Source: an uncultured bacterium (GTDB lineage Bacteria; Abyssobacteria; SURF-5). Taken from it: 64,000 bases of DNA. Shown here piece after piece: positions 1 to 64,000 of the stretch (positions are counted from its first letter, which is position 1; each line of letters begins with the position of its first letter). Location: NCBI GenBank assembly GCA_964607485.1, contig CAZSKP010000006.1, positions 97,157 through 161,156 of the forward strand, written 5' to 3'. The notes below the pieces were generated by a model. That model was not told the DNA's origin. It saw nothing but the letters and a program-made list of their open reading frames with translations, and made no database searches. The position numbers and the translations under genes are program-made.

Positions 1-1
1 G

Positions 2-766
2 TACGTATGGCTGCTCGAGACTCTCGACAAGCTGGCGTTCAAGAACGCGGCCCGCGTCGTCTGCGTGACCGACGCAATCAGGGATTTCTACTGCGGGCGC
101 CATCCCGCATATGCGGACAAGTTCCTCACCGTCAACAACGGTGTCAATACGAAGCTTTTTCATCCTCTCCCCGTGGATGAGGAGGTCGCCGAGCTCAGGA
201 AACGGCTGGGATTCGATGAGGGCGAGGAGATCGTCGCGTATGTAGGCAACCTTTCGATTTGGCAGGGAGTCGAATACCTCATCAGGAGTGCTCCAAAAGT
301 CGTGAAGGGCAATCCCGCCGTCAGGTTTATGATTGTGGGCCATGGCCCGACGCTTTCCGCGTGCCGGAAGCTTGCCGACGAGCTGGGCGTCGGCGACAAG
401 TTCAAATTTGTCGGGCAGGCGCCTTATACGTCGCTGGCGTACTACATCAATATCGCCGACGTCTGCGTGGCGCCGTACACGCGCGACATTCCCAATTGCC
501 CAATCAAAGTCTACGAGTACCTCGCCTGCGGGAAACCCGTCGTGTGCTCCGACATCCCCGGAATCGACAACTTGCGTCGAAGCGGAGCCGTCGTTCTGAC
601 CGAGCCGTGCAACCCCGACGCGCTCGCGTCGGCCCTGCTGAGGGTGCTCGCGGACATGCACGCCAGGACCGCCCAAAGAGAGCTGGGCCCGAAGGCGGTG
701 GCGGAATACACGTGGGTGAACACCGCCGGCAAGGTGGCCGCCATCTGCGAAAAAGTGGCGAGCTAG
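2..766 (+). CDS. GT4 (GT-B) glycosyltransferase, 5' end outside the window
   Basis: The frame is open from base 2. Motifs YVGNL..WQGVEYL, PIKVYEYLACGKPVV and YTW are typical of GT4. Confidence 0.9.
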   Translation, partial: YVWLLETLDKLAFKNAARVVCVTDAIRDFYCGRHPAYADKFLTVNNGVNTKLFHPLPVDEEVAELRKRLGFDEGEEIVAYVGNLSIWQGVEYLIRSAPKVVKGNPAVRFMIVGHGPTLSACRKLADELGVGDKFKFVGQAPYTSLAYYINIADVCVAPYTRDIPNCPIKVYEYLACGKPVVCSDIPGIDNLRRSGAVVLTEPCNPDALASALLRVLADMHARTAQRELGPKAVAEYTWVNTAGKVAAICEKVAS

Positions 767-848
767 CCGCTCATGCGTTTCTATGCTTGGGACGCTCGCG
801 CCTCTTGCCGCTGTCTGAGAAAACGATAACGTGCAAACATAATTGCCC

Positions 849-3026
849 ATGGTAACCAGGTCAGACCGTCTGCGTTCGCTTCCATCCGCTCTCGACACGG
901 GTGAAAACCGCCGGTTCTGCGTGACTCTGGCGGCAGCAATTCTGATCCTGTGCGTCATGGCGCTGCCGCTATTTCGCGGGCTTGTCTATACGTTCAACGA
1001 CCTCGGAGACTACCACCTTCCGATTCGCTTCTTCTACGCGCAGAGCCTGGCAGCCGGCGAGAGCTTCATCTGGCTGCCGAATATTTTCTGCGGTTTTTAT
1101 ATCCACGGCGAAGGCCAGGCGGGCATGCTTCATCCACTTCATCTCATCCTCTACCGAGTGCTGCCGCTCGATACCGCATTCAACATTGACTTGTTGTTCA
1201 GCTATCCGTTCATGCTGGCGGGCATGTTCCTTTTCTTGCGGCGCTGGAACATTCGCCGTGACGCGTCTATGTTTGGAGCGCTCGTGTTCGCGTTTTCCGG
1301 ATTCGATCTCCTCCATTTCATACATATGAACTTGGTGGCTGTGGCCGCGCATATTCCGTGGCTCCTATTGGCCGTCGATGTTGCCGTGCGTGGTCGCAGC
1401 GCCAGGAGCGAGGCCTTAGGCGGTTTGGGCGTAGTGTTGCTTACGGCATCCCAGCTCCTCCTCGGTTTTCCGCAGTTCGTCTTTTTCTCACTGTTGCTCG
1501 AAATCTTGTACGCCGCGTTTCTTGCAGCATCATTGAAAAGAGTCCGGCGGCTGCTGCCACTGGGTGGGGCAATAATATTGGGTCTGCTTGCGGGTTCCGT
1601 TCAGATATTTCCTACCTTGGATGTTTTGTCTGCTTCGGTTCGTGAGACTCCGCAGCCGGACTTTCTCTACTGGCGCTCTTTGCACCCCATTAACCTCGTA
1701 CAGTTGGTGGGGCCGTATTTTTTCCGAGGCCGAGTGTTCGGCGACAACACTCACGAACTGGGAATATATAACGGGGCAATTACGTTGGTGTTGCTCATTG
1801 TGCTTGTGCTCCGGAGGAAGGAATGGGGCTCGATGCGACAACTGACCGCGGGCGCCCTTGGGTTGGGGGCTGTGGCCTTCGTTCTTGCTTTGGGGAAATA
1901 TGGTTATCTGTATCGGCTGCAAACGCTGCTGCCGCTCGTCGGACTGTTTCGAGGGCCTGTCCGTTACATCTTCGTGTTTCACTTCGCTATGGCGATTTGC
2001 GCTGCGATTGCCTTCAGCGAGCTTTCGGCTCTTGTCCAGAAGCGGGAGCGACTCGCGTGGCGCAAGCTCTGGCCGCTGGGGCTGGTGCCGATTGCGAGCA
2101 TACTGCCGGTCATCTTCCTGTTTTGGGCCGATGGGCATCTCGACCCCGCGACGGCGCAGAAGATTTTTCGGTACATCGCACCGCAAAATCTGGTGCTCGT
2201 AGGTCCGGTGCTTCTGACTCTGGCGACCGTAATCGTCGTCGCCGCATCGCGGGGGAGCCGGGTTGCCCTGGTGGGAGTAATATTGTTTGCCGCTGCCGAT
2301 TTGGGCGCTTACGGGCTGACCTACATCTGGAGCAGTCCGCCGGCCGACATCGCGTCTTTTAAAGATTCCCTGTTGATGCCTCCCGAGGTGTCCGGGCACC
2401 GGATTCAATCCGCAGACGACGCGTTGATCATGAAGGGAGCCAGCCTTGCCAGCGGGTACGTCGCCCTGGAGCCAAAGCACAAGCTCGACGACGAAAGCAG
2501 AGGGCGTCTGCGACTGGCGGACGTGAGCTGGGTTTGGGCCAAGCGCGGCGAGCCGTTGTATGGAAAAATTTACGGTTGGCAAGTTCCCGATCCCTTGCCG
2601 CGGGCCAGGCTCGTGTCGAGGACGGTTGTGAGCTCCGACCCCGGCAGAGATATCGACACCATCGATATAGATACGACCGCGCTCGTCTCGGAAGAACTCG
2701 GCCTGCCGGGAGGGCAGCCGGGCAGCGCGACCATCGTGAGCGACCGCCCGGGCGAAATCAGCGTGACCACCGACGCCGAATCCAGGCAGTTTCTGGTCCT
2801 GTCGGAGAGCTATCACGATGGCTGGCGGGCGAGCGTTGACGGCAGGGAGACCCCGGTGGTACGGGCGTACGGCGATTTCATGGGCTGTGTCGTGGATGCC
2901 GGCACGCACAAAGTAGAGTTTTCGTTTCGTCCGAAGAGCCTCCGAGTGGGCGCATGGTTCTCCGCGCTCGGGCTGGGGCTCACGCTTGTCTTCTTTCTTG
3001 TCTTGTTACATCCTCGGGAGGGATAA
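849..3026 (+). CDS. YfhO-like polytopic membrane protein (GT-C-type glycosyltransferase)
   Basis: About 13 hydrophobic segments, an N-terminal loop DL..YHLP...W.PNIFCGF....EGQ, and a C-terminal LVLSESYHDGWRASVDG...V.AG.HKVEFSFRP YfhO-type signature. ATG at 849; alternative TTG at 843. Confidence 0.75.
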   Translation: MVTRSDRLRSLPSALDTGENRRFCVTLAAAILILCVMALPLFRGLVYTFNDLGDYHLPIRFFYAQSLAAGESFIWLPNIFCGFYIHGEGQAGMLHPLHLILYRVLPLDTAFNIDLLFSYPFMLAGMFLFLRRWNIRRDASMFGALVFAFSGFDLLHFIHMNLVAVAAHIPWLLLAVDVAVRGRSARSEALGGLGVVLLTASQLLLGFPQFVFFSLLLEILYAAFLAASLKRVRRLLPLGGAIILGLLAGSVQIFPTLDVLSASVRETPQPDFLYWRSLHPINLVQLVGPYFFRGRVFGDNTHELGIYNGAITLVLLIVLVLRRKEWGSMRQLTAGALGLGAVAFVLALGKYGYLYRLQTLLPLVGLFRGPVRYIFVFHFAMAICAAIAFSELSALVQKRERLAWRKLWPLGLVPIASILPVIFLFWADGHLDPATAQKIFRYIAPQNLVLVGPVLLTLATVIVVAASRGSRVALVGVILFAAADLGAYGLTYIWSSPPADIASFKDSLLMPPEVSGHRIQSADDALIMKGASLASGYVALEPKHKLDDESRGRLRLADVSWVWAKRGEPLYGKIYGWQVPDPLPRARLVSRTVVSSDPGRDIDTIDIDTTALVSEELGLPGGQPGSATIVSDRPGEISVTTDAESRQFLVLSESYHDGWRASVDGRETPVVRAYGDFMGCVVDAGTHKVEFSFRPKSLRVGAWFSALGLGLTLVFFLVLLHPREG

Positions 3027-3061
3027 TCCCAATCTGAACTCTTTCACTACCACAGGTCTTC

Positions 3062-3091
3062 TTGACACACCTCGGCTGTTCCAAATATGAT
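3062..3091 (+). promoter_or_regulatory. Putative sigma70 promoter (TTGACA-N18-TATGAT)
   Basis: Near-consensus hexamers 42 nt upstream of the ATG at 3134. Confidence 0.5.
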
Positions 3092-3133
3092 TTATGTTTG
3101 TGAATCAAGGGCACAAGGGAAATTCACATACCG

Positions 3134-4135
3134 ATGCCGCGAAAGAACATTTCTATTGGATTTTTCGATCCCGTCGGCGAGATGACCGGGGGGAGGGCGT
3201 ACCGGGAGGCCGTGCGCGAGGCCTTGGGCAAGAGATACGACGTTGAGGTGTTCACCGCCACCGGTGAGGCCGGAATAATCCCTTCGGTCAGGCTCCGGCG
3301 AATGGCCGAAATAGCGAGAGTAAAGGCACCCAAAGGCGTTTGGATTCGAGATTTCTATCCCGTCGTCGGCATGAGCATTCGACGGAATCCGGGAAAGAAC
3401 ATAGCCCTTTTTCTCCACATGTACACCGAAGGCGAGCAATCCGACATCTTGGGGCGGCTGTTCACGAGCCTGTTCTTCCGCAACATCAGGAAATGCGAGC
3501 GCGTCGTCACAATCGCGAATTTCTGGAAGGACTATCTCACGCGACTCGGCATAGGGAATGTCCGGGTGATACTAAACGCAATTGACCCGGCAGAATTCAC
3601 CTTCCAGCCCGATGAGATCGAAGCGTTCAAAAGAAAATATTCTCTGACCGACGCCGCCGTGGTTTATATCGGCAACTGCCGCAGGAATAAGGGGGTTGTC
3701 GAAGCGTATGACGCGCTTAAGGACCGGGGGTATCATCTGGTGACAAGCGGCGAGCCCGACGTTCGGCTTCCGTGCCCGAACTTCAACTTACCATATCGCG
3801 AATATCTCCTCCTGCTCAAGGCGTCATCGGTGGTGGTCACGCTGTCGAAGTTTCGAGAAGGCTGGTGCAGAACCGCTCACGAGGCGATGCTCTGCAAGAC
3901 CCCCGTCGTGGGGTCGGGCGCGGGCGGAATGGCCGAGCTGCTTGAAGGTGGAGGGCAGTTCATATGCCGGGACGTCTCCGAGCTTCCGCATATGGTCGAG
4001 ACCGCCATGAGCCGGAGCGAGGCGGTGGGGGAGGAGGGGTACAAGTTCGCGAGCGCTTTGACGGTGGAGCGGTTTGAAAGAGAATGGTCGGAGCTGATAG
4101 AGGAGGTGGTGCACGACGATTCTCGGCCCCGGTAA
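3134..4135 (+). CDS. GT4 family glycosyltransferase
   Basis: EGWCRTAHEAMLCKTPVV (EX7E motif) and KGV motif of the GT-B nucleotide-sugar domain. Confidence 0.85.
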   Translation: MPRKNISIGFFDPVGEMTGGRAYREAVREALGKRYDVEVFTATGEAGIIPSVRLRRMAEIARVKAPKGVWIRDFYPVVGMSIRRNPGKNIALFLHMYTEGEQSDILGRLFTSLFFRNIRKCERVVTIANFWKDYLTRLGIGNVRVILNAIDPAEFTFQPDEIEAFKRKYSLTDAAVVYIGNCRRNKGVVEAYDALKDRGYHLVTSGEPDVRLPCPNFNLPYREYLLLLKASSVVVTLSKFREGWCRTAHEAMLCKTPVVGSGAGGMAELLEGGGQFICRDVSELPHMVETAMSRSEAVGEEGYKFASALTVERFEREWSELIEEVVHDDSRPR

Positions 4136-4166
4136 GCCCACAGGCGAGACGGAACAGCGGTCGGCG

Positions 4167-5627
4167 ATGCGGGCGCCGTTTTCCCGGATTCTCGAAAGGC
4201 TATCCGTTCCCGACGACATCGTCCGCCTCTCCACGGATACCGTTTACTACGGCGTCGGCAAGGGAGCCGAGGCGCTGGCGGCTCTCGTTCTGATTCCCGT
4301 GCTCACGCGCGCCTTTTCCCCCGCCCAGTTCGGCCTGTGGGACGTCACCATGACGTTCTTCCTGCTCACGACGACCGTGGCATCTCTGGCGCTGGAGCCG
4401 GCGCTTGCCGCGTTCTACTTCGAGACGCAGCAAGGCGAACAAAGAAGACTCGTCGCCTCGACGTCTGTCCATTTCCGGCTTGTTTCGTCTGTCCTTGTCG
4501 CAATCCCGGTCTTTGCGCTTGCGCCCCACATTTCGCGGATTATATTCGACACGCCCGAACACGCCTCGTATTTTCGGATTGTGGCGGCTGCCATCCCATT
4601 CTTTCTCATGGTCAACGTATTCAAGCAGATCCTTCGCATCGACTTCGCCCCGGGGAAATTCAACGTCGTCGCGGTGGGCCACGCGTGCCTTTACGCGGCG
4701 CTGGGCATTTTTCTCGTAACGACGATGCAGATGGGAGTGACGGGAATTTTGCTCGGCATGCTCGGGGCGGCAGTTTGTTTTTCGTTGGTCGGCGGGGCGC
4801 TGGCTTCGCGGCTGGTTTCCTTTGAGTTCTCGGGCCGGGAGCTCAAGAATATGCTCGCCTTCGGCCTTCCATTGCTGCCCTCCCTGTTGGCGTACTGGGT
4901 GATCGATTTTTCGGACCGATACTTTCTGACGAAGCTCAGCACGCTCGAGCAGGTGGGCATCTATTCGGTGGGCGCCAGGATAAGCTCGATAATTATCCTG
5001 TTCGTCACCTCGTTCCAGATGGCATGGGCTCCGGTGGCACTGAGCTTTCAGCACCGGCCGGACGCGAAGGAACGATATTCCCGCGGCCTTTTCTTCTTCC
5101 TTGTCGTCGCCCTCACGGCAGCCACCGCCATCGTCGTCTTCGCCAGGCCTATCCTCATCGTTTTAACTCAGCCGAAATATTATGGGGCGGAGAAGGTGGT
5201 CGGCCTGCTTGTGCTGGCGACCGTCGCTTTTGGCGCGTTCCTCATCATAAACATCGGCCTAATACTCACGAAGAAGACCTCGCTCACCAGCATTGCCATC
5301 GCGGTAGGAGCTGTCATCAACCTCGCGCTGAACTATCTGCTCATTCCCCGGTTCCAGATGATGGGCGCCGCGGTCGCAACGCTGGTTTCGTATTCTGTGG
5401 CTGTGGCGCTCCTGTACCGGTTCGCCCAAAGACACTATCCGATAGACTACGGAATTCCGCGGATAGCCAAGCTCGCGTTGCTGGCGGTTGGCGTGATGGC
5501 AGTCGCGACGGTAATTACTTTTGAGAAGTCGGTGTTCATGGATTCGCTGTTCGGCGTTGTGCTCATGGCGGTATTCCTGTTTTTGCTCATCCGCTATTTC
5601 TTACGCGACCGGATAAGGACCGAATGA
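4167..5627 (+). CDS. Oligosaccharide flippase (Wzx/MOP superfamily)
   Basis: About 14 TM segments; motifs LIPVLTR.FSP.QFG, FGLPL, SDRYFL and VGIYS. Confidence 0.85.
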   Translation: MRAPFSRILERLSVPDDIVRLSTDTVYYGVGKGAEALAALVLIPVLTRAFSPAQFGLWDVTMTFFLLTTTVASLALEPALAAFYFETQQGEQRRLVASTSVHFRLVSSVLVAIPVFALAPHISRIIFDTPEHASYFRIVAAAIPFFLMVNVFKQILRIDFAPGKFNVVAVGHACLYAALGIFLVTTMQMGVTGILLGMLGAAVCFSLVGGALASRLVSFEFSGRELKNMLAFGLPLLPSLLAYWVIDFSDRYFLTKLSTLEQVGIYSVGARISSIIILFVTSFQMAWAPVALSFQHRPDAKERYSRGLFFFLVVALTAATAIVVFARPILIVLTQPKYYGAEKVVGLLVLATVAFGAFLIINIGLILTKKTSLTSIAIAVGAVINLALNYLLIPRFQMMGAAVATLVSYSVAVALLYRFAQRHYPIDYGIPRIAKLALLAVGVMAVATVITFEKSVFMDSLFGVVLMAVFLFLLIRYFLRDRIRTE

Positions 5628-7492
5628 TGGAATCGATGGACGACACGCGCGACGGAACGAGGCCCGGGCGGAACTCTATGTTTGCGGCCGGCCTGTTGCT
5701 ATGTTTCCTGGCAGCGCTCGTCTTCGCCAACTCGTTCAAGAACGATTTTGTCGGATATGACGACCAGAACCTCATAGTGAATAATCCCGCGATTCGCAGC
5801 CTGTCGCCTGACAATGTCGCTCAGATGTTTGTACCGAAGCTCAGGGGCAACTACCAGCCGATTCGCACGCTGTCGTATGCCATCGATTACGCCATCTGGG
5901 GAGCGCGCCCTCTGGGCTTTCATCTGACGAACATTGTTCTCCATGCGTTGACCGTGGTCTGCGTCTGGCTTCTGCTTCGTGGCCTGTTGTCTGAGCCGGT
6001 TGCCCTGCTCGCGGCAATGCTCTTTGCGGTGCACCCTATCCACGTGGAGAGCGTGACGTGGATGTCGGCCCGGAAGGATCTTCTGTCGCTGGCCTTCTTC
6101 TTGTTGGCGATTCTGTGGTACGAAAAGTCGGAGTCGAGCGGAAAGGTCGTTCCATACGTGGGCTCAATCATCGCGACCGCGCTCGCGCTGCTTTCCAAGC
6201 TGACGGCCGTATCGCTGCCGTTCTGCATCTTGCTGCTGGAATTCTGTCGGCATGGTCGGCCGGGAGCGGCCGAACTGGGGCGAAAGCTGGTTCGCCTGTT
6301 GCCGCATTTTCTCCTGGTATGCCTGGTCGTGGGGCTGAACTTTCTCCGCGTCGGGACGATGCCCACGCATGGCGACGCGTTGGTCGGGCTTGAACAAGCT
6401 GGACACCCGTTCGTTCGCGACGTGTGGCTGAGCATGCCGATGGTTGTCTGCCGGTATATCGGTCTGCTGCTCGTCCCCTGCCGTTTGAGCACGCATTACG
6501 ACGTGACCCGGCTCACGGACTTGGCCGATGCTCGGGTGCTCGTTCCTTCGGCATTTCTCGCAGCGGTCGTTCTCATTGGAGTTGTTGCTTTCTTTCGCGG
6601 CCGCATGGCGCTCGCATTTTGCATCGGATGGTTTGTCATCACGTTTCTGCCCACGTCCAATCTGGTTCCGACGGCCGCAATGATGACCGACCGGTATATG
6701 CACATCCCCTCCATCGGATTTGCCGCCCTTCTCGCCATGGCTTTGACGTATCCCATCAAGAAAATGTCCGGCGCCACAAATCCGACCGTCCGCCTGCTTG
6801 CGCTGGCGCCGGCCCTAATCGTCATGTTGCTGTTTTCAGTGCTGACGGTCCGGCGCAACACCGATTGGCGCGACACGACCTCGTTGTTCTCCCGAACGCT
6901 GCTCGTTAATCCAAGGAGCGTCGATGCCAGGCTGGCTATCGGCGCGATGTACGACAGGGCGGGCGATTACAACGCCGCCATCGAGATGTATCGGAGCGCG
7001 CTCGACATCGTCCCCGGCCATTATCGCGTTCTCTACGATTTGGGTGTGTCGTACATGAAGAAGGGCTGGCTCCATCAGGCCATTGAGGCCCTCGAGGAAT
7101 CCCGCGCGGCGAATCCGGATTTTCTGGCGACGCATTTCAACCTTGCGCTTTCCTATCACGAACAGGGACGGTACGATGATGCGATTGCCGAGCACAGGGA
7201 AGTTTTGAGGATCAACCCCCGTTATGCCGCATCGCACGGCGATCTCGGCCGCATTTACATCGAGATGGGTGAGCCGGAACTGGCGCTGAAGGAGCTGAAT
7301 CGTGCTCTCACTATCCAGCCCGACCTGGCGCCCGCCCTCATCGACAGGGCCGGCCTGTTGATACGTGAGGGCCGTTACGAAGACGCCGAGCAGGACATAC
7401 GAAAGCTCGCGTCGCTCGGCGTCGATACGAGCGAATTGCGGGAAAAGCTGGTTACGGCCCGGAAAGCGAAACAGGAATCCCCTTCCGATTGA
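5624..7492 (+). CDS. TMTC-like GT-C membrane glycosyltransferase with C-terminal TPRs
   Basis: Motifs FVGYDD, YQP.RTLSY, HLTNIVLH, FAVHPIHVESVTWMSARKD and DRYMHIPS, followed by about 5 TPR repeats. Confidence 0.8.
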   Translation: MMESMDDTRDGTRPGRNSMFAAGLLLCFLAALVFANSFKNDFVGYDDQNLIVNNPAIRSLSPDNVAQMFVPKLRGNYQPIRTLSYAIDYAIWGARPLGFHLTNIVLHALTVVCVWLLLRGLLSEPVALLAAMLFAVHPIHVESVTWMSARKDLLSLAFFLLAILWYEKSESSGKVVPYVGSIIATALALLSKLTAVSLPFCILLLEFCRHGRPGAAELGRKLVRLLPHFLLVCLVVGLNFLRVGTMPTHGDALVGLEQAGHPFVRDVWLSMPMVVCRYIGLLLVPCRLSTHYDVTRLTDLADARVLVPSAFLAAVVLIGVVAFFRGRMALAFCIGWFVITFLPTSNLVPTAAMMTDRYMHIPSIGFAALLAMALTYPIKKMSGATNPTVRLLALAPALIVMLLFSVLTVRRNTDWRDTTSLFSRTLLVNPRSVDARLAIGAMYDRAGDYNAAIEMYRSALDIVPGHYRVLYDLGVSYMKKGWLHQAIEALEESRAANPDFLATHFNLALSYHEQGRYDDAIAEHREVLRINPRYAASHGDLGRIYIEMGEPELALKELNRALTIQPDLAPALIDRAGLLIREGRYEDAEQDIRKLASLGVDTSELREKLVTARKAKQESPSD

Positions 7493-7509
7493 CCGGTACG
7501 CTCGGAGGG

Positions 7510-9165
7510 TCAGTCGAGCGAGTACAGATCTCTTAGAACGGTTTTCAGTTCCTCCGGAGAGGAAGGCGCGAGGACGCCCCCCGTATAAACGAGGAAAGGC
7601 GAGACGCCGTATCTGTCCCAATCGAGCAGGTATCGGGAATCTTTTCGGAGGATCCCGAGGTCGATAAGCCTGCGCCAACGCGCCGCAATTTGGGGGTTCT
7701 GCAGGCTTTCTTCGGAGAGATACACATGGCGGCCCATCGCCGCGATTTTGAAATAGGCCGATTCGGCGTTGGAAAGAGAGCCTTGCGGCACCCTGTCGAG
7801 CGTGACGATTCGTACGGCCTCGATTGAATCGTCTTCATAAGCAAGCCAGAGCGCATAAGTAAGGTTGTCGAATCTGAATACCAACGCGCCCCCAATGGAA
7901 TCGGGCACGTTCAGGAAGAAGAACGTTTTGTTCCGTGGGGGCGTCGGATAAGAGCGTGTCGTTTGTTCGACTACACTGCCGGCAACCTCGGAAGCATATC
8001 TCCATATCTCCTGCCTCTCCTTGAGAAAGAAGCAGCTCGACGTTGCGTACATGACCACAAAAAAAGACGTGAGCGCAATCGATGCTCCGTTCGTCCGACG
8101 GGTTATCCACTCGGCGAATCTGAACAAGACGATAGAGACAAGGAGGGCCGCGCCGACGGAGCCCAGCACCACATGCCTCTCCGATGGCACCAGCCCAAGC
8201 GCCATGACGGGCGCGGCGCTCGCCAGAATCCACCACAGCAGAAACGTGAGCCGGAATCTCTTGAGAGCTACCGGGACCACGGCGACCATGATAATGGCGC
8301 ACGCGGCGAGGATATAGAATACTGTTCCGGCCGCAGCCAGCCTGTCGAACCAATTCAGCGCAAGAGCCCAATCGATTGGAGAAAGAGTCATTATCAGCGA
8401 ATACCAGAGCCCCAGCATCATAATGTGCCAGTCGAAGGAGGTAACGGAAGGCGGCAATTCGGCCTGTCTCATCACCAGGCTTCGAAGCGCGATGAACAGA
8501 ATCCCTATGAGAACGAAAGGCCAGCCGCTTTTCGCCGCGCGCTTCGCCGCCGTGGGCCAGCGCACTTCTCCTCCCAATAGCAGGTCATAGAGAATAAGGA
8601 CAATAGGGAGGACGACCGCCGATTCCTTCGTGAACACAGCCAGGACAAAGAAGATCAGCGAAAGCGCGTAAGCGAAACGTCTGGAGCTTCGACGCCAGAA
8701 AACGAAGAAGATGAGCGATGTTAGAACGAGAATGTTCTCGACAGCTCCGTTCAGGCTTGAAATCCAGAAGATTACCTCGGCATGCACGGTCGACGTCAGG
8801 AAGATGACCGCCGCAGCCAGCGCCATGGACCAACGCTCGCACAGGAGCAGTCCGAGCACATAGACCTGCATACAGAGCAGCGCGTAGCACACCAGGCTCA
8901 CTGCGTGAAATGCCCCGGCCCACAGCCCGAACGATTTCGCCAAGACTTCGAAGAATATCTTGATGCCGGGTCGATAATACACTCCCCACGACGGCTTCAG
9001 GAATTCCGTGAGTCCTTCGCTCAGCGTGTCGGCCGGTCGGTTGAGCGCATGGTAGAGGACGATGTAATCGTCGGAATTGAAACCGTGGCTCACCGTCCTG
9101 CCGAAGAGGATGCAGACGAGAGCGATAAGAGAGAGCACGGCAACGATGTGTCTGTATTTCCCCAC
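7510..9165 (-). CDS. GT-C (TMTC/PMT-like) membrane protein without TPRs
   Basis: Motifs FNSDDY, YYRP, HAEVIFWISS, TKESA and SERH; multiple TM segments. Confidence 0.7.
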   Translation of the reverse strand: MGKYRHIVAVLSLIALVCILFGRTVSHGFNSDDYIVLYHALNRPADTLSEGLTEFLKPSWGVYYRPGIKIFFEVLAKSFGLWAGAFHAVSLVCYALLCMQVYVLGLLLCERWSMALAAAVIFLTSTVHAEVIFWISSLNGAVENILVLTSLIFFVFWRRSSRRFAYALSLIFFVLAVFTKESAVVLPIVLILYDLLLGGEVRWPTAAKRAAKSGWPFVLIGILFIALRSLVMRQAELPPSVTSFDWHIMMLGLWYSLIMTLSPIDWALALNWFDRLAAAGTVFYILAACAIIMVAVVPVALKRFRLTFLLWWILASAAPVMALGLVPSERHVVLGSVGAALLVSIVLFRFAEWITRRTNGASIALTSFFVVMYATSSCFFLKERQEIWRYASEVAGSVVEQTTRSYPTPPRNKTFFFLNVPDSIGGALVFRFDNLTYALWLAYEDDSIEAVRIVTLDRVPQGSLSNAESAYFKIAAMGRHVYLSEESLQNPQIAARWRRLIDLGILRKDSRYLLDWDRYGVSPFLVYTGGVLAPSSPEELKTVLRDLYSLD

Positions 9166-9185
9166 TGATTTTCCCTAAGGTTCAC

Positions 9186-9917
9186 TTACCCCTTCGAGGC
9201 GACCATCAGTATCGAGAGCCCGAACGGCAGGTCGCGTCGGTCGAGCAGCCGGCGTTCCACCCTCATGACTCCGAGCAGGACCCGGTTGAGCAGCTTCAGG
9301 TTCTCATAATACCTGATGCGGTATTTTGACGGATCTCTCCTGAACTTTCCAAGGGTCAGCCTCGCTGCCGCGACGGGCGGGAAGAGAAGGGTGTTGAAAT
9401 AGCTCAGGCGCTCAACAATGTAACCGGCGGCCTCCGCCTTACGCGACAGTTCCCGCTTGGAGTATCTCCGCCTGTGATGCAGCGCGACATCGTGCGCGCT
9501 CCACAGCGTCTCGTGAGCGGGAACGCTTGCCAGCAGCCTGCCCCGAGGCGCGGTGACCCTGTGCAGTTCGCCGAGCACCGCCTCGTCGTGCTCGCAGTGC
9601 TCGAGCAAGTCTGCAGCGACGACCAGCTCGAATGCGTCTGACCCGAAGGGGAGCATGCCGGCATCGGCCTGGCACAGTTTGGCTAATCCGACGCTGCGGC
9701 AATGAGTCAGTGCGCCGATGTTGTCGTCTATTCCAAACACGGGGCCGACGCTCGCGAACCTCTTCATCATCAGCCCCGAGCCGCATCCGACGTCGAGGAT
9801 CCGTTTGCCGCGAAGCTCTTCCCGGTATGCGCTGAAAAACAGGAGATCGCGGGTTCCGACAAACCACCAGTGATTTTCGCCGAGCCGAAAAAGCTGGGCG
9901 TACTCTTCAGGATTCAT
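9186..9917 (-). CDS. Class I SAM-dependent methyltransferase
   Basis: Starts MNPEEY..., with HWWF, ILDVGCGSG, DLLEH and H.RRYS motifs. ATG at 9917 overlaps the upstream stop (ATGA). Confidence 0.85.
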   Translation of the reverse strand: MNPEEYAQLFRLGENHWWFVGTRDLLFFSAYREELRGKRILDVGCGSGLMMKRFASVGPVFGIDDNIGALTHCRSVGLAKLCQADAGMLPFGSDAFELVVAADLLEHCEHDEAVLGELHRVTAPRGRLLASVPAHETLWSAHDVALHHRRRYSKRELSRKAEAAGYIVERLSYFNTLLFPPVAAARLTLGKFRRDPSKYRIRYYENLKLLNRVLLGVMRVERRLLDRRDLPFGLSILMVASKG

Positions 9918-10813
9918 TCGACGCTGTCTGTCTTTCTCCCATACACGAGCATTATGTCGAACGGGTTGACATAGACCACGCGGTCGGCGATGCGAAGCAG
10001 CCGAGCCGCTCGGGAGAGCAGGCGTTGCGTCGCCGAGCTGTATTGTCCCGCCCTCTTGATGAAGAATTGCACGTCTATGTATTTGCCGACGTGTGTCAAC
10101 CGAACGGGCTCGAAATGGTACTTGACGAGAAAACGGCGGATGGTGTCGGGTGAGAAATAGTACAGGTGCTCTCCCTGTTTGATGCCCATCCAGCGAGTGC
10201 GCCATATCCGTGCAGGCAGGCTGGAGACATCCGGAGTGGTGAGCGCCAGCAGTCCTCCCTTTTTCAGAAGCCGGTTTGCGTGGACCAGTTCCTTCGCCGG
10301 ACGGGGACAGTGTTCGATGTAGTCCCACATGGTTATCACATCGAAAGCCGCAGGTTCCAGGTGTGCATCGTCCAGCGAGCCGCACAATATGTCGATGCCC
10401 AGATTGCGCCGCGCAAACTCGCAGGCGAATTCGGATATCTCTATTCCCTCCGCCTCCCAGCCCAGTTGCCTGGCGACTTCGAGTGAGAATCCCGTCGCGC
10501 AGCCCACGTCGAGGAGCTTCCCTTTGCCTCCCATCCATTCTTCAATTTCATTCATGCGCTTTTGAAAGGTTTTCGAGATCTTGGCTCGGTCGGCGATGTA
10601 GTCGTCGTATCCCAGCGCGGCGGAATCGGCGCTCCGGAAATAGGCTTCCGAGTACAGCCGCTTCAGCTCTTCCCGGTCGGGAATCTCATCGGCGCGCACC
10701 AGCCCGCAGCCTGTGCATTGGAGTATCCCGAGGTTTGGGTAGAGGTGTCGGGCCGATTGAGAGCCGCAGAGGTCGCATGGAGAAGCGTCAGTCGTTGGCG
10801 GGCGCGGATTCAT
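9914..10813 (-). CDS. Class I SAM-dependent methyltransferase with N-terminal zinc ribbon
   Basis: CDLC...CTGCG, LLDVGCATG, WDYIEH and EHLYYF motifs. Confidence 0.85.
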   Translation of the reverse strand: MNPRPPTTDASPCDLCGSQSARHLYPNLGILQCTGCGLVRADEIPDREELKRLYSEAYFRSADSAALGYDDYIADRAKISKTFQKRMNEIEEWMGGKGKLLDVGCATGFSLEVARQLGWEAEGIEISEFACEFARRNLGIDILCGSLDDAHLEPAAFDVITMWDYIEHCPRPAKELVHANRLLKKGGLLALTTPDVSSLPARIWRTRWMGIKQGEHLYYFSPDTIRRFLVKYHFEPVRLTHVGKYIDVQFFIKRAGQYSSATQRLLSRAARLLRIADRVVYVNPFDIMLVYGRKTDSVE

Positions 10814-11537
10814 ATCGTCTTTTCCGGTCGTTGATGCGCACCTTCACGATCTCGAGCAGCATCGGGAGCGTATGCTTCAGCACGCTGACCTTTGTGGAGG
10901 GCGAATTGTTCCAGGTGACTCCGATTTCGCCGATGCGGTAGCCGAATTTGCGGGCCAGAAAGAGTGCCTCGACGTCGAAACCGAAGCCGTCGAGACGCGC
11001 GACCGAAAATATCTTCGTTGCCGAGCCGTCCTCGAAATACTTGAACCCGCATTGGGTGTCTCGAACCTTGGGCACGGCCAGCAGGCGCACTATCTTGTTG
11101 AACACCTTGCCGCTCAGTTCCCTGTACCAGGGTCGCCAGCCCACTATGACCGAATCACTAAGAGCCCTCGACCCGACAACCACGTCGCAGCCGTTTTTCG
11201 CGCCTTGCTTCAGCTTTTCCAGTTCCTCGATGGGGGTCGCGAGGTCGGCGTCGGAGAGGAGCACGTCCTTTGCGCTCGCGTTGAGCATGCCCGTCCGCAC
11301 GGCGCAGCCTTTGCCTCGATTCGGATGATAACTGATGAGTCGTATGCGGCTATCCTTGCGAGCGTAACTTTCAACGACTTCATCCGTGGAGTCGATGCTT
11401 CCGTCGCTCACGACGATTATCTCGTAGTCGATTCCGCGGTTGGTCAGATGTGTGGATATGGCCTCCAGTGTGGAACCAATTCGTTCGGCCTCGTTGTAAG
11501 CGGGAATGACAACGGAGAGCTCGGTTGTATGTGCCAT
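10788..11537 (-). CDS. GT2 polyprenyl-phosphate glycosyltransferase (dolichyl-phosphate beta-glucosyltransferase-like)
   Basis: SVVIPAYNE, NRGKG.AVR.G, DADL, DTQCGFK and GFGFDVE motifs. Confidence 0.9.
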   Translation of the reverse strand: MAHTTELSVVIPAYNEAERIGSTLEAISTHLTNRGIDYEIIVVSDGSIDSTDEVVESYARKDSRIRLISYHPNRGKGCAVRTGMLNASAKDVLLSDADLATPIEELEKLKQGAKNGCDVVVGSRALSDSVIVGWRPWYRELSGKVFNKIVRLLAVPKVRDTQCGFKYFEDGSATKIFSVARLDGFGFDVEALFLARKFGYRIGEIGVTWNNSPSTKVSVLKHTLPMLLEIVKVRINDRKRRYESAPAND

Positions 11538-11614
11538 AGCGGGAGATCCGGGTTGCGCATCCGGTTACGGAAGGCCGGATTTTCGTCTGTGTCATCACGA
11601 AACAAGCAGTCATC

Positions 11615-11643
11615 ATTATACTTGTGGCGAAAGAGCGTGTCAA
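11615..11643 (-). promoter_or_regulatory. Sigma70 promoter (TTGACA-N17-TATAAT) for the GT2-methyltransferase-GT-C operon
   Basis: Perfect consensus on the minus strand: -35 at 11643-11638, -10 at 11620-11615. Confidence 0.75.
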
Positions 11644-11732
11644 CTGACCCGCCAACGTCCCGGACCTGCAACCGAGCGGATTTTGTTGAAAGAAGGGAGG
11701 CGTTCGTGTCTTGATGTTGTCGCGGTCGGGCT

Positions 11733-13436
11733 TCAGCGTTTTTGGCGGAGTTTCTTTAGGGAAAGCGTGTTGAGGATGTCCTGTGGCTCGAGCCAGCCGC
11801 GACGGGCCACGGCGATGCCGAGCCTCAGCATGTCCAGGTGTTCGAGCCGATGCGCGTCGGTGCCGATGGCGAGCTTGACGCCGAGCTGTTTGGCGCGTTT
11901 GCACCAGATGTCGTCGAGGTCGAGCCTGTCGTAGTTGGCGTTGATTTCTATCGCCGTTCCCGTCTTGGCGGCGACGGCGAGGATTTCCTCGATGTCGACA
12001 TCGTAAGGCGACCGCTGGCCGATGAGCCTGCCGGTCGGGTGCGCGATGCAGTCAACCAGCCGGTTCTCCATGGCGGAGACGATACGGCGCGTGATTTTCT
12101 CGCGAGGCTGCTTGAAGCCCGAGTGTATCGAGGCGACCACCCAGTCGAATTTTTCGAGAAGGTCGTCGGGATAGTCGAGCTTTCCGTCGGAGAGTATGTC
12201 CAGCTCCGTCCCCATGAGCAGCTTGAGATTCTTGAGCTTGGAATTGAGTTTTTGGATTTTCCTGCGTTTCTCCTCCACCCGGTCGGGGGTGAGACCGCGC
12301 GCGATCTTGAGCGATTGCGAATGGTCGGTGACGGCTATGTATTTGTAGCCAAGCGCCTGCGCGCGTTCGGCAAGCTGTTCGAGCGTGGCGCGGCCGTCGC
12401 TGAAGTCGGAATGCACGTGCATATCGCCCTTTATCTGTTTGGTGGTCACGAGGTCGGGCAGCGCGTCTTCGCCGGCCGCCTCGATCTCGCCCCTGTCCTC
12501 CCTGAGCTCAGGCGGCATGTAGCGCAATCCCATTGCGTCGTAAATATCTTCCTCTTCCGCGCCTCCGATTCTCTTTTCACCCTTGAAGATGCCGTACTCA
12601 TTGATTTTCATCCCGCGGCCTTTTGCGATGTCGCGCAGCTTGATATTGTGGGCTTTCGAGCCGGTGAAATACTGGAGCGCGGCCCCGAAGCAGTCCTCGT
12701 CCACGACTCGCAGGTCGATCTGTTGGTTTCCCTCGACAATCACGCTTGCCTTGGTACTTCCGGCCGCCAGCACTCTCTTCACTTGGGGAAGAGTCGTGAA
12801 TGCCTCGATGGCCTTGGCGTGGTCGGCGGCCGAGGCGAGAATGTCGATGTCCCCGATTGTTTCACACATGCGCCTGAGACTGCCGGCCATCTCGGCCCGT
12901 TTGACGGCCCGAAATTTTCTCACCGACGCCACAATCTCTTCCGCTACGGGAAGCGCGATTCCCAGGGGGATGCGCTTCGCCGCCTCGCGGAGCAGCTCGA
13001 TGCCTTTGAGAATGTTTTCCGCCTTTTTTTCGCCCATCCCCGGCAGCTCTGCCAATTTGCCTGAGCGAGCCGCCTCTTCGAGCGCCTGGAAGGAATCTAT
13101 CTTCAGCTTGGAATGGATGAGCGCCAGGCTCTTGGGGCCCATTCCGGGTATCTGAAGCATGTCGATGAGCTCGTCGGAGAGCCCCTTGCGCTCTTCTTCA
13201 TACTTCTTGATTTTTCCCGTCTCAAGGTATTCACGTATTTTCTCCGCCGTGCTCTTGCCGATGCCCGGCAGCTCCGACAGCCGGTCTTCGGCCGCGACGA
13301 CGGCGATGTCCTCGGTGGTGTCGCGCAATGTGCGCGCCGCCTTTCGGTACGAGTTGACCTTGAACACGACGTCGCCCTTGAATTCAAGGATGTCGCCGAG
13401 ACGGTCGAATATTTCAGCTATCTCCGAATTTTTCAT
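11733..13436 (-). CDS. polX: DNA polymerase X with PHP exonuclease domain
   Basis: HhH motifs PGIGK and PGMGPK; GSLRR..ETIGDID; IDLR; YFTGSK.HN. PHP motifs HVHS..SDG, TDHS, HPTGR and TDAH are intact. Confidence 0.95.
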   Translation of the reverse strand: MKNSEIAEIFDRLGDILEFKGDVVFKVNSYRKAARTLRDTTEDIAVVAAEDRLSELPGIGKSTAEKIREYLETGKIKKYEEERKGLSDELIDMLQIPGMGPKSLALIHSKLKIDSFQALEEAARSGKLAELPGMGEKKAENILKGIELLREAAKRIPLGIALPVAEEIVASVRKFRAVKRAEMAGSLRRMCETIGDIDILASAADHAKAIEAFTTLPQVKRVLAAGSTKASVIVEGNQQIDLRVVDEDCFGAALQYFTGSKAHNIKLRDIAKGRGMKINEYGIFKGEKRIGGAEEEDIYDAMGLRYMPPELREDRGEIEAAGEDALPDLVTTKQIKGDMHVHSDFSDGRATLEQLAERAQALGYKYIAVTDHSQSLKIARGLTPDRVEEKRRKIQKLNSKLKNLKLLMGTELDILSDGKLDYPDDLLEKFDWVVASIHSGFKQPREKITRRIVSAMENRLVDCIAHPTGRLIGQRSPYDVDIEEILAVAAKTGTAIEINANYDRLDLDDIWCKRAKQLGVKLAIGTDAHRLEHLDMLRLGIAVARRGWLEPQDILNTLSLKKLRQKR

Positions 13437-13451
13437 GGATTCGCGGTGCTC

Positions 13452-13943
13452 TCAGCGGTCTGCCGACCCGCTCAGGCTCCATTTTGGGACGAGGTCGTCC
13501 AGCAGAGCCTTCACGTACTTCTCGATTTCCTCGTACGTGGAAATGAAATACTCTATCGGCGCCCCGTAGGGGTCTTCGACGTCACGGCCGCGGACGTGGG
13601 GAGGACCGAAATCTGTCAACAAGCGATACTTGCCGCCGCTGTCCCCGCATATGACACCGGCTTCTCTGAGATGGTTTCTCTCCAGTCCGATAACAAGGTC
13701 GGCCCTCTTGAGCATCTGCCGTGTGACTTGCCGGGCCCGATGGCGCGACAGGTCAACACCCCGTTCGGCCGCCACCTCGACGGCAAGCTCGGCCGCGGTC
13801 TGACCGATCAGCGCTAACGTGCCCGCCGATGAGACGGTGACGGAATTTATCCCTCTTTTCGCCAGCTCTTGCTTCAGGATTCCCTCGGCTATAGGAGACC
13901 TGCACAGGTTGCCGGTACAGAGAAACAGTACATGTCTGCTCAT
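13452..13943 (-). CDS. Low-molecular-weight protein phosphatase (LMW-PTP/YwlE family)
   Basis: P-loop CTGNLCRS, SAGT and DPYG motifs; ATG at 13943. Confidence 0.9.
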   Translation of the reverse strand: MSRHVLFLCTGNLCRSPIAEGILKQELAKRGINSVTVSSAGTLALIGQTAAELAVEVAAERGVDLSRHRARQVTRQMLKRADLVIGLERNHLREAGVICGDSGGKYRLLTDFGPPHVRGRDVEDPYGAPIEYFISTYEEIEKYVKALLDDLVPKWSLSGSADR

Positions 13944-13950
13944 CGAGTCT

Positions 13951-13979
13951 AATGTAGAGGAATCGAGGGGTAAAGTCAA
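13951..13979 (-). promoter_or_regulatory. Sigma70 promoter (TTGACT-N17-TACATT), probably leaderless, for phosphatase-polX
   Basis: The -10 ends 7 nt before the ATG at 13943, and there is no SD sequence. Confidence 0.6.
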
Positions 13980-14015
13980 GGCGGCCGAGACGGCCGAAAT
14001 CGGAGGCAGCGCCTG

Positions 14016-15074
14016 CTACGGAGCTTGGCCTTTGGAGCCCGATTGTATTTCCTTGCGGAGGCCTTCAACGAGCGAGCGGCACTCAGGGTCGGTCTTCTGG
14101 AGGGTCTTGATCTTGCGGCAGGCGTGCAGGACGGTCGTGTGGTCCTTCCTGCCGAAAACCTGTCCGATCTCGGAGAGCGAGGCCGAGGTGAGCTCGCGAC
14201 TCAGATACATGGCCACCTGACGCGGAAACGCCACGGAGCGCGAACGGCGGGGCGAGGTGAAATCGGATTCCTTGATGCCGAAGAATTTGGCGGCGATTTG
14301 CCTTATGCCGTCCACCGTGACCTCGGAGATTCGCCCGCGCTTGATTATGTCTGCAAGCACCTCCCTCACAAGCTTCGGTGAGGGCGACTCCCCGCGAACG
14401 CCTGCCGTCGCTATCGTTCTTGTGAGCACTCCCTCCAGCTCGCGTATGTTTGAGCTCACATGCTCGGCTATCAGCCTCAGCACGTCCGTCGAGAGCTCGA
14501 CCTTGCAGTTCTCGGCTTTCTTTCTGAGTATGGCGACGCGGGTGTCGAAATCGGGCGGCTCCAGCGCCGCCACGAGTCCCCATTCGAACCTGCTCACCAG
14601 ACGGTCCTCGAGCGTGGGTATCTGCTTGGGAGGACGGTCGGACGAGATGACTATCTGCTTCTTCTTATCGTGAAGCGCGTTGAACGTATGAAAGAACTCC
14701 TCCTGGGTGGCGTCCTTTCCGGCGATGAAATGAATGTCGTCTATGAGCAAGAAATCGATGCTCCGAAACCTTTGTCGAAACTCCTCCGTCGCCCTGTTCT
14801 GAATGGCCATAATCAACTGATTCGTGAAATGCTCCGTCGAAAGGTATGCGGCCTTCAGCCTGCCCGTATGCCGCGAAAGCGCGTGGTGACCGATGGCCTG
14901 CATCAGATGCGTCTTGCCCAGGCCCACGCCCCCGTGCAGGAAGAGGGGGTTATACAGCTCGGCGGGAGTTTCGGCCACCCCTTTGGCCGCCGAATGCGCA
15001 AACAGGTTGCATGAACCGACCACAAAGTTTTCGAAGGTGTACTGGGGATTGAGCGTTGAACGGGAGTATCGCAT
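14016..15074 (-). CDS. dnaA: DnaA paralogue lacking domains I-II (AAA+ and DNA-binding domains only)
   Basis: LNPQYTFENFVVG, Walker A GGVGLGKTHL, Walker B LLIDDIH, TQEEFFHTFN, RLVSRFEWGL, and domain IV RQVAMYL...DHTTVLHA. An in-frame stop at 15090-15092 prevents N-terminal extension. Confidence 0.9.
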   Translation of the reverse strand: MRYSRSTLNPQYTFENFVVGSCNLFAHSAAKGVAETPAELYNPLFLHGGVGLGKTHLMQAIGHHALSRHTGRLKAAYLSTEHFTNQLIMAIQNRATEEFRQRFRSIDFLLIDDIHFIAGKDATQEEFFHTFNALHDKKKQIVISSDRPPKQIPTLEDRLVSRFEWGLVAALEPPDFDTRVAILRKKAENCKVELSTDVLRLIAEHVSSNIRELEGVLTRTIATAGVRGESPSPKLVREVLADIIKRGRISEVTVDGIRQIAAKFFGIKESDFTSPRRSRSVAFPRQVAMYLSRELTSASLSEIGQVFGRKDHTTVLHACRKIKTLQKTDPECRSLVEGLRKEIQSGSKGQAP

Positions 15075-15123
15075 GGATATACCAAACGGTCAATCGGGCT
15101 TGCCTAAAGAGTTTCTCAAGGAC

Positions 15124-15237
15124 ACATCCACAAAATTATCAACATTTCCCATGTCGTCTCATAAGCTACTGTTGCTGAATTGGTTAGCCTGACTTCAAGC
15201 ACCAATATCGGCTATCTTATCCACAGTCTTATTCACA
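15124..15237 (+). promoter_or_regulatory. DnaA-box cluster (two tandem pairs)
   Basis: TTATCCACA at 15217-15225 and TTATTCACA at 15229-15237 match consensus; ACATCCACA at 15124-15132 and TTATCAACA at 15136-15144 are degenerate. Each pair has a 3-nt gap. Confidence 0.8.
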
Positions 15238-15524
15238 GGTCTCAGTTGTAACATGTCGCTACAAAACCACGGAAGCCCGCCCCAGAAGGTCGTTGAACGA
15301 ACGATTAGCATGGACGTCTCCCAGGAAGGTGCTTATGCCTTTCTTGTCCATCTCTTTCTGTGTCTTGGGGTTTGGCGACCATCGGCATATTGTAATAAAT
15401 AGTGACACTTCAAACACTCCGACCACGCGCACCCATTGAGATACAGAGAAAGCGGCGCACAATCAGTCTTGCCACCCAATCGGGGTTGCCGTCAGTGCTC
15501 AGAGATGATTTTCCGGAGGGGTTA

Positions 15525-17252
15525 TTAGGCGTACCCCATGGTTTCGCCCACAACTTCTTCTATGGAGGTGACGCCCGCTAGTATCTTGGCGATACCAGCT
15601 TCTCGAAGCGTATGCATGCCCGCCCGGATGGCAGCGTCTCTCAACTCTCCGGTCGCGCACCGTTGAAGTACGAGCTCGCGCATTTCATCGTTGAACGTCA
15701 TCAGTTCGTAGATGCCGGTCCTGCCTTTATACCCGATATGCGAGCATTCCTTGCACCCGCGTGCCCGATATATCTTCTTGTCTTTTATTCGCTCCCTGGT
15801 CAGTCCGATGGTATGGAGCTCTTCGTCTGAAGGCTCATACTCTTCGTGACAGAACAGGCAGAGCTTTCGCACGAGCCGCTGGGCAACCACGGCCTCGATG
15901 GTGGAGGTCAAGAGGAACGGCTCGACGCCCATATCGATGAGGCGCGTGATCGTGCTGGGCGCGTCGTTGGTGTGAAGGGTGCTGAAGACGAGGTGGCCGG
16001 TGAGCGAAGCCTCGACCGCGAGGTCGGCCGTTTCCTGGTCACGTATTTCGCCAACCATACAGATGTCGGGGTCCTGACGGAGAATCGACCTGAGGCACTT
16101 GGCGAATGTCAGTCCCACCTTTTCGTTTATGTGCACCTGAACAATTCCGTTGACCTGATATTCGACCGGGTCCTCGGTCGTTATTATCTTCCATTGCGGG
16201 TCGTTCAACTCATTGAGGCAGGCATACAGCGTAGTCGTCTTGCCGGAACCGGTCGGTCCCGTCACGAGGATGATTCCGTTGGGCTTCTCAATGAGCTGCA
16301 TTACCTCCTCGTACTGATTTTGTTGAAGGCCGAGACCGTCAAGGTTGATCATGACGGCGCTTCTGTCCAGAATACGAATCACGACGCTTTCGCCGAACAT
16401 TGTCGGCAGGAATGAGATACGGAGGTCGATATCCTTGCCCCCGAGGGAGAGCTGTATGCGACCGTCCTGCGGGAGCCTCCGCTCGGCGATGTCGAGGTTC
16501 GACATGACCTTGAGACGGGAGCAGACGGCCACGCTCAGATGTTTGGGCGGTGTGGAGATGGTATAGAGCACGCCGTCAACTCGCTGGCGCACCTGATAGT
16601 CTTCCTCGAACGGTTCAAAGTGAAGGTCCGAGGCGCGGCTCTGTATCGCCTGCAGGATGACCAGGTTGATGAGTTTAATGACGGGCGCTTCGTGGGCGAG
16701 TGCGATGAGATTGTTCGCGTCGGCTATCTCTTCGCGTGTGCCCGACGTGGTCGATTGATCCAGCACTTTCTCGACGTCGGCGAAAAGTTCGTCGATCATC
16801 GCCGCTGCGGATTCGCCCTGGTAGCCGTAATGCTTTTCGATTGCCGCGGCGATTTCGCTCTGCGTGCTGACGGCTCCCTCTATCTCGCATCCGAGTATGA
16901 CCTTCAGGTCGTCGATGGTGTTGATGGCAAGCGGGTCCGCCATGGCTATGGTCAGGACGTTATCGTTTTTCCGAATGGGAATGATGTTATAAAATTGCGC
17001 GATGTCGGGAGTGACCAGGTTGAGAACGTCGGTGTTGATGGATATCTGTGACAGGTTGGCCTGCTCCATGCCCTGCTGGACGCCCAGGGCATTGACGATA
17101 TCCTGCTCGGTGGCATACCCCATGCTCACAAGAGTACGCCCCAGGAACTCGCGGCTCACCCGTTGTTTTTCGAGGGCCTCCTCGAGTTGAGCAGCCGTTA
17201 TGACACCGTTTTCGAGAAGTATTTCTCCGAGATTTCTCGTTCCTAGTGGCAA
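15525..17252 (-). CDS. PilB/GspE family secretion ATPase
   Basis: MshEN-like N-terminus, ASDLHFEP, GPTGSGKTTT, TEDPVEY, LRQDPD, GEIRD, STLHTND and tetracysteine motif. TTG start. Confidence 0.92.
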   Translation of the reverse strand: MPLGTRNLGEILLENGVITAAQLEEALEKQRVSREFLGRTLVSMGYATEQDIVNALGVQQGMEQANLSQISINTDVLNLVTPDIAQFYNIIPIRKNDNVLTIAMADPLAINTIDDLKVILGCEIEGAVSTQSEIAAAIEKHYGYQGESAAAMIDELFADVEKVLDQSTTSGTREEIADANNLIALAHEAPVIKLINLVILQAIQSRASDLHFEPFEEDYQVRQRVDGVLYTISTPPKHLSVAVCSRLKVMSNLDIAERRLPQDGRIQLSLGGKDIDLRISFLPTMFGESVVIRILDRSAVMINLDGLGLQQNQYEEVMQLIEKPNGIILVTGPTGSGKTTTLYACLNELNDPQWKIITTEDPVEYQVNGIVQVHINEKVGLTFAKCLRSILRQDPDICMVGEIRDQETADLAVEASLTGHLVFSTLHTNDAPSTITRLIDMGVEPFLLTSTIEAVVAQRLVRKLCLFCHEEYEPSDEELHTIGLTRERIKDKKIYRARGCKECSHIGYKGRTGIYELMTFNDEMRELVLQRCATGELRDAAIRAGMHTLREAGIAKILAGVTSIEEVVGETMGYA

Positions 17253-17290
17253 GGCTTACTCACGCTCCTTTTTCACATCCGCCCAAACTC

Positions 17291-19084
17291 TCAGCTGACG
17301 CTCTTCACCAGTTTCAGTCCCGGCAACACGTCGTCCTGCTGGGTGACCGACACGGCCTCCTCGATCGTGGTCGTGCCCGAAAACACTTTGAGCCAGGCGT
17401 CGTCCCGAAGGGTTCTCATTCCATCCCGCCGCGCCTGGTTTTTCAAATTGAGTGTGGGCTCGTGCTTGAGCACCATCTCGCGGATGATTTCATTCATCAT
17501 TAAAAGTTCCAGCACGGTAGTTCGGCCGTGGTAGCCGGTGCGGTTGCAGCTCTCACACCCTGTGCCCTTATAGAAGGTGATGTCTCGGACTTCATCGGGG
17601 TCAAGGCCCAGCTGGCGCAGTTGGTCGTCGCTCGGATGGTCCTCGACCTTGCAGCTCCTGCAGATTTTCCGGACGAGGCGCTGCGCCGATATGGCCTGAA
17701 CGGCGGAGGACACGAGGAAGGGTTTTATGCCCATGTCGATGAGTCGGTTCAACGCGCCGGCTGAGTCGTTGGTATGAAGCGTGCTGAACACGAGGTGTCC
17801 GGTGAGAGCCGACCGGATGGCGATCTCCGCGGTCTCGCTGTCGCGGATTTCACCGACCATCACGATATCGGGCGACTGTCGGAGGATCGACCTCAGCCCG
17901 GCGGCGAAGGTAAGGCCTATCTCGGAATCGATCTGCACCTGATTTATGCCCGACAGAACGTACTCGACCGGGTTCTCGATGGTGATTATCTTGCGTTCGG
18001 GCGTGTTGATGGTATTGAGCGACGCGTACAGCGTGGTCGTCTTGCCCGAGCCGGTCGGCCCGGTCACCAGCACGATGCCCGTGGGGATATGCAGCAGGCT
18101 TTCCCATTGCCTGAGCGTGTCAACGGCGTAACCGAGGTCGCGCAGGTCGAGTGCCAGGCTGCTCTTGTCGAGGATTCGGAGAACGAAACTTTCGCCGTAT
18201 ATCGCCGGAAGCGCGGAAGCGCGGAGGTCGATGTCCTTGCCCATCAATTGCAGTTTTATGCGGCCGTCCTGCGGGATTCTCTTTTCCGAAATGTCCATTC
18301 CGGCCATCAGCTTCAGACGGGAGAGGATGGCGTTCTGCAGCGCTTTGGGAGGCGGGTTCACCTCGTGCAGAATGCCGTCGATGCGGTACCGGACCTTCAG
18401 TTCGCGCTCGAACGGCTCTATATGGATGTCGCTCGCGCGGTGCCTGAACGCTTCGAGGATCAGCAGGGTGACCAGTTTGATTATGGGCCCTTCGTCGCCC
18501 TCCTCGTCGTCGCCGCCCTCCATTATCGAACCGTCGAATTCGATGCTCTCGACGCTCAGACTGCTCACGCTCAAACTGCTCACCGTGCTCAGGCTGTCTC
18601 CGCTCACCTGGGACAACATGGTATCGACGGTGACCTCCTCGAGGCCGTAGTATTTGCGGATGGCTTCCTTGATGTCCTCCGGTGTGGCCAACACGGGGCT
18701 TATGTTGCACTCGAGCAGCAGGCGCAGATTATCTACCACGCCGAGGTTCGTCGGGTCGAACATGGCCACGTAAAGGGTGTTGCCCTCTTTCCGGACGGGG
18801 ACAACCTGATAGATTTTTGCGATAGACGGTTGTACGAAATCTATCAGTTGCTGCGAAATTTCCAGATTGGACAAGTTCACCAACGGGAGGTTAAGCTGAG
18901 TGGCGAGGGCTTCGGCCAGATGCTTGGAGGTTATGTAGCCAAAACTGACGAGAACGTCGCCCAGCCGCTTGCTGCTGGCGCGTGTCTGCTGCCGTTTCAG
19001 GGCATCCTTGAGCTGCTCCTGTGTGATGGCGCCCTGAGCCAGCAATATCTGCCCTAACGACTTGCTGCTCTCAACTACCGCCAT
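17291..19084 (-). CDS. PilB/GspE family secretion ATPase
   Basis: MshEN-like N-terminus (KRLGDVLV), ASDIHIEP, GPTGSGKTTT, GEIRD, STLHTND and CxxC..CxxC. Confidence 0.92.
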   Translation of the reverse strand: MAVVESSKSLGQILLAQGAITQEQLKDALKRQQTRASSKRLGDVLVSFGYITSKHLAEALATQLNLPLVNLSNLEISQQLIDFVQPSIAKIYQVVPVRKEGNTLYVAMFDPTNLGVVDNLRLLLECNISPVLATPEDIKEAIRKYYGLEEVTVDTMLSQVSGDSLSTVSSLSVSSLSVESIEFDGSIMEGGDDEEGDEGPIIKLVTLLILEAFRHRASDIHIEPFERELKVRYRIDGILHEVNPPPKALQNAILSRLKLMAGMDISEKRIPQDGRIKLQLMGKDIDLRASALPAIYGESFVLRILDKSSLALDLRDLGYAVDTLRQWESLLHIPTGIVLVTGPTGSGKTTTLYASLNTINTPERKIITIENPVEYVLSGINQVQIDSEIGLTFAAGLRSILRQSPDIVMVGEIRDSETAEIAIRSALTGHLVFSTLHTNDSAGALNRLIDMGIKPFLVSSAVQAISAQRLVRKICRSCKVEDHPSDDQLRQLGLDPDEVRDITFYKGTGCESCNRTGYHGRTTVLELLMMNEIIREMVLKHEPTLNLKNQARRDGMRTLRDDAWLKVFSGTTTIEEAVSVTQQDDVLPGLKLVKSVS

Positions 19085-19128
19085 CGTCCTTCCCCCCTTT
19101 TCGGATTCATGCGGATTATACCAAGAAA

Positions 19129-19157
19129 ATTATACCTCACCGCCCAATCGATGTCAA
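19129..19157 (-). promoter_or_regulatory. Sigma70 promoter (TTGACA-N17-TATAAT) for the tandem PilB-like genes
   Basis: Perfect consensus between gspM and the ATG at 19084; a second TATAAT lies at 19120-19115. Confidence 0.7.
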
Positions 19158-19203
19158 GCCGCCAAAGCCGTTTCGCGGCCTGTATCTCCAGCGCCGGCAG
19201 GGA

Positions 19204-19728
19204 TTAGGACATGCCTATCGAAGTGACCAGCATCGACACGTTCAATCCTCCGCCCAATCGCGATTCGGGCTGGATGCGGATGCTTGCGATGGCAACCGCC
19301 GCGCCGGTTCTCTCGATTTCATACAGATAGGCTACCAGATTCTCCAGCGATATTCCTTCCAGCCTGACCTCAACCATGTCCTCGGCAAGATCGCCGCCAA
19401 GATTGCGACGAGATGGTTTCATCGAGGTCAAGTTCTTCTTCAGATTGAGCCTGTTTGCGGTTTGGTCGAGGAAGGAGAACAACGCGAAGTCACGCGAGCG
19501 TCCGCTCACACCCTGCTTGATCTCCTTGGTTTCCTTGAGTATCTGGTCGTATTCCTGCTCGAGCAGTCTCAGGTCGATAAGCTGAGCGCGGGCCCGCTTT
19601 ATCCGATTGTCCAAATCGGCTCGTTTTTTCAGCGTCGGGGAAATGACCAGCATATGAATGAGCACCCCGACCACCACGGCGGCAGCGGCCGCGATAAGCT
19701 TTCTCTCTCTCGTTTTGAGACCTGTCAT
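19204..19728 (-). CDS. gspM: Type II secretion protein M
   Basis: RER motif plus one TM, coiled coil and ferredoxin-like C-terminus (EVRLEGISLENLVAYLYEIE); lies after gspL. Confidence 0.75.
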   Translation of the reverse strand: MTGLKTRERKLIAAAAAVVVGVLIHMLVISPTLKKRADLDNRIKRARAQLIDLRLLEQEYDQILKETKEIKQGVSGRSRDFALFSFLDQTANRLNLKKNLTSMKPSRRNLGGDLAEDMVEVRLEGISLENLVAYLYEIERTGAAVAIASIRIQPESRLGGGLNVSMLVTSIGMS

Positions 19729-21218
19729 GGGTTATCCCCGGTCCTCGCGCCGGCGTCCGATTGGAATTCGTTTCGTATCCTCGCCCGGATCCTGAAATTC
19801 ACTTTTTCACCCTTTTCCGCCTTTGTGGCGGAATCGATTTTCACTTCGTAGAGCAAAGGTGATTTTTCCAGCCGGCCATTGAATATGTTGATGTCATCGA
19901 AGGAATCCACCTCGCCCGTCATGCGGAGGACATTGTCTGAAATAGCCAGGTCGTTCAGCGCAAGGTTCTTCTTGTCGGGTATGCTCGCCGTCACCTCGGA
20001 GAGAACGTTGAGCGGCGACACGTATGTCGAGGAATAGTTTCTGAGCGACTTGAACTTATCCTGCTCCTCTTTTACTCTCTGCTCGGCTACCTCGGGAGAA
20101 TTGATTCCGGGAAGAGTGTCCGCGAAAATCTTCAGCATTTCCCGGTTCAACGATTCCAGTTGGCGCGATTCCTGACGAATCTCGGCTGCGACGCTGCCGA
20201 ACCACGCGACCAACGCCACCGCGAGAACGACAAGGCTGAAATAAATGTTTGACTTCACCCGGGAGAGCGGGGAGAGGGGGGCATATTCCTCCCGCCTGAA
20301 GTTGACCTCGTTTGCCGACGTTCCCAGTCCGACGCGGGCAAGAGCTATCGCAAGCCGGAAATCGTCGGCTCTGTCCAAGAGCGGCGGAGGAATTTCGGCG
20401 AGAGTTCCCTCGTTGAATCCGACTGTCCTCACGGGGAAATCGCGAAGCGACCCTTGCAGGATTTTGCGCATGTTGTCCGCGCCCGTGCCGGCTATACACA
20501 GCGTGCCGACCTCCGCGCTCACCGAGGATTGAAAGGAGAAAAGCGACCGCTGTATCTCCTTGACCATCTTCTTTGCGGCCTGTTCGTCGCCCGGGGACAT
20601 TCCGTCGAGATTCCTGTAACCGAGCAGCTTCTCTCCGCTGAAGAAGCCCAGGAAAGAACCGCTGCTGTCCACATGCAGCAGAGCCGTGGCTTTATCGGGC
20701 GAAAAATCGAACGGATTCATGTAGAAGTCCGCCAGCGCCAGCGCATCGAGCGTGATGACCTGCGGGTCCACGCCGGCCATCTCGAACAGCTGCAATCGTT
20801 CCGATATGAGGTTCTTCGTCACGGCTATCGCGAGTAGTTCGGCGCCGGCATCCGTCTCCCGCATCGCGACATAGTCGGAGACAACCTGCTCGATGGGATA
20901 CGGAATCTGGGGTTCAATCTGAAACTTCAACGTCTGCCTGAGCTTGCCGGGGTCGGTAATGGGAGTGGCCAACGTTCGGTTTATGCTTGCGGAGGCGGGC
21001 AGACAGGCGACCGAGGTGTCGCCGTCGAGCCCGCTTTCTTCGAACATTTGTCGTATCACTGAAGCTGTCGCCGCCTTTGCCTCCTGCCCGGATGTTTGCG
21101 GAATCTCTCTCTCTATCAGGTCCAGCACCCTCATTCGTCCGCCCTGGCCGCTGGCCACGGCTATCTTCACGCAATCCGGCTGAATGTCGATCCCAATGCT
21201 TTTGCTCTGGAATATCAT
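19725..21218 (-). CDS. gspL: Type II secretion protein L (PilM-like actin domain, TM, PilN-like domain)
   Basis: GIDI N-terminus, QIPYPIE, an VNF motif before the TM and a PilN-like C-terminus. ATG at 21218 overlaps the gspK stop. Confidence 0.75.
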   Translation of the reverse strand: MIFQSKSIGIDIQPDCVKIAVASGQGGRMRVLDLIEREIPQTSGQEAKAATASVIRQMFEESGLDGDTSVACLPASASINRTLATPITDPGKLRQTLKFQIEPQIPYPIEQVVSDYVAMRETDAGAELLAIAVTKNLISERLQLFEMAGVDPQVITLDALALADFYMNPFDFSPDKATALLHVDSSGSFLGFFSGEKLLGYRNLDGMSPGDEQAAKKMVKEIQRSLFSFQSSVSAEVGTLCIAGTGADNMRKILQGSLRDFPVRTVGFNEGTLAEIPPPLLDRADDFRLAIALARVGLGTSANEVNFRREEYAPLSPLSRVKSNIYFSLVVLAVALVAWFGSVAAEIRQESRQLESLNREMLKIFADTLPGINSPEVAEQRVKEEQDKFKSLRNYSSTYVSPLNVLSEVTASIPDKKNLALNDLAISDNVLRMTGEVDSFDDINIFNGRLEKSPLLYEVKIDSATKAEKGEKVNFRIRARIRNEFQSDAGARTGDNP

Positions 21219-22285
21219 CTGTCCACTTTCCAAAACGCAGTGTCGATGCTGAAGTACTCGTGGTCCGCCTGCTGCTCATCGGCGTGGACGCGCTTCAGAA
21301 GAGCTCTTATCTTCACGTCCCGTGTCGGCGGCTCTTTGGTCGATGACTCTTCGGTTTGTGGCGCTTGGGAGAGAACGCGTCCGCTCGATTCCGCCAGAAA
21401 GTACGAGCTTCGGGTTGTGAACTTCTCCGAAAGGTTGACATCGGGAATGCGGCCGGCCATGTCCTGGGCGCTTTCGAACGGGGAGGTCTGCCGCATGTCC
21501 ACTATCGTCGAAGCGAGAGACTCGCTGTTCAGAAGAGCCGCGACCACCTGTTCGGGCGCAGTGTTGATGTTGACGAGCCCGTCCTCGTCTCCGAAGACAG
21601 TGACGAAATCCGCCAGGCCGGGGTTCTTATCGTCTCCGTACAGAGTCTTCTTGTCAAACCCCTTCACGAGCAACAGCTCTTCGACGCTGTCCATCGGTCC
21701 GTTCTTGCATTTCATTGGCGGGTCCAGAGATTCGTAGTATGCATTCTCTGCGCCGAAAGGCTGCTCCTGGTCGTTTTCATCCAGCCAGTCCACGATGCAG
21801 TCAACTAGGTTAGGGTCGATCTCCAGCAGTTCGAACAAGTGCCTGAAACTCTCAACCATCGACACGTTCAGGCTCTCGATGTCATACTCGGTCGTGGGTC
21901 TCTTTATCAAACGGTTCAAGTTGAGCTTGGACATCTCGTCCGAGATACGCGTCTCGGCTTCCGTAGATGCCGTCTCCACTTTGATTTCCGACGCCCACTC
22001 CTCATTGAGCGTGTCGGCCGTCAGCCCGGTTTCGAAATCCGTCATGACGTCGTTCAGCAGCATGGCCTTGGCCTTCTCGACGCCCGCGCGCGCCGCCGCC
22101 TCGGCCCGGAGGTTTTCGACCATGTTGCCCGAGAGCGTCGCGTGAACCCGCATGAGATAATTGAATTCCAACACAACGACGGACAGAATGACGGTGACGA
22201 GCAGGGTCAACAGCAAGGCCATCCCCCCTTCGTCACACGCGGCCCTTACTGGTCGCTCTCGGCTTATTATGGGGCATTTGTTCAT
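21215..22285 (-). CDS. gspK: Type II secretion minor pseudopilin K
   Basis: G/MALLLTL prepilin without E5, DEMSKLNLN, DWLDEN, EELLLVKG and NINTAP. Confidence 0.9.
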   Translation of the reverse strand: MNKCPIISRERPVRAACDEGGMALLLTLLVTVILSVVVLEFNYLMRVHATLSGNMVENLRAEAAARAGVEKAKAMLLNDVMTDFETGLTADTLNEEWASEIKVETASTEAETRISDEMSKLNLNRLIKRPTTEYDIESLNVSMVESFRHLFELLEIDPNLVDCIVDWLDENDQEQPFGAENAYYESLDPPMKCKNGPMDSVEELLLVKGFDKKTLYGDDKNPGLADFVTVFGDEDGLVNINTAPEQVVAALLNSESLASTIVDMRQTSPFESAQDMAGRIPDVNLSEKFTTRSSYFLAESSGRVLSQAPQTEESSTKEPPTRDVKIRALLKRVHADEQQADHEYFSIDTAFWKVDR

Positions 22286-22379
22286 TCTGTGTCAAGCCTG
22301 CAATGTTCGCTTGCGCACGCGGACTCACCTGCGTTTTGCATCCTCGGCCGCATGCGCCGAGCCCGCCGATTCCCCCGTT

Positions 22380-23258
22380 TCAGAAAGTGAGCGATGAATC
22401 GGACGACTCGTCGGATTTGGGAAACTCGATCGGTTCATCCGATTCAGCAGGAGCGTCCCCCGACGCCTCCCCTTCGGGCGCTTCTTCAACCTGTTCGGTC
22501 TCTTTGGTCTCTTCCGTCTCTTCTGTTTCTTCCGGTTCCTGGGCCGGCGGTTCCATCGGCTGTTCGAGCAGCGTATTCACTTCGACGTGAGCGATCGTGG
22601 AAAACGTATATGTGTCGCCGTTCGAATCTGCCAGCTCGAGGGCGACCCTGACGGCGTCGGGCAGCACCCCTTGGTCCTCATACTTCCACTCCTGAAGCCA
22701 GTCGGCGCCGTCGGAATATTCAAGGTTGAGGGAGCGGATATTCAGCGACCATTGAGGCGTCGCCTCCTCGTCCTCCGACTTCAGCAGCAGCGGCTCCACC
22801 GTGCACTTCAGGACGAACGGATTGTTTTCGTCTCCAAACAGTTCGGCGTCCTCGAGGTCCTGTGCACGGACGACTTCGTAACTGACACGCGCGGTTTCGC
22901 CCGGCATCGCGCGTGTGCCGAAGCGGGGATTGGTCGTGAAGGCGCTCAATGAATCCGCATCGGAATTTTCGATTAGGGTATCCGTCCCGAGGAAGACAGA
23001 CTGGTCGTCGTCTTCCGGCGAATAGCTTCCCGCGAACGGGACGTAGGCCGATGATACGTTCCGGGAGATATTGCTGAGGATGAAGTTGGCGCGGTGATAG
23101 ATGGCCGCGCGCTCTTCCTGTTCCTCCGCGTTCCTGACGGTGTAGAAGAACGTGCCGAAAATGATGCTGAATATCATCGCGAGGATTGTGATGGCTACCA
23201 GAATCTCAATCAGGGTGAATCCTTCGCAGGCGGCCCTCTTGTTCACGGACGCTTTCAT
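22380..23258 (-). CDS. gspJ: Type II secretion minor pseudopilin J with acidic C-terminal tail
   Basis: G/FTLIEIL prepilin motif and W.QEW...LPDAVRV.L. ATG at 23258 overlaps the gspI stop. Confidence 0.8.
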   Translation of the reverse strand: MKASVNKRAACEGFTLIEILVAITILAMIFSIIFGTFFYTVRNAEEQEERAAIYHRANFILSNISRNVSSAYVPFAGSYSPEDDDQSVFLGTDTLIENSDADSLSAFTTNPRFGTRAMPGETARVSYEVVRAQDLEDAELFGDENNPFVLKCTVEPLLLKSEDEEATPQWSLNIRSLNLEYSDGADWLQEWKYEDQGVLPDAVRVALELADSNGDTYTFSTIAHVEVNTLLEQPMEPPAQEPEETEETEETKETEQVEEAPEGEASGDAPAESDEPIEFPKSDESSDSSLTF

Positions 23259-23623
23259 TCGACCAAGGCCCTCGCAACGAAAGTCTCCAGCGCGAACTCG
23301 CTCTCCGGAAACTTGATCGTTATCGTCACCTTCTTGAGATTCTTGACATCGGCGTCCTCGACTTCCAGCTCCCATTCACAGTTGGGATACTGGGATTCGA
23401 AATCGCCTGAATCGCTCGCGAGAGAATCGAACGGGGTCGTGAGAATCTCTTCCATCTTTTGGCGGGCCAGCAGCGCGGCCAGCGTCTGTTCGCGGTTTTT
23501 CTCGGCGAGGTTCAGGCTCATCAGGTGGGTTCCAAGCAGAGTCACGAGCGCGGTTGCGATGATGCTGAGCGCCACCATCACTTCCAACAGCGTGAATCCT
23601 CTGTTTGAACGATGTGCGGTCAT
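23255..23623 (-). CDS. gspI: Type II secretion minor pseudopilin I
   Basis: RG/FTLLEVMVAL prepilin motif, 122 aa, expected position in the cluster. Confidence 0.85.
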   Translation of the reverse strand: MTAHRSNRGFTLLEVMVALSIIATALVTLLGTHLMSLNLAEKNREQTLAALLARQKMEEILTTPFDSLASDSGDFESQYPNCEWELEVEDADVKNLKKVTITIKFPESEFALETFVARALVE

Positions 23624-24210
23624 CCGGTTTCGCTGCTCAGGGGAAGAAGCGTGGGAATGCCTGTCACGCCATCATACAGGACGGCGAACCTTCCCCCGTC
23701 CTCGTTCGCGAGATATATAGTGGCGGGACTCGCGTTGCCAAGCGGGCTGAACTCGATGTATTGCGGGCCGAGCGACGCCGTGGTGCGCTCTTCCCGCACC
23801 TCGACCGATGAAAAATGCACACCGGGAGGCAGCTTTCTGGGAGCGAACATGGGCTCGCTCGGAGTGGTCTCCTCGACGTTTCCGCCGCTTTCCTCATGTT
23901 GAAGCAGTTCAAAATGCGTCCCGATTCGAATTCCGGTTGCGCGGGTCGAGCCTTCGCCTTCTTCGACTTCAGTGACCTCCGTTATCCAGTACTTGTCGGC
24001 CGAACTGTCCAGATAGAGCCTGTACGTCTTGTTCTTCGTGACCGACTCGCCATAGGCGAGGCTGATTGTGCCCGAGAGCAGCCGGGCCGCGCTCTTGAGC
24101 CTTCGTTGGGGCACGAAGGGGTCCAGCCGCGGAAGCACGATGGCGGCCATGATACTGATGATCGCCATGACCACGACGAGCTCGACGAGAGTGAATCCTC
24201 TTCTTCTCAT
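23620..24210 (-). CDS. gspH: Type II secretion minor pseudopilin H
   Basis: RG/FTLVELVVV prepilin motif and C-terminal IEFSPLG...VTG. Confidence 0.8.
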   Translation of the reverse strand: MRRRGFTLVELVVVMAIISIMAAIVLPRLDPFVPQRRLKSAARLLSGTISLAYGESVTKNKTYRLYLDSSADKYWITEVTEVEEGEGSTRATGIRIGTHFELLQHEESGGNVEETTPSEPMFAPRKLPPGVHFSSVEVREERTTASLGPQYIEFSPLGNASPATIYLANEDGGRFAVLYDGVTGIPTLLPLSSETG

Positions 24211-24257
24211 GTTTCCAACCCTACTCCTGCATTAGGGCCTTCAGTCAAATTACATTC

Positions 24258-24417
24258 ACCGCGAAGACGCAAAGAACGCAAAGAGATACTAGCCACAGCA
24301 CACTTTCTCTTCCTTTTTTGGTGTCTTGGTGCCTTGGTGGTTCGCGGTCATTTCTCTGCGCCCTTTGCGTCTTTGCGGTTCAAATCTTATTCGTGGCATT
24401 TGTTCCCATTCGTGTTC
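24258..24417. repeat. Cluster of short REP-like repeats between gspG and gspH
   Basis: Inverted pair ACCGCGAAGACGCAAAGAACGCAAAGAGA (24258-24286) and TTTCTCTGCGCCCTTTGCGTCTTTGCGGT (24351-24379). Also GGTGTCTTGGTGCCTTGGTGGTT (24320-24342) and ATTCGTG...ATTCGTG (24389-24417). Confidence 0.7.
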
Positions 24418-24433
24418 GGGAGTTGTTTCGTCT

Positions 24434-24886
24434 TTACTCGATGTTCCAGCTTTCGATATCGGCGTTTTCGTCTTCGCCGCCCTCAACGCCGTCGGCGCCG
24501 AGCGACTTTATTTCATAGTCGAACCCGTGAGAGCCGGGCGATTCGTATATGTAAGGGTTGCCCCACGGGTCGTTCGGAACCTTTGCGCTGTCGAGGTAGC
24601 CACCCTTCTTGTATTTCTCGGGGATTCTGCCGGTCGTCGGCTCGACCACGAGCGCCTGCAAGCCCTGCTCGGTTGAAGGGTAGAAGCCGCTATCCAGCCT
24701 GAACAGCTTCAGCCCCGTCTCGAAGCTTCTTATCTGCGCCTTGGCTGCGTTTATCTTCGCGTCCTCGGTTCTCTCGATGAACTTGGGGGCGATGTAGGCG
24801 GCGAGGATGCCTATGATGACGATGACCACCATCAATTCGATCAGCGTGAATCCGCGCTCCGACTTCCGGAAACGGGTTCCGTTCAT
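24434..24886 (-). CDS. gspG: Type II secretion major pseudopilin G
   Basis: RG/FTLIELMVV, YPSTEQGLQALV, DPWGNPY and SLGADG.EGG...ADI. SD GGAGGGAG precedes the ATG at 24886. Confidence 0.95.
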   Translation of the reverse strand: MNGTRFRKSERGFTLIELMVVIVIIGILAAYIAPKFIERTEDAKINAAKAQIRSFETGLKLFRLDSGFYPSTEQGLQALVVEPTTGRIPEKYKKGGYLDSAKVPNDPWGNPYIYESPGSHGFDYEIKSLGADGVEGGEDENADIESWNIE

Positions 24887-24902
24887 TCCCAACACTCCCT
24901 CC

Positions 24903-26126
24903 TCACTGGACGATACGGTTGATGTCGAATATCGGCAGCAGCACCGCCAGCACGATGAATCCCACCGCCGCCGCCATGACCACTATCATCGTCGGCTCGA
25001 GCAGCGACACGATGCCCAAAAGCGTCGTGTCCACTTCGTCGTCGAATGTGTCGGCCACCTTGATGAGCATGTCTTCGAGCTGGCCGCTGCGTTCGCCGAG
25101 CGCTATCATGTGGGTCACGACCGGCGGAAACACGGTGCTTCGCTTCAATGACACGGCAAGGTCGTCGCCCTTGCGCACGCTCTCCTGCGCCTCATCTATC
25201 GCGCGGGCGATGATCCGGTTGTTGACGATGCTCTTCACGATTTCGAGTGAATCCAAAAGGTTGACGCCGCTCTGCGTGAGCGTGCCGAGCGTGCGAGCGA
25301 ATCGAGCGACGGCCATCTTGCGGTTCAGCTTCCCGAAGACGGGAAGCACGAGCTTGATCCTGTCCCACGCCGTTCCGCCCGCCTCTGTCTTCAGGTAGCG
25401 GTTTATCGCGAGCAAGCCGAGCGCCGCTATGATAAAGATTACCAGCCAGTAGTGGCGCATGAAAGCTGACACGTTGATGAGAACGACGGTCGGCGTCGGC
25501 AACGCTCGGTTGACCTGCATGAATATTTTCGTGATGGTGGGGATGATGTAGGTCATCAGAAAGAACAGCACGCCGAAGCCCACCACCGTCATGAGCGATG
25601 GATAGAGCATGGCCGAGGTCACCCGTCGTCGGAGCGCGAGCTGTTTTTCCATGTAGTCGGCCAGTCGGAACAGCACGATCTCGATCGCCCCCGACGATTC
25701 ACCCGCCTTGACCATGTTCACGTATAACTGGGGAAAATAGCGCCGATGCTGTGCGAGCGCCGCCGAGAGAGAGGCCCCTTCGCTGATCGTTTCTTTTATC
25801 TGATATACGATCTTCACCAGGCCCTTGTTGTCTATCTGTTCGAGCACGGCGTTGAGCGCCTCGACGAGAGGCATCCCCGCCTGCAGGAGCACGGCGAGCT
25901 GGCGGGTGAACAGGGCGATGTCAGGCGTCTTGGGCCGGGAGAGAATTTCGGACAGGACTATCTCGCGCGCGGGCTTCGCCGCGCCGCGCGTTGTCTCGCC
26001 GACCTGAACGGGCATGAGGCCCATCTCGCGCAGCTTTGCGCGTGCGGCCAGCGCGCTGTCGGCGTCGAGCACACCCTTTACCCGCTTGCTGGCGTCGTTT
26101 ATCGCGATGTATTCAAAGACGGGCAT
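24903..26126 (-). CDS. gspF: Type II secretion inner-membrane platform protein F
   Basis: MPVFEY.A, FTRQLA.LL.AG.PL, GESSG, AMLYP, GERSG and LLEP motifs. Confidence 0.92.
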   Translation of the reverse strand: MPVFEYIAINDASKRVKGVLDADSALAARAKLREMGLMPVQVGETTRGAAKPAREIVLSEILSRPKTPDIALFTRQLAVLLQAGMPLVEALNAVLEQIDNKGLVKIVYQIKETISEGASLSAALAQHRRYFPQLYVNMVKAGESSGAIEIVLFRLADYMEKQLALRRRVTSAMLYPSLMTVVGFGVLFFLMTYIIPTITKIFMQVNRALPTPTVVLINVSAFMRHYWLVIFIIAALGLLAINRYLKTEAGGTAWDRIKLVLPVFGKLNRKMAVARFARTLGTLTQSGVNLLDSLEIVKSIVNNRIIARAIDEAQESVRKGDDLAVSLKRSTVFPPVVTHMIALGERSGQLEDMLIKVADTFDDEVDTTLLGIVSLLEPTMIVVMAAAVGFIVLAVLLPIFDINRIVQ

Positions 26127-26296
26127 TGGAAGCGTTATTGCAGCGTGGTCCCCTTCAGGAACGATGTCGCCCAAAAATCACGGGAGCAGCCACAACCGGT
26201 TGAAAAAAAATGGTTATGAGTCCGCTCCCTTTCCCCGGGCAATAACGGATTGGGTTTCGGGTCCAAGCGTTTTCCTTTTCGCCTTTTCCCCCTTTT

Positions 26297-28012
26297 CTAA
26301 ACAATGTCTTCGCGGGTAACCCGCATCACTTCCTCTACGGTGGTGACACCCGCAACCGCCTTCGCGGCTCCATCTTCACGGAGCGTAATCATCCCGTTTT
26401 TCGTGATGGCCTCCCGCTTTATCGCATTCGAATCCACATTTCCCAGTATGCGGTTCTGAATGTTCTCGCGAACGAGCAGCAGCTCGAAGATTCCCGTGCG
26501 TCCGCGGTATCCTCGGCCCACACAGTCGGCGCATCCGCCGCCTCGCCACAGTGCGGCGTCCCGGAGCCGTTTCCTCTCTATCCCTATGTTCTCGAGCTCG
26601 AGAGCGTCGGGTTCGTAAGAGGTCTTGCAGGCGGGGCAAACGGTGCGCACCAGCCGCTGGGCGAGCACGGCCACGACCGACGATGAGACGAGGAACGGCT
26701 CGATTCCCATGTTCAACAGCCGCGTGATGGCGCCGGCCGCGTCGTTCGTGTGAAGTGTGCTGAAGACGAGATGGCCGGTGAGCGACGCCTGTATGGCCAT
26801 CTCGGCGGTTTCGATGTCCCGGATTTCTCCGACCAGTATTATGTCGGGGTCCTGCCGGAGAATGGACCGGAGGCCGTTGGCGAACGTGAGGTCGATCTTC
26901 GGCTTGACCTGTATCTGCGCGATGCCGTCCATCATGTACTCGATGGGGTCCTCGACGGTGATGATGTTTTTTTCCAGCGAATTCAACCGATTCAGCGCGG
27001 CGTACTGCGTGGTCGTCTTGCCGCTGCCCGTTGGCCCGGTCATCAGTATGATGCCGTGTGAACATTCCAGGAGGCGCTCGAATTGGCTCAGGTTCTCCAT
27101 GTTGAGCCCCAGCTCCTCCAGCGAGAAGAGGAAGACGCCCTTATCGAGCAGCCGCATCACGACCCTCTCGCCGAAGGCGGTGGGCACGATCGAGACGCGG
27201 ATGTCGATCTCGCGGCCCGTGAGCATGATTTTTATGCGGCCGTCCTGCGGGAGGCGCCGCTCGGCTATGTTCAGGTTGGCCATTATCTTTATCCGGGACA
27301 CGATGGCCGCGTGGTACGACCGGGGCGGGCTGAGTATCTGGTAGAGAACCCCGTCGATACGATACCGCACCCGCAGGTCCTTCTCATACGGTTCTATATG
27401 GATGTCGCTCGCCCTTTCCTTCACCGCCTGCGAGATGATGACGTTGACAAGCTTGATGATGGGCGCCTCGTTGGCGAGGTCGAGCAGGTCGCGGCGTTCT
27501 TCGAGGGCTTCGGTCGTGAGCAGGCCCATGTCCTCTTCGTCCATGTCCATTATGACCTGAGCCGCCGAATGGTTCTGGAGGTCGAAATAGTGGGTGATGA
27601 TGCGCTCGATCTCCTCGAACGGACATATCATCACGCTCATCGGCATTCCGAGCAGCAGCTTGAGATCGTCCACGGGCGCCAAGTTGAACGGGTCGTGCAC
27701 GGCGACCAGGCACCCATTCTCTTCTTCGCAGATGGGCACGACGTGGTTTTCCTTGATGAATGAGAGAGGGACCTTTGAGAGAATGCCGGGATTCACCTGG
27801 ACGTCGATTCTGGGCCGATAGGGGATGTCGAGAAACTCGCCGACGGCGCTCAGGTACCGGTCCTCCGACAGATGGCCGCTCTGCACGACGGCATCGAAAA
27901 AGCTCAGACTCTTTTCGTCCTGCGCCTGCAAGATATCGCCGAGCTGTTCGCGCGAGAGATACCCGTTCTGAATGAGGAAACTTCCGATTGCCTTTCCCGT
28001 GGCGGTCGTCAC
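26297..28012 (-). CDS. gspE: Type II secretion ATPase E
   Basis: ASDIHIEP, GPTGSGKTTT, LRQDPD, GEIRD and STLHTND; lies between gspD and gspF. Confidence 0.93.
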   Translation of the reverse strand: MTTATGKAIGSFLIQNGYLSREQLGDILQAQDEKSLSFFDAVVQSGHLSEDRYLSAVGEFLDIPYRPRIDVQVNPGILSKVPLSFIKENHVVPICEEENGCLVAVHDPFNLAPVDDLKLLLGMPMSVMICPFEEIERIITHYFDLQNHSAAQVIMDMDEEDMGLLTTEALEERRDLLDLANEAPIIKLVNVIISQAVKERASDIHIEPYEKDLRVRYRIDGVLYQILSPPRSYHAAIVSRIKIMANLNIAERRLPQDGRIKIMLTGREIDIRVSIVPTAFGERVVMRLLDKGVFLFSLEELGLNMENLSQFERLLECSHGIILMTGPTGSGKTTTQYAALNRLNSLEKNIITVEDPIEYMMDGIAQIQVKPKIDLTFANGLRSILRQDPDIILVGEIRDIETAEMAIQASLTGHLVFSTLHTNDAAGAITRLLNMGIEPFLVSSSVVAVLAQRLVRTVCPACKTSYEPDALELENIGIERKRLRDAALWRGGGCADCVGRGYRGRTGIFELLLVRENIQNRILGNVDSNAIKREAITKNGMITLREDGAAKAVAGVTTVEEVMRVTREDIV

Positions 28013-30129
28013 TTCGGTCCGGCCTCCTGCAGCGATTCATCCATGAGCGTGGCGCTGTCGCCGAAGGTCTTGCTGCGCCTCATGATGGGTGAACCTTCCA
28101 TCTGTTTGTAGAGTTGGTCGCCTGCCTCGTTCCTCTTCTCGAGGGTCAGGTCTCTGGCTTCGGCCACGTTGGCCACTATGCTCGGCGTGATGAAAATCAA
28201 CAGGTTCGTCTTCCTGCGCGTGTTCGATTTGCTCTTGAAAGCCCATCCGAGGATGGGAATGTCGCCCAGGAAGGGAACCTTGTTTATCGTCACGTTGTCG
28301 GTGTCCTGCATCAGCCCCCCGAGCACGAGCGTATTTTGGTCCTTGACCATGAGGGTCGTCTGGGCCTCGCGTTTGAACTCTGAGAGAACCTTGCCTGTTG
28401 TTCCGCCTGCGTCCACGGTGCTCACGTCGTTGACCTTCTGCACGATTTCCAGCCGCACCATACGCTCGGGACTGATATGAGGAGTTATCTCAAGAATAAT
28501 TCCTACGTCGCGGAATTCGAACGTCTCGCTCGTAGCCAGGGCGGTAGTCCCGCCGGTGTCCGTAAGCCTTTGAGTGATAAAGGGCACGTTCTGCGATACG
28601 TTTATCACCGCCTGCTCGTTGTCGAGCGTGAGCACGTGGGGCGCGGAGAGAATATTAAAATCGGAATTGGTTTCCGATGCGTTGAGTTCGACGAACGCCT
28701 TCAGAAGACCGGCGTCTATGTTGAGATATCCCACCGAGATGCCGGCAGGCGTAGCGCCCAGAACCGCGCCGCCCAGGTCATCGAACCCAACCGCCGCGGT
28801 GGAGGTGCTGAGGTTGCCGACAATCGAGCCGCCGCTCGACTGCTGATTCACTGCCGCAAAGCCATGGTCTTCGCCTCGCGGGTTTGCCACCTGCCACCTT
28901 ATGCCGAGGTCGCGGGTGAAGTCGAGACTGACTTCCGCGATCAACGTTTCCACCAGCACCTGCGGCCGCAATATATCGAGTTGCTCGATGACCCTGCTCA
29001 GAACGGTGTAATCCTGGGGCGTCGCGGTAATGATGAGAGAATTGGTGGTCTTGTCGGCGACGACCGAGACCTCCTTATAAAACGTGCGCACACCCGAGAC
29101 CGCAGCCGCTGCCGCCGTCGCACCCCCCTGCGCGCCCGCGGGAGTGGTGGTCGCGGCGAGGCTCGTCAGCACGGCGGCCACGTCTTCGGCCAGCGCGTTT
29201 TGCAGCCGATACACGTGAATGTTGTTGGCCTCGACGGGCGTTGTCTTGTCGAGCTCGCGGACAAGGAACCGCACCTGTTCCGTGTCGAATTCGTTCGCCA
29301 CGATTATGAGAGAGTTTGTGCGCAAGTCGGGGATAATCTTTACCTGTGCGCTGGAGGTGCCCGCGAGCGCCGGCTGAGTAGGAGTTATTCGCCTTCGAGT
29401 GCGTGCAACGGGAACGCCGGGCGTGGTGGCAGTGCTGGGTTCGAGCGCCTGCAGTATCTCCTGCGCCAGTATGTCGGCCTGCGCGTTGACAAGCGGAATT
29501 ATCGTGATGGTCTCCTCGAAGCCCGGGACGTCTATTTCCTTGACTATTTCAAGCAGCCGCTTGATGTTGGAAGAGGTTTCGGTAATGATGATGGTGTTGG
29601 TATTGGGGTAAGCTGCGATGTTCGCGTCGCGGGAGATGAGCGGGGTGAAAATGCTCACGAGCGCCTGCGCGTCGGAATACTTTATGGGTATCAACTGCGT
29701 GATAATCTGGTCGCCTCCGTGGACCTTCGAGGCCTCGCGCCCGGGGACAACGGGGATGCTCTTCTGGGTGGCGGTCCTGCTGGGCACCACTTTGACGACA
29801 TTGCCGAGCGGCACCAGCGAGAACCCGTTGAGCTCGAGAATGGACTGGAAAATGCCGTATGCCTCCTCCTTGGGCACGCGCTTCGGCGCTATGACCGTGA
29901 CGTTTCCCTTCACCGCCGGGTCGATGATGAAGTTCTTGCCGGTCACCCGGCTGATCACATCGATAACCTCCATGATGGGTGCGTTATCGAAATTGATGGA
30001 TATCTCGTTGTTCTCTTCGTTGGCGCCCGGACGAGAGGGCCTCACTTGCTGGGCAGTCGCGCCGGACCCGGGACCCAGAGCCAGGCCGAGAGCGAGCGCC
30101 GCTGCCATGATGATGCGATAATTACCCAT
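28009..30129 (-). CDS. gspD: Type II secretion secretin D
   Basis: Signal peptide, N0 domain (INF.NA.I, TGKNFIIDP), N-domain repeats (TNSLII), QVLVE..IAEV, DVGI.L.ITP, KVPFLGDIP.LG and L.IFITP. Confidence 0.95.
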   Translation of the reverse strand: MGNYRIIMAAALALGLALGPGSGATAQQVRPSRPGANEENNEISINFDNAPIMEVIDVISRVTGKNFIIDPAVKGNVTVIAPKRVPKEEAYGIFQSILELNGFSLVPLGNVVKVVPSRTATQKSIPVVPGREASKVHGGDQIITQLIPIKYSDAQALVSIFTPLISRDANIAAYPNTNTIIITETSSNIKRLLEIVKEIDVPGFEETITIIPLVNAQADILAQEILQALEPSTATTPGVPVARTRRRITPTQPALAGTSSAQVKIIPDLRTNSLIIVANEFDTEQVRFLVRELDKTTPVEANNIHVYRLQNALAEDVAAVLTSLAATTTPAGAQGGATAAAAAVSGVRTFYKEVSVVADKTTNSLIITATPQDYTVLSRVIEQLDILRPQVLVETLIAEVSLDFTRDLGIRWQVANPRGEDHGFAAVNQQSSGGSIVGNLSTSTAAVGFDDLGGAVLGATPAGISVGYLNIDAGLLKAFVELNASETNSDFNILSAPHVLTLDNEQAVINVSQNVPFITQRLTDTGGTTALATSETFEFRDVGIILEITPHISPERMVRLEIVQKVNDVSTVDAGGTTGKVLSEFKREAQTTLMVKDQNTLVLGGLMQDTDNVTINKVPFLGDIPILGWAFKSKSNTRRKTNLLIFITPSIVANVAEARDLTLEKRNEAGDQLYKQMEGSPIMRRSKTFGDSATLMDESLQEAGPK

Positions 30130-30185
30130 CCGATAAGTTCTCCCGTCGCGCTATGCGCCGTTTGCTGAGTATGCTCGGTTTCCCG

Positions 30186-31112
30186 CTAGCGGATCTTGTA
30201 CACGAGCGTTCTGTGACGGCCGTCGCGCTCGATGACCACGCGTATCTCGGGCGCGTTCTGGAGGCGGTCTTTGAGCTCGAGTACGTCATTCAGAGAGTTG
30301 ATGCGCACACCGTTGACGCTCTTGACTATGTCGCCCGACCGGATGCCCGATTGCTCGACAAGAGGTCCCGACCCGACCGCGTCGATGCTGACGCCGGCCG
30401 GTTTGTTTTCCACAACGTTCGGACTCGTGCGAAATTCGTTCAAAAGCTGGCCCGGATTGTTGCTTACCTCATCCATCAGCTTTGCCCGGTTGATATATCG
30501 CAGATTCTCGTTGACGACGCGGATCGAGGTGTCGAAGGCCGAAGAGGAACGGGCCGGAGCCCGGAATACGGATTGCCGCCTGTCGAACGGCAAGGGCGAA
30601 CTGGCCGCGAAGGGACTCTCATCCGTAAACGACATCGCCAGCACCTCGCGCCTGCCCGCCCTCGATATTACGACCTCCCACTCGCGTATCTCTTCCACTT
30701 TTGCGTCGGCAACGATAAAATCCCCGGGCGCATAGGTGCCTTCGGTCCTTCTTCTCTTGTCACGGATGATCGCAAAGCTCAGGTCGGGCTCATATGACGC
30801 AACGCATCCCAGCAGCTCCAGCTCGAGCGTGGTCTCGGGCAACTGTTCCTCTATCACCCTCTTGGCTGCGACGTTCGATGAGGACAGCGCGCCGAATAGA
30901 TTGCTCTCTCTGAGGGACGCATATTGTTCGTATGACCGGATTTTCGGATGGGTTCCGGCGATTCTTATGGAAGGTGAGTCGGTGAGCGGTTCGGGTTTCG
31001 ACACCGGTGTCATGAACAGATATTGCATGGTTTTCACGAGGAAAAAGACGGCCACGGCCGTCAGGACCAGGTCGATCCCCCAGAAACCGGCTTTAATCTG
31101 CTGGACTCTCAT
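30186..31112 (-). CDS. gspC: Type II secretion protein C with PDZ domain
   Basis: N-terminal TM, HR domain (LELLG...AII) and PDZ (GIRSGDIVKSVNG). Confidence 0.85.
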   Translation of the reverse strand: MRVQQIKAGFWGIDLVLTAVAVFFLVKTMQYLFMTPVSKPEPLTDSPSIRIAGTHPKIRSYEQYASLRESNLFGALSSSNVAAKRVIEEQLPETTLELELLGCVASYEPDLSFAIIRDKRRRTEGTYAPGDFIVADAKVEEIREWEVVISRAGRREVLAMSFTDESPFAASSPLPFDRRQSVFRAPARSSSAFDTSIRVVNENLRYINRAKLMDEVSNNPGQLLNEFRTSPNVVENKPAGVSIDAVGSGPLVEQSGIRSGDIVKSVNGVRINSLNDVLELKDRLQNAPEIRVVIERDGRHRTLVYKIR

Positions 31113-31153
31113 CGGCTAACACCACCGCTGGCAAAGGGAAAAGGCACTTTTTA

Positions 31154-31182
31154 ATTATAAACTCTGCCGGGAACAAAGTCAA
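31154..31182 (-). promoter_or_regulatory. Sigma70 promoter (TTGACT-N17-TATAAT) of the gsp operon
   Basis: Near-perfect consensus 41 nt upstream of gspC. Confidence 0.7.
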
Positions 31183-31628
31183 TTGGCGGAGTTTTCTTTT
31201 TTCGCCCTCATTACCTTCTTTTCGTCGGGCAAGGACGGAAAAAGAAGCTAGGGGAGAGGAGCGGATGGAGGCGAATGAGAAGAGGATATCCGTGGACGCA
31301 GCCGCGCTGAAGTTCTTTGCCGAGGGTATCTTGGTATGTGTCATCGACGGCTTTCCTGCGGCGAAGCCGTTTGACGGGCACCCCGTGCCGGCCACAAGGG
31401 CATTAAACCACAGATGTCGTCTGTTGTCAACAAATTGCGATAGAATGGGGCGATAGCGGCGAGGCCGCACAATAGTTGAATATGCTGGCTGGTTTGTGGT
31501 ATCCTTATACGTTGTGAAAAACGGCTGTTCTTGGCGCTAATCGCAGGAGGGCGTGGGCAATTCTCGTGTCCCCTGATGGCAGGGGAAGTGACGGGAATTG
31601 CCTTAGGACTGTCAAGGAGGAGGTCCGA

Positions 31629-32558
31629 ATGGGAAAGGTCACGATGGTCGGGGGCGGAAACGTCGGCGCCACTACTGTTCAGCATATCGCACAGAGGGAA
31701 ATGTGCGAAGAACTTGTCATGATAGACATCGTCGAGGGGCTGCCTCAGGGCAAGGGGCTCGACATGTGGGAGACGGCTCCCCTGCTGGGTTCGGACACGC
31801 GCGTGCAGGGCAGCAACGAGATGGCGGCCATGAAGGACTCGGACCTGGTCCTGATGACGGCTGGGCTCGCGCGCAAGCCCGGAATGTCGCGTTCCGACCT
31901 GCTCGACAAGAACGCCGCCATCATAAGGGGCATCGTTGAAGACATCGTGCGATATGCGCCGAAGGCGATAATCATGGTCGTCACAAATCCGCTCGACGTG
32001 ATGACATATCTCGCATATCGCGTCTCGGGCTTCGGCAGGGAACGCGTGTTCGGCATGGCCGGCGTGCTCGACTCGGCAAGGCTCCGCAGCTTTGTGGCGA
32101 TGGAACTGGGAGTGTCGGTCAAGGACACCCAGGCGCTCGTTCTGGGCGGCCACGGCGATTCGATGGTACCGCTGCCCCGGTACACCACGGTCGCGGGAAT
32201 CCCCATAACGCAGCTCATGGACGAGGCCACCATATCGAGGATTGTCGAACGCACCCGCAAGGCCGGCGGCGAGATAGTGGGACTCCTAAAAACCGGAAGC
32301 GCGTACTACTCGCCCGGAGCCTCGCTCGCGGAGATGGTGGAGGCGGTGGTGAGAAACAAGAAACGTGTCCTTCCCTGCGCCGCGATTCTGGATGGAGAAT
32401 ACGGCCTCAGCGACGTGTGCGCGGGAGTACCGGCGCTGCTCGGGGCGAAGGGGATAGAAAAAATAATAGAAATCTCGCTCGAACCCTCCGAACTCGAGAC
32501 ACTAAAGAAGTCGGCCCAAGACGTGAGGAAAGACATCGACCGCCTGAACCTGCCATGA
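31629..32558 (+). CDS. mdh: Malate dehydrogenase (LDH-like)
   Basis: GGGNVG, TAG.ARKPGMSR.DL, TNPLD, LDSAR, LGGHGD and TGSAYY. SD AAGGAGGAGG precedes the ATG at 31629. Confidence 0.95.
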   Translation: MGKVTMVGGGNVGATTVQHIAQREMCEELVMIDIVEGLPQGKGLDMWETAPLLGSDTRVQGSNEMAAMKDSDLVLMTAGLARKPGMSRSDLLDKNAAIIRGIVEDIVRYAPKAIIMVVTNPLDVMTYLAYRVSGFGRERVFGMAGVLDSARLRSFVAMELGVSVKDTQALVLGGHGDSMVPLPRYTTVAGIPITQLMDEATISRIVERTRKAGGEIVGLLKTGSAYYSPGASLAEMVEAVVRNKKRVLPCAAILDGEYGLSDVCAGVPALLGAKGIEKIIEISLEPSELETLKKSAQDVRKDIDRLNLP

Positions 32559-33712
32559 CCGTTACGCACACATCGACGACACTCCGCCCGACCAGGGCCA
32601 TTGTGGACCTGGCCGCCATTGAGCACAACCTGACACGGATTCGCGGGTTGGTCGGCGAGGGGGTCAAGATTCTGGCCGTCGTCAAGGCCGACGCATACGG
32701 CCACGGCGCGGTCGAGGTCGCCCGCCTGTGCGCTCGCGCCGGAGCGACGATGCTCGGCGTGGCCACCGTCGAGGAAGGCGCGGAGCTGAGAAAAGCCGGC
32801 ATCGGGCTCCCGATATTGTTGCAATGCTGCATAGGGGAGGCCGAGATAGAAGCGGCTCTCGAGAGCGGCCTCACCCTGACAGCGGCTTCTCGCGAGTTTG
32901 CAGCGAAACTCTCCGGAAAGGCGTCAAGCGCGGGAGTCACCGCAACGGTTCACGCCGACATAGACACCGGAATGGGACGAATCGGGTTTACGCCGGAGTC
33001 GGCCGTTGAGGAGATTGCCGAGGTCGCGAGCCTGCCCCACGTGAAACTCGATGGAATATACACGCACTTCTCGACGTCCGAAATCGAAAACGACCCTTTC
33101 ACGCTGGGCCAATTGGAACTCTTCGGAAAGATAACTGAGGCGCTTTCCGCGCGGGGCGTCAGACCGCCCAGAATCCACGCGGCCAACAGCGGCGCAATAA
33201 TAAATTATCCCGCGTCACACCTGAGCATGGTGCGGCCCGGCCTCATCCTGTACGGAGCCTACCCTCACGAAAGCCTGAGGAGCAAGGTCGAACTGCGCGC
33301 GGCTCTCAAGTTCGAGACGTCGATAGTTTTCCTGAAGGACATCCCGGCCGGGACCCCGCTGGGATACGGGCGCACGTTCGTCGCCTCGAAGCGCTTGAGA
33401 ATCGCGACGGCCGGTGTTGGATATGCGGATGGGTATCCCTGGCGGCTCTCAAGCAAGGCCAAGGCAATCGTCCGGGGAACGCTCGTGCCGGTGGTCGGAA
33501 GGGTGAGCATGGACCAATTACTGCTCGACGTCAGCCCCGTTCCCGACGCCGGACTCGGGGACACGGTCACGCTCCTGGGCGAAGACGGCTCCGAGCACAT
33601 ACGCGCCGAGGACCTGGCTGAATGGGCGGGCAGCATTCCGTATGAGATACTGTGCGGAATCAGCAAGAGGGTTCCCCGCCAATACACGGGGGAGAAACAG
33701 GCGACGGCTTGA
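32555..33712 (+). CDS. alr: Alanine racemase
   Basis: AVVKADAYGHG (PLP lysine), DTGMGRIG, ANS, VRPG, GYADG, GRVSMDQ and YEI. ATG at 32555 overlaps the mdh stop. Confidence 0.95.
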   Translation: MTVTHTSTTLRPTRAIVDLAAIEHNLTRIRGLVGEGVKILAVVKADAYGHGAVEVARLCARAGATMLGVATVEEGAELRKAGIGLPILLQCCIGEAEIEAALESGLTLTAASREFAAKLSGKASSAGVTATVHADIDTGMGRIGFTPESAVEEIAEVASLPHVKLDGIYTHFSTSEIENDPFTLGQLELFGKITEALSARGVRPPRIHAANSGAIINYPASHLSMVRPGLILYGAYPHESLRSKVELRAALKFETSIVFLKDIPAGTPLGYGRTFVASKRLRIATAGVGYADGYPWRLSSKAKAIVRGTLVPVVGRVSMDQLLLDVSPVPDAGLGDTVTLLGEDGSEHIRAEDLAEWAGSIPYEILCGISKRVPRQYTGEKQATA

Positions 33713-33816
33713 CCAATGCGGTCGCCGAGGTGCACAATAAAGAGGGGATAAACCCGCAAGCGATTCACTCTGTTTTGAGGAATCCTTGGGGAAAGGAAGG
33801 CGAAGAGACGACCCTG

Positions 33817-34776
33817 ATGAATGTTAAAGGACTGGAAAAAGCCTCAGAATCGATAAGCGCGCTCGAGAACAACATCGCCTCTGTCATCTTCGGCAAGCAC
33901 AAGGCCGTCCGGTTGGCCGTGGCGGCGTTGCTGGCGAAGGGGCACCTGCTGATAGAGGACGTGCCCGGCATCGGTAAGACGACGCTCGCCCGCGCTATCG
34001 CCAAATCGATCGACTGCACCTTTCAGCGGATACAGTTCACGAGCGACCTGCTGCCGTCGGACATAATCGGCGTGACAATCTACAACCAGCACACACACCA
34101 ATTCGAGTTCAAGGCCGGCCCGATATTCGCCAACGTGATTCTCGCCGACGAGATAAACCGCACCACTCCGAAGACTCAGAGCTGTTTGCTCGAGGCCATG
34201 AACGAGTTGCAGGTGTCGGTCGACGGCGTCACGTACCGGCTGCCGGAGCCGTTTCTCGTGTTGGCAACACAGAATCCCGTGGAGTTTCACGGCACATATC
34301 CGCTTCCCGAGTCGCAGCTTGACAGGTTCATGCTCAAGGTGAGGATGGGATACCCGCCGAGCGAGGACGAGAAGAACATGATAACGGGCCAGCAGCTTAC
34401 GGCCCCCGTCGATAACCTCGCGCCGGTTGTTCCCGCGGAAGACATCTGCGTGATGCAGAACATGGTCGCCGACGTGAGAGTCGAGGGTGCGCTCGTGGAT
34501 TACCTCATGGCGATCATCGAGGCGACACGTCACTCGCCGTCTATCGAGCTGGGCGTCAGCCCCCGCGGCGCGATGAGTTTCTACAGGGCCGCCCAGGCGA
34601 ACGCGCTCGTGATGGGACGCGACTACTGCATTCCCGACGACATAAAAGACCTGGCAATTCCCTGCCTTTCCCACCGAGTGATCCCCGCAACGAGGCTTGA
34701 CGTGGAAGGCCCCCGCACCGAGGTGGCCGAACGAGCCATCGCCGAAATCTTGAATCGGACTCCTGTTCCGCTTTGA
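33817..34776 (+). CDS. moxR: MoxR family AAA+ ATPase
   Basis: GHLLIEDVPGIGKT, RIQFT.DLLPSD, LADEINR, ATQNP, LPESQLDRF and SPR. Confidence 0.92.
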   Translation: MNVKGLEKASESISALENNIASVIFGKHKAVRLAVAALLAKGHLLIEDVPGIGKTTLARAIAKSIDCTFQRIQFTSDLLPSDIIGVTIYNQHTHQFEFKAGPIFANVILADEINRTTPKTQSCLLEAMNELQVSVDGVTYRLPEPFLVLATQNPVEFHGTYPLPESQLDRFMLKVRMGYPPSEDEKNMITGQQLTAPVDNLAPVVPAEDICVMQNMVADVRVEGALVDYLMAIIEATRHSPSIELGVSPRGAMSFYRAAQANALVMGRDYCIPDDIKDLAIPCLSHRVIPATRLDVEGPRTEVAERAIAEILNRTPVPL

Positions 34777-34801
34777 GCCCCCGGAGGACGAGGAATAAGA
34801 A

Positions 34802-35890
34802 TTGACACCGAGTTCTCATAAAATCTCCCGTTCCCGTTTCTTGAGCACGATGTCGGGCGAGACGCTGGCGTTTCTCGCGCTGCTCGTTTCGATAATACTC
34901 GCGGGATTCAACAGCGGCAACAACCTGCTTTACCTGATTGCCTGCGTCATGCTGGGGAGCGTGTTCGTCTCGCTGGTCGCAGGCCGCGTCAATCTTTCGC
35001 GCCTCGAGGTGAGGAGGCGGCTGCCGACGTACGTCTTCGCCGGCCATCCGTTCAGGACGCGCTTGGAGATATTCAATAAGAAAAAGCATTTTCACTCGTT
35101 CGGAATCAATCTCGAGGGCGCGGCCGGGGGCGACGGACATCTGTTCTTCGTATCGATTGCGAACGAGGGCAGCCGGGCGCGCGAGACGGAGGTCGTGCTC
35201 AGAAGGAGGGGGCTGCATAAGTTTCCTCCGATGACGTTGAGCTCGAAGTTTCCGTGGGGTTTGTTCAACTTGAGGAAACGAACTTCCGACCGGCAGGAGG
35301 TCATTGTTTATCCGCACATCTACGACCTCGGCAGGATGGTGCCCGGCTCGGGCTACATCCGGGACGAATTTCCCCAGCATCTCAAGGGGCCGGGGAGCGG
35401 CTTGTACGGCGTGCGCGAATACCGGCACGGGGAAGATGGGGCGAGAATTTGTTGGAAGCTCTCGGCAAAGCTGGACAGGTTGATAGTGAGAGAGACCGAG
35501 TTAGAGGAAAAGCGAAGGGTGTGCATCGTATTCGACAATGCGCTGAAAGAGCGTTCCAAGGAGGCGCTCGGTGCGTTCGAGCGCGCCGTGAGCGCCGCGG
35601 CCTCGCTCGTGTGGTTTCTGTGCAGGAGCGGGTACTCCGTCAAGCTTGTCACGCGCGGCAACGTCGTTGCTTATGGAGATGGACTCGATCACATGCACCG
35701 GATGCTCATCGCTCTGGCGCTGCTCGAGGCGGCCGCGTCCGACGATGAAGGTCCCTTGGCGGATAAGCGCATGTTCGAAGGAGGCACCGGCCTGCTTGTC
35801 GGCTGCGCAGACGGAGCTGCCGAGATTCGCTCGGTTGACGGCGATTTCGCGCTGGCGATCCCCGAAAGAACCCGGGTTGACGAAGCATGA
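34802..35890 (+). CDS. DUF58 domain protein
   Basis: NSGNNLLY, RRG, P.GLF, VYP and VREY..GED...I.WKLSAK; follows moxR. Confidence 0.85.
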   Translation: MTPSSHKISRSRFLSTMSGETLAFLALLVSIILAGFNSGNNLLYLIACVMLGSVFVSLVAGRVNLSRLEVRRRLPTYVFAGHPFRTRLEIFNKKKHFHSFGINLEGAAGGDGHLFFVSIANEGSRARETEVVLRRRGLHKFPPMTLSSKFPWGLFNLRKRTSDRQEVIVYPHIYDLGRMVPGSGYIRDEFPQHLKGPGSGLYGVREYRHGEDGARICWKLSAKLDRLIVRETELEEKRRVCIVFDNALKERSKEALGAFERAVSAAASLVWFLCRSGYSVKLVTRGNVVAYGDGLDHMHRMLIALALLEAAASDDEGPLADKRMFEGGTGLLVGCADGAAEIRSVDGDFALAIPERTRVDEA

Positions 35891-38172
35891 AAGCACAGAC
35901 GCATCTCAGAATTTGTGCCTACCTGCTCACGTTGCTGGGGCTGTGGTCGGTCACGATGACGGAGTACTTCTCCTCCATCTGGCCGATTGCCGCGACGGCT
36001 ATGGTTGCAGCCGGCTGGTTCTATGAAGGGCCGCACAAACATCGACGCGCGTACCGACGAGTATGGATGGCGCTGAGCATTTGCATGCTGTTGTTTTTCC
36101 CCTTCGACGTGACCCTCGTCGGCAGTCTGCTGCTTTCCGCTGTACACCTGTCAATGTTCGCCCAGGCGTATCTCCTCTTCAGTCCGAAGACAATCGGCTC
36201 CTATCGCCGGATGTTTGTGGTAAGCTTCGCCCAACTGCTCGCCTCGTCCAATCTCACGTCCGACGTCGTATTTGCCGCCGTTCTGACCGCATATTGCATC
36301 ACGGCGATTTACGGCGTGTTGCTCATGTACCTGCAGCGCGGCTTGGAGACATCGGACGACGCGGATGCCTCACCGCTCGACGAACAGAATGTGCCACATG
36401 GCCTGTTCGGCTCGTCGGTCGTATGGGCCACGATTCTGCTTCCGCTGACTCTGGCGTTTTTCTACAGTGCTCCACGCCTGCAATACGCGGTAATCGCCCG
36501 CGGAAGCACCGTGGATGCGCTGAGTCGGATGAACCGCGTGAGGCAGCAGACCGGGTTCACAAAGACCGTGCAGTTGGGAACCTTCGGGCGAATTCAGGAA
36601 GATAACACGCTCGCTTTGCGAGTCGAAATTCCGCCCGACTCGCCGGCAAGGAAGCACCCGCTCAGATGGCGGGGCGGCGCAGTGAACATTTACGACGGTA
36701 TGACCTGGAGCTCGAGCAGAGACTACTTTTCTTATTACAACGGCAAGAGATGGAGCACGGGAGGCAAGAATGTAGGGCTGATATATCCGCGGAAGAACGA
36801 CCTCTTCATAATGGACGAACAGTACACCGACTATGGAAACGCCGGGCAGTTGGACGCCGACCCGCAGCTCTTGAAGCAAGTGTTTTACCTGGAGGTTCCC
36901 TTCTCCGAAAGCATTTTCGGAGCCGACCATATCGAGGCGATCGAAGGTCCCTTCACGTATGGGCTCGTGCAGGATTTCAATCGGTCGTTCTACATAAATA
37001 ACAGGCAGGCCCTTCCCGAACTCATCAGCTACACGGTTTATTCGACCGTCTATGAGCCGGACGAGGCCGAGCTCAGAAAGGTGCGCCCCGAAGAGTTCGA
37101 AGCATTGATAGAGAACGAAGAGTACGGCTCCTACGTCAAGGCTCATTACTTGCAGCTACCCACCAGCCTGAACCCGAGCATCAGAGAACTGGCGCTGGAC
37201 ATTACCAAAAACGCCGACACACCATACGACAAGGTGAAGGCGATCAAAGACTATCTGGAAACACGATACACTTACAGTCTCGACCTCGGCAAACCCATCA
37301 CGGATGACCCGCTCTATGATTTTCTCTTTGTCAGCCGAAGCGGACACTGCGAGTATTTCGCCACAGCAATGGCGATAATGACCCGCGTCGTCGGCATGCC
37401 CGCTCGACTGGCAAGAGGATTCCAGGCGGGCGAGTGGAATGAAGCCGGCGGGTTCTACGAAGTGCGTCAACGCGATGCGCACGCATGGGTCGAGGTGTAT
37501 TTCCCCGGCCACGGCTGGGTTTCGTTCGACCCCTCACCGCGCGAAGCCGCCGACGAATACTTCGAGGCCCAACGCTCGTTCATCGCGCGCGCTCTTTCCA
37601 AGAGGCTCATGCTGTTACAGGTACAATGGCGCAAGTACATCGTCGGTTACAACGAAGTCCGGAGACTGCGCCTGTTTGCCGAGCTGAAAGACCTGATATT
37701 CCGAGACGCGCCGAAGGCTGTGGTCGCACTGCCGGGCAAACTGGTGAGGATGATTTGGAATTTGACCGGCGTTCAATGGCTTATGCTCATGGCAATTGCC
37801 GCAATCCTGACTGCGGCCGTGTTGGCATACAGAAGGAGTGGCATGCTCCCCGCCTTTTCATGGGCGATGAGGCGGTCAAAATCCCGCATATATGGCACCG
37901 CCTTTTACGAACGAATGCTGAGCTTGTTGGAGAAGAGGAAGATTGTGAAGCCCTCCGATTGGACGCCGCTTGAATTTCTCGGCTTCCCCGCTCTGCGCGA
38001 GCATCCAATGGTAACCGACATTGAAGCGCTGACTTCCATATATTATCGCGTGCGATTTGGGGGCGAAATCCTCGCAGAAAATGAGACCGCCAGCGTCAAC
38101 GATATCCTCAAACGCCTCAAGCAATCAAACGGCCGAATTCACCGCCGCGAGCCCACCACAGAGAGAATCTGA
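35887..38172 (+). CDS. TgpA-like membrane transglutaminase (DUF3488, transglutaminase, DUF4129)
   Basis: N-terminal TMs; triad motifs GHCEYFATAM, HAWVEVY and FDP; C-terminal YY.VRFG. Confidence 0.88.
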   Translation: MKAQTHLRICAYLLTLLGLWSVTMTEYFSSIWPIAATAMVAAGWFYEGPHKHRRAYRRVWMALSICMLLFFPFDVTLVGSLLLSAVHLSMFAQAYLLFSPKTIGSYRRMFVVSFAQLLASSNLTSDVVFAAVLTAYCITAIYGVLLMYLQRGLETSDDADASPLDEQNVPHGLFGSSVVWATILLPLTLAFFYSAPRLQYAVIARGSTVDALSRMNRVRQQTGFTKTVQLGTFGRIQEDNTLALRVEIPPDSPARKHPLRWRGGAVNIYDGMTWSSSRDYFSYYNGKRWSTGGKNVGLIYPRKNDLFIMDEQYTDYGNAGQLDADPQLLKQVFYLEVPFSESIFGADHIEAIEGPFTYGLVQDFNRSFYINNRQALPELISYTVYSTVYEPDEAELRKVRPEEFEALIENEEYGSYVKAHYLQLPTSLNPSIRELALDITKNADTPYDKVKAIKDYLETRYTYSLDLGKPITDDPLYDFLFVSRSGHCEYFATAMAIMTRVVGMPARLARGFQAGEWNEAGGFYEVRQRDAHAWVEVYFPGHGWVSFDPSPREAADEYFEAQRSFIARALSKRLMLLQVQWRKYIVGYNEVRRLRLFAELKDLIFRDAPKAVVALPGKLVRMIWNLTGVQWLMLMAIAAILTAAVLAYRRSGMLPAFSWAMRRSKSRIYGTAFYERMLSLLEKRKIVKPSDWTPLEFLGFPALREHPMVTDIEALTSIYYRVRFGGEILAENETASVNDILKRLKQSNGRIHRREPTTERI

Positions 38173-38338
38173 ACGCCCTATCCGCCCCGCTGCCCGAGAA
38201 AGGTTTTCGCCACAGCCATTTACAGAGGAGAACCGCCGGATTTGCCGCTGCACCGGGCACGCAGGGCGGGGCGGGAGGAATCTGGAGAATGTGCTGGGCG
38301 AAAAGGGGCCCTTCACGCCGACAAATTATCCTCTTGAT

Positions 38339-38367
38339 TTGACATATTTAAAGTCGTATGTTATACT
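38339..38367 (+). promoter_or_regulatory. Sigma70 promoter (TTGACA-N17-TATACT, extended -10)
   Basis: Near-consensus hexamers upstream of the HU/IHF gene. Confidence 0.65.
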
Positions 38368-38500
38368 TATGCCGATTCGGGGGATGGGTTGTCCTTCGAA
38401 TGATTTCTTGCTGATGCAATATTACATACCTCAAATAAATGGATGTCGGCGACGACGCGTTTCAGGTTCAGGAATTGGATGAGGAAAGGAGCTCATTCTC

Positions 38501-38797
38501 ATGACGAAAAGGGAGTTGGTAATCGAGGTCGCCAGACAGCTCGGCTTCACACAGAACGACGTGGCGCGGGTGGTCCAGACGGCGTTTGACGTGATCACCG
38601 ATTCGCTCGCCCAAGGGAAGCGCCTCGAAATCAGGAACTTCGGTGTGTTCGAGGTAAAGACCCGCGACGCGCGCATCGGCCGCAACCCGCGGACTGGTGA
38701 AGAGGTGCCCATCCCGGAAAAACGCGTCGCCACGTTCAAACCGGGCAAGCTGATTAAGGAGAGGGTGGAGAATTCGCGTCCGGAGCCTGCCGTGTAG
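38501..38797 (+). CDS. HU/IHF family DNA-binding protein
   Basis: MTKREL, EIRNFGVF, R.GRNPRTGE and FKPGK motifs. Confidence 0.95.
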   Translation: MTKRELVIEVARQLGFTQNDVARVVQTAFDVITDSLAQGKRLEIRNFGVFEVKTRDARIGRNPRTGEEVPIPEKRVATFKPGKLIKERVENSRPEPAV

Positions 38798-38799
38798 CG

Positions 38800-39516
38800 G
38801 TGCGCCGAACTGCTCGGCCACGCGACAGGCTTTCGACAGGATTTTCGGTGTGTGCTGATGTGGCTTCCCGCAAGCCCCGCCCTTCTTTGGAGTTATACGT
38901 AATCATCGACGAAGGCCTCCTCTCTTCGCGGAACATTCGAGAGGTATCCGAACAGGCGATCCGGGGAGGCGCCGACGCAATCCAGTTTCGCGCGAAACGG
39001 CTTTCCAAGCGCGAATACTACGAAAACGCTCTCACCTTACTTCCCATCGCTCGACGATTTAACATTCCTTTCTTCGTGAACGACCACCTCGACATCGCGC
39101 TCGCCATTTCTGCCGACGGGATACATCTCGGACAGAACGACCTCCCGTGCAGTGCGGCGCGCCGGCTTGTGCCCGAAAGGATGATGCTGGGCGTCTCCAC
39201 TCATTCCGTGGAACAGGCCGCCAGGGCTGTCGATGACGGCGCGGACTGTGTCGCCATCGGCCCCGTCTTTCGAACGACCACCAAGGAGAATCCGGAGGCC
39301 ATTGTCGGAACGGAAATGGTCGGCACAGTCAAGCGCCGCGTGGGCGCTGTTCCGCTGGTCGCCATCGGAGGCATCAGCACCGGCAACGTGGCCGAGGTGA
39401 TTCGCTCGGGCGCAGACGGCGTGGCGGTGGCTTCAGCCGTCATTCTGGCGGCTGATCCGCTGTTGGCGGCTCGAACGTTGAAAGATCGGATCCGGTCCCA
39501 CCTTCGACTGCGTTGA
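38800..39516 (+). CDS. thiE: Thiamine phosphate synthase
   Basis: QFR.K, NDHLDIA, GIHLGQND, GVSTHS, GPVF.TTTK and VAIGGI. Start uncertain (GTG at 38800 or 38860). Confidence 0.88.
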   Translation: MRRTARPRDRLSTGFSVCADVASRKPRPSLELYVIIDEGLLSSRNIREVSEQAIRGGADAIQFRAKRLSKREYYENALTLLPIARRFNIPFFVNDHLDIALAISADGIHLGQNDLPCSAARRLVPERMMLGVSTHSVEQAARAVDDGADCVAIGPVFRTTTKENPEAIVGTEMVGTVKRRVGAVPLVAIGGISTGNVAEVIRSGADGVAVASAVILAADPLLAARTLKDRIRSHLRLR

Positions 39517-39698
39517 ACGCAGGACCTTCCTCAGGTTCGCTGAAGCTCATTCATCGCGAGCGTGTTCCGTCAAGGCGATTCGGAAGCGAGTGGGGCAGGG
39601 GAGTTACTTTTTTTCTTGTTGCAATAGGAACATGCCATGCAGTATCGTGTTAGGGCAATTCGCAGCATCGAAACAAGAGTGGAACCGGAGAAGCTCAT

Positions 39699-40985
39699 AT
39701 GAATGAGATACAAGGGCGACGGACGTTCTACGGCTGGTGGATTGTAGCCGCCAGTTCGGTCATCATCTTTCTCGGCACGGGAATACTGTTCTATTCGTTT
39801 AGCGTCTTCGTAAAGCCGCTCCAGGCACAGTTTGGGTGGAGCCGGACCGCGATTTCGGGAGCCGTCGCCGTATGGGCCGTAGTGTACGGGTTCGGCGGGC
39901 CGCTGGTCGGCGTTCTTCTGCACAAATACGGAGCAAGGCCGGTGCTCATCGGTTCGGCCATTCTCGCTGGAACGAGCTATCTGCTGTTCGGTTCGCTCCA
40001 GGAGCTGCCACAACTTTTCGGGCTGATGTTCTTTGGCGGCGTCGGGGCGGCGGGTGTCACGCTGATCCCGAATCAGACGCTCATCTCGAACTGGTTCGAC
40101 AAGTATCGTGGCCGCGCCATGGGATTCATGATGGCGAGCATCGGGCTCGGGGGATTGACGATGCCGCCGTTCGCGAACGCGCTCATCGTCTGGTTCGGCT
40201 GGAGAACGGCGTTCCGCGTGCTCGGTCTCGTGCTGCTTGCCGCAATTATTCCGGTCGCGTTGCTGATGGTACGAACGAGGCCGTCGGACTTGGGGCTTGA
40301 GCCCGACGGCATCGGGCCCGGAGCCGAAGATGAAACCGCGCCGGACACCTTCCAGAAAACGGGCGGCTTGGGGCTTCCGGTGAAACGCGCGCTCAACACT
40401 TCCTCGTTCTGGCTGCTGTTTGCCGCGTTCGTGCTCTTGATTTTCGGCGAATCGGGGCTTACTGTCCATTTCGTTGCCTTTCTCGACGATGAAGGGTTGT
40501 CGTCTCAGGCGGCCGCGAACTTTTGGGGATTGGCCGTGGGCGTCAGCGCTGCCGGACGCCTGCTTTTCGGGTTCTTGGCCGACCGGCGGAATCCGAGAAA
40601 CCTGATAACGCTGACGCACGGCCTGCATGCGGTGGCCATCGCGGCCATTCTGATTCTCTTCCTGTATCTGGGCATTGCTCCCATGGGCAGCGTGCTGCCG
40701 TTCTCGGTGATCTACGGACTCTCACTCGGCGGTTCTGCCGTGCTGCTGCCGGTGCTCGTCGCGCGCTGTTTCGGATTGCTGAACTTCAGCAAGTTGCTCG
40801 GATTGTTGATGAGCGGATTCGCACTCGGCGTTGTCGGCGGCCCACTCATGGCGGGACGTGTGTTTGATGCCACCGGAAGCTATCAGAATGCACTCGCGAT
40901 TTTCTTGGTCGGCTTCGTCCTTGCCGCCCTCGCCGTCTCCTTCGTTCAGCCCGACGAGTACAAGGACGAATTCGTTCGTTCGTGA
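39699..40985 (+). CDS. MFS transporter (OFA/MCT-like)
   Basis: 12 TMs; FYGW.IV, FGWSR, WFDK.RG.A and GRVFDATGSY. Confidence 0.9.
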   Translation: MNEIQGRRTFYGWWIVAASSVIIFLGTGILFYSFSVFVKPLQAQFGWSRTAISGAVAVWAVVYGFGGPLVGVLLHKYGARPVLIGSAILAGTSYLLFGSLQELPQLFGLMFFGGVGAAGVTLIPNQTLISNWFDKYRGRAMGFMMASIGLGGLTMPPFANALIVWFGWRTAFRVLGLVLLAAIIPVALLMVRTRPSDLGLEPDGIGPGAEDETAPDTFQKTGGLGLPVKRALNTSSFWLLFAAFVLLIFGESGLTVHFVAFLDDEGLSSQAAANFWGLAVGVSAAGRLLFGFLADRRNPRNLITLTHGLHAVAIAAILILFLYLGIAPMGSVLPFSVIYGLSLGGSAVLLPVLVARCFGLLNFSKLLGLLMSGFALGVVGGPLMAGRVFDATGSYQNALAIFLVGFVLAALAVSFVQPDEYKDEFVRS

Positions 40986-41021
40986 AAGCGCCGGCGTTTC
41001 CCAACGCGAAAGGCGAATGCA

Positions 41022-41417
41022 ATGAATAAAAAGACTCAAGCTGCACAGCAGACAGGTTCTCAAGAAAGCCGAGAGGAGTCTAAGGGAACCGTTATCTTTA
41101 TCCGCTCCGACCGCATCGGGAGGGGAGACGAAGAGCTGGGCTTCAACCTGATGATGAATTTTACGTATCACCTGGGCGAGGTCAAGCCTGCGCCGAACGT
41201 TGTGGTCATGATGAACTCCGGCGTCAAGCTTGTGGTCGAGGGCTCGGAGGTTCTTGAAAATCTGGAGCGGCTCGAAAAGAAGGGAGTGACTATTCTCGCC
41301 TGTGGCACCTGTCTGGATTTCTTCAAGCTCAAGGAGCGTCAGAGGGTGGGAAAGGTCTCGAATATGGCCGAGATCACGGGCGCGCTGCTGAATGCCTCGA
41401 AGGTAATCACCGTCTAG
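41022..41417 (+). CDS. YedF-like/DsrE-family sulfur-relay protein
   Basis: G.GDEELG..LM, MNSGVKL, ACGTCLDFF and GKVSNM. No SirA N-terminal domain. Confidence 0.8.
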   Translation: MNKKTQAAQQTGSQESREESKGTVIFIRSDRIGRGDEELGFNLMMNFTYHLGEVKPAPNVVVMMNSGVKLVVEGSEVLENLERLEKKGVTILACGTCLDFFKLKERQRVGKVSNMAEITGALLNASKVITV

Positions 41418-41466
41418 CCGCTCGATTCGGAAGCTCTGGAGACAGGTAGAAAGCTGATTGCCGAAG

Positions 41467-41892
41467 TCAGAGCAGGCTCGTTCGATTGCGCCAGAGGTAG
41501 ATGATTGTCGTCGGCCCGAGGATTAAGCAGACGCCGCAGATGAATAGGGATTCTGCGCTTGCGGCCGAGAGTTCCGTGAAAGTCCCCTGCTGCAGCGAAT
41601 ACAGCGTGTCCATCAGGCCCAGAAAGATTATCGCGCTTCCCGCCATCAGGCCGAACAACAATCCCCACGAACGTCCCCGGATGAGTCCCACCGCACAGAC
41701 AAGACAGCACACGACCATGTAACCGTCGGCCAAGGGAAAAGACTTCTCGTGCGCCAGATAGCCCGGCTCGCCGGACATGGCCACCATCCCTGATGTGAAG
41801 AACTCGACCCAGAACGCCACGGTGCCCAAAGCGAACAGCGTCAGAATAATTGCCAATACCAGGAACCCCTTCGGATGTGCGGGCGCAGTCAT
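41467..41892 (-). CDS. Hypothetical 4-TM membrane protein
   Basis: Four hydrophobic segments and an HEKSFPLAD loop. SD GGAGG precedes the ATG at 41892. Confidence 0.7.
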   Translation of the reverse strand: MTAPAHPKGFLVLAIILTLFALGTVAFWVEFFTSGMVAMSGEPGYLAHEKSFPLADGYMVVCCLVCAVGLIRGRSWGLLFGLMAGSAIIFLGLMDTLYSLQQGTFTELSAASAESLFICGVCLILGPTTIIYLWRNRTSLL

Positions 41893-41964
41893 TGTCTCAG
41901 AACCTCCGCGTTGTGGGACATCTACCAGTGCTCTGTCAACTTTCTTAGCTGTCAATTCATTCTC

Positions 41965-41992
41965 GTAGGGGCGCACGGCCGTGCGCCCCCAC
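41965..41992. repeat. REP-like palindrome (GTAG-type)
   Basis: GTAGGGGCGCACGGCCGTGCGCCCCCAC; the 22-nt core (41968-41989) is a perfect palindrome. Confidence 0.75.
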
Positions 41993-42016
41993 GCCTGATT
42001 CTGCATTGGAAGCCCG

Positions 42017-42841
42017 TTAGAGTCCCCTCTGCTTTCTCACCTTATCAACTGTTCCGTCGAGGAACTTGTCGACCAATGACGGCGCGAACCTGTTCGCAAT
42101 CCTCAACATCTTTCCGGAAAAGCTGGGGATGATGATGAATGAGCCTTTCTCCATGCCGTCCATCGCGGCGCGTGCGACGTCCTCGGGCTGCATGACTTTC
42201 GCTCCCTCGGAAATCTTCATGGTCTCAAGAGGCTTCACTTTGTTCTCTCTCTCCAGCATTGGGGTGTCCACGTCGGGCGGGCACAGCACGGAAACCTTCA
42301 CGCCGTACGGGCGAAGCTCGCTCCGCAGGGCTTCGGAGAACCCGATGACAGCGAACTTCGAGCCGCAGTAGCTCGTGTATCCGAAGATGCCCTTGAGACC
42401 GGCAATGCTCGAGACGTTCAATATCCAGCCGCGCCGTCTCTTCATCATTCCGTCCACGACCTGCTTGACCGTGTACATGGTCCCCATGTAGTTGATTCTT
42501 ATCTCGGCTTCCATCCCCTGAATAGGAAGCTTCTCCACGTAGCCGGGATTCGATACCCCGGCCGAGTTGACGAGAACCTCCGTCGGCCCGCACTCTGCCT
42601 CCGCCGCCTTCACCGCTTCCGTCACGGCGGCCAGGTCCGAGACGTCCGCGCTGAAGGAGCCAAACCGTTGCGACGCGCCGACGGCCTCTTTCTTCATGTC
42701 GGCAACCGCGTCCTTCAGGAGGTCGTCCCTCCGCGCTATCAGAAATATGTTCGCGCCCCGCCGCGCGAGCAGCTTCGCGATAGCTTTTCCGATTCCACTC
42801 GACCCGCCTGTCACAATCGCGCTTTTTCCATTAAGGTCCAT
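42017..42841 (-). CDS. Short-chain dehydrogenase, 3-ketodihydrosphingosine reductase (KDSR)-like
   Basis: TGGSSGIG, NSAG, SS.AG, YCGSK and PPDVDTPMLERENKVKPLET. Confidence 0.8.
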   Translation of the reverse strand: MDLNGKSAIVTGGSSGIGKAIAKLLARRGANIFLIARRDDLLKDAVADMKKEAVGASQRFGSFSADVSDLAAVTEAVKAAEAECGPTEVLVNSAGVSNPGYVEKLPIQGMEAEIRINYMGTMYTVKQVVDGMMKRRRGWILNVSSIAGLKGIFGYTSYCGSKFAVIGFSEALRSELRPYGVKVSVLCPPDVDTPMLERENKVKPLETMKISEGAKVMQPEDVARAAMDGMEKGSFIIIPSFSGKMLRIANRFAPSLVDKFLDGTVDKVRKQRGL

Positions 42842-42858
42842 TATCCCGCTCCGCTCTT

Positions 42859-42929
42859 GCGATGGGGACTGTCCCAAGAATTACGGCCCGAGCTTGTCGA
42901 GGGCGTAGATTCGGGACTGTCCCCATCGC
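42859..42929. repeat. Composite REP-like inverted repeat
   Basis: GCGATGGGGACTGTCCC (42859-42875) and GGGACTGTCCCCATCGC (42913-42929) are inverted copies with 1 mismatch, flanking GCCCGAGCTTGTCGAGGGC. Confidence 0.7.
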
Positions 42930-43050
42930 GGGCCACTTATCAAACAGATTTCCTGTCCGTTACAGCGGAAATGATAACAGCCCGTCCGAGGCCGTGTCAA
43001 TTCGCTGCCAATCTTGCGTGGGGGCAAGAAATCTTGCGTGCGGCGCTTTC

Positions 43051-43079
43051 TTGAACGCGGTATCGTATCGTGGTATAAT
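43051..43079 (+). promoter_or_regulatory. Sigma70 promoter (TTGAAC-N17-TATAAT, extended -10), probably leaderless, for the tlyA operon
   Basis: The -10 ends 8 nt before the ATG at 43088. Confidence 0.65.
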
Positions 43080-43087
43080 CCGACGAG

Positions 43088-43894
43088 ATGAAGAGCGGTA
43101 GCCGGGACCGTTCGGCGCGAGCGAGTTCCGGCAAAAAGGACAGGCTCGACAAGGTGCTTGTCGAGTTGAATTTGGCTCCCACCCGCGCAAGTGCGAGGGC
43201 GCTCATATTGGCGGGTCGCGTGAAGGTCGAGTCGCAGGTTGTCGACAAGGCCGGCGCGCTCGTCAAACCCGGTAGCAATATCGAGGTGGCCGAGGGCGGC
43301 GAGTTTGCGAGTCGCGGCGGAGAGAAGCTGCAGCATGCGCTCGAGCATTTTCGGCCCAAAATCGAGGGCATAGTTGCTCTCGATGTCGGAGCTTCGACCG
43401 GCGGCTTCACCGATTGCCTGCTCAAGCGCGGCGCCCGAAAGGTCTATGCCGTCGATGTCGGCTACGGTCAACTGGCGTGGCGGTTGCGCGACGACCCGCG
43501 GGTCGTCGTCATCGACCGGACGAACGCGCGCGCGCTGAAGCCGGAAATGTTCGACGAACGGCCCGAACTCGCGGTTATCGACGTTGCTTTCATCTCGCTC
43601 ACGCTCGTGCTCGGGCCGGTGGCCGATGTCCTTGTCGACGAGGGCGAAATCGTCGCGCTCATAAAACCGCAGTTCGAGGCCGGCCGCGAAAAAGTGGGCA
43701 AGGGGGGCGTGGTTCGCGACGCCGCCGTCCACGCGCAGGTGATTGAAAAGGTTGGGGATTTCGCGCAGGGTATTGGGCTCGATTCGAAGGGAACGGTCGA
43801 GTCTCCACTTCTGGGTCCCGCAGGCAACAAAGAGTTTTTCATCTATCTTTCGAAGTCGGGTCGCAGCGGAAACTATATGACAGGAGCGGGGTAA
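43088..43894 (+). CDS. tlyA: TlyA family rRNA methyltransferase
   Basis: S4 domain RLD.VLV, SRGGEKL, DVGASTGGFTD, DVGYGQL, LIKPQFE and SP..G..GN.EF. Confidence 0.93.
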   Translation: MKSGSRDRSARASSGKKDRLDKVLVELNLAPTRASARALILAGRVKVESQVVDKAGALVKPGSNIEVAEGGEFASRGGEKLQHALEHFRPKIEGIVALDVGASTGGFTDCLLKRGARKVYAVDVGYGQLAWRLRDDPRVVVIDRTNARALKPEMFDERPELAVIDVAFISLTLVLGPVADVLVDEGEIVALIKPQFEAGREKVGKGGVVRDAAVHAQVIEKVGDFAQGIGLDSKGTVESPLLGPAGNKEFFIYLSKSGRSGNYMTGAG

Positions 43895-44433
43895 TGTCAT
43901 TGCTGAGATGTCCAAAATGCAGGGAGATTCTGGAGCAGCGCGAGGCTGCCGGCCACTACGGGGCCAAGCTCTCCCTGTTCCAGTGTCCCGAGTGTTCCGG
44001 CATATGGGTCGACAAAGACGCCGTGTTTGCCGTGAGTCGCGACTCGGCTCTTGACCTGGAGTCGGACGTGGACTTGGATGATATCGTGACCGAGCCGCGC
44101 GAGGCTGCGGAATTCTGTCCGCGCTGCGGGGTTTACCTGACGGAGCAGACCGGCGGCGGACTGCCCAAGGGACTGCGCCTCGACTACTGTAACAATTGCC
44201 ACGGGTTCTGGTTCGACAAGGGCGAACTGATGATATACAAGAGTTATCTCGAGGAGAAACGGAAAAAGTTCAGCCAGAGCGAGGCCGAGAAAAGGGAACG
44301 GATGGAGCGTCGCCAACGCGCGCTTCGCGAGGTGGAGTTTACAAAGCAGGAGTCCGGCAACAGTCTTGCCCATTGGGCGGCCTGGTCGGTCGGCGGCACT
44401 GTGGCAAGGGCTCTGATCAGATTATTAAGGTGA
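43894..44433 (+). CDS. Double zinc-ribbon (zf-TFIIB-like) protein
   Basis: Two CP.C...C..C.G.W.D modules (CPECSGIWVD, CNNCHGFWFDKGEL) plus a coiled coil. Confidence 0.8.
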   Translation: MSLLRCPKCREILEQREAAGHYGAKLSLFQCPECSGIWVDKDAVFAVSRDSALDLESDVDLDDIVTEPREAAEFCPRCGVYLTEQTGGGLPKGLRLDYCNNCHGFWFDKGELMIYKSYLEEKRKKFSQSEAEKRERMERRQRALREVEFTKQESGNSLAHWAAWSVGGTVARALIRLLR

Positions 44434-45317
44434 TGGCAAGAGAAGCGAAATCCGCGATAAAGACGATAGGGATAATAGTCAACCCGAGCAAGCCCGCCGC
44501 TTTCTCGCTCATAAAGCGGGTCGTGGCGTGGCTCGAGGATAGAGGGATACGGGTGCTCGTGGATTCGGCCGTCCGCGACGCCATGGACTCGCCTGCAGAG
44601 TCGAGCCCTGCGGGCGACATGCCCGGCCTCGTCGATTTGATAGTCGTCTTCGGGGGCGACGGCACCATGTTGAGCGTCGCGCACCAGTTGAACGGCGCAT
44701 CAACTCCCCTGATGGGGGTCAAGGTGGGCGGGCTGGGGTTCCTCACCGAAGTGACCGAGGACGAGGTGCTCACCACGCTCGAGGAAGCGCTGGCAGGAAG
44801 GCAGCGAATAGAGCAAAGAATGATGCTGAGTTGCTCGGCCACTCACTCCGACGGCAGAACACACCGCGAACAGGTGGCGCTGAACGACGTGGTCATACAG
44901 CGGGACTCGCTTGAGCGCATGCTCACGCTCGAGACATATGTCGATGACGAGTTTCTCGCGTCCTATGCGTGCGACGGTTTGATTATTTCGACGCCCACCG
45001 GTTCGACTGCTCATTCGCTCTCGGCGGGAGGCCCGATAATCTATCCCGAGGCCGAGGCGATAGTGGTCACGCCGATATGTCCCCACATGCTCACAAACCG
45101 GCCGCTCGTTCTCTCGTCGGGCCAGGTTGTAAAGGCGGTTGTGGCATCCGAGCAGGCATCGCCGGGACTGATGATAGACGGTCAGATAGCCGTCGAGCTT
45201 CATCAGGGAGACCAGGTAGTCGTGAGGAAATCGCCCTTTTCCGTCCGACTCGCGGCTTCCTCGAACAAAAGCTATTTCGAAGTTTTGCGCACCAAGCTCA
45301 ACTGGGGACGCAGGTAG
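44433..45317 (+). CDS. nadK: NAD kinase
   Basis: GGDGT, G.LGFL, LNDVV and DGLIISTPTGSTAHSLSAGGP. ATG at 44433. Confidence 0.95.
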   Translation: MAREAKSAIKTIGIIVNPSKPAAFSLIKRVVAWLEDRGIRVLVDSAVRDAMDSPAESSPAGDMPGLVDLIVVFGGDGTMLSVAHQLNGASTPLMGVKVGGLGFLTEVTEDEVLTTLEEALAGRQRIEQRMMLSCSATHSDGRTHREQVALNDVVIQRDSLERMLTLETYVDDEFLASYACDGLIISTPTGSTAHSLSAGGPIIYPEAEAIVVTPICPHMLTNRPLVLSSGQVVKAVVASEQASPGLMIDGQIAVELHQGDQVVVRKSPFSVRLAASSNKSYFEVLRTKLNWGRR

Positions 45318-45319
45318 TC

Positions 45320-47044
45320 ATGCTTGAGACACTGCACATCCGGAACTTCGCCCTGATAGACGACCTCGTCATTCCCTGGAAGGCGGGTCTGAACGTGCTC
45401 ACGGGCGAGACGGGCGTGGGCAAGTCGATAATAGTCGATGCCGTCAGCCTCCTCTTGGGAGAGAGAGCCGCCGGCACGTTCATCAGGCAGGGCGCGGCTT
45501 CCGCCGACCTTGAGGCGCTGTTCGACATCAGCGGTTGTTCACAGGTGAAAGAACTACTGGATTCGATGGAGCTGGACAGCTCGCAGGATGAACTTCTCCT
45601 CAGGCGCGTCATCACCTCCGAGGGAAGGAGCAAGTGTTTCTTGAACGGGGCCGTCGTGACACTCAGCCTGCTTTCAAAGGTGGGCGATCTGCTCGTGGAC
45701 ATGCACGGTCAGCACGAGCACCAGTCGCTGATGAATCCCGGCAAGCACCTTACCCTTCTCGACGAATTCGCAGGACTGGGGGCGGACGCAGCCTTCATAC
45801 GCCAGGGTTACCAGGAACTGAAGCAACGCATGTCGGTCCTCGAACGCTTGATTGCCAGGGAGGCGTCCCGCAACCAGCGCGTGGCCGAATTGGAGGAGGA
45901 GCTGGACCTGCTGGATAAGGCCGACCTCAAGGAGGGCGAGGACGAAGAGATAGGGACGCGCCGGAACGTCATCGCCAATTCGGAGAAGATTCACCGGCTC
46001 GCTTCCGAGGCGTACGACATGTTGTCCGGAGGGGAGATGCACCCGCAGCCTCTGATGCAGACGTGGAACGACATCGTGCACGCGCTGAAGGAGATAGCCG
46101 AAATCGACCGCAGCCTGGAGGAATCCATCGCAGGGTACGACGAGCTTCGGTTCAAGTTTGCCGACCTCGCCGACATGCTCGAATCGTATATATCCCGCCT
46201 GGAATACGACCCCGCGGAGCTCGACGCCCTCGAGAAACGGCTCGCGGTGATCTCGAAGCTGAAGCGGCGGCACAACTGCGAGTCGTTGCAAGCCCTGCTG
46301 GAACTCAGGGAACGGATGCGCGAGGAATATAACACGCTCGCGGACTCGACAGGCGAAAAGGCGAGGCTGGAGCGGGATATCGAGCAGCTTCGCGAGGATG
46401 TGGGCAAGGCGGCCGTGGTCCTGTCCCAAAAGAGAAGCGAGGCGGCAAACAGGCTCGAAAAGAAGGTGCAGATACAACTGCGCGACCTTGGCATGAGCAG
46501 GGCACGGTTTGTCGTGTCGATCCGACAGGAGCAGGCGCCGGACGGGCTCGTCACGTACAAAGACAAGCACTGGAAGCTCTGGAGCACCGGCGTGGACATG
46601 GTCGAGTTCCTTTTCTCCGCCAATGTGGGCGAGTCTCCCAAGCCGCTCAAGGCAATCGCTTCCGGGGGCGAAATCTCGCGCATCATGCTCGCTATCAGAA
46701 CGATATTGGCCGAGGCCGACAAGGTGCCGGTGATCATTTTCGACGAGATAGACGTGGGCGTCGGCGCCAGCATGGGAATGCCGATAGCCGAAAAACTGTC
46801 CTCCGTTGCCTCTTCGCGTCAGGTCGTCTGCGTCACGCACCTTCCGCAGATTGCCGCGATGTCGGACAATCACGTGGTGGTGGACAAATTGGTGAAGTCG
46901 GGACGCACGCGCACCGAGGTAAGCTTTCCCACGGGGCCCGACCGCGTTCGGGAAATCGCCAGAATGCTCGGCGGCGAGGCCACCGGCGACATCTCGCTCA
47001 AACACGCGCAGAAACTGCTCGCAGCATCCCGGAAGGTCAAATGA
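45320..47044 (+). CDS. recN: DNA repair protein RecN
   Basis: LTGETGVGKS, HGQHEHQ, ASGGE, FDEID, THLPQIAA and EIARMLGG. ATG at 45320. Confidence 0.95.
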   Translation: MLETLHIRNFALIDDLVIPWKAGLNVLTGETGVGKSIIVDAVSLLLGERAAGTFIRQGAASADLEALFDISGCSQVKELLDSMELDSSQDELLLRRVITSEGRSKCFLNGAVVTLSLLSKVGDLLVDMHGQHEHQSLMNPGKHLTLLDEFAGLGADAAFIRQGYQELKQRMSVLERLIAREASRNQRVAELEEELDLLDKADLKEGEDEEIGTRRNVIANSEKIHRLASEAYDMLSGGEMHPQPLMQTWNDIVHALKEIAEIDRSLEESIAGYDELRFKFADLADMLESYISRLEYDPAELDALEKRLAVISKLKRRHNCESLQALLELRERMREEYNTLADSTGEKARLERDIEQLREDVGKAAVVLSQKRSEAANRLEKKVQIQLRDLGMSRARFVVSIRQEQAPDGLVTYKDKHWKLWSTGVDMVEFLFSANVGESPKPLKAIASGGEISRIMLAIRTILAEADKVPVIIFDEIDVGVGASMGMPIAEKLSSVASSRQVVCVTHLPQIAAMSDNHVVVDKLVKSGRTRTEVSFPTGPDRVREIARMLGGEATGDISLKHAQKLLAASRKVK

Positions 47045-48489
47045 GAGCCCTGCGGACCGCAGTTCACTCCCTGCCTCTTGCGCTCTTCTTTTTGTTCGCG
47101 TCGGGATTCCACGTCTACGCGGAAGCCGAGGGGTCGTTCGGCTTTGACATCGTCACGCTCCGGCTCCCGGGAGTCATCCTCTCGGCCGCCGCCGGCGACC
47201 TGGACGGCGACGGCAAGCCCGACCTGTGCCTGTTTCACAAGCCTGCCAAGGAATCGTATGAGAAATTCTGTTCGGTCTATTTTCAACAGGAGGGCAAGCT
47301 GGAAAACGAGCCGGGACTGCAAATCCGGCTGGGCGAGAACGTGAGCGCCGTCGAGGTTGAGGACGTCGACTCCGACGGCAGGGATGAACTGTGCGGGTTC
47401 GACGACGGCGGCATGATGCTGTTTCGGTTCGACCCCCCGTCTTCGGTCGAATCGCGCAGGGTGCTCGAACATCGGACCATATTGCCTTCCGCCAGCAGGC
47501 AATTGGCGAGCGTGAATTGGATAGCCGACGTTGACTCGGACGGACGCATGGACGTCCTGCTGCCGGTAGCCGACGGAATACGCTTGCTGGTGTCCGGGGA
47601 TGGTCTGAGATTCGTTGAATCGCGCACGTTCGAAATTCCGACGAGGGGTTCCGTACGAGGCGAGGGCGGCCAGAATTACATCAGCTACAGGCTGCCGAAG
47701 ATCGAGTTCTCGGATTTCGACAAAGATGGCCGCACCGATGTCGGCGCGTTCGACATCGAGCGGATGGATTTCTTCCTCACCGCCGGAGCGCAGGTTCCCG
47801 GCCGTCACGTGACGGCGCCGCTCGTGCGTGAGTTCACGAAGGACTTCATCGCGGCGACGGATTTTCGCGACCTCAACGCCGACGGCATCCCCGACGCCGT
47901 GCTGGTTCTCATGTCGCAGAAGAAGAATCTTCAGAGCGAGGTACAGATATATTTCGGTGATGAGAACTTCTCTTATGGAACTCAGCCGGCCCAGGTGTAC
48001 TCCGGCGACGCGCGCCTGATTCTGCCGGTGTTCTTCGATGCGACCGACGACGGAAAGATGGAAATGCTCCTTCAGGACATACACGTCGGGATCGGATTCT
48101 TCTTGAACTATTTTCTTGCCAACCGGATCAGGGTTGACACGGAACTGCGGAGGCTCTCGCCCGAGGGACGATATGAGGATAATCCGTCGGTCAGCCGCGC
48201 CATCTATATTCGGGTGAGCGAGTCGGGGACCGAACCGGCGCGCGGCGCGGGAGACTTCAACGGCGACGGCCTCGAAGACCTGGTGGTGGGCACGGCTGAA
48301 GATCGTCTTTCGTTCTTTCTCGCCGACAAGCAGACGATTCTGCCGAGGGGGCCGAGCTTTGAATTTCCGGTTCCGGCATACGGCAACATGACAACGCTGG
48401 ACCTGAACTCCGACGGACGCACCGACCTCATCATCCTCTACTCCGAGAAGGACAGGGAGGGTGTCGCGACGCTGCTCCTTTCCAAATAA
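47041..48489 (+). CDS. Secreted FG-GAP/VCBS-repeat beta-propeller protein
   Basis: Signal peptide and about 7 DxDGDGxxD calcium-binding repeats. Confidence 0.8.
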   Translation: MRALRTAVHSLPLALFFLFASGFHVYAEAEGSFGFDIVTLRLPGVILSAAAGDLDGDGKPDLCLFHKPAKESYEKFCSVYFQQEGKLENEPGLQIRLGENVSAVEVEDVDSDGRDELCGFDDGGMMLFRFDPPSSVESRRVLEHRTILPSASRQLASVNWIADVDSDGRMDVLLPVADGIRLLVSGDGLRFVESRTFEIPTRGSVRGEGGQNYISYRLPKIEFSDFDKDGRTDVGAFDIERMDFFLTAGAQVPGRHVTAPLVREFTKDFIAATDFRDLNADGIPDAVLVLMSQKKNLQSEVQIYFGDENFSYGTQPAQVYSGDARLILPVFFDATDDGKMEMLLQDIHVGIGFFLNYFLANRIRVDTELRRLSPEGRYEDNPSVSRAIYIRVSESGTEPARGAGDFNGDGLEDLVVGTAEDRLSFFLADKQTILPRGPSFEFPVPAYGNMTTLDLNSDGRTDLIILYSEKDREGVATLLLSK

Positions 48490-48504
48490 CGGCTTCGTTG
48501 TCGG

Positions 48505-49848
48505 CTAGGCCGTTCTCTCCTGTGTCCGAATCGTGTGTGCCAGAAACAGTGCCGGCAACGCCAGAGTTCCCACCCACGCAATCGAACTGAACATCAGGAC
48601 GACACAACAGAGTAAGAATGCAGGGACCAGGCGTTCGCTCTCTGGGTCCGAGTTCAGTTTGCACAGGATGTATATCGCCGGGCCGACCAGCCAGGAGAAA
48701 TAACGTTCCCATACAAGAGGGTAAATCGCGGTGGTAAGCAACAGATAATAAACGACATCGTCCATGAGCATGTGCTTTGTTTTCTCCCTTATGCAAAGGG
48801 TCAGGCCTCCGCCGTAGGCAAGAAGAGTCAAAAGGAGAGCAAATCCTGTGACCAGATGAGAATTCGAAGGGATTCCGAGATTTTTCAGGAGGACCATCAG
48901 CGCCGCCCAGGCAGAAATATTGTCCACATTGGCCAACATGCCGGGAATGTTTTTGCGACTGACTTCTCTGAAGAATTCAGTGTAAGTGTCAAGTCCCAAT
49001 CCTCCCTCGTACGATTCCAGCGCCAGGGCTGTTGCCCCCAGCAGGCAGGCGGCACTCAGAATGACAATTAACGAATTCTTGTCTCTTTTTAGGATCAGGT
49101 AGATGACATATCCACCGGCCACGGAGAGAAAATATGGCTTTACGGAAATGGCAATGCCTAAGACTAACCCGGTCAGGACAGGCTTGTTGAAATGGTGCGA
49201 AACCATGATCAGTATAACGAGCAGGGCAAGCAGAGTGCAAAAATTTCCAAGAGACCTGTTCCAACGGAAAAAAAGGTAAAAGAGAGAAGCCAACAAAGTC
49301 ACTTCGAGCAAGACCTCAATATTCTGTCGAAGGCCCATTTCGCTTTTCTTAAGAAACCAAAGAAGACCTCCCGCTATTATCATCGCACTTGCCGCCGAAG
49401 AGATCAGATCGATGAGCAAGAGATTTTTTCGAAACTCGTGGAGAGAGTTCCCCATTGCGCCGCACAGCGCATAAACGGGGACGAAGCCCAAATTGAGACC
49501 GGAAGTGATCGGGCTGGAGTAAGGGCTCTGGTTTTGTCTCACCGCCTGAGCGCCCCTGAAGAAGATTTTCCCGTCGACAAGAGCGAGGCCGTGTTCAGTG
49601 GATTGGCTCATTGTATAGAACAGCACAGAAAACAACAAAGCGCTCAGAATCACAATCCTGAATTTGCCGGCATTCCGGAGGCAAGGGCTCAAGGCAAGCA
49701 GCAGGAGCTCGAAAGAAAACAGAAGGAGAAAAGCCATACTCCGTGGCTGCATCTCCAAGATATAGCCAAAGAAAAGGGCTGGCCCGATCAAGCTCAATAA
49801 GATTTTGGCCGAGAAAGGCAGCGAAGCAAGTTTCAGCTTAATACCCAT
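48505..49848 (-). CDS. GT87/DUF2029-like membrane glycosyltransferase
   Basis: Multi-TM; D..IF..GA.......SPY, GN, SVKPY, N.S and P.VW..Y motifs. Visibly more AT-rich than its neighbours. Confidence 0.6.
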   Translation of the reverse strand: MGIKLKLASLPFSAKILLSLIGPALFFGYILEMQPRSMAFLLLFSFELLLLALSPCLRNAGKFRIVILSALLFSVLFYTMSQSTEHGLALVDGKIFFRGAQAVRQNQSPYSSPITSGLNLGFVPVYALCGAMGNSLHEFRKNLLLIDLISSAASAMIIAGGLLWFLKKSEMGLRQNIEVLLEVTLLASLFYLFFRWNRSLGNFCTLLALLVILIMVSHHFNKPVLTGLVLGIAISVKPYFLSVAGGYVIYLILKRDKNSLIVILSAACLLGATALALESYEGGLGLDTYTEFFREVSRKNIPGMLANVDNISAWAALMVLLKNLGIPSNSHLVTGFALLLTLLAYGGGLTLCIREKTKHMLMDDVVYYLLLTTAIYPLVWERYFSWLVGPAIYILCKLNSDPESERLVPAFLLCCVVLMFSSIAWVGTLALPALFLAHTIRTQERTA

Positions 49849-49979
49849 TTGACCCTATTATACTATAAGAGACGCATTCCTTCGGAAAGCGCGCCCTCGT
49901 GCGCTCGAAATTCTCGGTTCACAGGCGGAGTTTCCCCGGTCTCCCATTAGTTCTTCTTGCCCGCCGTAGAAGAAAACAC

Positions 49980-50008
49980 TTGACTTTCGCCTAACTTTCG
50001 CCTATACT
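49980..50008 (+). promoter_or_regulatory. lexA sigma70 promoter (TTGACT-N17-TATACT) containing an ACTTTCGCCTA tandem repeat (candidate SOS box)
   Basis: -35 at 49980-49985 and -10 at 50003-50008; perfect 11-bp direct repeat at 49983-49993 and 49994-50004. Confidence 0.75.
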
Positions 50009-50046
50009 GCTATCGGTGACTGTGGGCAATAAGGAGGAGCAATGGG

Positions 50047-50664
50047 ATGGCGTCTCTGACGAGAAGGCAGCGGGAAGTGCTGGATTTCATCAAGAGCTTC
50101 ATTCGGGAGAACGGGTATTCTCCCAGCCTCGAAGAGATCGGCGACGCGCTGAACATGTCGTCGGTGGCCACCGTGCACAAGCACCTCACCCATTTGAGGG
50201 AAAAGGGATTTATCAGCCACGAGCAGCACCGAAAGCGGTCCATAGAGGTGGCGGAGGAGGATTTCGCGAGCCCGCCGGACATGCTGGAGCTTCCGCTCCT
50301 CGGAACGATAGCCGCCGGAGAACCCATCGAGGCCATTGAGAACAGGGAGTCGATAGCCGTGCCCGCCGAGCTCGTACGTTCGCGCGGCCGCAGGCTGTTC
50401 GTGCTCAGGGTGAAGGGAGACTCGATGGTCGAGGAGCACATCCTTGACGGCGACTACGTCATAGCGGTCGAGGGGCACTCGGCCGACAATGGGCAAACGG
50501 TCGTAGCCTTGCTCGACGGTGAGAACGCCACGCTGAAGAAATACTACCGGGATAGAGACTCGATCCGCCTGCAGCCGGCCAATGAGGCCCTTGCGCCGAT
50601 AGTCGTGAAGGGTCGGGACGTTCGCATTCAAGGGATCGTCGTCGGGTTGATGAGAAGGTACTGA
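50047..50664 (+). CDS. lexA: SOS repressor LexA
   Basis: LTRRQ.EVLDFI, GYSPS.EEI, cleavage site AAG.P, catalytic GDSM and ATLK. SD AAGGAGG. Confidence 0.95.
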   Translation: MASLTRRQREVLDFIKSFIRENGYSPSLEEIGDALNMSSVATVHKHLTHLREKGFISHEQHRKRSIEVAEEDFASPPDMLELPLLGTIAAGEPIEAIENRESIAVPAELVRSRGRRLFVLRVKGDSMVEEHILDGDYVIAVEGHSADNGQTVVALLDGENATLKKYYRDRDSIRLQPANEALAPIVVKGRDVRIQGIVVGLMRRY

Positions 50665-50699
50665 TTCAACGGTTTAGTGAGGGAAGGGGGTATCTGGAA

Positions 50700-50855
50700 A
50701 TGAGTTGTCCGGATTGCGGAGGAATATTGGCGATGCTGGAAGGATGTGAGCTGTGTATCAATTGCGGATGGAGTCCGTGCTTTTCGGCGCATCCGTTTGG
50801 CGAAGGCTCGGGGAACCCGTCGATTGACTGTTCGGGCCAGGTTTTCCGAGCCTAG
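50700..50855 (+). CDS. 51-aa zinc-ribbon microprotein resembling the C-terminal Cys module of class II ribonucleotide reductase (NrdJ)
   Basis: Translated by hand: MSCPDCGGILAMLEGCELCINCGWSPCFSAHPFGEGSGNPSIDCSGQVFRA. Purine-rich SD (GGAAGGGGG) upstream; 35 nt after the lexA stop; below the ORF-track cutoff. Confidence 0.65.
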   Translation: MSCPDCGGILAMLEGCELCINCGWSPCFSAHPFGEGSGNPSIDCSGQVFRA

Positions 50856-50936
50856 GTTCCCGCCATTTATGTCTGACCATTTTCGCTGCGAGTCGTATCC
50901 CGATGCGATAACCATGCTCTCCGCGCATCATCTGTT

Positions 50937-50965
50937 TTGACAATCGTCGTCTCGCCAAATATAAT
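50937..50965 (+). promoter_or_regulatory. Sigma70 promoter (TTGACA-N17-TATAAT)
   Basis: Perfect consensus upstream of the acyl-CoA dehydrogenase gene. Confidence 0.75.
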
Positions 50966-51030
50966 TCTCGCAAGATGTGGAGGATAACGACGAGGATTGG
51001 CATAGCGAAGAGAACCCATCGGGAGATGCA

Positions 51031-52731
51031 ATGATGATCTTATTAAACCCCAAGAAGCACACCCGCGAGTATCCTGACGAAAAATCCAGAGAAATCATGC
51101 TCAGGACCATTGAGTTTTTCGAAAAGAAAGGAAAGAAGAAACTCAAGGAGGACGACCACAAGAAAAACTGGTACTCCGACTTCCTCGAATTCCAGAAGGG
51201 AGAGAAGATCTTTTCGACCCTTCTGACCCCCGCGGGCTATGGCGGCCCAGATTGCCGCTGGGACACCTGGCGGATATGTGAGTTCAACGAGATACTGGGT
51301 TTCTACGGGTTGTGCTACTGGTACACGTGGCAGGTTTCCATTCTCGGCCTCGGTCCCATCTGGATGAGCGCCAACGAGGAACTTAAGCTCAAAGCGGCTC
51401 ACCTTCTCGACAAAGGCGCGATATTCGCATTTGGGCTTTCCGAGAAGGAGCATGGCGCGGACGTCTATTCGACCGGGATGACGCTCACGCCTCAGGCGGA
51501 TGGAACCTACAGGGCCAACGGCGAAAAGTATTACATAGGCAACGGCAACGAGGCCCCAATGGTATCCACATTCGCCAAGATGGCCGACACCGGTGACTAT
51601 GTTTTCTTTGCCGCCGATTCTCAGCACGAAAACTACGAGTGTAAGAAGAACGTCGTCGATTCACAGAACTACGTTGCCAACTACGCGCTTCACGACTACC
51701 CCGTCACGGAAGCGGATATTCTTTCAAGAGGCAGGGACGCGTGGGACGCCGCACTCAATACCGTCAACATTGGAAAGTACAACCTCGGCTGGGCGTCAAT
51801 CGGCATTTGCACCCACGCACTCTATGAGGCGATCAATCATGCGGCGAACCGCAGGCTCTACAATATGTACGTGACGGATTTCCCGCACGTGAAGCAGATG
51901 TTCACCGACGCCTATACGCGCCTGGTGGCGATGAAGCTGTTTGCGTTGCGGGCGGCGGACTACATGCGAACGGCGTCGCTCGAGGACAGGCGTTATCTGC
52001 TGTACAACCCGGTTGTCAAGATGAAGGTGACGACGCAGGGTGAGGAAGTAATAACTCTCCTCTGGGATGTCATCGCCGCCAAGGGTTTTGAAAAGGACAT
52101 GTATTTTGAAATGGCGGCCAGGGACATACGGGCACTGCCGAGGCTCGAGGGGACCGTGCATGTCAATATCGCTCTCATTCTCAAGTTCATGCCCAACTAC
52201 TTCTTCAGTCCCGGCGAGTTTCCCGACATTTCAAAGCAGATGGACCCTCGGAGCGACGATTTCCTCTTCGGTCAGGGTCCCACGAAGGGGCTGGGCAAGA
52301 TACGGTTTCATGATTACAACACCGCATACGACGGCTACGACCTGCCTAATGTGAACGTGTTCAAGGAACAGATTGGGGTTTTCAAAGAGTTCTTGGCTGC
52401 CGCCACTCCCGACGCCGAGCAGCAAAAGGACATCGATTTCCTGATGAGCCTTGGCGAACTATTCACTCTGGTGGTCTATGGGCAACTCATTCTCGAGAAC
52501 GCCAAGATATATGATGTTGAGGATGCCCTCGTGGACCAGATATTTGACTTCATGGTGAGGGATTTTTCAAAGTTCGCGCTGCAACTGCACGGAAAACAGA
52601 GCAGCACGCCTGTGCAGATGGATTACTGCATGAATATGATTCGTAAGCCGGCTGTTGACAAGGCGAGATACCAGAAGATTTGGGAACACCACGTCTACGT
52701 ATTGAAAGACGTGTATGAAATGAACGAGTAA
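51031..52731 (+). CDS. Acyl-CoA dehydrogenase family protein
   Basis: AFGLSE..HGAD, G.KYYIGN, AAKGF and LEGT motifs. ATG at 51031 or 51034. Confidence 0.88.
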   Translation: MMILLNPKKHTREYPDEKSREIMLRTIEFFEKKGKKKLKEDDHKKNWYSDFLEFQKGEKIFSTLLTPAGYGGPDCRWDTWRICEFNEILGFYGLCYWYTWQVSILGLGPIWMSANEELKLKAAHLLDKGAIFAFGLSEKEHGADVYSTGMTLTPQADGTYRANGEKYYIGNGNEAPMVSTFAKMADTGDYVFFAADSQHENYECKKNVVDSQNYVANYALHDYPVTEADILSRGRDAWDAALNTVNIGKYNLGWASIGICTHALYEAINHAANRRLYNMYVTDFPHVKQMFTDAYTRLVAMKLFALRAADYMRTASLEDRRYLLYNPVVKMKVTTQGEEVITLLWDVIAAKGFEKDMYFEMAARDIRALPRLEGTVHVNIALILKFMPNYFFSPGEFPDISKQMDPRSDDFLFGQGPTKGLGKIRFHDYNTAYDGYDLPNVNVFKEQIGVFKEFLAAATPDAEQQKDIDFLMSLGELFTLVVYGQLILENAKIYDVEDALVDQIFDFMVRDFSKFALQLHGKQSSTPVQMDYCMNMIRKPAVDKARYQKIWEHHVYVLKDVYEMNE

Positions 52732-52743
52732 CACACGCGCGGA

Positions 52744-52760
52744 GAGAGCGCGACGCTCTC
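52744..52760. terminator. Hairpin between convergent genes (possible terminator)
   Basis: GAGAGCG-CGA-CGCTCTC, with only a weak U-tract. Confidence 0.35.
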
Positions 52761-52801
52761 ATTCATTCCGTGAAGATGTGAGACGTAACTGCCGCCATCT
52801 T

Positions 52802-54109
52802 TCAAAAGAACCATTCGACCTTGACGTAGTAGATGTTCCCCACGTCGTTGAAGTCGCTGCCGCGCTCGCCCGTGAAAAATTGGACGCCCGCTCTTATGTC
52901 CAGGTTCGCACGGGCCGAATAGTATATCTCAGGATTGAGGAACAGCCCCTCCCCCTCGATGTCCCAGACGCTGTATGCCTGCAGCTTGACGAGCGGCGTG
53001 AGGTCATACGTGGCGCCCATGCCGAGCTGGTGAGGGTTCAGGGTGGTCAGCTCGCCCCTTAGCTGGGCGTCGAGCAATTGCTGCCGGTCGAGCCGGGCGG
53101 CTTGTCCGTTATAGAAGTATTCGGCGACCAAGTAGAGGGTGTTCGAAAAGCTGTAATCGGCGCCCAGCACGAAGCGGTAGTGGTCGGGCCGGTCCTGGGC
53201 GAACGTGTACGTGAATTCTCCCCTAAGGCCTGCGTCTTTCACATAGCCGGAAAAATTCCCGCCGACGAATTCGTCGTGGTCGAATCGGCCGCCGATGAAC
53301 GAGATGTCGTACGTTCCGACGGTGGTTCTGAACCTTCCGGCCGCCGAGCTCATGTCCTCTTCTTCGAGGAACGATTCTATCAGCGCAAAGTCGGGCGGCT
53401 CGGCTGCGAGGCGAGCGATCACATCGGGCGGAACGCCCCTCGCGAGAAGTTCCTCCAGCGTCGGGAGCCCGAACTTCTTCGAGCGCGCGTACACGAAGTT
53501 CACGAGTGTCAGCCCGTCGAACGGGATCTCAAGGTTTACGGCGTCGGCTCCGACCTTCTCCTCCGGTTCAATCTGGAGAGGGCTGACGGGATTGAAAATG
53601 TCGGTCGGATTCCAGAACAGCCCGGTTCCCCACGAAATCCGCTGGCGGCCCACCGTGAGATTGGCATGAGGGGCGCGCATGACGAGGTAGGCGCGATAGA
53701 GCGAGTGGCTCCAGAAGGCGTCGTCATGGTCCGCTATCGTATGTTTCCAATCGAAGTACGTCGTATCGCGCTCGCCGCGAGTGAAGGCGAAGTCGCCCGA
53801 GTCGAGAATGCTTCCGAAGTAAGCTTCGTGCTGGTACGTGACGTCGAGCTCGAGAGAATCGCCGTAGGAGGCCCTCCAGATGGTGCGAAGCCGATTGAAA
53901 TCGCTCGTGTAATCCTTGCCGGCTGTGTCCTCGCCCAGCGAGAACAGGTTTGTGTAGCTGCCCGTCAGCGTCAGGTCGAGGGGGCCGCGTTCCAGGAGGT
54001 CGATTGCGTGCGCCTGACTGTAGGGAACAACAAGCGTCAGTAAAGCGAGAGCGGCGGGAAGAAAACGTTTCAGAGGCCGACACGGACCGACGAAGCGGCG
54101 GGTTGTCAT
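52802..54109 (-). CDS. Outer-membrane beta-barrel protein
   Basis: Signal peptide, GRQRISWGTG..WNP.D motif, amphipathic strands and a C-terminal YYVKVEWFF. Confidence 0.75.
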   Translation of the reverse strand: MTTRRFVGPCRPLKRFLPAALALLTLVVPYSQAHAIDLLERGPLDLTLTGSYTNLFSLGEDTAGKDYTSDFNRLRTIWRASYGDSLELDVTYQHEAYFGSILDSGDFAFTRGERDTTYFDWKHTIADHDDAFWSHSLYRAYLVMRAPHANLTVGRQRISWGTGLFWNPTDIFNPVSPLQIEPEEKVGADAVNLEIPFDGLTLVNFVYARSKKFGLPTLEELLARGVPPDVIARLAAEPPDFALIESFLEEEDMSSAAGRFRTTVGTYDISFIGGRFDHDEFVGGNFSGYVKDAGLRGEFTYTFAQDRPDHYRFVLGADYSFSNTLYLVAEYFYNGQAARLDRQQLLDAQLRGELTTLNPHQLGMGATYDLTPLVKLQAYSVWDIEGEGLFLNPEIYYSARANLDIRAGVQFFTGERGSDFNDVGNIYYVKVEWFF

Positions 54110-54780
54110 GATTCCACCGGACGGCCGTCCCTTAGGAGAATGAGCCGTCGTGCCTTTTCCATCACCAGCGTGTCGTGCGTCGAGAAGAGAAACGTGATCT
54201 GCTTCTCTTCGTTGAGCTTGCGCATCAGGTCGAGAAGCGAAGCGGCGGTCTTGGAGTCGAGGTTGGCCGTCGGCTCGTCGGCGAGGACGAGCGAGGGCTC
54301 GGTCACAATCGCGCGCGCGACGGCGACCCTCTGCTGCTGGCCGCCGCTGAGTTCTCCCGGCCTTCGGTCGGCGAATTCTTCGAGCCCCACCTCGGCGAGC
54401 ACGCGCAGAGCCCTGCGCTTTCCCTCCGCATGGTCCAGGCCCTGCAGTTGCATGACGAATTCGACGTTCTCTCGGGCCGTCAGGACGGGAATCAGGTTGT
54501 ACGTCTGGAAGACGAATCCCAGTTGATGAAGCCGAATATTCGAGAGCTCGCTCTTGTTGAGCGCCGCCAGGTCCTGCCCATTGATGAACACCTTTCCCGA
54601 GGTTGCGAGGTCGAGGCCTCCTATCAGGTTCAGTAGGGTGGTCTTGCCCGAGCCCGACGGCCCGGCAATGGCCGTAAATTCGCCTTTCTCGATCGACAGG
54701 CTTACATCGTCGAGCGCGCGAATGGGCAGCTTGTGGTCGCTGTAAATTTTCGTGAGATTTTCGACTCGAACGATTTCCAT
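54106..54780 (-). CDS. ABC transporter ATP-binding protein (LolD/MacB-like)
   Basis: GPSGSGKTT, LSGGQQQR, LADEPTANLD and STHD. Confidence 0.93.
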   Translation of the reverse strand: MEIVRVENLTKIYSDHKLPIRALDDVSLSIEKGEFTAIAGPSGSGKTTLLNLIGGLDLATSGKVFINGQDLAALNKSELSNIRLHQLGFVFQTYNLIPVLTARENVEFVMQLQGLDHAEGKRRALRVLAEVGLEEFADRRPGELSGGQQQRVAVARAIVTEPSLVLADEPTANLDSKTAASLLDLMRKLNEEKQITFLFSTHDTLVMEKARRLILLRDGRPVES

Positions 54781-54789
54781 GTCCCTATC

Positions 54790-56019
54790 TCACACGTACC
54801 TGATCGCCTCGACCGGCTGCAGTCGGGCGGCCTTCACGGCCGGATACACTGCCACGCTGAGCGACACGAACAACACAATGATGGATGAGCGAACGACGTT
54901 TCTCGCCGTCAGCTTGGCGTAGAGGATCGGGTCGAGCGTCGTTCCCACCATGCTCATTTCGCCCATGAAGCGGGTGAGGTCGATGCCGTGGGTCGTGCAG
55001 TACTGCGTTATGAGCGCGCCCGCGACGACTCCGCACACGAGGCTCACGACGGCTATCCACAATGATTCCAGCATGACCAGCCACACTATTTGTCGCGGCT
55101 TCGTGCCCATCGCCATCATTATCCCGAACTCGCGCACCCGCTCGAATATCGACATAAGCATCGTGTTGAGAATTCCGATGGCTACCACGAAGAAGACGAT
55201 GACAATGAGGATGTAAACGCTGGCGTCGTCGATCCTGATGAACTCGGCCAGGTCGGGAGCGACCTCGTCCCATGTCATCACTTCCACCTTCGAGAGGTCG
55301 AGCCTCTGCCGCAGCCCTTTGGCGACCGCCTGGATATTGTCCGTGTTATCGACAATGATGGCGAACTCGAACACCTTGTCGCCGAGCACGAAAAATTTCT
55401 GACAATCCTCGATGTTTATGTAACAGACGCCCCGGTCGAGGTCGGGCATGCCGGTGGTGAAGATGCCCGACACCCTGAACAGGTCGTTGGCGAGCGAGCC
55501 GTCGGCCGCCTGGCCGAGCAGCACCAGCTTGTCGCCGATGCCGACTTTGAGAAACTTGGCCAGCTTGGAGCCGATGAGAATTTTCATCCCGCCCGGCGGA
55601 AGGTCGTACTCGCCCACGACAATCTTTTGAGCGATGTTTGTGACGCGGCTCTCGTGATCAGGCTGGATGCCCATGATCATCACGCCGGCGGAATTCTCGG
55701 CAGAGCTCAGGAGCCCTTGTCCCTTCACCCGCTCGGCATAACTTTCCACGTGCGGAAATGTTTCGAGCAGTTGTGCGATCGGCTCGGGGTTGGTCAGCGC
55801 ACGCTGTATGTCCGGGTCGTCGTGGTACCCCTTCTCATGTATCTGTATGTGGCCGATCACGGTTCGGGTCGCATTGCGGATCATTTGCTCGTGGATTCCG
55901 TCGGCCAGTCCGACGAGCCAGATCAGCACGGTGAGCCCGAACGCGATTGCCAGAATGGTGAGCAGCGACCGGCGAAAGTTGCGCCACACGTTGCGCCATG
56001 CCATGCGGACAAATATCAT
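54790..56019 (-). CDS. ABC transporter permease (LolC/E-MacB/FtsX family)
   Basis: AWRN.WRN.RRS, a large periplasmic loop, ER.REFG...A.G and PA.KAARL.P.EA. Confidence 0.9.
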   Translation of the reverse strand: MIFVRMAWRNVWRNFRRSLLTILAIAFGLTVLIWLVGLADGIHEQMIRNATRTVIGHIQIHEKGYHDDPDIQRALTNPEPIAQLLETFPHVESYAERVKGQGLLSSAENSAGVMIMGIQPDHESRVTNIAQKIVVGEYDLPPGGMKILIGSKLAKFLKVGIGDKLVLLGQAADGSLANDLFRVSGIFTTGMPDLDRGVCYINIEDCQKFFVLGDKVFEFAIIVDNTDNIQAVAKGLRQRLDLSKVEVMTWDEVAPDLAEFIRIDDASVYILIVIVFFVVAIGILNTMLMSIFERVREFGIMMAMGTKPRQIVWLVMLESLWIAVVSLVCGVVAGALITQYCTTHGIDLTRFMGEMSMVGTTLDPILYAKLTARNVVRSSIIVLFVSLSVAVYPAVKAARLQPVEAIRYV

Positions 56020-56041
56020 GAGCTGGATTCCCGAGTGTTCT

Positions 56042-56836
56042 CTACTTCACATGTTTGAGGTTCTGAAGCGTAAAAATCTCGTCGGGGATTTCCCGGTTGA
56101 ACAAGATTTTGTCCACCTTCAGCACCGTATTCTGTCCGGGTTTTTCGACGGGCTGCATGAACCATTGTGTGGGTATCACGCGGTCGTCCATTTTCTTAAA
56201 TTCGGAAAACGAGAGCACGCGTACGAGCTTTCCCCTTTCCGTGTAGAATTCCTCTCGCAGAGGGTTGAAATCGGATGTTCGCACGACGAAGATGATTTTG
56301 CCCCACACGACCGGAGCGTGGGGCTTGGGTATCAGCTTCACCTTGTATGCCTCGAATCCGTCGAACGTCTCCAGTCCGAGAAACTCGTGGGTATAATCAT
56401 CGACCACGCTGCTTTCCTTCACGAGGTCGTCGTTGGTGAAGTCGCTTCCCATCCACGGCTGCATCATCAGCGACGGCGGAATCTTTATGATGCGTTCGAC
56501 CTTGGGAAGATAATTCCACATGTTTGTCTGGATCCGAAGCGAGCCGACGCCGGCCTCCTTCGCGGGCGAGGTGATGCGGATAAAGGTCATCTCCTTGCCC
56601 CTTGACCACGCATCCAGTTTGAGAGTGCGTTGCCAGTTGGGCGTGGTCACCGTCATCTCGTATGTTCCGATGCTCGTGTTGCCTCGCAGCAACTGGTCGC
56701 ACTTCTTTATGATTTCCGTTGCGCTCGGCTCCTCGGCGCACAGGCCCCCTCGGCAGGGCAGGAGCGCAAGCCCGGCTGCCACGAGAACGAGCATCACAGC
56801 ACGTGTAGCGGAACGTCTGTCAGCAATGGAGAACAT
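56042..56836 (-). CDS. LolA-like outer-membrane lipoprotein-sorting protein
   Basis: Signal peptide, MWNYLP, WMGSDFT.DD and F...NL C-terminus. Confidence 0.85.
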   Translation of the reverse strand: MFSIADRRSATRAVMLVLVAAGLALLPCRGGLCAEEPSATEIIKKCDQLLRGNTSIGTYEMTVTTPNWQRTLKLDAWSRGKEMTFIRITSPAKEAGVGSLRIQTNMWNYLPKVERIIKIPPSLMMQPWMGSDFTNDDLVKESSVVDDYTHEFLGLETFDGFEAYKVKLIPKPHAPVVWGKIIFVVRTSDFNPLREEFYTERGKLVRVLSFSEFKKMDDRVIPTQWFMQPVEKPGQNTVLKVDKILFNREIPDEIFTLQNLKHVK

Positions 56837-56904
56837 CTTGGCTCACTTTCAATTCTCTTTTGCCTCGGGCCAAACCGGAAACTGCCGCTCCGGTCATTCT
56901 TTGC

Positions 56905-57507
56905 CTATTTCCTCAGACCTGCAAACAATGCTTCGGTCAACGTGTCGCTCATGGCTTTCAGATCGAACATATTCTTGTTTATCAGAAGCTGAAACACGAG
57001 GCCGTCGAGCGTTCCCAATATGATAAGAGCCATCAGGTTCGCGTCGAATTCCTTGAAGACGCCGGCGGCCTGTCCCTGGCGAATGTATTCGGCGAGCGTC
57101 TTTGCCATGTGGTTGTACAGGTTCGACATCAGCCGGCGAAGTTTGTCTTCCTCTCCCTTCCTGTCCATCTCCGACCAGACATCCACAAAAAGGTACGTCA
57201 GGCCCGTCCACATAGCAGCCTGCTCGAGCGTGGACGCAATCAATGTGCGAATCTGTTGCTCGGGGTGCGCCACCGATTCCAACTCTTTTTTTTGCTTCAG
57301 TATGTACTGTTCATACAAGTATTCGCTCATCTCAAGGAAAAGGTCCTGCTTGCTCCTGAAGTATTCGTACACAGTCCCTTTTCCGACGCCGGCCTCGTCC
57401 GCGACGTCTTTCATCTTCGCTCGGCGATAGCCGGTTCTCGAGAAGACAGCGATTGCGGCCTCGATGATCTCGTTTCGTTTCTTTTGCTTGTCAACGATTA
57501 TCGGCAC
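56905..57507 (-). CDS. TetR/AcrR family transcriptional regulator
   Basis: HTH DVADEAGVGKGTVYEYFRSKQDLF. Confidence 0.93.
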   Translation of the reverse strand: MPIIVDKQKKRNEIIEAAIAVFSRTGYRRAKMKDVADEAGVGKGTVYEYFRSKQDLFLEMSEYLYEQYILKQKKELESVAHPEQQIRTLIASTLEQAAMWTGLTYLFVDVWSEMDRKGEEDKLRRLMSNLYNHMAKTLAEYIRQGQAAGVFKEFDANLMALIILGTLDGLVFQLLINKNMFDLKAMSDTLTEALFAGLRK

Positions 57508-57625
57508 GGACGCTCAGCCTCGATAAGAGAGTGACGTTTCGTCATGAAGTTACGCTAGGCTATTAATGCCATAACCTATTGTTCTATAGGGTGTTGCCAT
57601 CTGAATGAGATGTCCAACATATCCA

Positions 57626-57677
57626 TGACCGACCCGTCGGTCAATATAAGCATACCATACTTTCTCAGCTTTGTCAA
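57626..57677 (-). promoter_or_regulatory. Promoter (TTGACA-N17-TATGCT) with palindromic TetR-type operator TGACCGAC-CC-GTCGGTCA
   Basis: -35 at 57677-57672 and -10 at 57654-57649; perfect 8-bp inverted repeat at 57626-57643, over the expected transcription start. Confidence 0.75.
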
Positions 57678-57769
57678 CCCAGAATCGTGAAAAGGTGGTG
57701 AGGCTGTACTCCATTTCCCGTGACGCAGCCTCATTCATAGTGGAGGCTACGGAGACATACGGCGAGGAA

Positions 57770-58049
57770 GTCATTGCGAGGGAGTGTAACGACCGAAGCA
57801 ATCTCTCCTCTCGCCAAGTCGCAAAGACGCAAAGCTCTGGTTCACGGTCTCCGTCTTTCGGTTTTCTGTTTGAACCGTAAACCGTAGAGCCCAAACCCTA
57901 AACCGACTTCCCCTTTAACCTTTTCCCTTCGTCCTTTTCTGACCACAAAGATTTCCTTCACCGCAAAGACGCGAAGAGCGCAGAGAAATTTGCTCGATTC
58001 CTGGACTTTGAGCCTCAACCCTTGACTCTAGACTCAGGACTCCGGACTG
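57770..58049. repeat. Mosaic of several short repeat families
   Basis: GTCATTGCGAG...CGAAGCAATCTC (57770-57805); CGCAAAGA units (57812-57834, 57960-57989); heptamer arrays at about 57836-57905, 57908-57939 and 58000-58049. Confidence 0.7.
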
Positions 58050-58145
58050 TCTTATTCCCCTTGACATTAGTTAACTGAAAGCAGTACTTTGTAGCTGTCA
58101 AGGACAGAGTTCCGAGGATGAAAGGCGGCAAAAGGAACAACATAT

Positions 58146-59036
58146 ATGGGCATCACCATTCACTACCAGCTCATGGTGGATTCGGAGGAGAAGGTTGACC
58201 GGATCACCGAGCGCTTCTCCAGCAAATCTTATGACAGGAAGATTGTTGACTGTCCCTTCGATTTCAGGCTCCTGGAATCCGGGTATATGGATGCGCCTGA
58301 CATGGAGCAGAACTGGGAGGAGTATGCGCTCCACAGCATGGCGGATATTATAAAGGGAGAAATGGGAAACAGGCTTCCCGAAAGGTTCAAGGGAGCGGTT
58401 CTTTTGGTGGACAATGGCTGCGAGCCTTTCTGGCTGACCTTTGGAGACTATGGAGAGCAGGGCTGGTGGAACAGGCATTTTACGAAAACCCAATATGCCC
58501 GTGAAGGCTTCCGCACGCATGTTGAAATCATAAATATGCTCAGGGAGTTGAACGAGATGGCGGATTATCTGAAGGTGATCGATGAGACGGGGCTTTGGGA
58601 GAGCGGCGACCTGGAGGCGGCCGCCGGAATCTTCAGGCAAAACGAGATCACGCTGAAGGCCTTTGGCACCATGCTCAGGGATGCGTCAAGGGATGCCGGG
58701 CTTGAAATAGAGGCGGGATATAACGGGCAAGAGGAGGACCTGGAGACCAACAGGGAGGTTCTCGAAAAAATCGGGCGGATGCGACAAGATTTCAAAACGG
58801 AGATAAACAGCGAAATCCTGTCCCGCTATTGTGATGAGATTCCGGAGGCGGCCGACTTCCTCCGCGATTTCTTCAAGCGTTCCGGCGACCATCCCCAACC
58901 GGTCAACTTCGTTCGATATATGAGCGAACTGGAGTTGCTATGCGAAGGGAACGAGGTTCTAAAAGAGAAGAAACGCAAGCTTTTCGAGGCGTTTGCTCAG
59001 ATCACCGGCATGCAGAAAGCCCGAAAGTTCTCGTAG
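58146..59036 (+). CDS. Hypothetical protein (MGxTIHY / GCE / KTQYA motifs)
   Basis: 296-aa ORF with SD AAGGA and an upstream TTGACA (58061); soluble and acidic. Confidence 0.7.
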   Translation: MGITIHYQLMVDSEEKVDRITERFSSKSYDRKIVDCPFDFRLLESGYMDAPDMEQNWEEYALHSMADIIKGEMGNRLPERFKGAVLLVDNGCEPFWLTFGDYGEQGWWNRHFTKTQYAREGFRTHVEIINMLRELNEMADYLKVIDETGLWESGDLEAAAGIFRQNEITLKAFGTMLRDASRDAGLEIEAGYNGQEEDLETNREVLEKIGRMRQDFKTEINSEILSRYCDEIPEAADFLRDFFKRSGDHPQPVNFVRYMSELELLCEGNEVLKEKKRKLFEAFAQITGMQKARKFS

Positions 59037-59117
59037 ATGTTATGGTTGTCGATGAAAGCCAGATATGCGCCCCTATGCTTCGATTATCATTGGGCGGCGA
59101 CAGACCGCACGCACCCA

Positions 59118-59166
59118 TTGACAAGAGGCAAAGTTAATGGTATATTTATGATAGTACCATAGTACC
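59118..59166 (+). promoter_or_regulatory. Promoter (TTGACA-N17-TATATT) with ATAGTACC tandem repeat
   Basis: -35 at 59118-59123 and -10 at 59141-59146; ATAGTACC at 59151-59158 and 59159-59166. Confidence 0.6.
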
Positions 59167-59237
59167 TTCTTGTTGTGACATGGGCGAGCCGATGTGAGAA
59201 ACCAGTTCTTCGGAACAAAACAGAGGTCGTCTATAGA

Positions 59238-59630
59238 GTGCCCATCATTCGAAAATACCCAAAATATGTTGCGATCTATGTCCCGTCGAGTGACAAGGAT
59301 GGAAGGAACCTCGCCCCTGAAATCCATGAAAAAGCTCTGAAGAACGTGCGGGATAAATTCAGGTCCTGGTGCGGAGGGTCCACATCGAAACCGCAAATGA
59401 AAGAAAGAATTTTTGAGGATCCCAACATCGTCGGGGAATTCGACCCGGACATGGGGAAAATCGCAATTCGTGAGGAGATCATCTTGGTTTATGGGTACTA
59501 CTCCGACGACGAAGCGGCTCGCGTTGAAAAGGAGCTCCCGAAGCTTGCGGAGCACCTCTGCAAGAAGTGCGACCAGGAATGTGTAGCAATCATAATCGAT
59601 GACGAATTTCAACTAATTGCGCCGGATTGA
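59238..59630 (+). CDS. Hypothetical protein (possibly DUF3574-like)
   Basis: VAIYVPS, F...GG.T, E.I..VY and DQECVAI.I pattern. Start uncertain (GTG at 59238 or 59175). Confidence 0.6.
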   Translation: MPIIRKYPKYVAIYVPSSDKDGRNLAPEIHEKALKNVRDKFRSWCGGSTSKPQMKERIFEDPNIVGEFDPDMGKIAIREEIILVYGYYSDDEAARVEKELPKLAEHLCKKCDQECVAIIIDDEFQLIAPD

Positions 59631-59717
59631 CGAACAATTGAGAGAAGCGTTCCTGCAATTCAGCGGGAGTGAGATGTTAGAGAATTTGTGAGGTTAGAGA
59701 ACTTGTGAGGGACCAAA

Positions 59718-60326
59718 ATGAAAAGGGCCAACCTGCATCTGAATGCCTGCAAGGAGAAGGAAGCTGAAATCAATAGAAAGCTTGCGCGGCTAAGCCCGGA
59801 CTACTCGATTTCGAGGCTTCGATTGCAGCCAAACGGCAAGTTTGCGTTTGACCTTAAGTGCGCTTTTGCGCCGGAAGACCTGGATGAAGTAAGGAAAGTC
59901 TTTCAGGGCGTTTTGGCGGGCTTCAAAGAAGGCGAGCGAAAAGAGCAGACAAAAGTCTATCTGTCGCCCAAAGCTCGGCAGAAGCTTAAAGAACTGGCGC
60001 ATGTCCAGGGTGCCACGCAAAGCGCCATAGTTGAGCGCTGCATTCTGGAGTTGGCAAAGAATACCGCTAAGGAGAAACCCCAGGAGGCCGAGGTCGTCGC
60101 CGTCGGCCCGGGCGTTGTCGGCGAGGACGGCAAGCAAGTGAAGAAGGGCGACCGCATCCTTATCGAAAAATTTGCCGGAACCGAAGTTAAAATCGAAGGC
60201 AAAGAGTACATAATAATGCGCGAAGACGACGTTCTCGCCATAATCGGAGCTTCGGGGGGGCGAGAAGCTGAACGCCGCCGTAAAGGTGACGCTCGGTCCG
60301 AAGGGCCGAAACGTCGTTCTCGATAA
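59718..60326 (+). CDS. Ribbon-helix-helix protein fused in frame to a partial GroES
   Basis: RHH-like [33 protein letters not shown], followed from 60063 by [17 protein letters not shown]...[34 protein letters not shown]. Confidence 0.7.
60063..60248 (+). pseudogene. groS: groES fragment (N-terminus and most of the mobile loop missing)
   Basis: The C-terminal two-thirds of GroES is recognisable, with a short internal deletion before VKKGD and no stop of its own. Confidence 0.8.
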
Positions 60327-60492
60327 GAGGTGGGGCGCCCCGACCCTCACCAAAGACGGTATCACGGTCGCAAAGGAGGTCGAGCTCGAAGACGCCTATG
60401 AAGACATGAACGCTCAAATGGTGAAGGAAGTGGCCTCGAAGACCAGCGACGTTGCCGGTGACGGTATTACGACCGCCAGAAAGGCCGTTTAG
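60250..60492 (+). pseudogene. groL: groEL 5' fragment (about 76 codons)
   Basis: [76 protein letters not shown] followed by RKAV and a stop. No start codon region; the DGTTT motif is changed to DGITT. Confidence 0.88.
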
Positions 60493-60501
60493 TTTTCCCG
60501 T

Positions 60502-60750
60502 CTATTGCGGGTCGGGTTCTCCGTCCAGAAATTCCTGCAGTATTGGCTCGGCGAGGTGGAGGTCTTCTCTGGCGACGACGACCTTGACTGCGCCGGCCCC
60601 GCCGGGGGTCACGTAAAACGGCGCCAGAGTTCCCATCACTTCATCTTTCAGGAATGCCGTGATACCGTTGCCCTCCAGCAGGCTCTTGACCAAGTCCGCC
60701 TCTATGGTGTTCCCTTCATAAACAACAACGAACCGACTCTCTTCGGGCAC
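60502..60750 (-). CDS. DUF2007 family small protein
   Basis: EA.LVKSLLE..GI...DE...VKV.V...D...A..IL pattern. Confidence 0.75.
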   Translation of the reverse strand: MPEESRFVVVYEGNTIEADLVKSLLEGNGITAFLKDEVMGTLAPFYVTPGGAGAVKVVVAREDLHLAEPILQEFLDGEPDPQ

Positions 60751-60770
60751 GCGGTGTTTCTCCGATATAT

Positions 60771-61754
60771 TTATGCGGGCAACAGCTCAGGAGGAAGAAG
60801 CAGGTCGATCAATGGTTTGCCGTCTCGAACGACGGGCACGAGGACGAGTGTGTTACGGACGGTTCTCATGCAGACGCACAGGCTTCCGACGGGGTGCTCG
60901 AAGCAGAATTCTCTTAGAAATTGCCATGGCTCGTTCGCGCCTGTCTCCCTGCCCAGCAGCATCGGTCCGATGGGCGAGTAGTCGTCGGGCTTGCCGTTCT
61001 CGATATTCGAGAGCGCCGCGGCGGCCGCCCTGAGGTTGCTCACCAGCTCCGGCAGGTTCATGTCCCTGCAAACGGCCAGCGCGCCCAGCACGCGCCGTCT
61101 CTGTTCGGGCCGGGCCGCGGCAATGAGCCGCTGCGCCAGTGCGTCGTTCGGGAGAAGAAAATTGATGCCCGCCTCGACGAGCAACTCGGGGGAAAGCGCA
61201 GTCAAACACTTCTCCGGCTCGGACGGGCATTGCGAATGCAGCTCCGGCCCAAGGTACTGGTAGTGCGGCCCGATAGGCTGGTCGATGCTTGCCGCGACGA
61301 AGAAAGCGGTTGCGGCGCGTTCGGGCTTGTCGTCGCGCACGAATTGTTCGCCCGCCTGCGCGTAGAGGGCGACCATCTCCTTCTTGATGCCGAGGAGCCT
61401 GTATGCGTCCTCCGCGTAGGAGAATTTGCCGCGCGCCACGGCTTCCTTCGCCGCTTCCTCCAGCAGCGCCGCCGGCACCGCGTCCCCTTTCAGTTCGCGG
61501 CTTTCGACAAGTTCCATGGCGGCTCGGAACCTGGGCGATTCGGCCATTTCGGCGTGAGGCAGAAGATAGGCCAGATGTTCCAACAGGGTGGGGCCGACGC
61601 CGGTCTCGTCGTCAGTGTCCGCGAACTCTTTGAGGCGAGAAAAAAGGTCGTGGAAGGCGAACGTGTTGCCGGTCGCAACGGCATTGGCGATAACCAGCCT
61701 CTTCAGTTCCGCCACGTTCCGAATGTCTGCCGATGTAATCTTATCGCGTTTCAT
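60771..61754 (-). CDS. Hypothetical helical protein
   Basis: 327-aa ORF (ATG at 61754) coupled to the J-like gene; TPR-like helices and a CPSEPEKC motif. Confidence 0.65.
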   Translation of the reverse strand: MKRDKITSADIRNVAELKRLVIANAVATGNTFAFHDLFSRLKEFADTDDETGVGPTLLEHLAYLLPHAEMAESPRFRAAMELVESRELKGDAVPAALLEEAAKEAVARGKFSYAEDAYRLLGIKKEMVALYAQAGEQFVRDDKPERAATAFFVAASIDQPIGPHYQYLGPELHSQCPSEPEKCLTALSPELLVEAGINFLLPNDALAQRLIAAARPEQRRRVLGALAVCRDMNLPELVSNLRAAAAALSNIENGKPDDYSPIGPMLLGRETGANEPWQFLREFCFEHPVGSLCVCMRTVRNTLVLVPVVRDGKPLIDLLLPPELLPA

Positions 61755-61756
61755 GG

Positions 61757-62380
61757 TCAGGAGAGCTGAAGCTTTTTCGTTAGCTCGACAACGATACGAG
61801 CGATTTCTTCGCCACGCTTCTTCCTCATGTCCTGCACACTTGTGTAGCCCTGCCAGTCGATGCGAAACGACGTGCGACGCCCCTTTTCCTCCGCCTTTCT
61901 CATCGATTCGGCCCGCTCCAAGCTCAGCCATTCCGATAATTTTTCGGGTGAGACGCTGTCGAAACGGCTGTTCCTTGCGGCCTCGAACAGTTTCTCGTAA
62001 TAGAAATCCGCCAGCGCGCCTCTCGCCGATTCAAATTTCAAAACGGCCTTCTTGAGCTTTTCGTCTTCCTCGATGGATTGTTGCTCCTGTAGCTTTCCTC
62101 TGCGGCTGGCTTCGATTTTTTCTTTTTCCGATTCCGCCTTCTCGACCTCCTTGAGTTTCGAGTCGTAAGAGTTGCGGGCGCGCTCGTCGGAGAGCACACG
62201 CAGCGCGGCGTCGGCAATTATGAAGGCCACCGCGGCGGCCCTCTTCTGTTCCTGGGGTTTGGCGTCGGGATTCAGCGTGGACGTCCGAACGCGATGAGCC
62301 TCTGCGATTTCTTCCGCGCCGGCTTCGGGATCGACTTCAAGAATCCTGTAGAAATTATATTTTTCCCAATCGGTCGCCAC
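61757..62380 (-). CDS. J-domain-like protein with NPD in place of HPD
   Basis: NFYRILEV...A..EEI..A...LNPD...A.RVLSD...R.SYD, followed by a coiled coil. Confidence 0.75.
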   Translation of the reverse strand: MATDWEKYNFYRILEVDPEAGAEEIAEAHRVRTSTLNPDAKPQEQKRAAAVAFIIADAALRVLSDERARNSYDSKLKEVEKAESEKEKIEASRRGKLQEQQSIEEDEKLKKAVLKFESARGALADFYYEKLFEAARNSRFDSVSPEKLSEWLSLERAESMRKAEEKGRRTSFRIDWQGYTSVQDMRKKRGEEIARIVVELTKKLQLS

Positions 62381-62422
62381 GTGTCTTTTGCCTCGGTGAA
62401 TGAATCTGCATCAAAAGAGAAG

Positions 62423-63181
62423 CTATTCTTCCTCGGCTTCGCCCGTCATGGGGACGAAAATCACCCCGATATCCTTTTTCTCGGTGACGCCCTTCTCGTC
62501 CTTCGTTATCAGGGTTAGCCTTTGGTTCCACGCCTCACCGACGGGTATCACCATTCGGCCCCCCACCTTGAGCTGCTCGACGAGCGGCTGCGGTACATGG
62601 TCGGGCGCAGCGGTGACGATGACGGCATCAAACGGCGCATGCTCGGGCCATCCTTGGTATCCGTCGCCGACCTTGACGAAGACGTTTTCGTAGCCGAGCC
62701 GCTTCAGCGTTTCTTCGGCGTTTCGGGCCAGGGGTTCGAGTATCTCGATCGTGTACACCTTGTCAACTATCTCGGCGAGCACCGCCGCCTGATAGCCCGA
62801 GCCGGTGCCGATTTCCAACACCTTCTCGCCGCCTTTCAGGTTCAATATCTGCGTCATGTATGCGACAACGAATGGCTGCGAGATGGTCTGCTCCATCCCG
62901 ATGGGAAGCGCGCGATTCTCGTAGGCGGCGAAGCGGTACCGCTCCGGCACAAACTCGTGGCGCTGAACCTTTTTCATCGCGGCCAGCACTTTTTCGTCGG
63001 AAATGCCCTGGGCCTCTATTTCGCGAACGAGACGCTCGCGAAGAACTTCCGAGGAAACCCCGCCGATCTCCTCCTCGGCGGCCACGGCGCCGTGCTGCAG
63101 AACCCCGATCAGCGGGAGCGTTTGAAACAGAAACAGCGCAAATCCTGCAAGCATCAGAAGCAGATGTTTCAATCTAAACAT
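62423..63181 (-). CDS. pcm: Protein-L-isoaspartate O-methyltransferase with N-terminal signal/TM segment
   Basis: RHEFVP, QTISQPFVVA.M, LEIGTGSGYQAA, GDG..GW.EHAPFD and FVPM. SD GAGGTG precedes the ATG at 63181. Confidence 0.93.
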   Translation of the reverse strand: MFRLKHLLLMLAGFALFLFQTLPLIGVLQHGAVAAEEEIGGVSSEVLRERLVREIEAQGISDEKVLAAMKKVQRHEFVPERYRFAAYENRALPIGMEQTISQPFVVAYMTQILNLKGGEKVLEIGTGSGYQAAVLAEIVDKVYTIEILEPLARNAEETLKRLGYENVFVKVGDGYQGWPEHAPFDAVIVTAAPDHVPQPLVEQLKVGGRMVIPVGEAWNQRLTLITKDEKGVTEKKDIGVIFVPMTGEAEEE

Positions 63182-63350
63182 GAGAATCACCTCGATTCGA
63201 CTCTTCGTGACGATTATAGCATAACGCGACAGCGGGGGACAATAACTACGCAGACGGCGTATTGAGGGTCCTGGAACCGACACGTCCAATAGGGGAAATT
63301 GAACTTATTTGCTAATTAGCGCGAGATGACTGAAAAATTTCACGAGTCGC

Positions 63351-63379
63351 TTGACAAATCCCCACCCCCATAATAAAAT
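63351..63379 (+). promoter_or_regulatory. Sigma70 promoter (TTGACA-N17-TAAAAT) of tRNA-Cys
   Basis: Lies 11 nt upstream of the tRNA. Confidence 0.7.
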
Positions 63380-63390
63380 TATAGGGCAAA

Positions 63391-63465
<75 letters not shown>

Positions 63466-63468
63466 AGT

Positions 63469-63498
63469 GGCGACCCTTGCGGGTCGCCCTTTTCTTTG
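63469..63498 (+). terminator. Rho-independent terminator
   Basis: GGCGACCC-TTGC-GGGTCGCC followed by CTTTTCTTT. Confidence 0.8.
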
Positions 63499-63600
63499 TG
63501 ATACCGACATCGTTTCAGCACGAAGCGTGCTCTGACCCCGCGTGGAAGAAACGAAGAAATCTCCATTTCGGACGGCATTGATGTATAATATGGAAATAAT

Positions 63601-63686
63601 GCCGGGGTGGCGGAATAGGCATACGCAAGGGACTTAAAATCCCTGGGTGGGTAACCACCATGCGGGTTCAACTCCCGCCCTCGGCA
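63601..63686 (+). tRNA. tRNA-Leu (TAA)
   Basis: Acceptor stem GCCGGGG/CCTCGGC, anticodon loop CTTAAAA, long variable arm and GGTTCAACTCC. CCA is not encoded. Confidence 0.93.
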
Positions 63687-63778
63687 CCTTGGCTTGACTC
63701 AGACATTGTCCAAATCCTCGAATTTTTCAATCTTCTTACCGTTCCTCTTGCTTTCCCCCTTTTGTCCTCTCCTCCTTT

Positions 63779-63818
63779 AAAAAAAATCCCCCGGGAACGC
63801 GTTTGCGTTCCCGGGGGA
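63779..63818 (-). terminator. Rho-independent terminator of the porin gene
   Basis: 14-bp stem TCCCCCGGGAACGC/GCGTTCCCGGGGGA with an A8 run (a U-tract on the minus strand). Confidence 0.85.
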
Positions 63819-63848
63819 GGTGTTGCCGGTTATGCCGGCCTTCGGGAT

Positions 63849-64000
63849 TTAGAAGACCAGCATGGCCTGTACGTACAGGTAGTCGACGTCGTCATCGTGG
63901 CCAACGCCCCAAGAATTCTTGATCGCGTCATCGGCGAAGAAGTGTGCCCAACCGACGCGCAGATTCAGATCCTCGGTGTACTGGTAGTCGGCCAACAGGT
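63849..64000 (-). CDS. 3' end of an outer-membrane beta-barrel (alginate-export-family-like), partial
   Basis: Hand translation LLADYQYTEDLNLRVGWAHFFADDAIKNSWGVGHDDDVDYLYVQAMLVF*, ending in a terminal Phe beta-signal. Confidence 0.7.
   Translation of the reverse strand, partial: LLADYQYTEDLNLRVGWAHFFADDAIKNSWGVGHDDDVDYLYVQAMLVF

Follow-up and report, generated by a model that had tools for sequence, protein, structure and literature searches.

Outside its dnaA locus, the genome of this uncultured sediment bacterium encodes a short paralogue of the replication initiator DnaA (here called sDnaA) that has domains III and IV only and is conserved across the organism's family. We lean towards the view that sDnaA is a DnaA-box-dependent regulator, which competes or co-assembles with DnaA at oriC and at promoters bearing DnaA boxes and does not recruit the helicase. 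Coordinates are those of the window, the whole stretch of 64,000 nucleotides analyzed, in which the gene lies as follows.

14016..15074, reverse strand: short DnaA paralogue, sDnaA, 352 aa, with domain III (AAA+) and domain IV (DnaA-box helix-turn-helix [HTH]) only

The gene begins with ATG (N-terminal sequence MRYSRSTLNPQYTF) in an open frame of 357 aa, with an in-frame TGA six codons 5′ of the start. Pfam assigns residues 8-169 to Bac_DnaA (E 5e-68) and residues 255-322 to Bac_DnaA_C (E 1e-28) and detects no DnaA_N (PF11638, domain I); the linker domain II is likewise missing from the protein. The score against the DnaA profile TIGR00362 is 483.9 bits (cut-off 343.9), the match spanning only profile positions 101-437 of 437; two other whole-protein DnaA profiles give 277.1 bits (NF001154, cut-off 410) and 255.2 bits (NF009087, cut-off 657). 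sDnaA aligns with chain residues 107-444 of the solved DnaA 8BTG (E 1e-117), in an alignment where the motifs GLGKT, LLIDD, RLVSRFEWGL, NIRELEG, and DHTTVLHA are visible, and with 1J1V, the structure of E. coli domain IV (E 4e-23). An AF2 model (pLDDT 80.8) has as its top fold matches DnaA 8BTG (TMq 0.76) and domain III of B. subtilis DnaA (8BV3, TMt 0.90). Pfam, TIGR00362, and the 8BTG alignment all agree with the initial annotation, which had described a DnaA of 352 aa without N-terminal domains and with an in-frame stop six codons upstream. The seven residues preceding LNPQYTF vary among 25 orthologues (consensus MxxSxSxLNPQYTF). The only Rfam match is sub-threshold, to the dnaA antisense RNA AsdA (26.1 bits; gathering score 52), and falls inside the coding region; we attribute it to conserved dnaA coding sequence.

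The Walker A residues K54 and T55, Walker B residues D112 and D113, box VII residues R158 and R162, and sensor II residue R211 are invariant among the 25 sDnaA sequences, as are I91, R279, R285, D311, H312, and T314; I88, which with I91 forms the pair of ssDNA-contacting isoleucines, and R277 are each present in at least 90%. Together with the 8BTG alignment, the invariant residues bear out the proposal that the Walker A and B motifs, the arginine-finger region, and the domain IV signature are intact. Judged by its residues, sDnaA is still equipped for ATP binding and hydrolysis and keeps the arginine finger, the initiator-specific motif that binds ssDNA, and the HTH that reads DnaA boxes. When positions shared by at least 94% of 66 DnaAs from outside the family and by 9/9 canonical DnaAs of the family were compared, only A131S and A135G (8BTG numbering) distinguished the sDnaA clade. 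Values of pN for sDnaA (0.08-0.16) are about 1.3-1.6 times those of the canonical dnaA copy and compare with pS values of 0.58-0.73, a pattern indicating purifying selection.

The canonical locus, dnaA-dnaN-dciA with an origin-like spacer, is on a contig (C38) separate from that of sDnaA, and its dnaA encodes a full-length protein of 447 aa; sDnaA is thus not the sole dnaA. The origin-like features comprise a DnaA box, then trio-like repeats and an AT-rich stretch, and the canonical dnaA promoter has a DnaA-box pair with the same 3-nt spacing as at sDnaA. The genome contains two Bac_DnaA_C domains and, in six frames, a single DnaA_N, which is in the C38 gene; this rules out a domain I supplied in trans or hidden by a frameshift. 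None of five matches in the genome attains the cut-off of the Hda profile TIGR03420, and sDnaA itself (113.5 bits; cut-off 194.8), with domain IV present, is not Hda, in agreement with the initial annotation. Its domains III-IV are 52-55% identical to those of the organism's own DnaA and to 8BTG. Further DnaA-derived architectures are present in the same genomes: a MshEN-DnaA fusion and a protein of approximately 1750 aa with two DnaA-like modules.

Eight of the nine other genomes of the family, in a phylum represented here by only 11 species genomes, encode sDnaA orthologues (347-357 aa). All copies at the corresponding locus are short, and in 9/9 sDnaA genes a stop lies in frame 3-14 codons 5′ of the start, so that the short frame is common to nine genomes from eight genera. 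Databases hold 28 clusters of such proteins (317-357 aa) without DnaA_N, and public annotation names the short proteins “chromosomal replication initiator protein DnaA.” Among DNA contigs from four runs of one sediment-metagenome study, possibly of the source sample, independent contigs of two runs span the start region without a single difference or indel. The remaining genome, G004 (98% complete), has lost sDnaA while retaining canonical dnaA, and the neighbouring phosphatase gene has decayed along with sDnaA; this loss indicates that sDnaA is not essential and that its effect is possibly small.

The genes and signals that flank sDnaA, all outside any dnaA-dnaN context, are as follows.

15525..17252 and 17291..19084, reverse strand: two GspE/PilB-type ATPases, conserved upstream neighbours of sDnaA
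13982..13996, reverse strand: G+C-rich hairpin 20 nt past the sDnaA stop, terminator-like with a weak T tail
13452..13943, reverse strand: LMW phosphotyrosine-phosphatase-family gene, downstream neighbour of sDnaA
11733..13436, reverse strand: PolX DNA polymerase/3′-5′ exonuclease (NF006375, 573 bits, cut-off 426)

The two ATPases end a cluster resembling type II secretion or type IV pilus systems that extends to 30129. Both they and the phosphatase-PolX pair had been named as neighbours, correctly, and the pair merely adjoins sDnaA. A separate promoter-like site serves the phosphatase gene (TTGACT, 17 nt, TACATT at 13979..13951), and in 2/9 genomes (G001 and G007) the pair is on contigs other than that of sDnaA and has no DnaA box upstream. 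Phosphatase and PolX probably form a separate transcription unit; we reject a single DnaA-controlled operon of sDnaA, phosphatase, and PolX because the pair's promoter-like site is conserved and because of its placement and lack of an upstream box in those two genomes. Synteny at the sDnaA locus is conserved in 7/8 loci of relatives, across genera, and no mobile-element genes occur within 30 kb of sDnaA. G+C content and GC skew stay level across 12-18 kb of the window, and all genes from 7.5 to 30 kb have the same orientation.

Upstream of sDnaA are several conserved elements.

15124..15144, reverse strand: proximal tandem DnaA-box pair, TGTTGATAA (15144 to 15136), 3 nt, TGTGGATGT (15132 to 15124)
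15217..15237, reverse strand: distal tandem DnaA-box pair, TGTGAATAA (15237 to 15229), 3 nt, TGTGGATAA (15225 to 15217, a perfect box)
15135..15162, reverse strand: sigma-70-like promoter match from a consensus scan only (ATGAGA, 16 nt, GATAAT), overlapping the proximal box pair
15079..15093, reverse strand: conserved motif immediately before the ATG, TTGACCGTTTGGTAT, with a core CGTT invariant in 10/10 genomes
15292..15308, reverse strand: conserved 5′ motif, CTAATCGTTCGTTCAAC, related to the start-proximal motif

Both box pairs are kept in 10/10 aligned promoter regions, including that of G004. In the proximal pair, TGTTGATAA is found in 9/10 genomes and the second-box core TGTGGA in 9/10; in the distal pair, with at most one mismatch, the first box is present in 10/10 and the second in 6/10. 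As the boxes persist where the gene is gone, they are probably read by another DnaA besides sDnaA. The first box of the proximal pair includes the −10-like GATAAT, and at the −35 position the alignment (A1) shows a TT that hardly varies, if at all; the putative promoter is a consensus match, and the phylum's own promoters may differ. No Shine-Dalgarno-like GGAGG directly precedes the ATG. Perfect DnaA boxes number only 29 in the 4.70 Mb of the genome (G000), with 11/29 intergenic by a crude gene call, and the spacer upstream of sDnaA is among its four densest 500-nt box clusters. Neither an AT-rich unwinding element nor conserved trio repeats adjoin the promoter boxes.

We take sDnaA to be a functional paralogue passed on vertically; most likely it is a duplicate of the lineage's own dnaA that lost domains I-II. 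In a quick tree sDnaA is sister to the family's canonical clade (SH-aLRT 86); a careful tree places it outside a group of G010 and the family's canonical DnaAs (support 42/61 and 46/79), and an AU test does not reject the sister-to-canonical topology (p 0.435). A search of genome contigs yielded only full-length DnaAs from other phyla (identity no higher than 56%), with no locus of the family among them; these were used solely as outgroups.

Given the residues it has kept, sDnaA should occupy the same TTATCCACA-type boxes as DnaA and build ATP-dependent oligomers or enter those of DnaA; lacking domain I, it would have no surface to hold the replicative helicase or dock partners, and for this reason we read it as a box-dependent regulator. 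At oriC, competition or co-assembly with full-length DnaA would leave the domain I “handles” diluted, and helicase loading would be damped. This mechanism is modelled on E. coli DnaA lacking domains I-II, which, according to PMC5448010, binds and opens oriC in vitro and supports neither replication nor viability; helicase recruitment by sDnaA should fail in the same way. sDnaA would also bind at promoters with DnaA boxes, among them its own, in which the proximal pair overlies the −10 and binding would give negative feedback; autoregulation of DnaA through DnaA boxes is described in PMC8203912. We infer that sDnaA binds DNA and enters mixed oligomers, and likewise infer the direction in which it affects initiation and transcription; an identity of 55% leaves room for paralogues that are insulated from mixed oligomers. 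The initial annotation had suggested a transcription factor, a dominant-negative protein, or a hetero-oligomer modulator; the intact ATPase, finger, ssDNA, and box residues, the four promoter boxes, and the dispensability in one relative fit these options alike. We entertain, tentatively, a narrower version in which sDnaA is a dedicated anti-initiator: as a “dominant-negative” protomer in the oriC filament it would leave too few domain I surfaces for the DciA-dependent helicase, while DnaA would set the sDnaA level through the four boxes, giving a self-limiting brake in a phylum without Hda, perhaps in concert with the adjoining phosphatase.

The main rival is that initiator and regulator roles were split after duplication and that sDnaA only represses or activates box promoters, with no part at oriC, which we regard as possible though unlikely. 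The conserved boxes at the sDnaA promoter and the intergenic position of 11 of the 29 perfect boxes are what it would predict, and PMC8203912 treats DnaA as an established transcription factor that represses cooperatively in its ATP form, so the kept ATPase and oligomerization residues suit a pure transcription factor as well; nor is box binding known to need domain I (PMC5448010). However, with the same box-reading residues nothing would exclude sDnaA from the boxes of oriC, a duplex-binding regulator should not need the ssDNA-contacting I88 and I91, and no box variant marking a private regulon was found. Those isoleucines, like all the other unwinding-related residues kept, could also serve a positive co-initiator, which would take up low-affinity or ssDNA sites in the origin filament and help opening, with domain I coming from a small number of full-length protomers; E. 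coli domains III-IV alone open oriC in vitro (PMC5448010). We think this improbable: G004 lost sDnaA and retained the canonical gene, no origin-like element was found beside sDnaA, and helicase binding uses multiple domain I molecules (PMC6127211), so that dilution should cost activity.

A DnaA-box cluster adjoining a dnaA-like gene also brings to mind a second origin, or a replicon that is integrated or extra, for which sDnaA would be the initiator and the boxed spacer the replicator. This we consider very improbable and reject for the locus, since neither an unwinding element nor conserved trio repeats accompany the boxes and the skew shows no shift; the even G+C, the uniform gene orientation, the chromosomal synteny across genera, and the absence of mobile-element genes speak against it as well, and the missing domain I argues against helicase recruitment. 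Hardly credible at all is an artefact or decaying pseudogene (mis-assembly, frameshift, or recent truncation of a full-length gene), for which the gene loss in one relative is the sole point in favour and which the data contradict: the short frame recurs in nine genomes of eight genera and in the 28 database clusters, pN is well under pS with catalytic and DNA-binding residues invariant, the metagenome contigs concur across the start, and no frame of the genome outside the canonical gene encodes domain I.

Most of what is known about the control of replication initiation comes from a handful of model bacteria, which use unrelated accessory proteins, among them Hda, SeqA, SirA, YabA, and Soj. 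A natural, conserved DnaA missing just the helicase- and partner-docking domain would be another kind of solution, in which a disabled copy of the initiator itself does the regulating, and would offer a ready-made natural test of the number of domain I surfaces that an origin complex needs. With such proteins annotated as DnaA, origins can be mispredicted and marker genes miscounted in this candidate phylum. The MshEN-DnaA fusion and the two-module protein make the lineage a good one in which to study the re-use of DnaA modules.

Compared with full-length DnaA (TIGR00362; solved structures 8BTG, 1L8Q, and 2HCB), sDnaA has all the nucleotide, arginine-finger, ssDNA, and DnaA-box residues and scores above the TIGR00362 cut-off, but it lacks domain I and linker domain II, lies away from dnaN and the origin, and has proved dispensable to one relative. 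Hda, in which domain IV is missing, works through the beta clamp, using an N-terminal clamp-binding motif like QL[SP]LPL. sDnaA resembles Hda/HdaA as a truncated DnaA relative without domain I that is presumed to act on initiation and not to perform it; it differs in its intact domain IV, its low TIGR03420 score, and its short variable N-terminus, in which no QL[SP]LPL-like motif occurs among the 25 orthologues. SirA, YabA, and Soj of B. subtilis are protein anti-initiators that target DnaA. Some of these are named in PMC5448010 and PMC10201431. The proposed outcome, less helicase recruitment at oriC, is alike, but they are unrelated folds that bind DnaA, whereas sDnaA would be a DnaA-type inhibitor that replaces a protomer.

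Chlamydia has two DnaA. Also described are a tandem dnaA-dnaA in Acidaminococcus fermentans (PMC4403523) and plasmid “DnaA-like” initiators in Rickettsia (PMC1800911). In each case, as here, a genome has more than one dnaA-type gene, but those genes are described as whole initiators or as plasmid initiators next to origins or clusters of boxes, and none, in the text available, as lacking domain I. Unlike plasmid and phage DnaA-like initiators, sDnaA is chromosomal, with its synteny kept in 7/8 loci and no mobile-element genes within 30 kb. Among the matches listed from open-access papers and preprints, there was no description of a natural DnaA paralogue without domain I. The engineered E. coli DnaA without domains I-II is identical to sDnaA in architecture; that protein is man-made, whereas sDnaA is natural and family-conserved, carries DnaA boxes in a promoter of its own, and occurs alongside a full-length DnaA.

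The window encodes a short DnaA paralogue, here termed sDnaA:

14016..15074, minus strand: sDnaA open reading frame, ATG start, 352 aa, N-terminus MRYSRSTLNPQYTF

The protein comprises a DnaA ATPase domain (residues 8-169, E 5e-68) and a DnaA C-terminal helix-turn-helix (residues 255-322, E 1e-28); DnaA_N was absent from the Pfam search of the 352-aa sequence. TGA is the sixth in-frame codon 5' of the ATG, giving an open frame of 357 aa. The NCBIfam DnaA equivalog TIGR00362 is matched at 483.9 bits (cut-off 343.9), over profile positions 101-437 of 437 only, and the NCBIfam Hda model scores 113.5 bits, under its cut-off of 194.8. Among solved structures it is matched best by DnaA chain 8BTG_A (residues 107-444 of 446, E 1.4e-117; a single gap, one residue long), which we take to be B. 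subtilis DnaA; entry 8BV3, with B. subtilis in its title, has identical letters in the alignment. An AlphaFold model using 25 orthologues as input (mean pLDDT 80.8) is closest to 8BTG (TMq 0.76) and to domain III of 8BV3 (TMt 0.90). The initial annotation had described a DnaA of domains III and IV only, with a stop six codons before its start and no N-terminal domain, and was right on all checkable points.

A six-frame search of the genome assembly (4.70 Mb, 93 contigs, 97.5% complete) returned five DnaA-type matches. One is a canonical dnaA (contig C38; 447 aa, with DnaA_N, Bac_DnaA, and Bac_DnaA_C), 55% identical to sDnaA, so the short gene is not the sole dnaA, in line with its earlier description as a second DnaA. 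The canonical gene is followed directly by dnaN (beta clamp) and then by a gene for a DciA-type loader. The genome's densest DnaA-box cluster (six boxes with at most one mismatch, three of them perfect) lies in the 500 nt 5' of it, and the dnaA-dnaN spacer contains a box, TTATCCACG, then trio-like 3-nt repeats (CAT ACT ACT ACA TAT) and an AT-rich stretch; we take this to be a Bacillus-type origin layout, as in the basal unwinding system. The region is likely the chromosomal origin. Genome-wide, Bac_DnaA_C is encoded twice and DnaA_N once, in the C38 gene; sDnaA therefore gains a domain I neither through a frameshift, a possibility raised in the initial annotation, nor from another gene. Contigs from two DNA runs match the window over sDnaA and its start region with no differences and no indels (X1: 13900-14955 and 15023-15600; X2: 15037-15208), which lends the assembly weak support, as the runs come from one study and the source sample may be among them.

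The collection holds 11 species genomes of the phylum, ten in the window's family (its own genome counted) and one, G010, in a second family. Orthologues of sDnaA occur in eight of the nine other genomes of the first family (68-78% identity); among the 11 genomes, none was found in G004 (98% complete) or G010. The relatives' genes are short too, and none is full-length at the locus: all nine sDnaA genes encode 347-357 aa, and an in-frame stop lies 3-14 codons before the first start (5 codons in seven of the nine). Canonical DnaA measures 446-456 aa in nine family genomes and was not found with the query used in G008 (95% complete, 570 contigs). The best 120 protein-collection matches include 28 clusters without DnaA_N (317-357 aa, 62-92% identity); the other 92 are at most 59% identical and 91 of them carry DnaA_N, the one exception being P0087 (409 aa, on a 1284-nt contig). 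The short proteins are annotated at source as "chromosomal replication initiator protein DnaA" and come from MAGs labelled Ca. Lindowbacteria, Poribacteria, or Abyssubacteria. Among the best 150 representatives at the 50% identity level, the domain III-IV-only build is seen in P0164 only (360 aa, 48% identity, single member, 1.2-kb contig); P0224 (391 aa) and P0225 (468 aa) also lack DnaA_N, and the C-terminal tail of ~130 residues beyond the DnaA domains of P0225 may be a gene-call artefact. Because few matches beyond the sDnaA clade lack DnaA_N, the form is, by these searches, rare, and as a clade it appears conserved so far only in this lineage.

Residue conservation was scored over 25 short DnaA sequences. 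Invariant positions include Walker A (G49, V50, G51, G53, K54, and T55), Walker B (D112 and D113), the sensor I region (S145, D146, and R147), the box VII arginines (R158 and R162), and sensor II (R211), together with I91, R279, R285, Q286, D311, H312, and T314; conservation is at least 90% for I88 and R277. I88 and I91 align to 8BTG residues 190 and 193, presumably the isoleucines with which the initiator-specific motif contacts ssDNA, and R162 to residue 264, which we take to be the arginine finger. Through the 1J1V alignment, and in a numbering of our own derivation, the E. coli counterparts of R277, D311, H312, and T313 are R399, D433, H434, and T435, which presumably read the DnaA box. 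Only seven positions define the clade against residues common to at least 80% of 66 non-family DnaAs; two of the seven, A131S and A135G (8BTG numbering), have reached or nearly reached fixation in sDnaA and are unchanged in the family's canonical DnaA. Mean pairwise identity over domains III-IV in the same eight genomes is 69.6% for sDnaA versus 79.7% for the canonical protein, and pN is 0.08-0.16 for sDnaA (five genome pairs) and 0.064-0.10 for canonical DnaA (the four of these pairs with both copies available), with synonymous sites saturated (pS 0.58-0.79). By these measures purifying selection on sDnaA is clear, and it shows as somewhat relaxed relative to the initiator.

The spacer between sDnaA and the last upstream ATPase gene (~450 nt) is conserved little overall (mean column identity 60%), yet all ten aligned genomes share sharply conserved blocks in it:

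-163/-151 from the sDnaA ATG: distal DnaA-box pair, TGTGGATAA-n3-TGTGGATAA; first box with at most one mismatch in 10/10 genomes, second in 6/10
-70/-58: proximal DnaA-box pair, TGTTGATAA-n3-TGTGGAT..; first box kept in 9/10, TGTGGA core of the second in 9/10
15292-15308, minus strand: upstream motif CCAACCGTTCGTTCAA (..AACCGTTCGTTCAA..), near -235, ~220 nt upstream; kept in 10/10 including G004
15079-15093, minus strand: start-proximal motif T.ACCGTTCGGTA, directly before the ATG, related to the upstream motif; kept in 10/10 including G004

The two related motifs may be regulator sites or translation signals; no Shine-Dalgarno-like sequence was seen before the sDnaA ATG. The 64-kb window has 14 boxes with at most one mismatch (6.1 +/- 2.6 expected; 14 reached in 0/100 shuffles), three of them within 15136-15237. 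Perfect boxes number 29 in the whole genome, and one of its four densest 500-nt box clusters is the sDnaA spacer. The canonical dnaA promoter has a box pair with equal 3-nt spacing at -147/-135. Because a -10-like GATAAT falls inside the proximal TGTTGATAA box in a scan with the general consensus, which may not be the phylum's own, occupancy of the proximal pair would block the sDnaA promoter.

Upstream of sDnaA is a complete type II secretion/type IV pilus-like cluster (15525..30129, minus strand) with a secretin, three GspE-type ATPases, GspF, pseudopilins, GspK, a PilM-PilN fusion, and GspM; the three ATPases are paralogues (42-49% mutual identity in the relatives' loci). The order GspE2-GspE3-sDnaA is kept in seven of eight relatives' loci, and the contig of the eighth (G001) starts within sequence read by eye as a GspE C-terminus. 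Downstream lie an LMW phosphatase-family gene that reaches no NCBIfam cut-off (best, Wzb-like, 77 bits) and then PolX (NF006375, 573 bits; cut-off 426). This pair follows sDnaA in seven of nine sDnaA genomes and is on other contigs in G001 and G007, where no DnaA box precedes it over stretches of 240 and 640 nt. A promoter-like TTGACT(TT)-N17-TA.A.T directly precedes the phosphatase in the window's genome, G001, G007, and a remnant in G004, and a G+C-rich hairpin lies 3' of the sDnaA stop codon. Because of this promoter-like site, the hairpin, and the separate, box-free pairs, we treat sDnaA as its own putative transcription unit and phosphatase-PolX as neighbours. Rfam gives a match below threshold (14847-14936, plus strand; 26.1 bits, gathering score 52) to AsdA, an RNA antisense to dnaA mRNA; it faces the Walker A region and is put down to conserved dnaA coding sequence.

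In a quick tree of domains III-IV (107 rows), the 30 short sequences group together (SH-aLRT 100) in a clade that is sister (SH-aLRT 86) to one of nine family canonical DnaAs (SH-aLRT 100). A careful tree (51 rows) recovers each clade at 100/100 and places the short one outside G010 plus the family canonical sequences (support 42/61 and 46/79); the sister topology is not rejected by the AU test (delta lnL 0.85, p 0.435). Most likely sDnaA derived from the lineage's own dnaA; the duplication may have come before or after the two families separated, and transfer from a near relative is conceivable.

We read the absence of sDnaA from G004 as a loss, because the canonical DnaA of G004 nests within the family clade of the quick tree. 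At the syntenic site (contig C64, locus L142 541-1510) the GspE3-PolX gap is ~950 nt; the sDnaA coding region is gone and the phosphatase is a decayed remnant (ATG then TAA). PolX and both promoter regions are retained, with four DnaA boxes of at most one mismatch in unchanged orientation and two CGTTCG-type motifs. No other copy of the phosphatase turned up in G004, and none in G010 (E <= 1e-10). sDnaA is dispensable in at least this one lineage; since the boxes are kept there without it, they are probably read also by another DnaA, the canonical one. The joint decay of sDnaA and phosphatase is a single observation, no more than a hint of a functional link.

Further DnaA-derived proteins are encoded outside the window. 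A third, of 462 aa (contig C54, locus L003 1489..2877, minus strand), combines the c-di-GMP-binding motif NF053729 (58 bits, cut-off 38, residues 24-76), MshEN, and DnaA domain III without domain IV; its gene is directly upstream of a GspE/PilB-type ATPase, and orthologues occur in 11/11 phylum genomes. The same build (MshEN and Bac_DnaA without Bac_DnaA_C) is found in 118 of the best 120 database matches, including MAGs labelled Nitrospiraceae and Hydrogenedentota, and the protein may be a c-di-GMP-sensing Hda-like regulator. Contig C4 (~158.7-166.4 kb, loci L004 and L005) has an open frame of ~1749 aa with two DnaA-like AAA+ modules, 27-35% identical to sDnaA; similar frames of ~1700-1780 aa occur in five relatives, and P0121 (1876 aa) and P0123 (1990 aa) are the top representatives in an exhaustive protein search. 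Tandem two-module DnaA ATPases of 585-697 aa (P0122, P0124, P0125, P0134, P0143, P0185, and P0241) include P0122 with a C-terminal domain IV and P0125 without one at E <= 1e-5; genome G024 has one tandem-module frame, of 697 aa.

E. coli DnaA without domains I-II is described as opening oriC in vitro as the full protein does while supporting neither replication in vitro nor viability, and domain I as the seat of DnaA-DnaA contacts and of contacts to DnaB and regulators (PMC5448010). DnaA is also described as repressing its own promoter via DnaA boxes, more strongly as ATP-DnaA (PMC8203912). We propose that sDnaA would bind boxes common with DnaA and oligomerise with ATP, bringing no domain I. 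It would occupy protomer positions, or compete for boxes, at oriC, leading to less helicase recruitment; at boxed promoters it would be a repressor or co-repressor, and its own synthesis would be coupled to DnaA-box occupancy. With a DciA-type loader and no Hda above cut-off (0/5 matches) in the genome, such a home-grown brake would fill a gap. A box-binding, oligomerising DnaA without domain I that damps helicase recruitment and represses boxed promoters is the reading we lean towards, at somewhat better than an even chance.

Among the alternatives, the narrower one of a transcription factor only, one of the roles proposed in the initial annotation, is a possible but rather doubtful reading. 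A positive filament-filler role seems improbable. A second replicator is very hard to credit, and an artefact harder still.

A natural, conserved DnaA paralogue without domain I was not found in open-access literature and preprints, and a report in a subscription journal is possible; what these papers describe instead are duplicated whole dnaA genes, plasmid DnaA-like initiators, Hda, and laboratory truncations.
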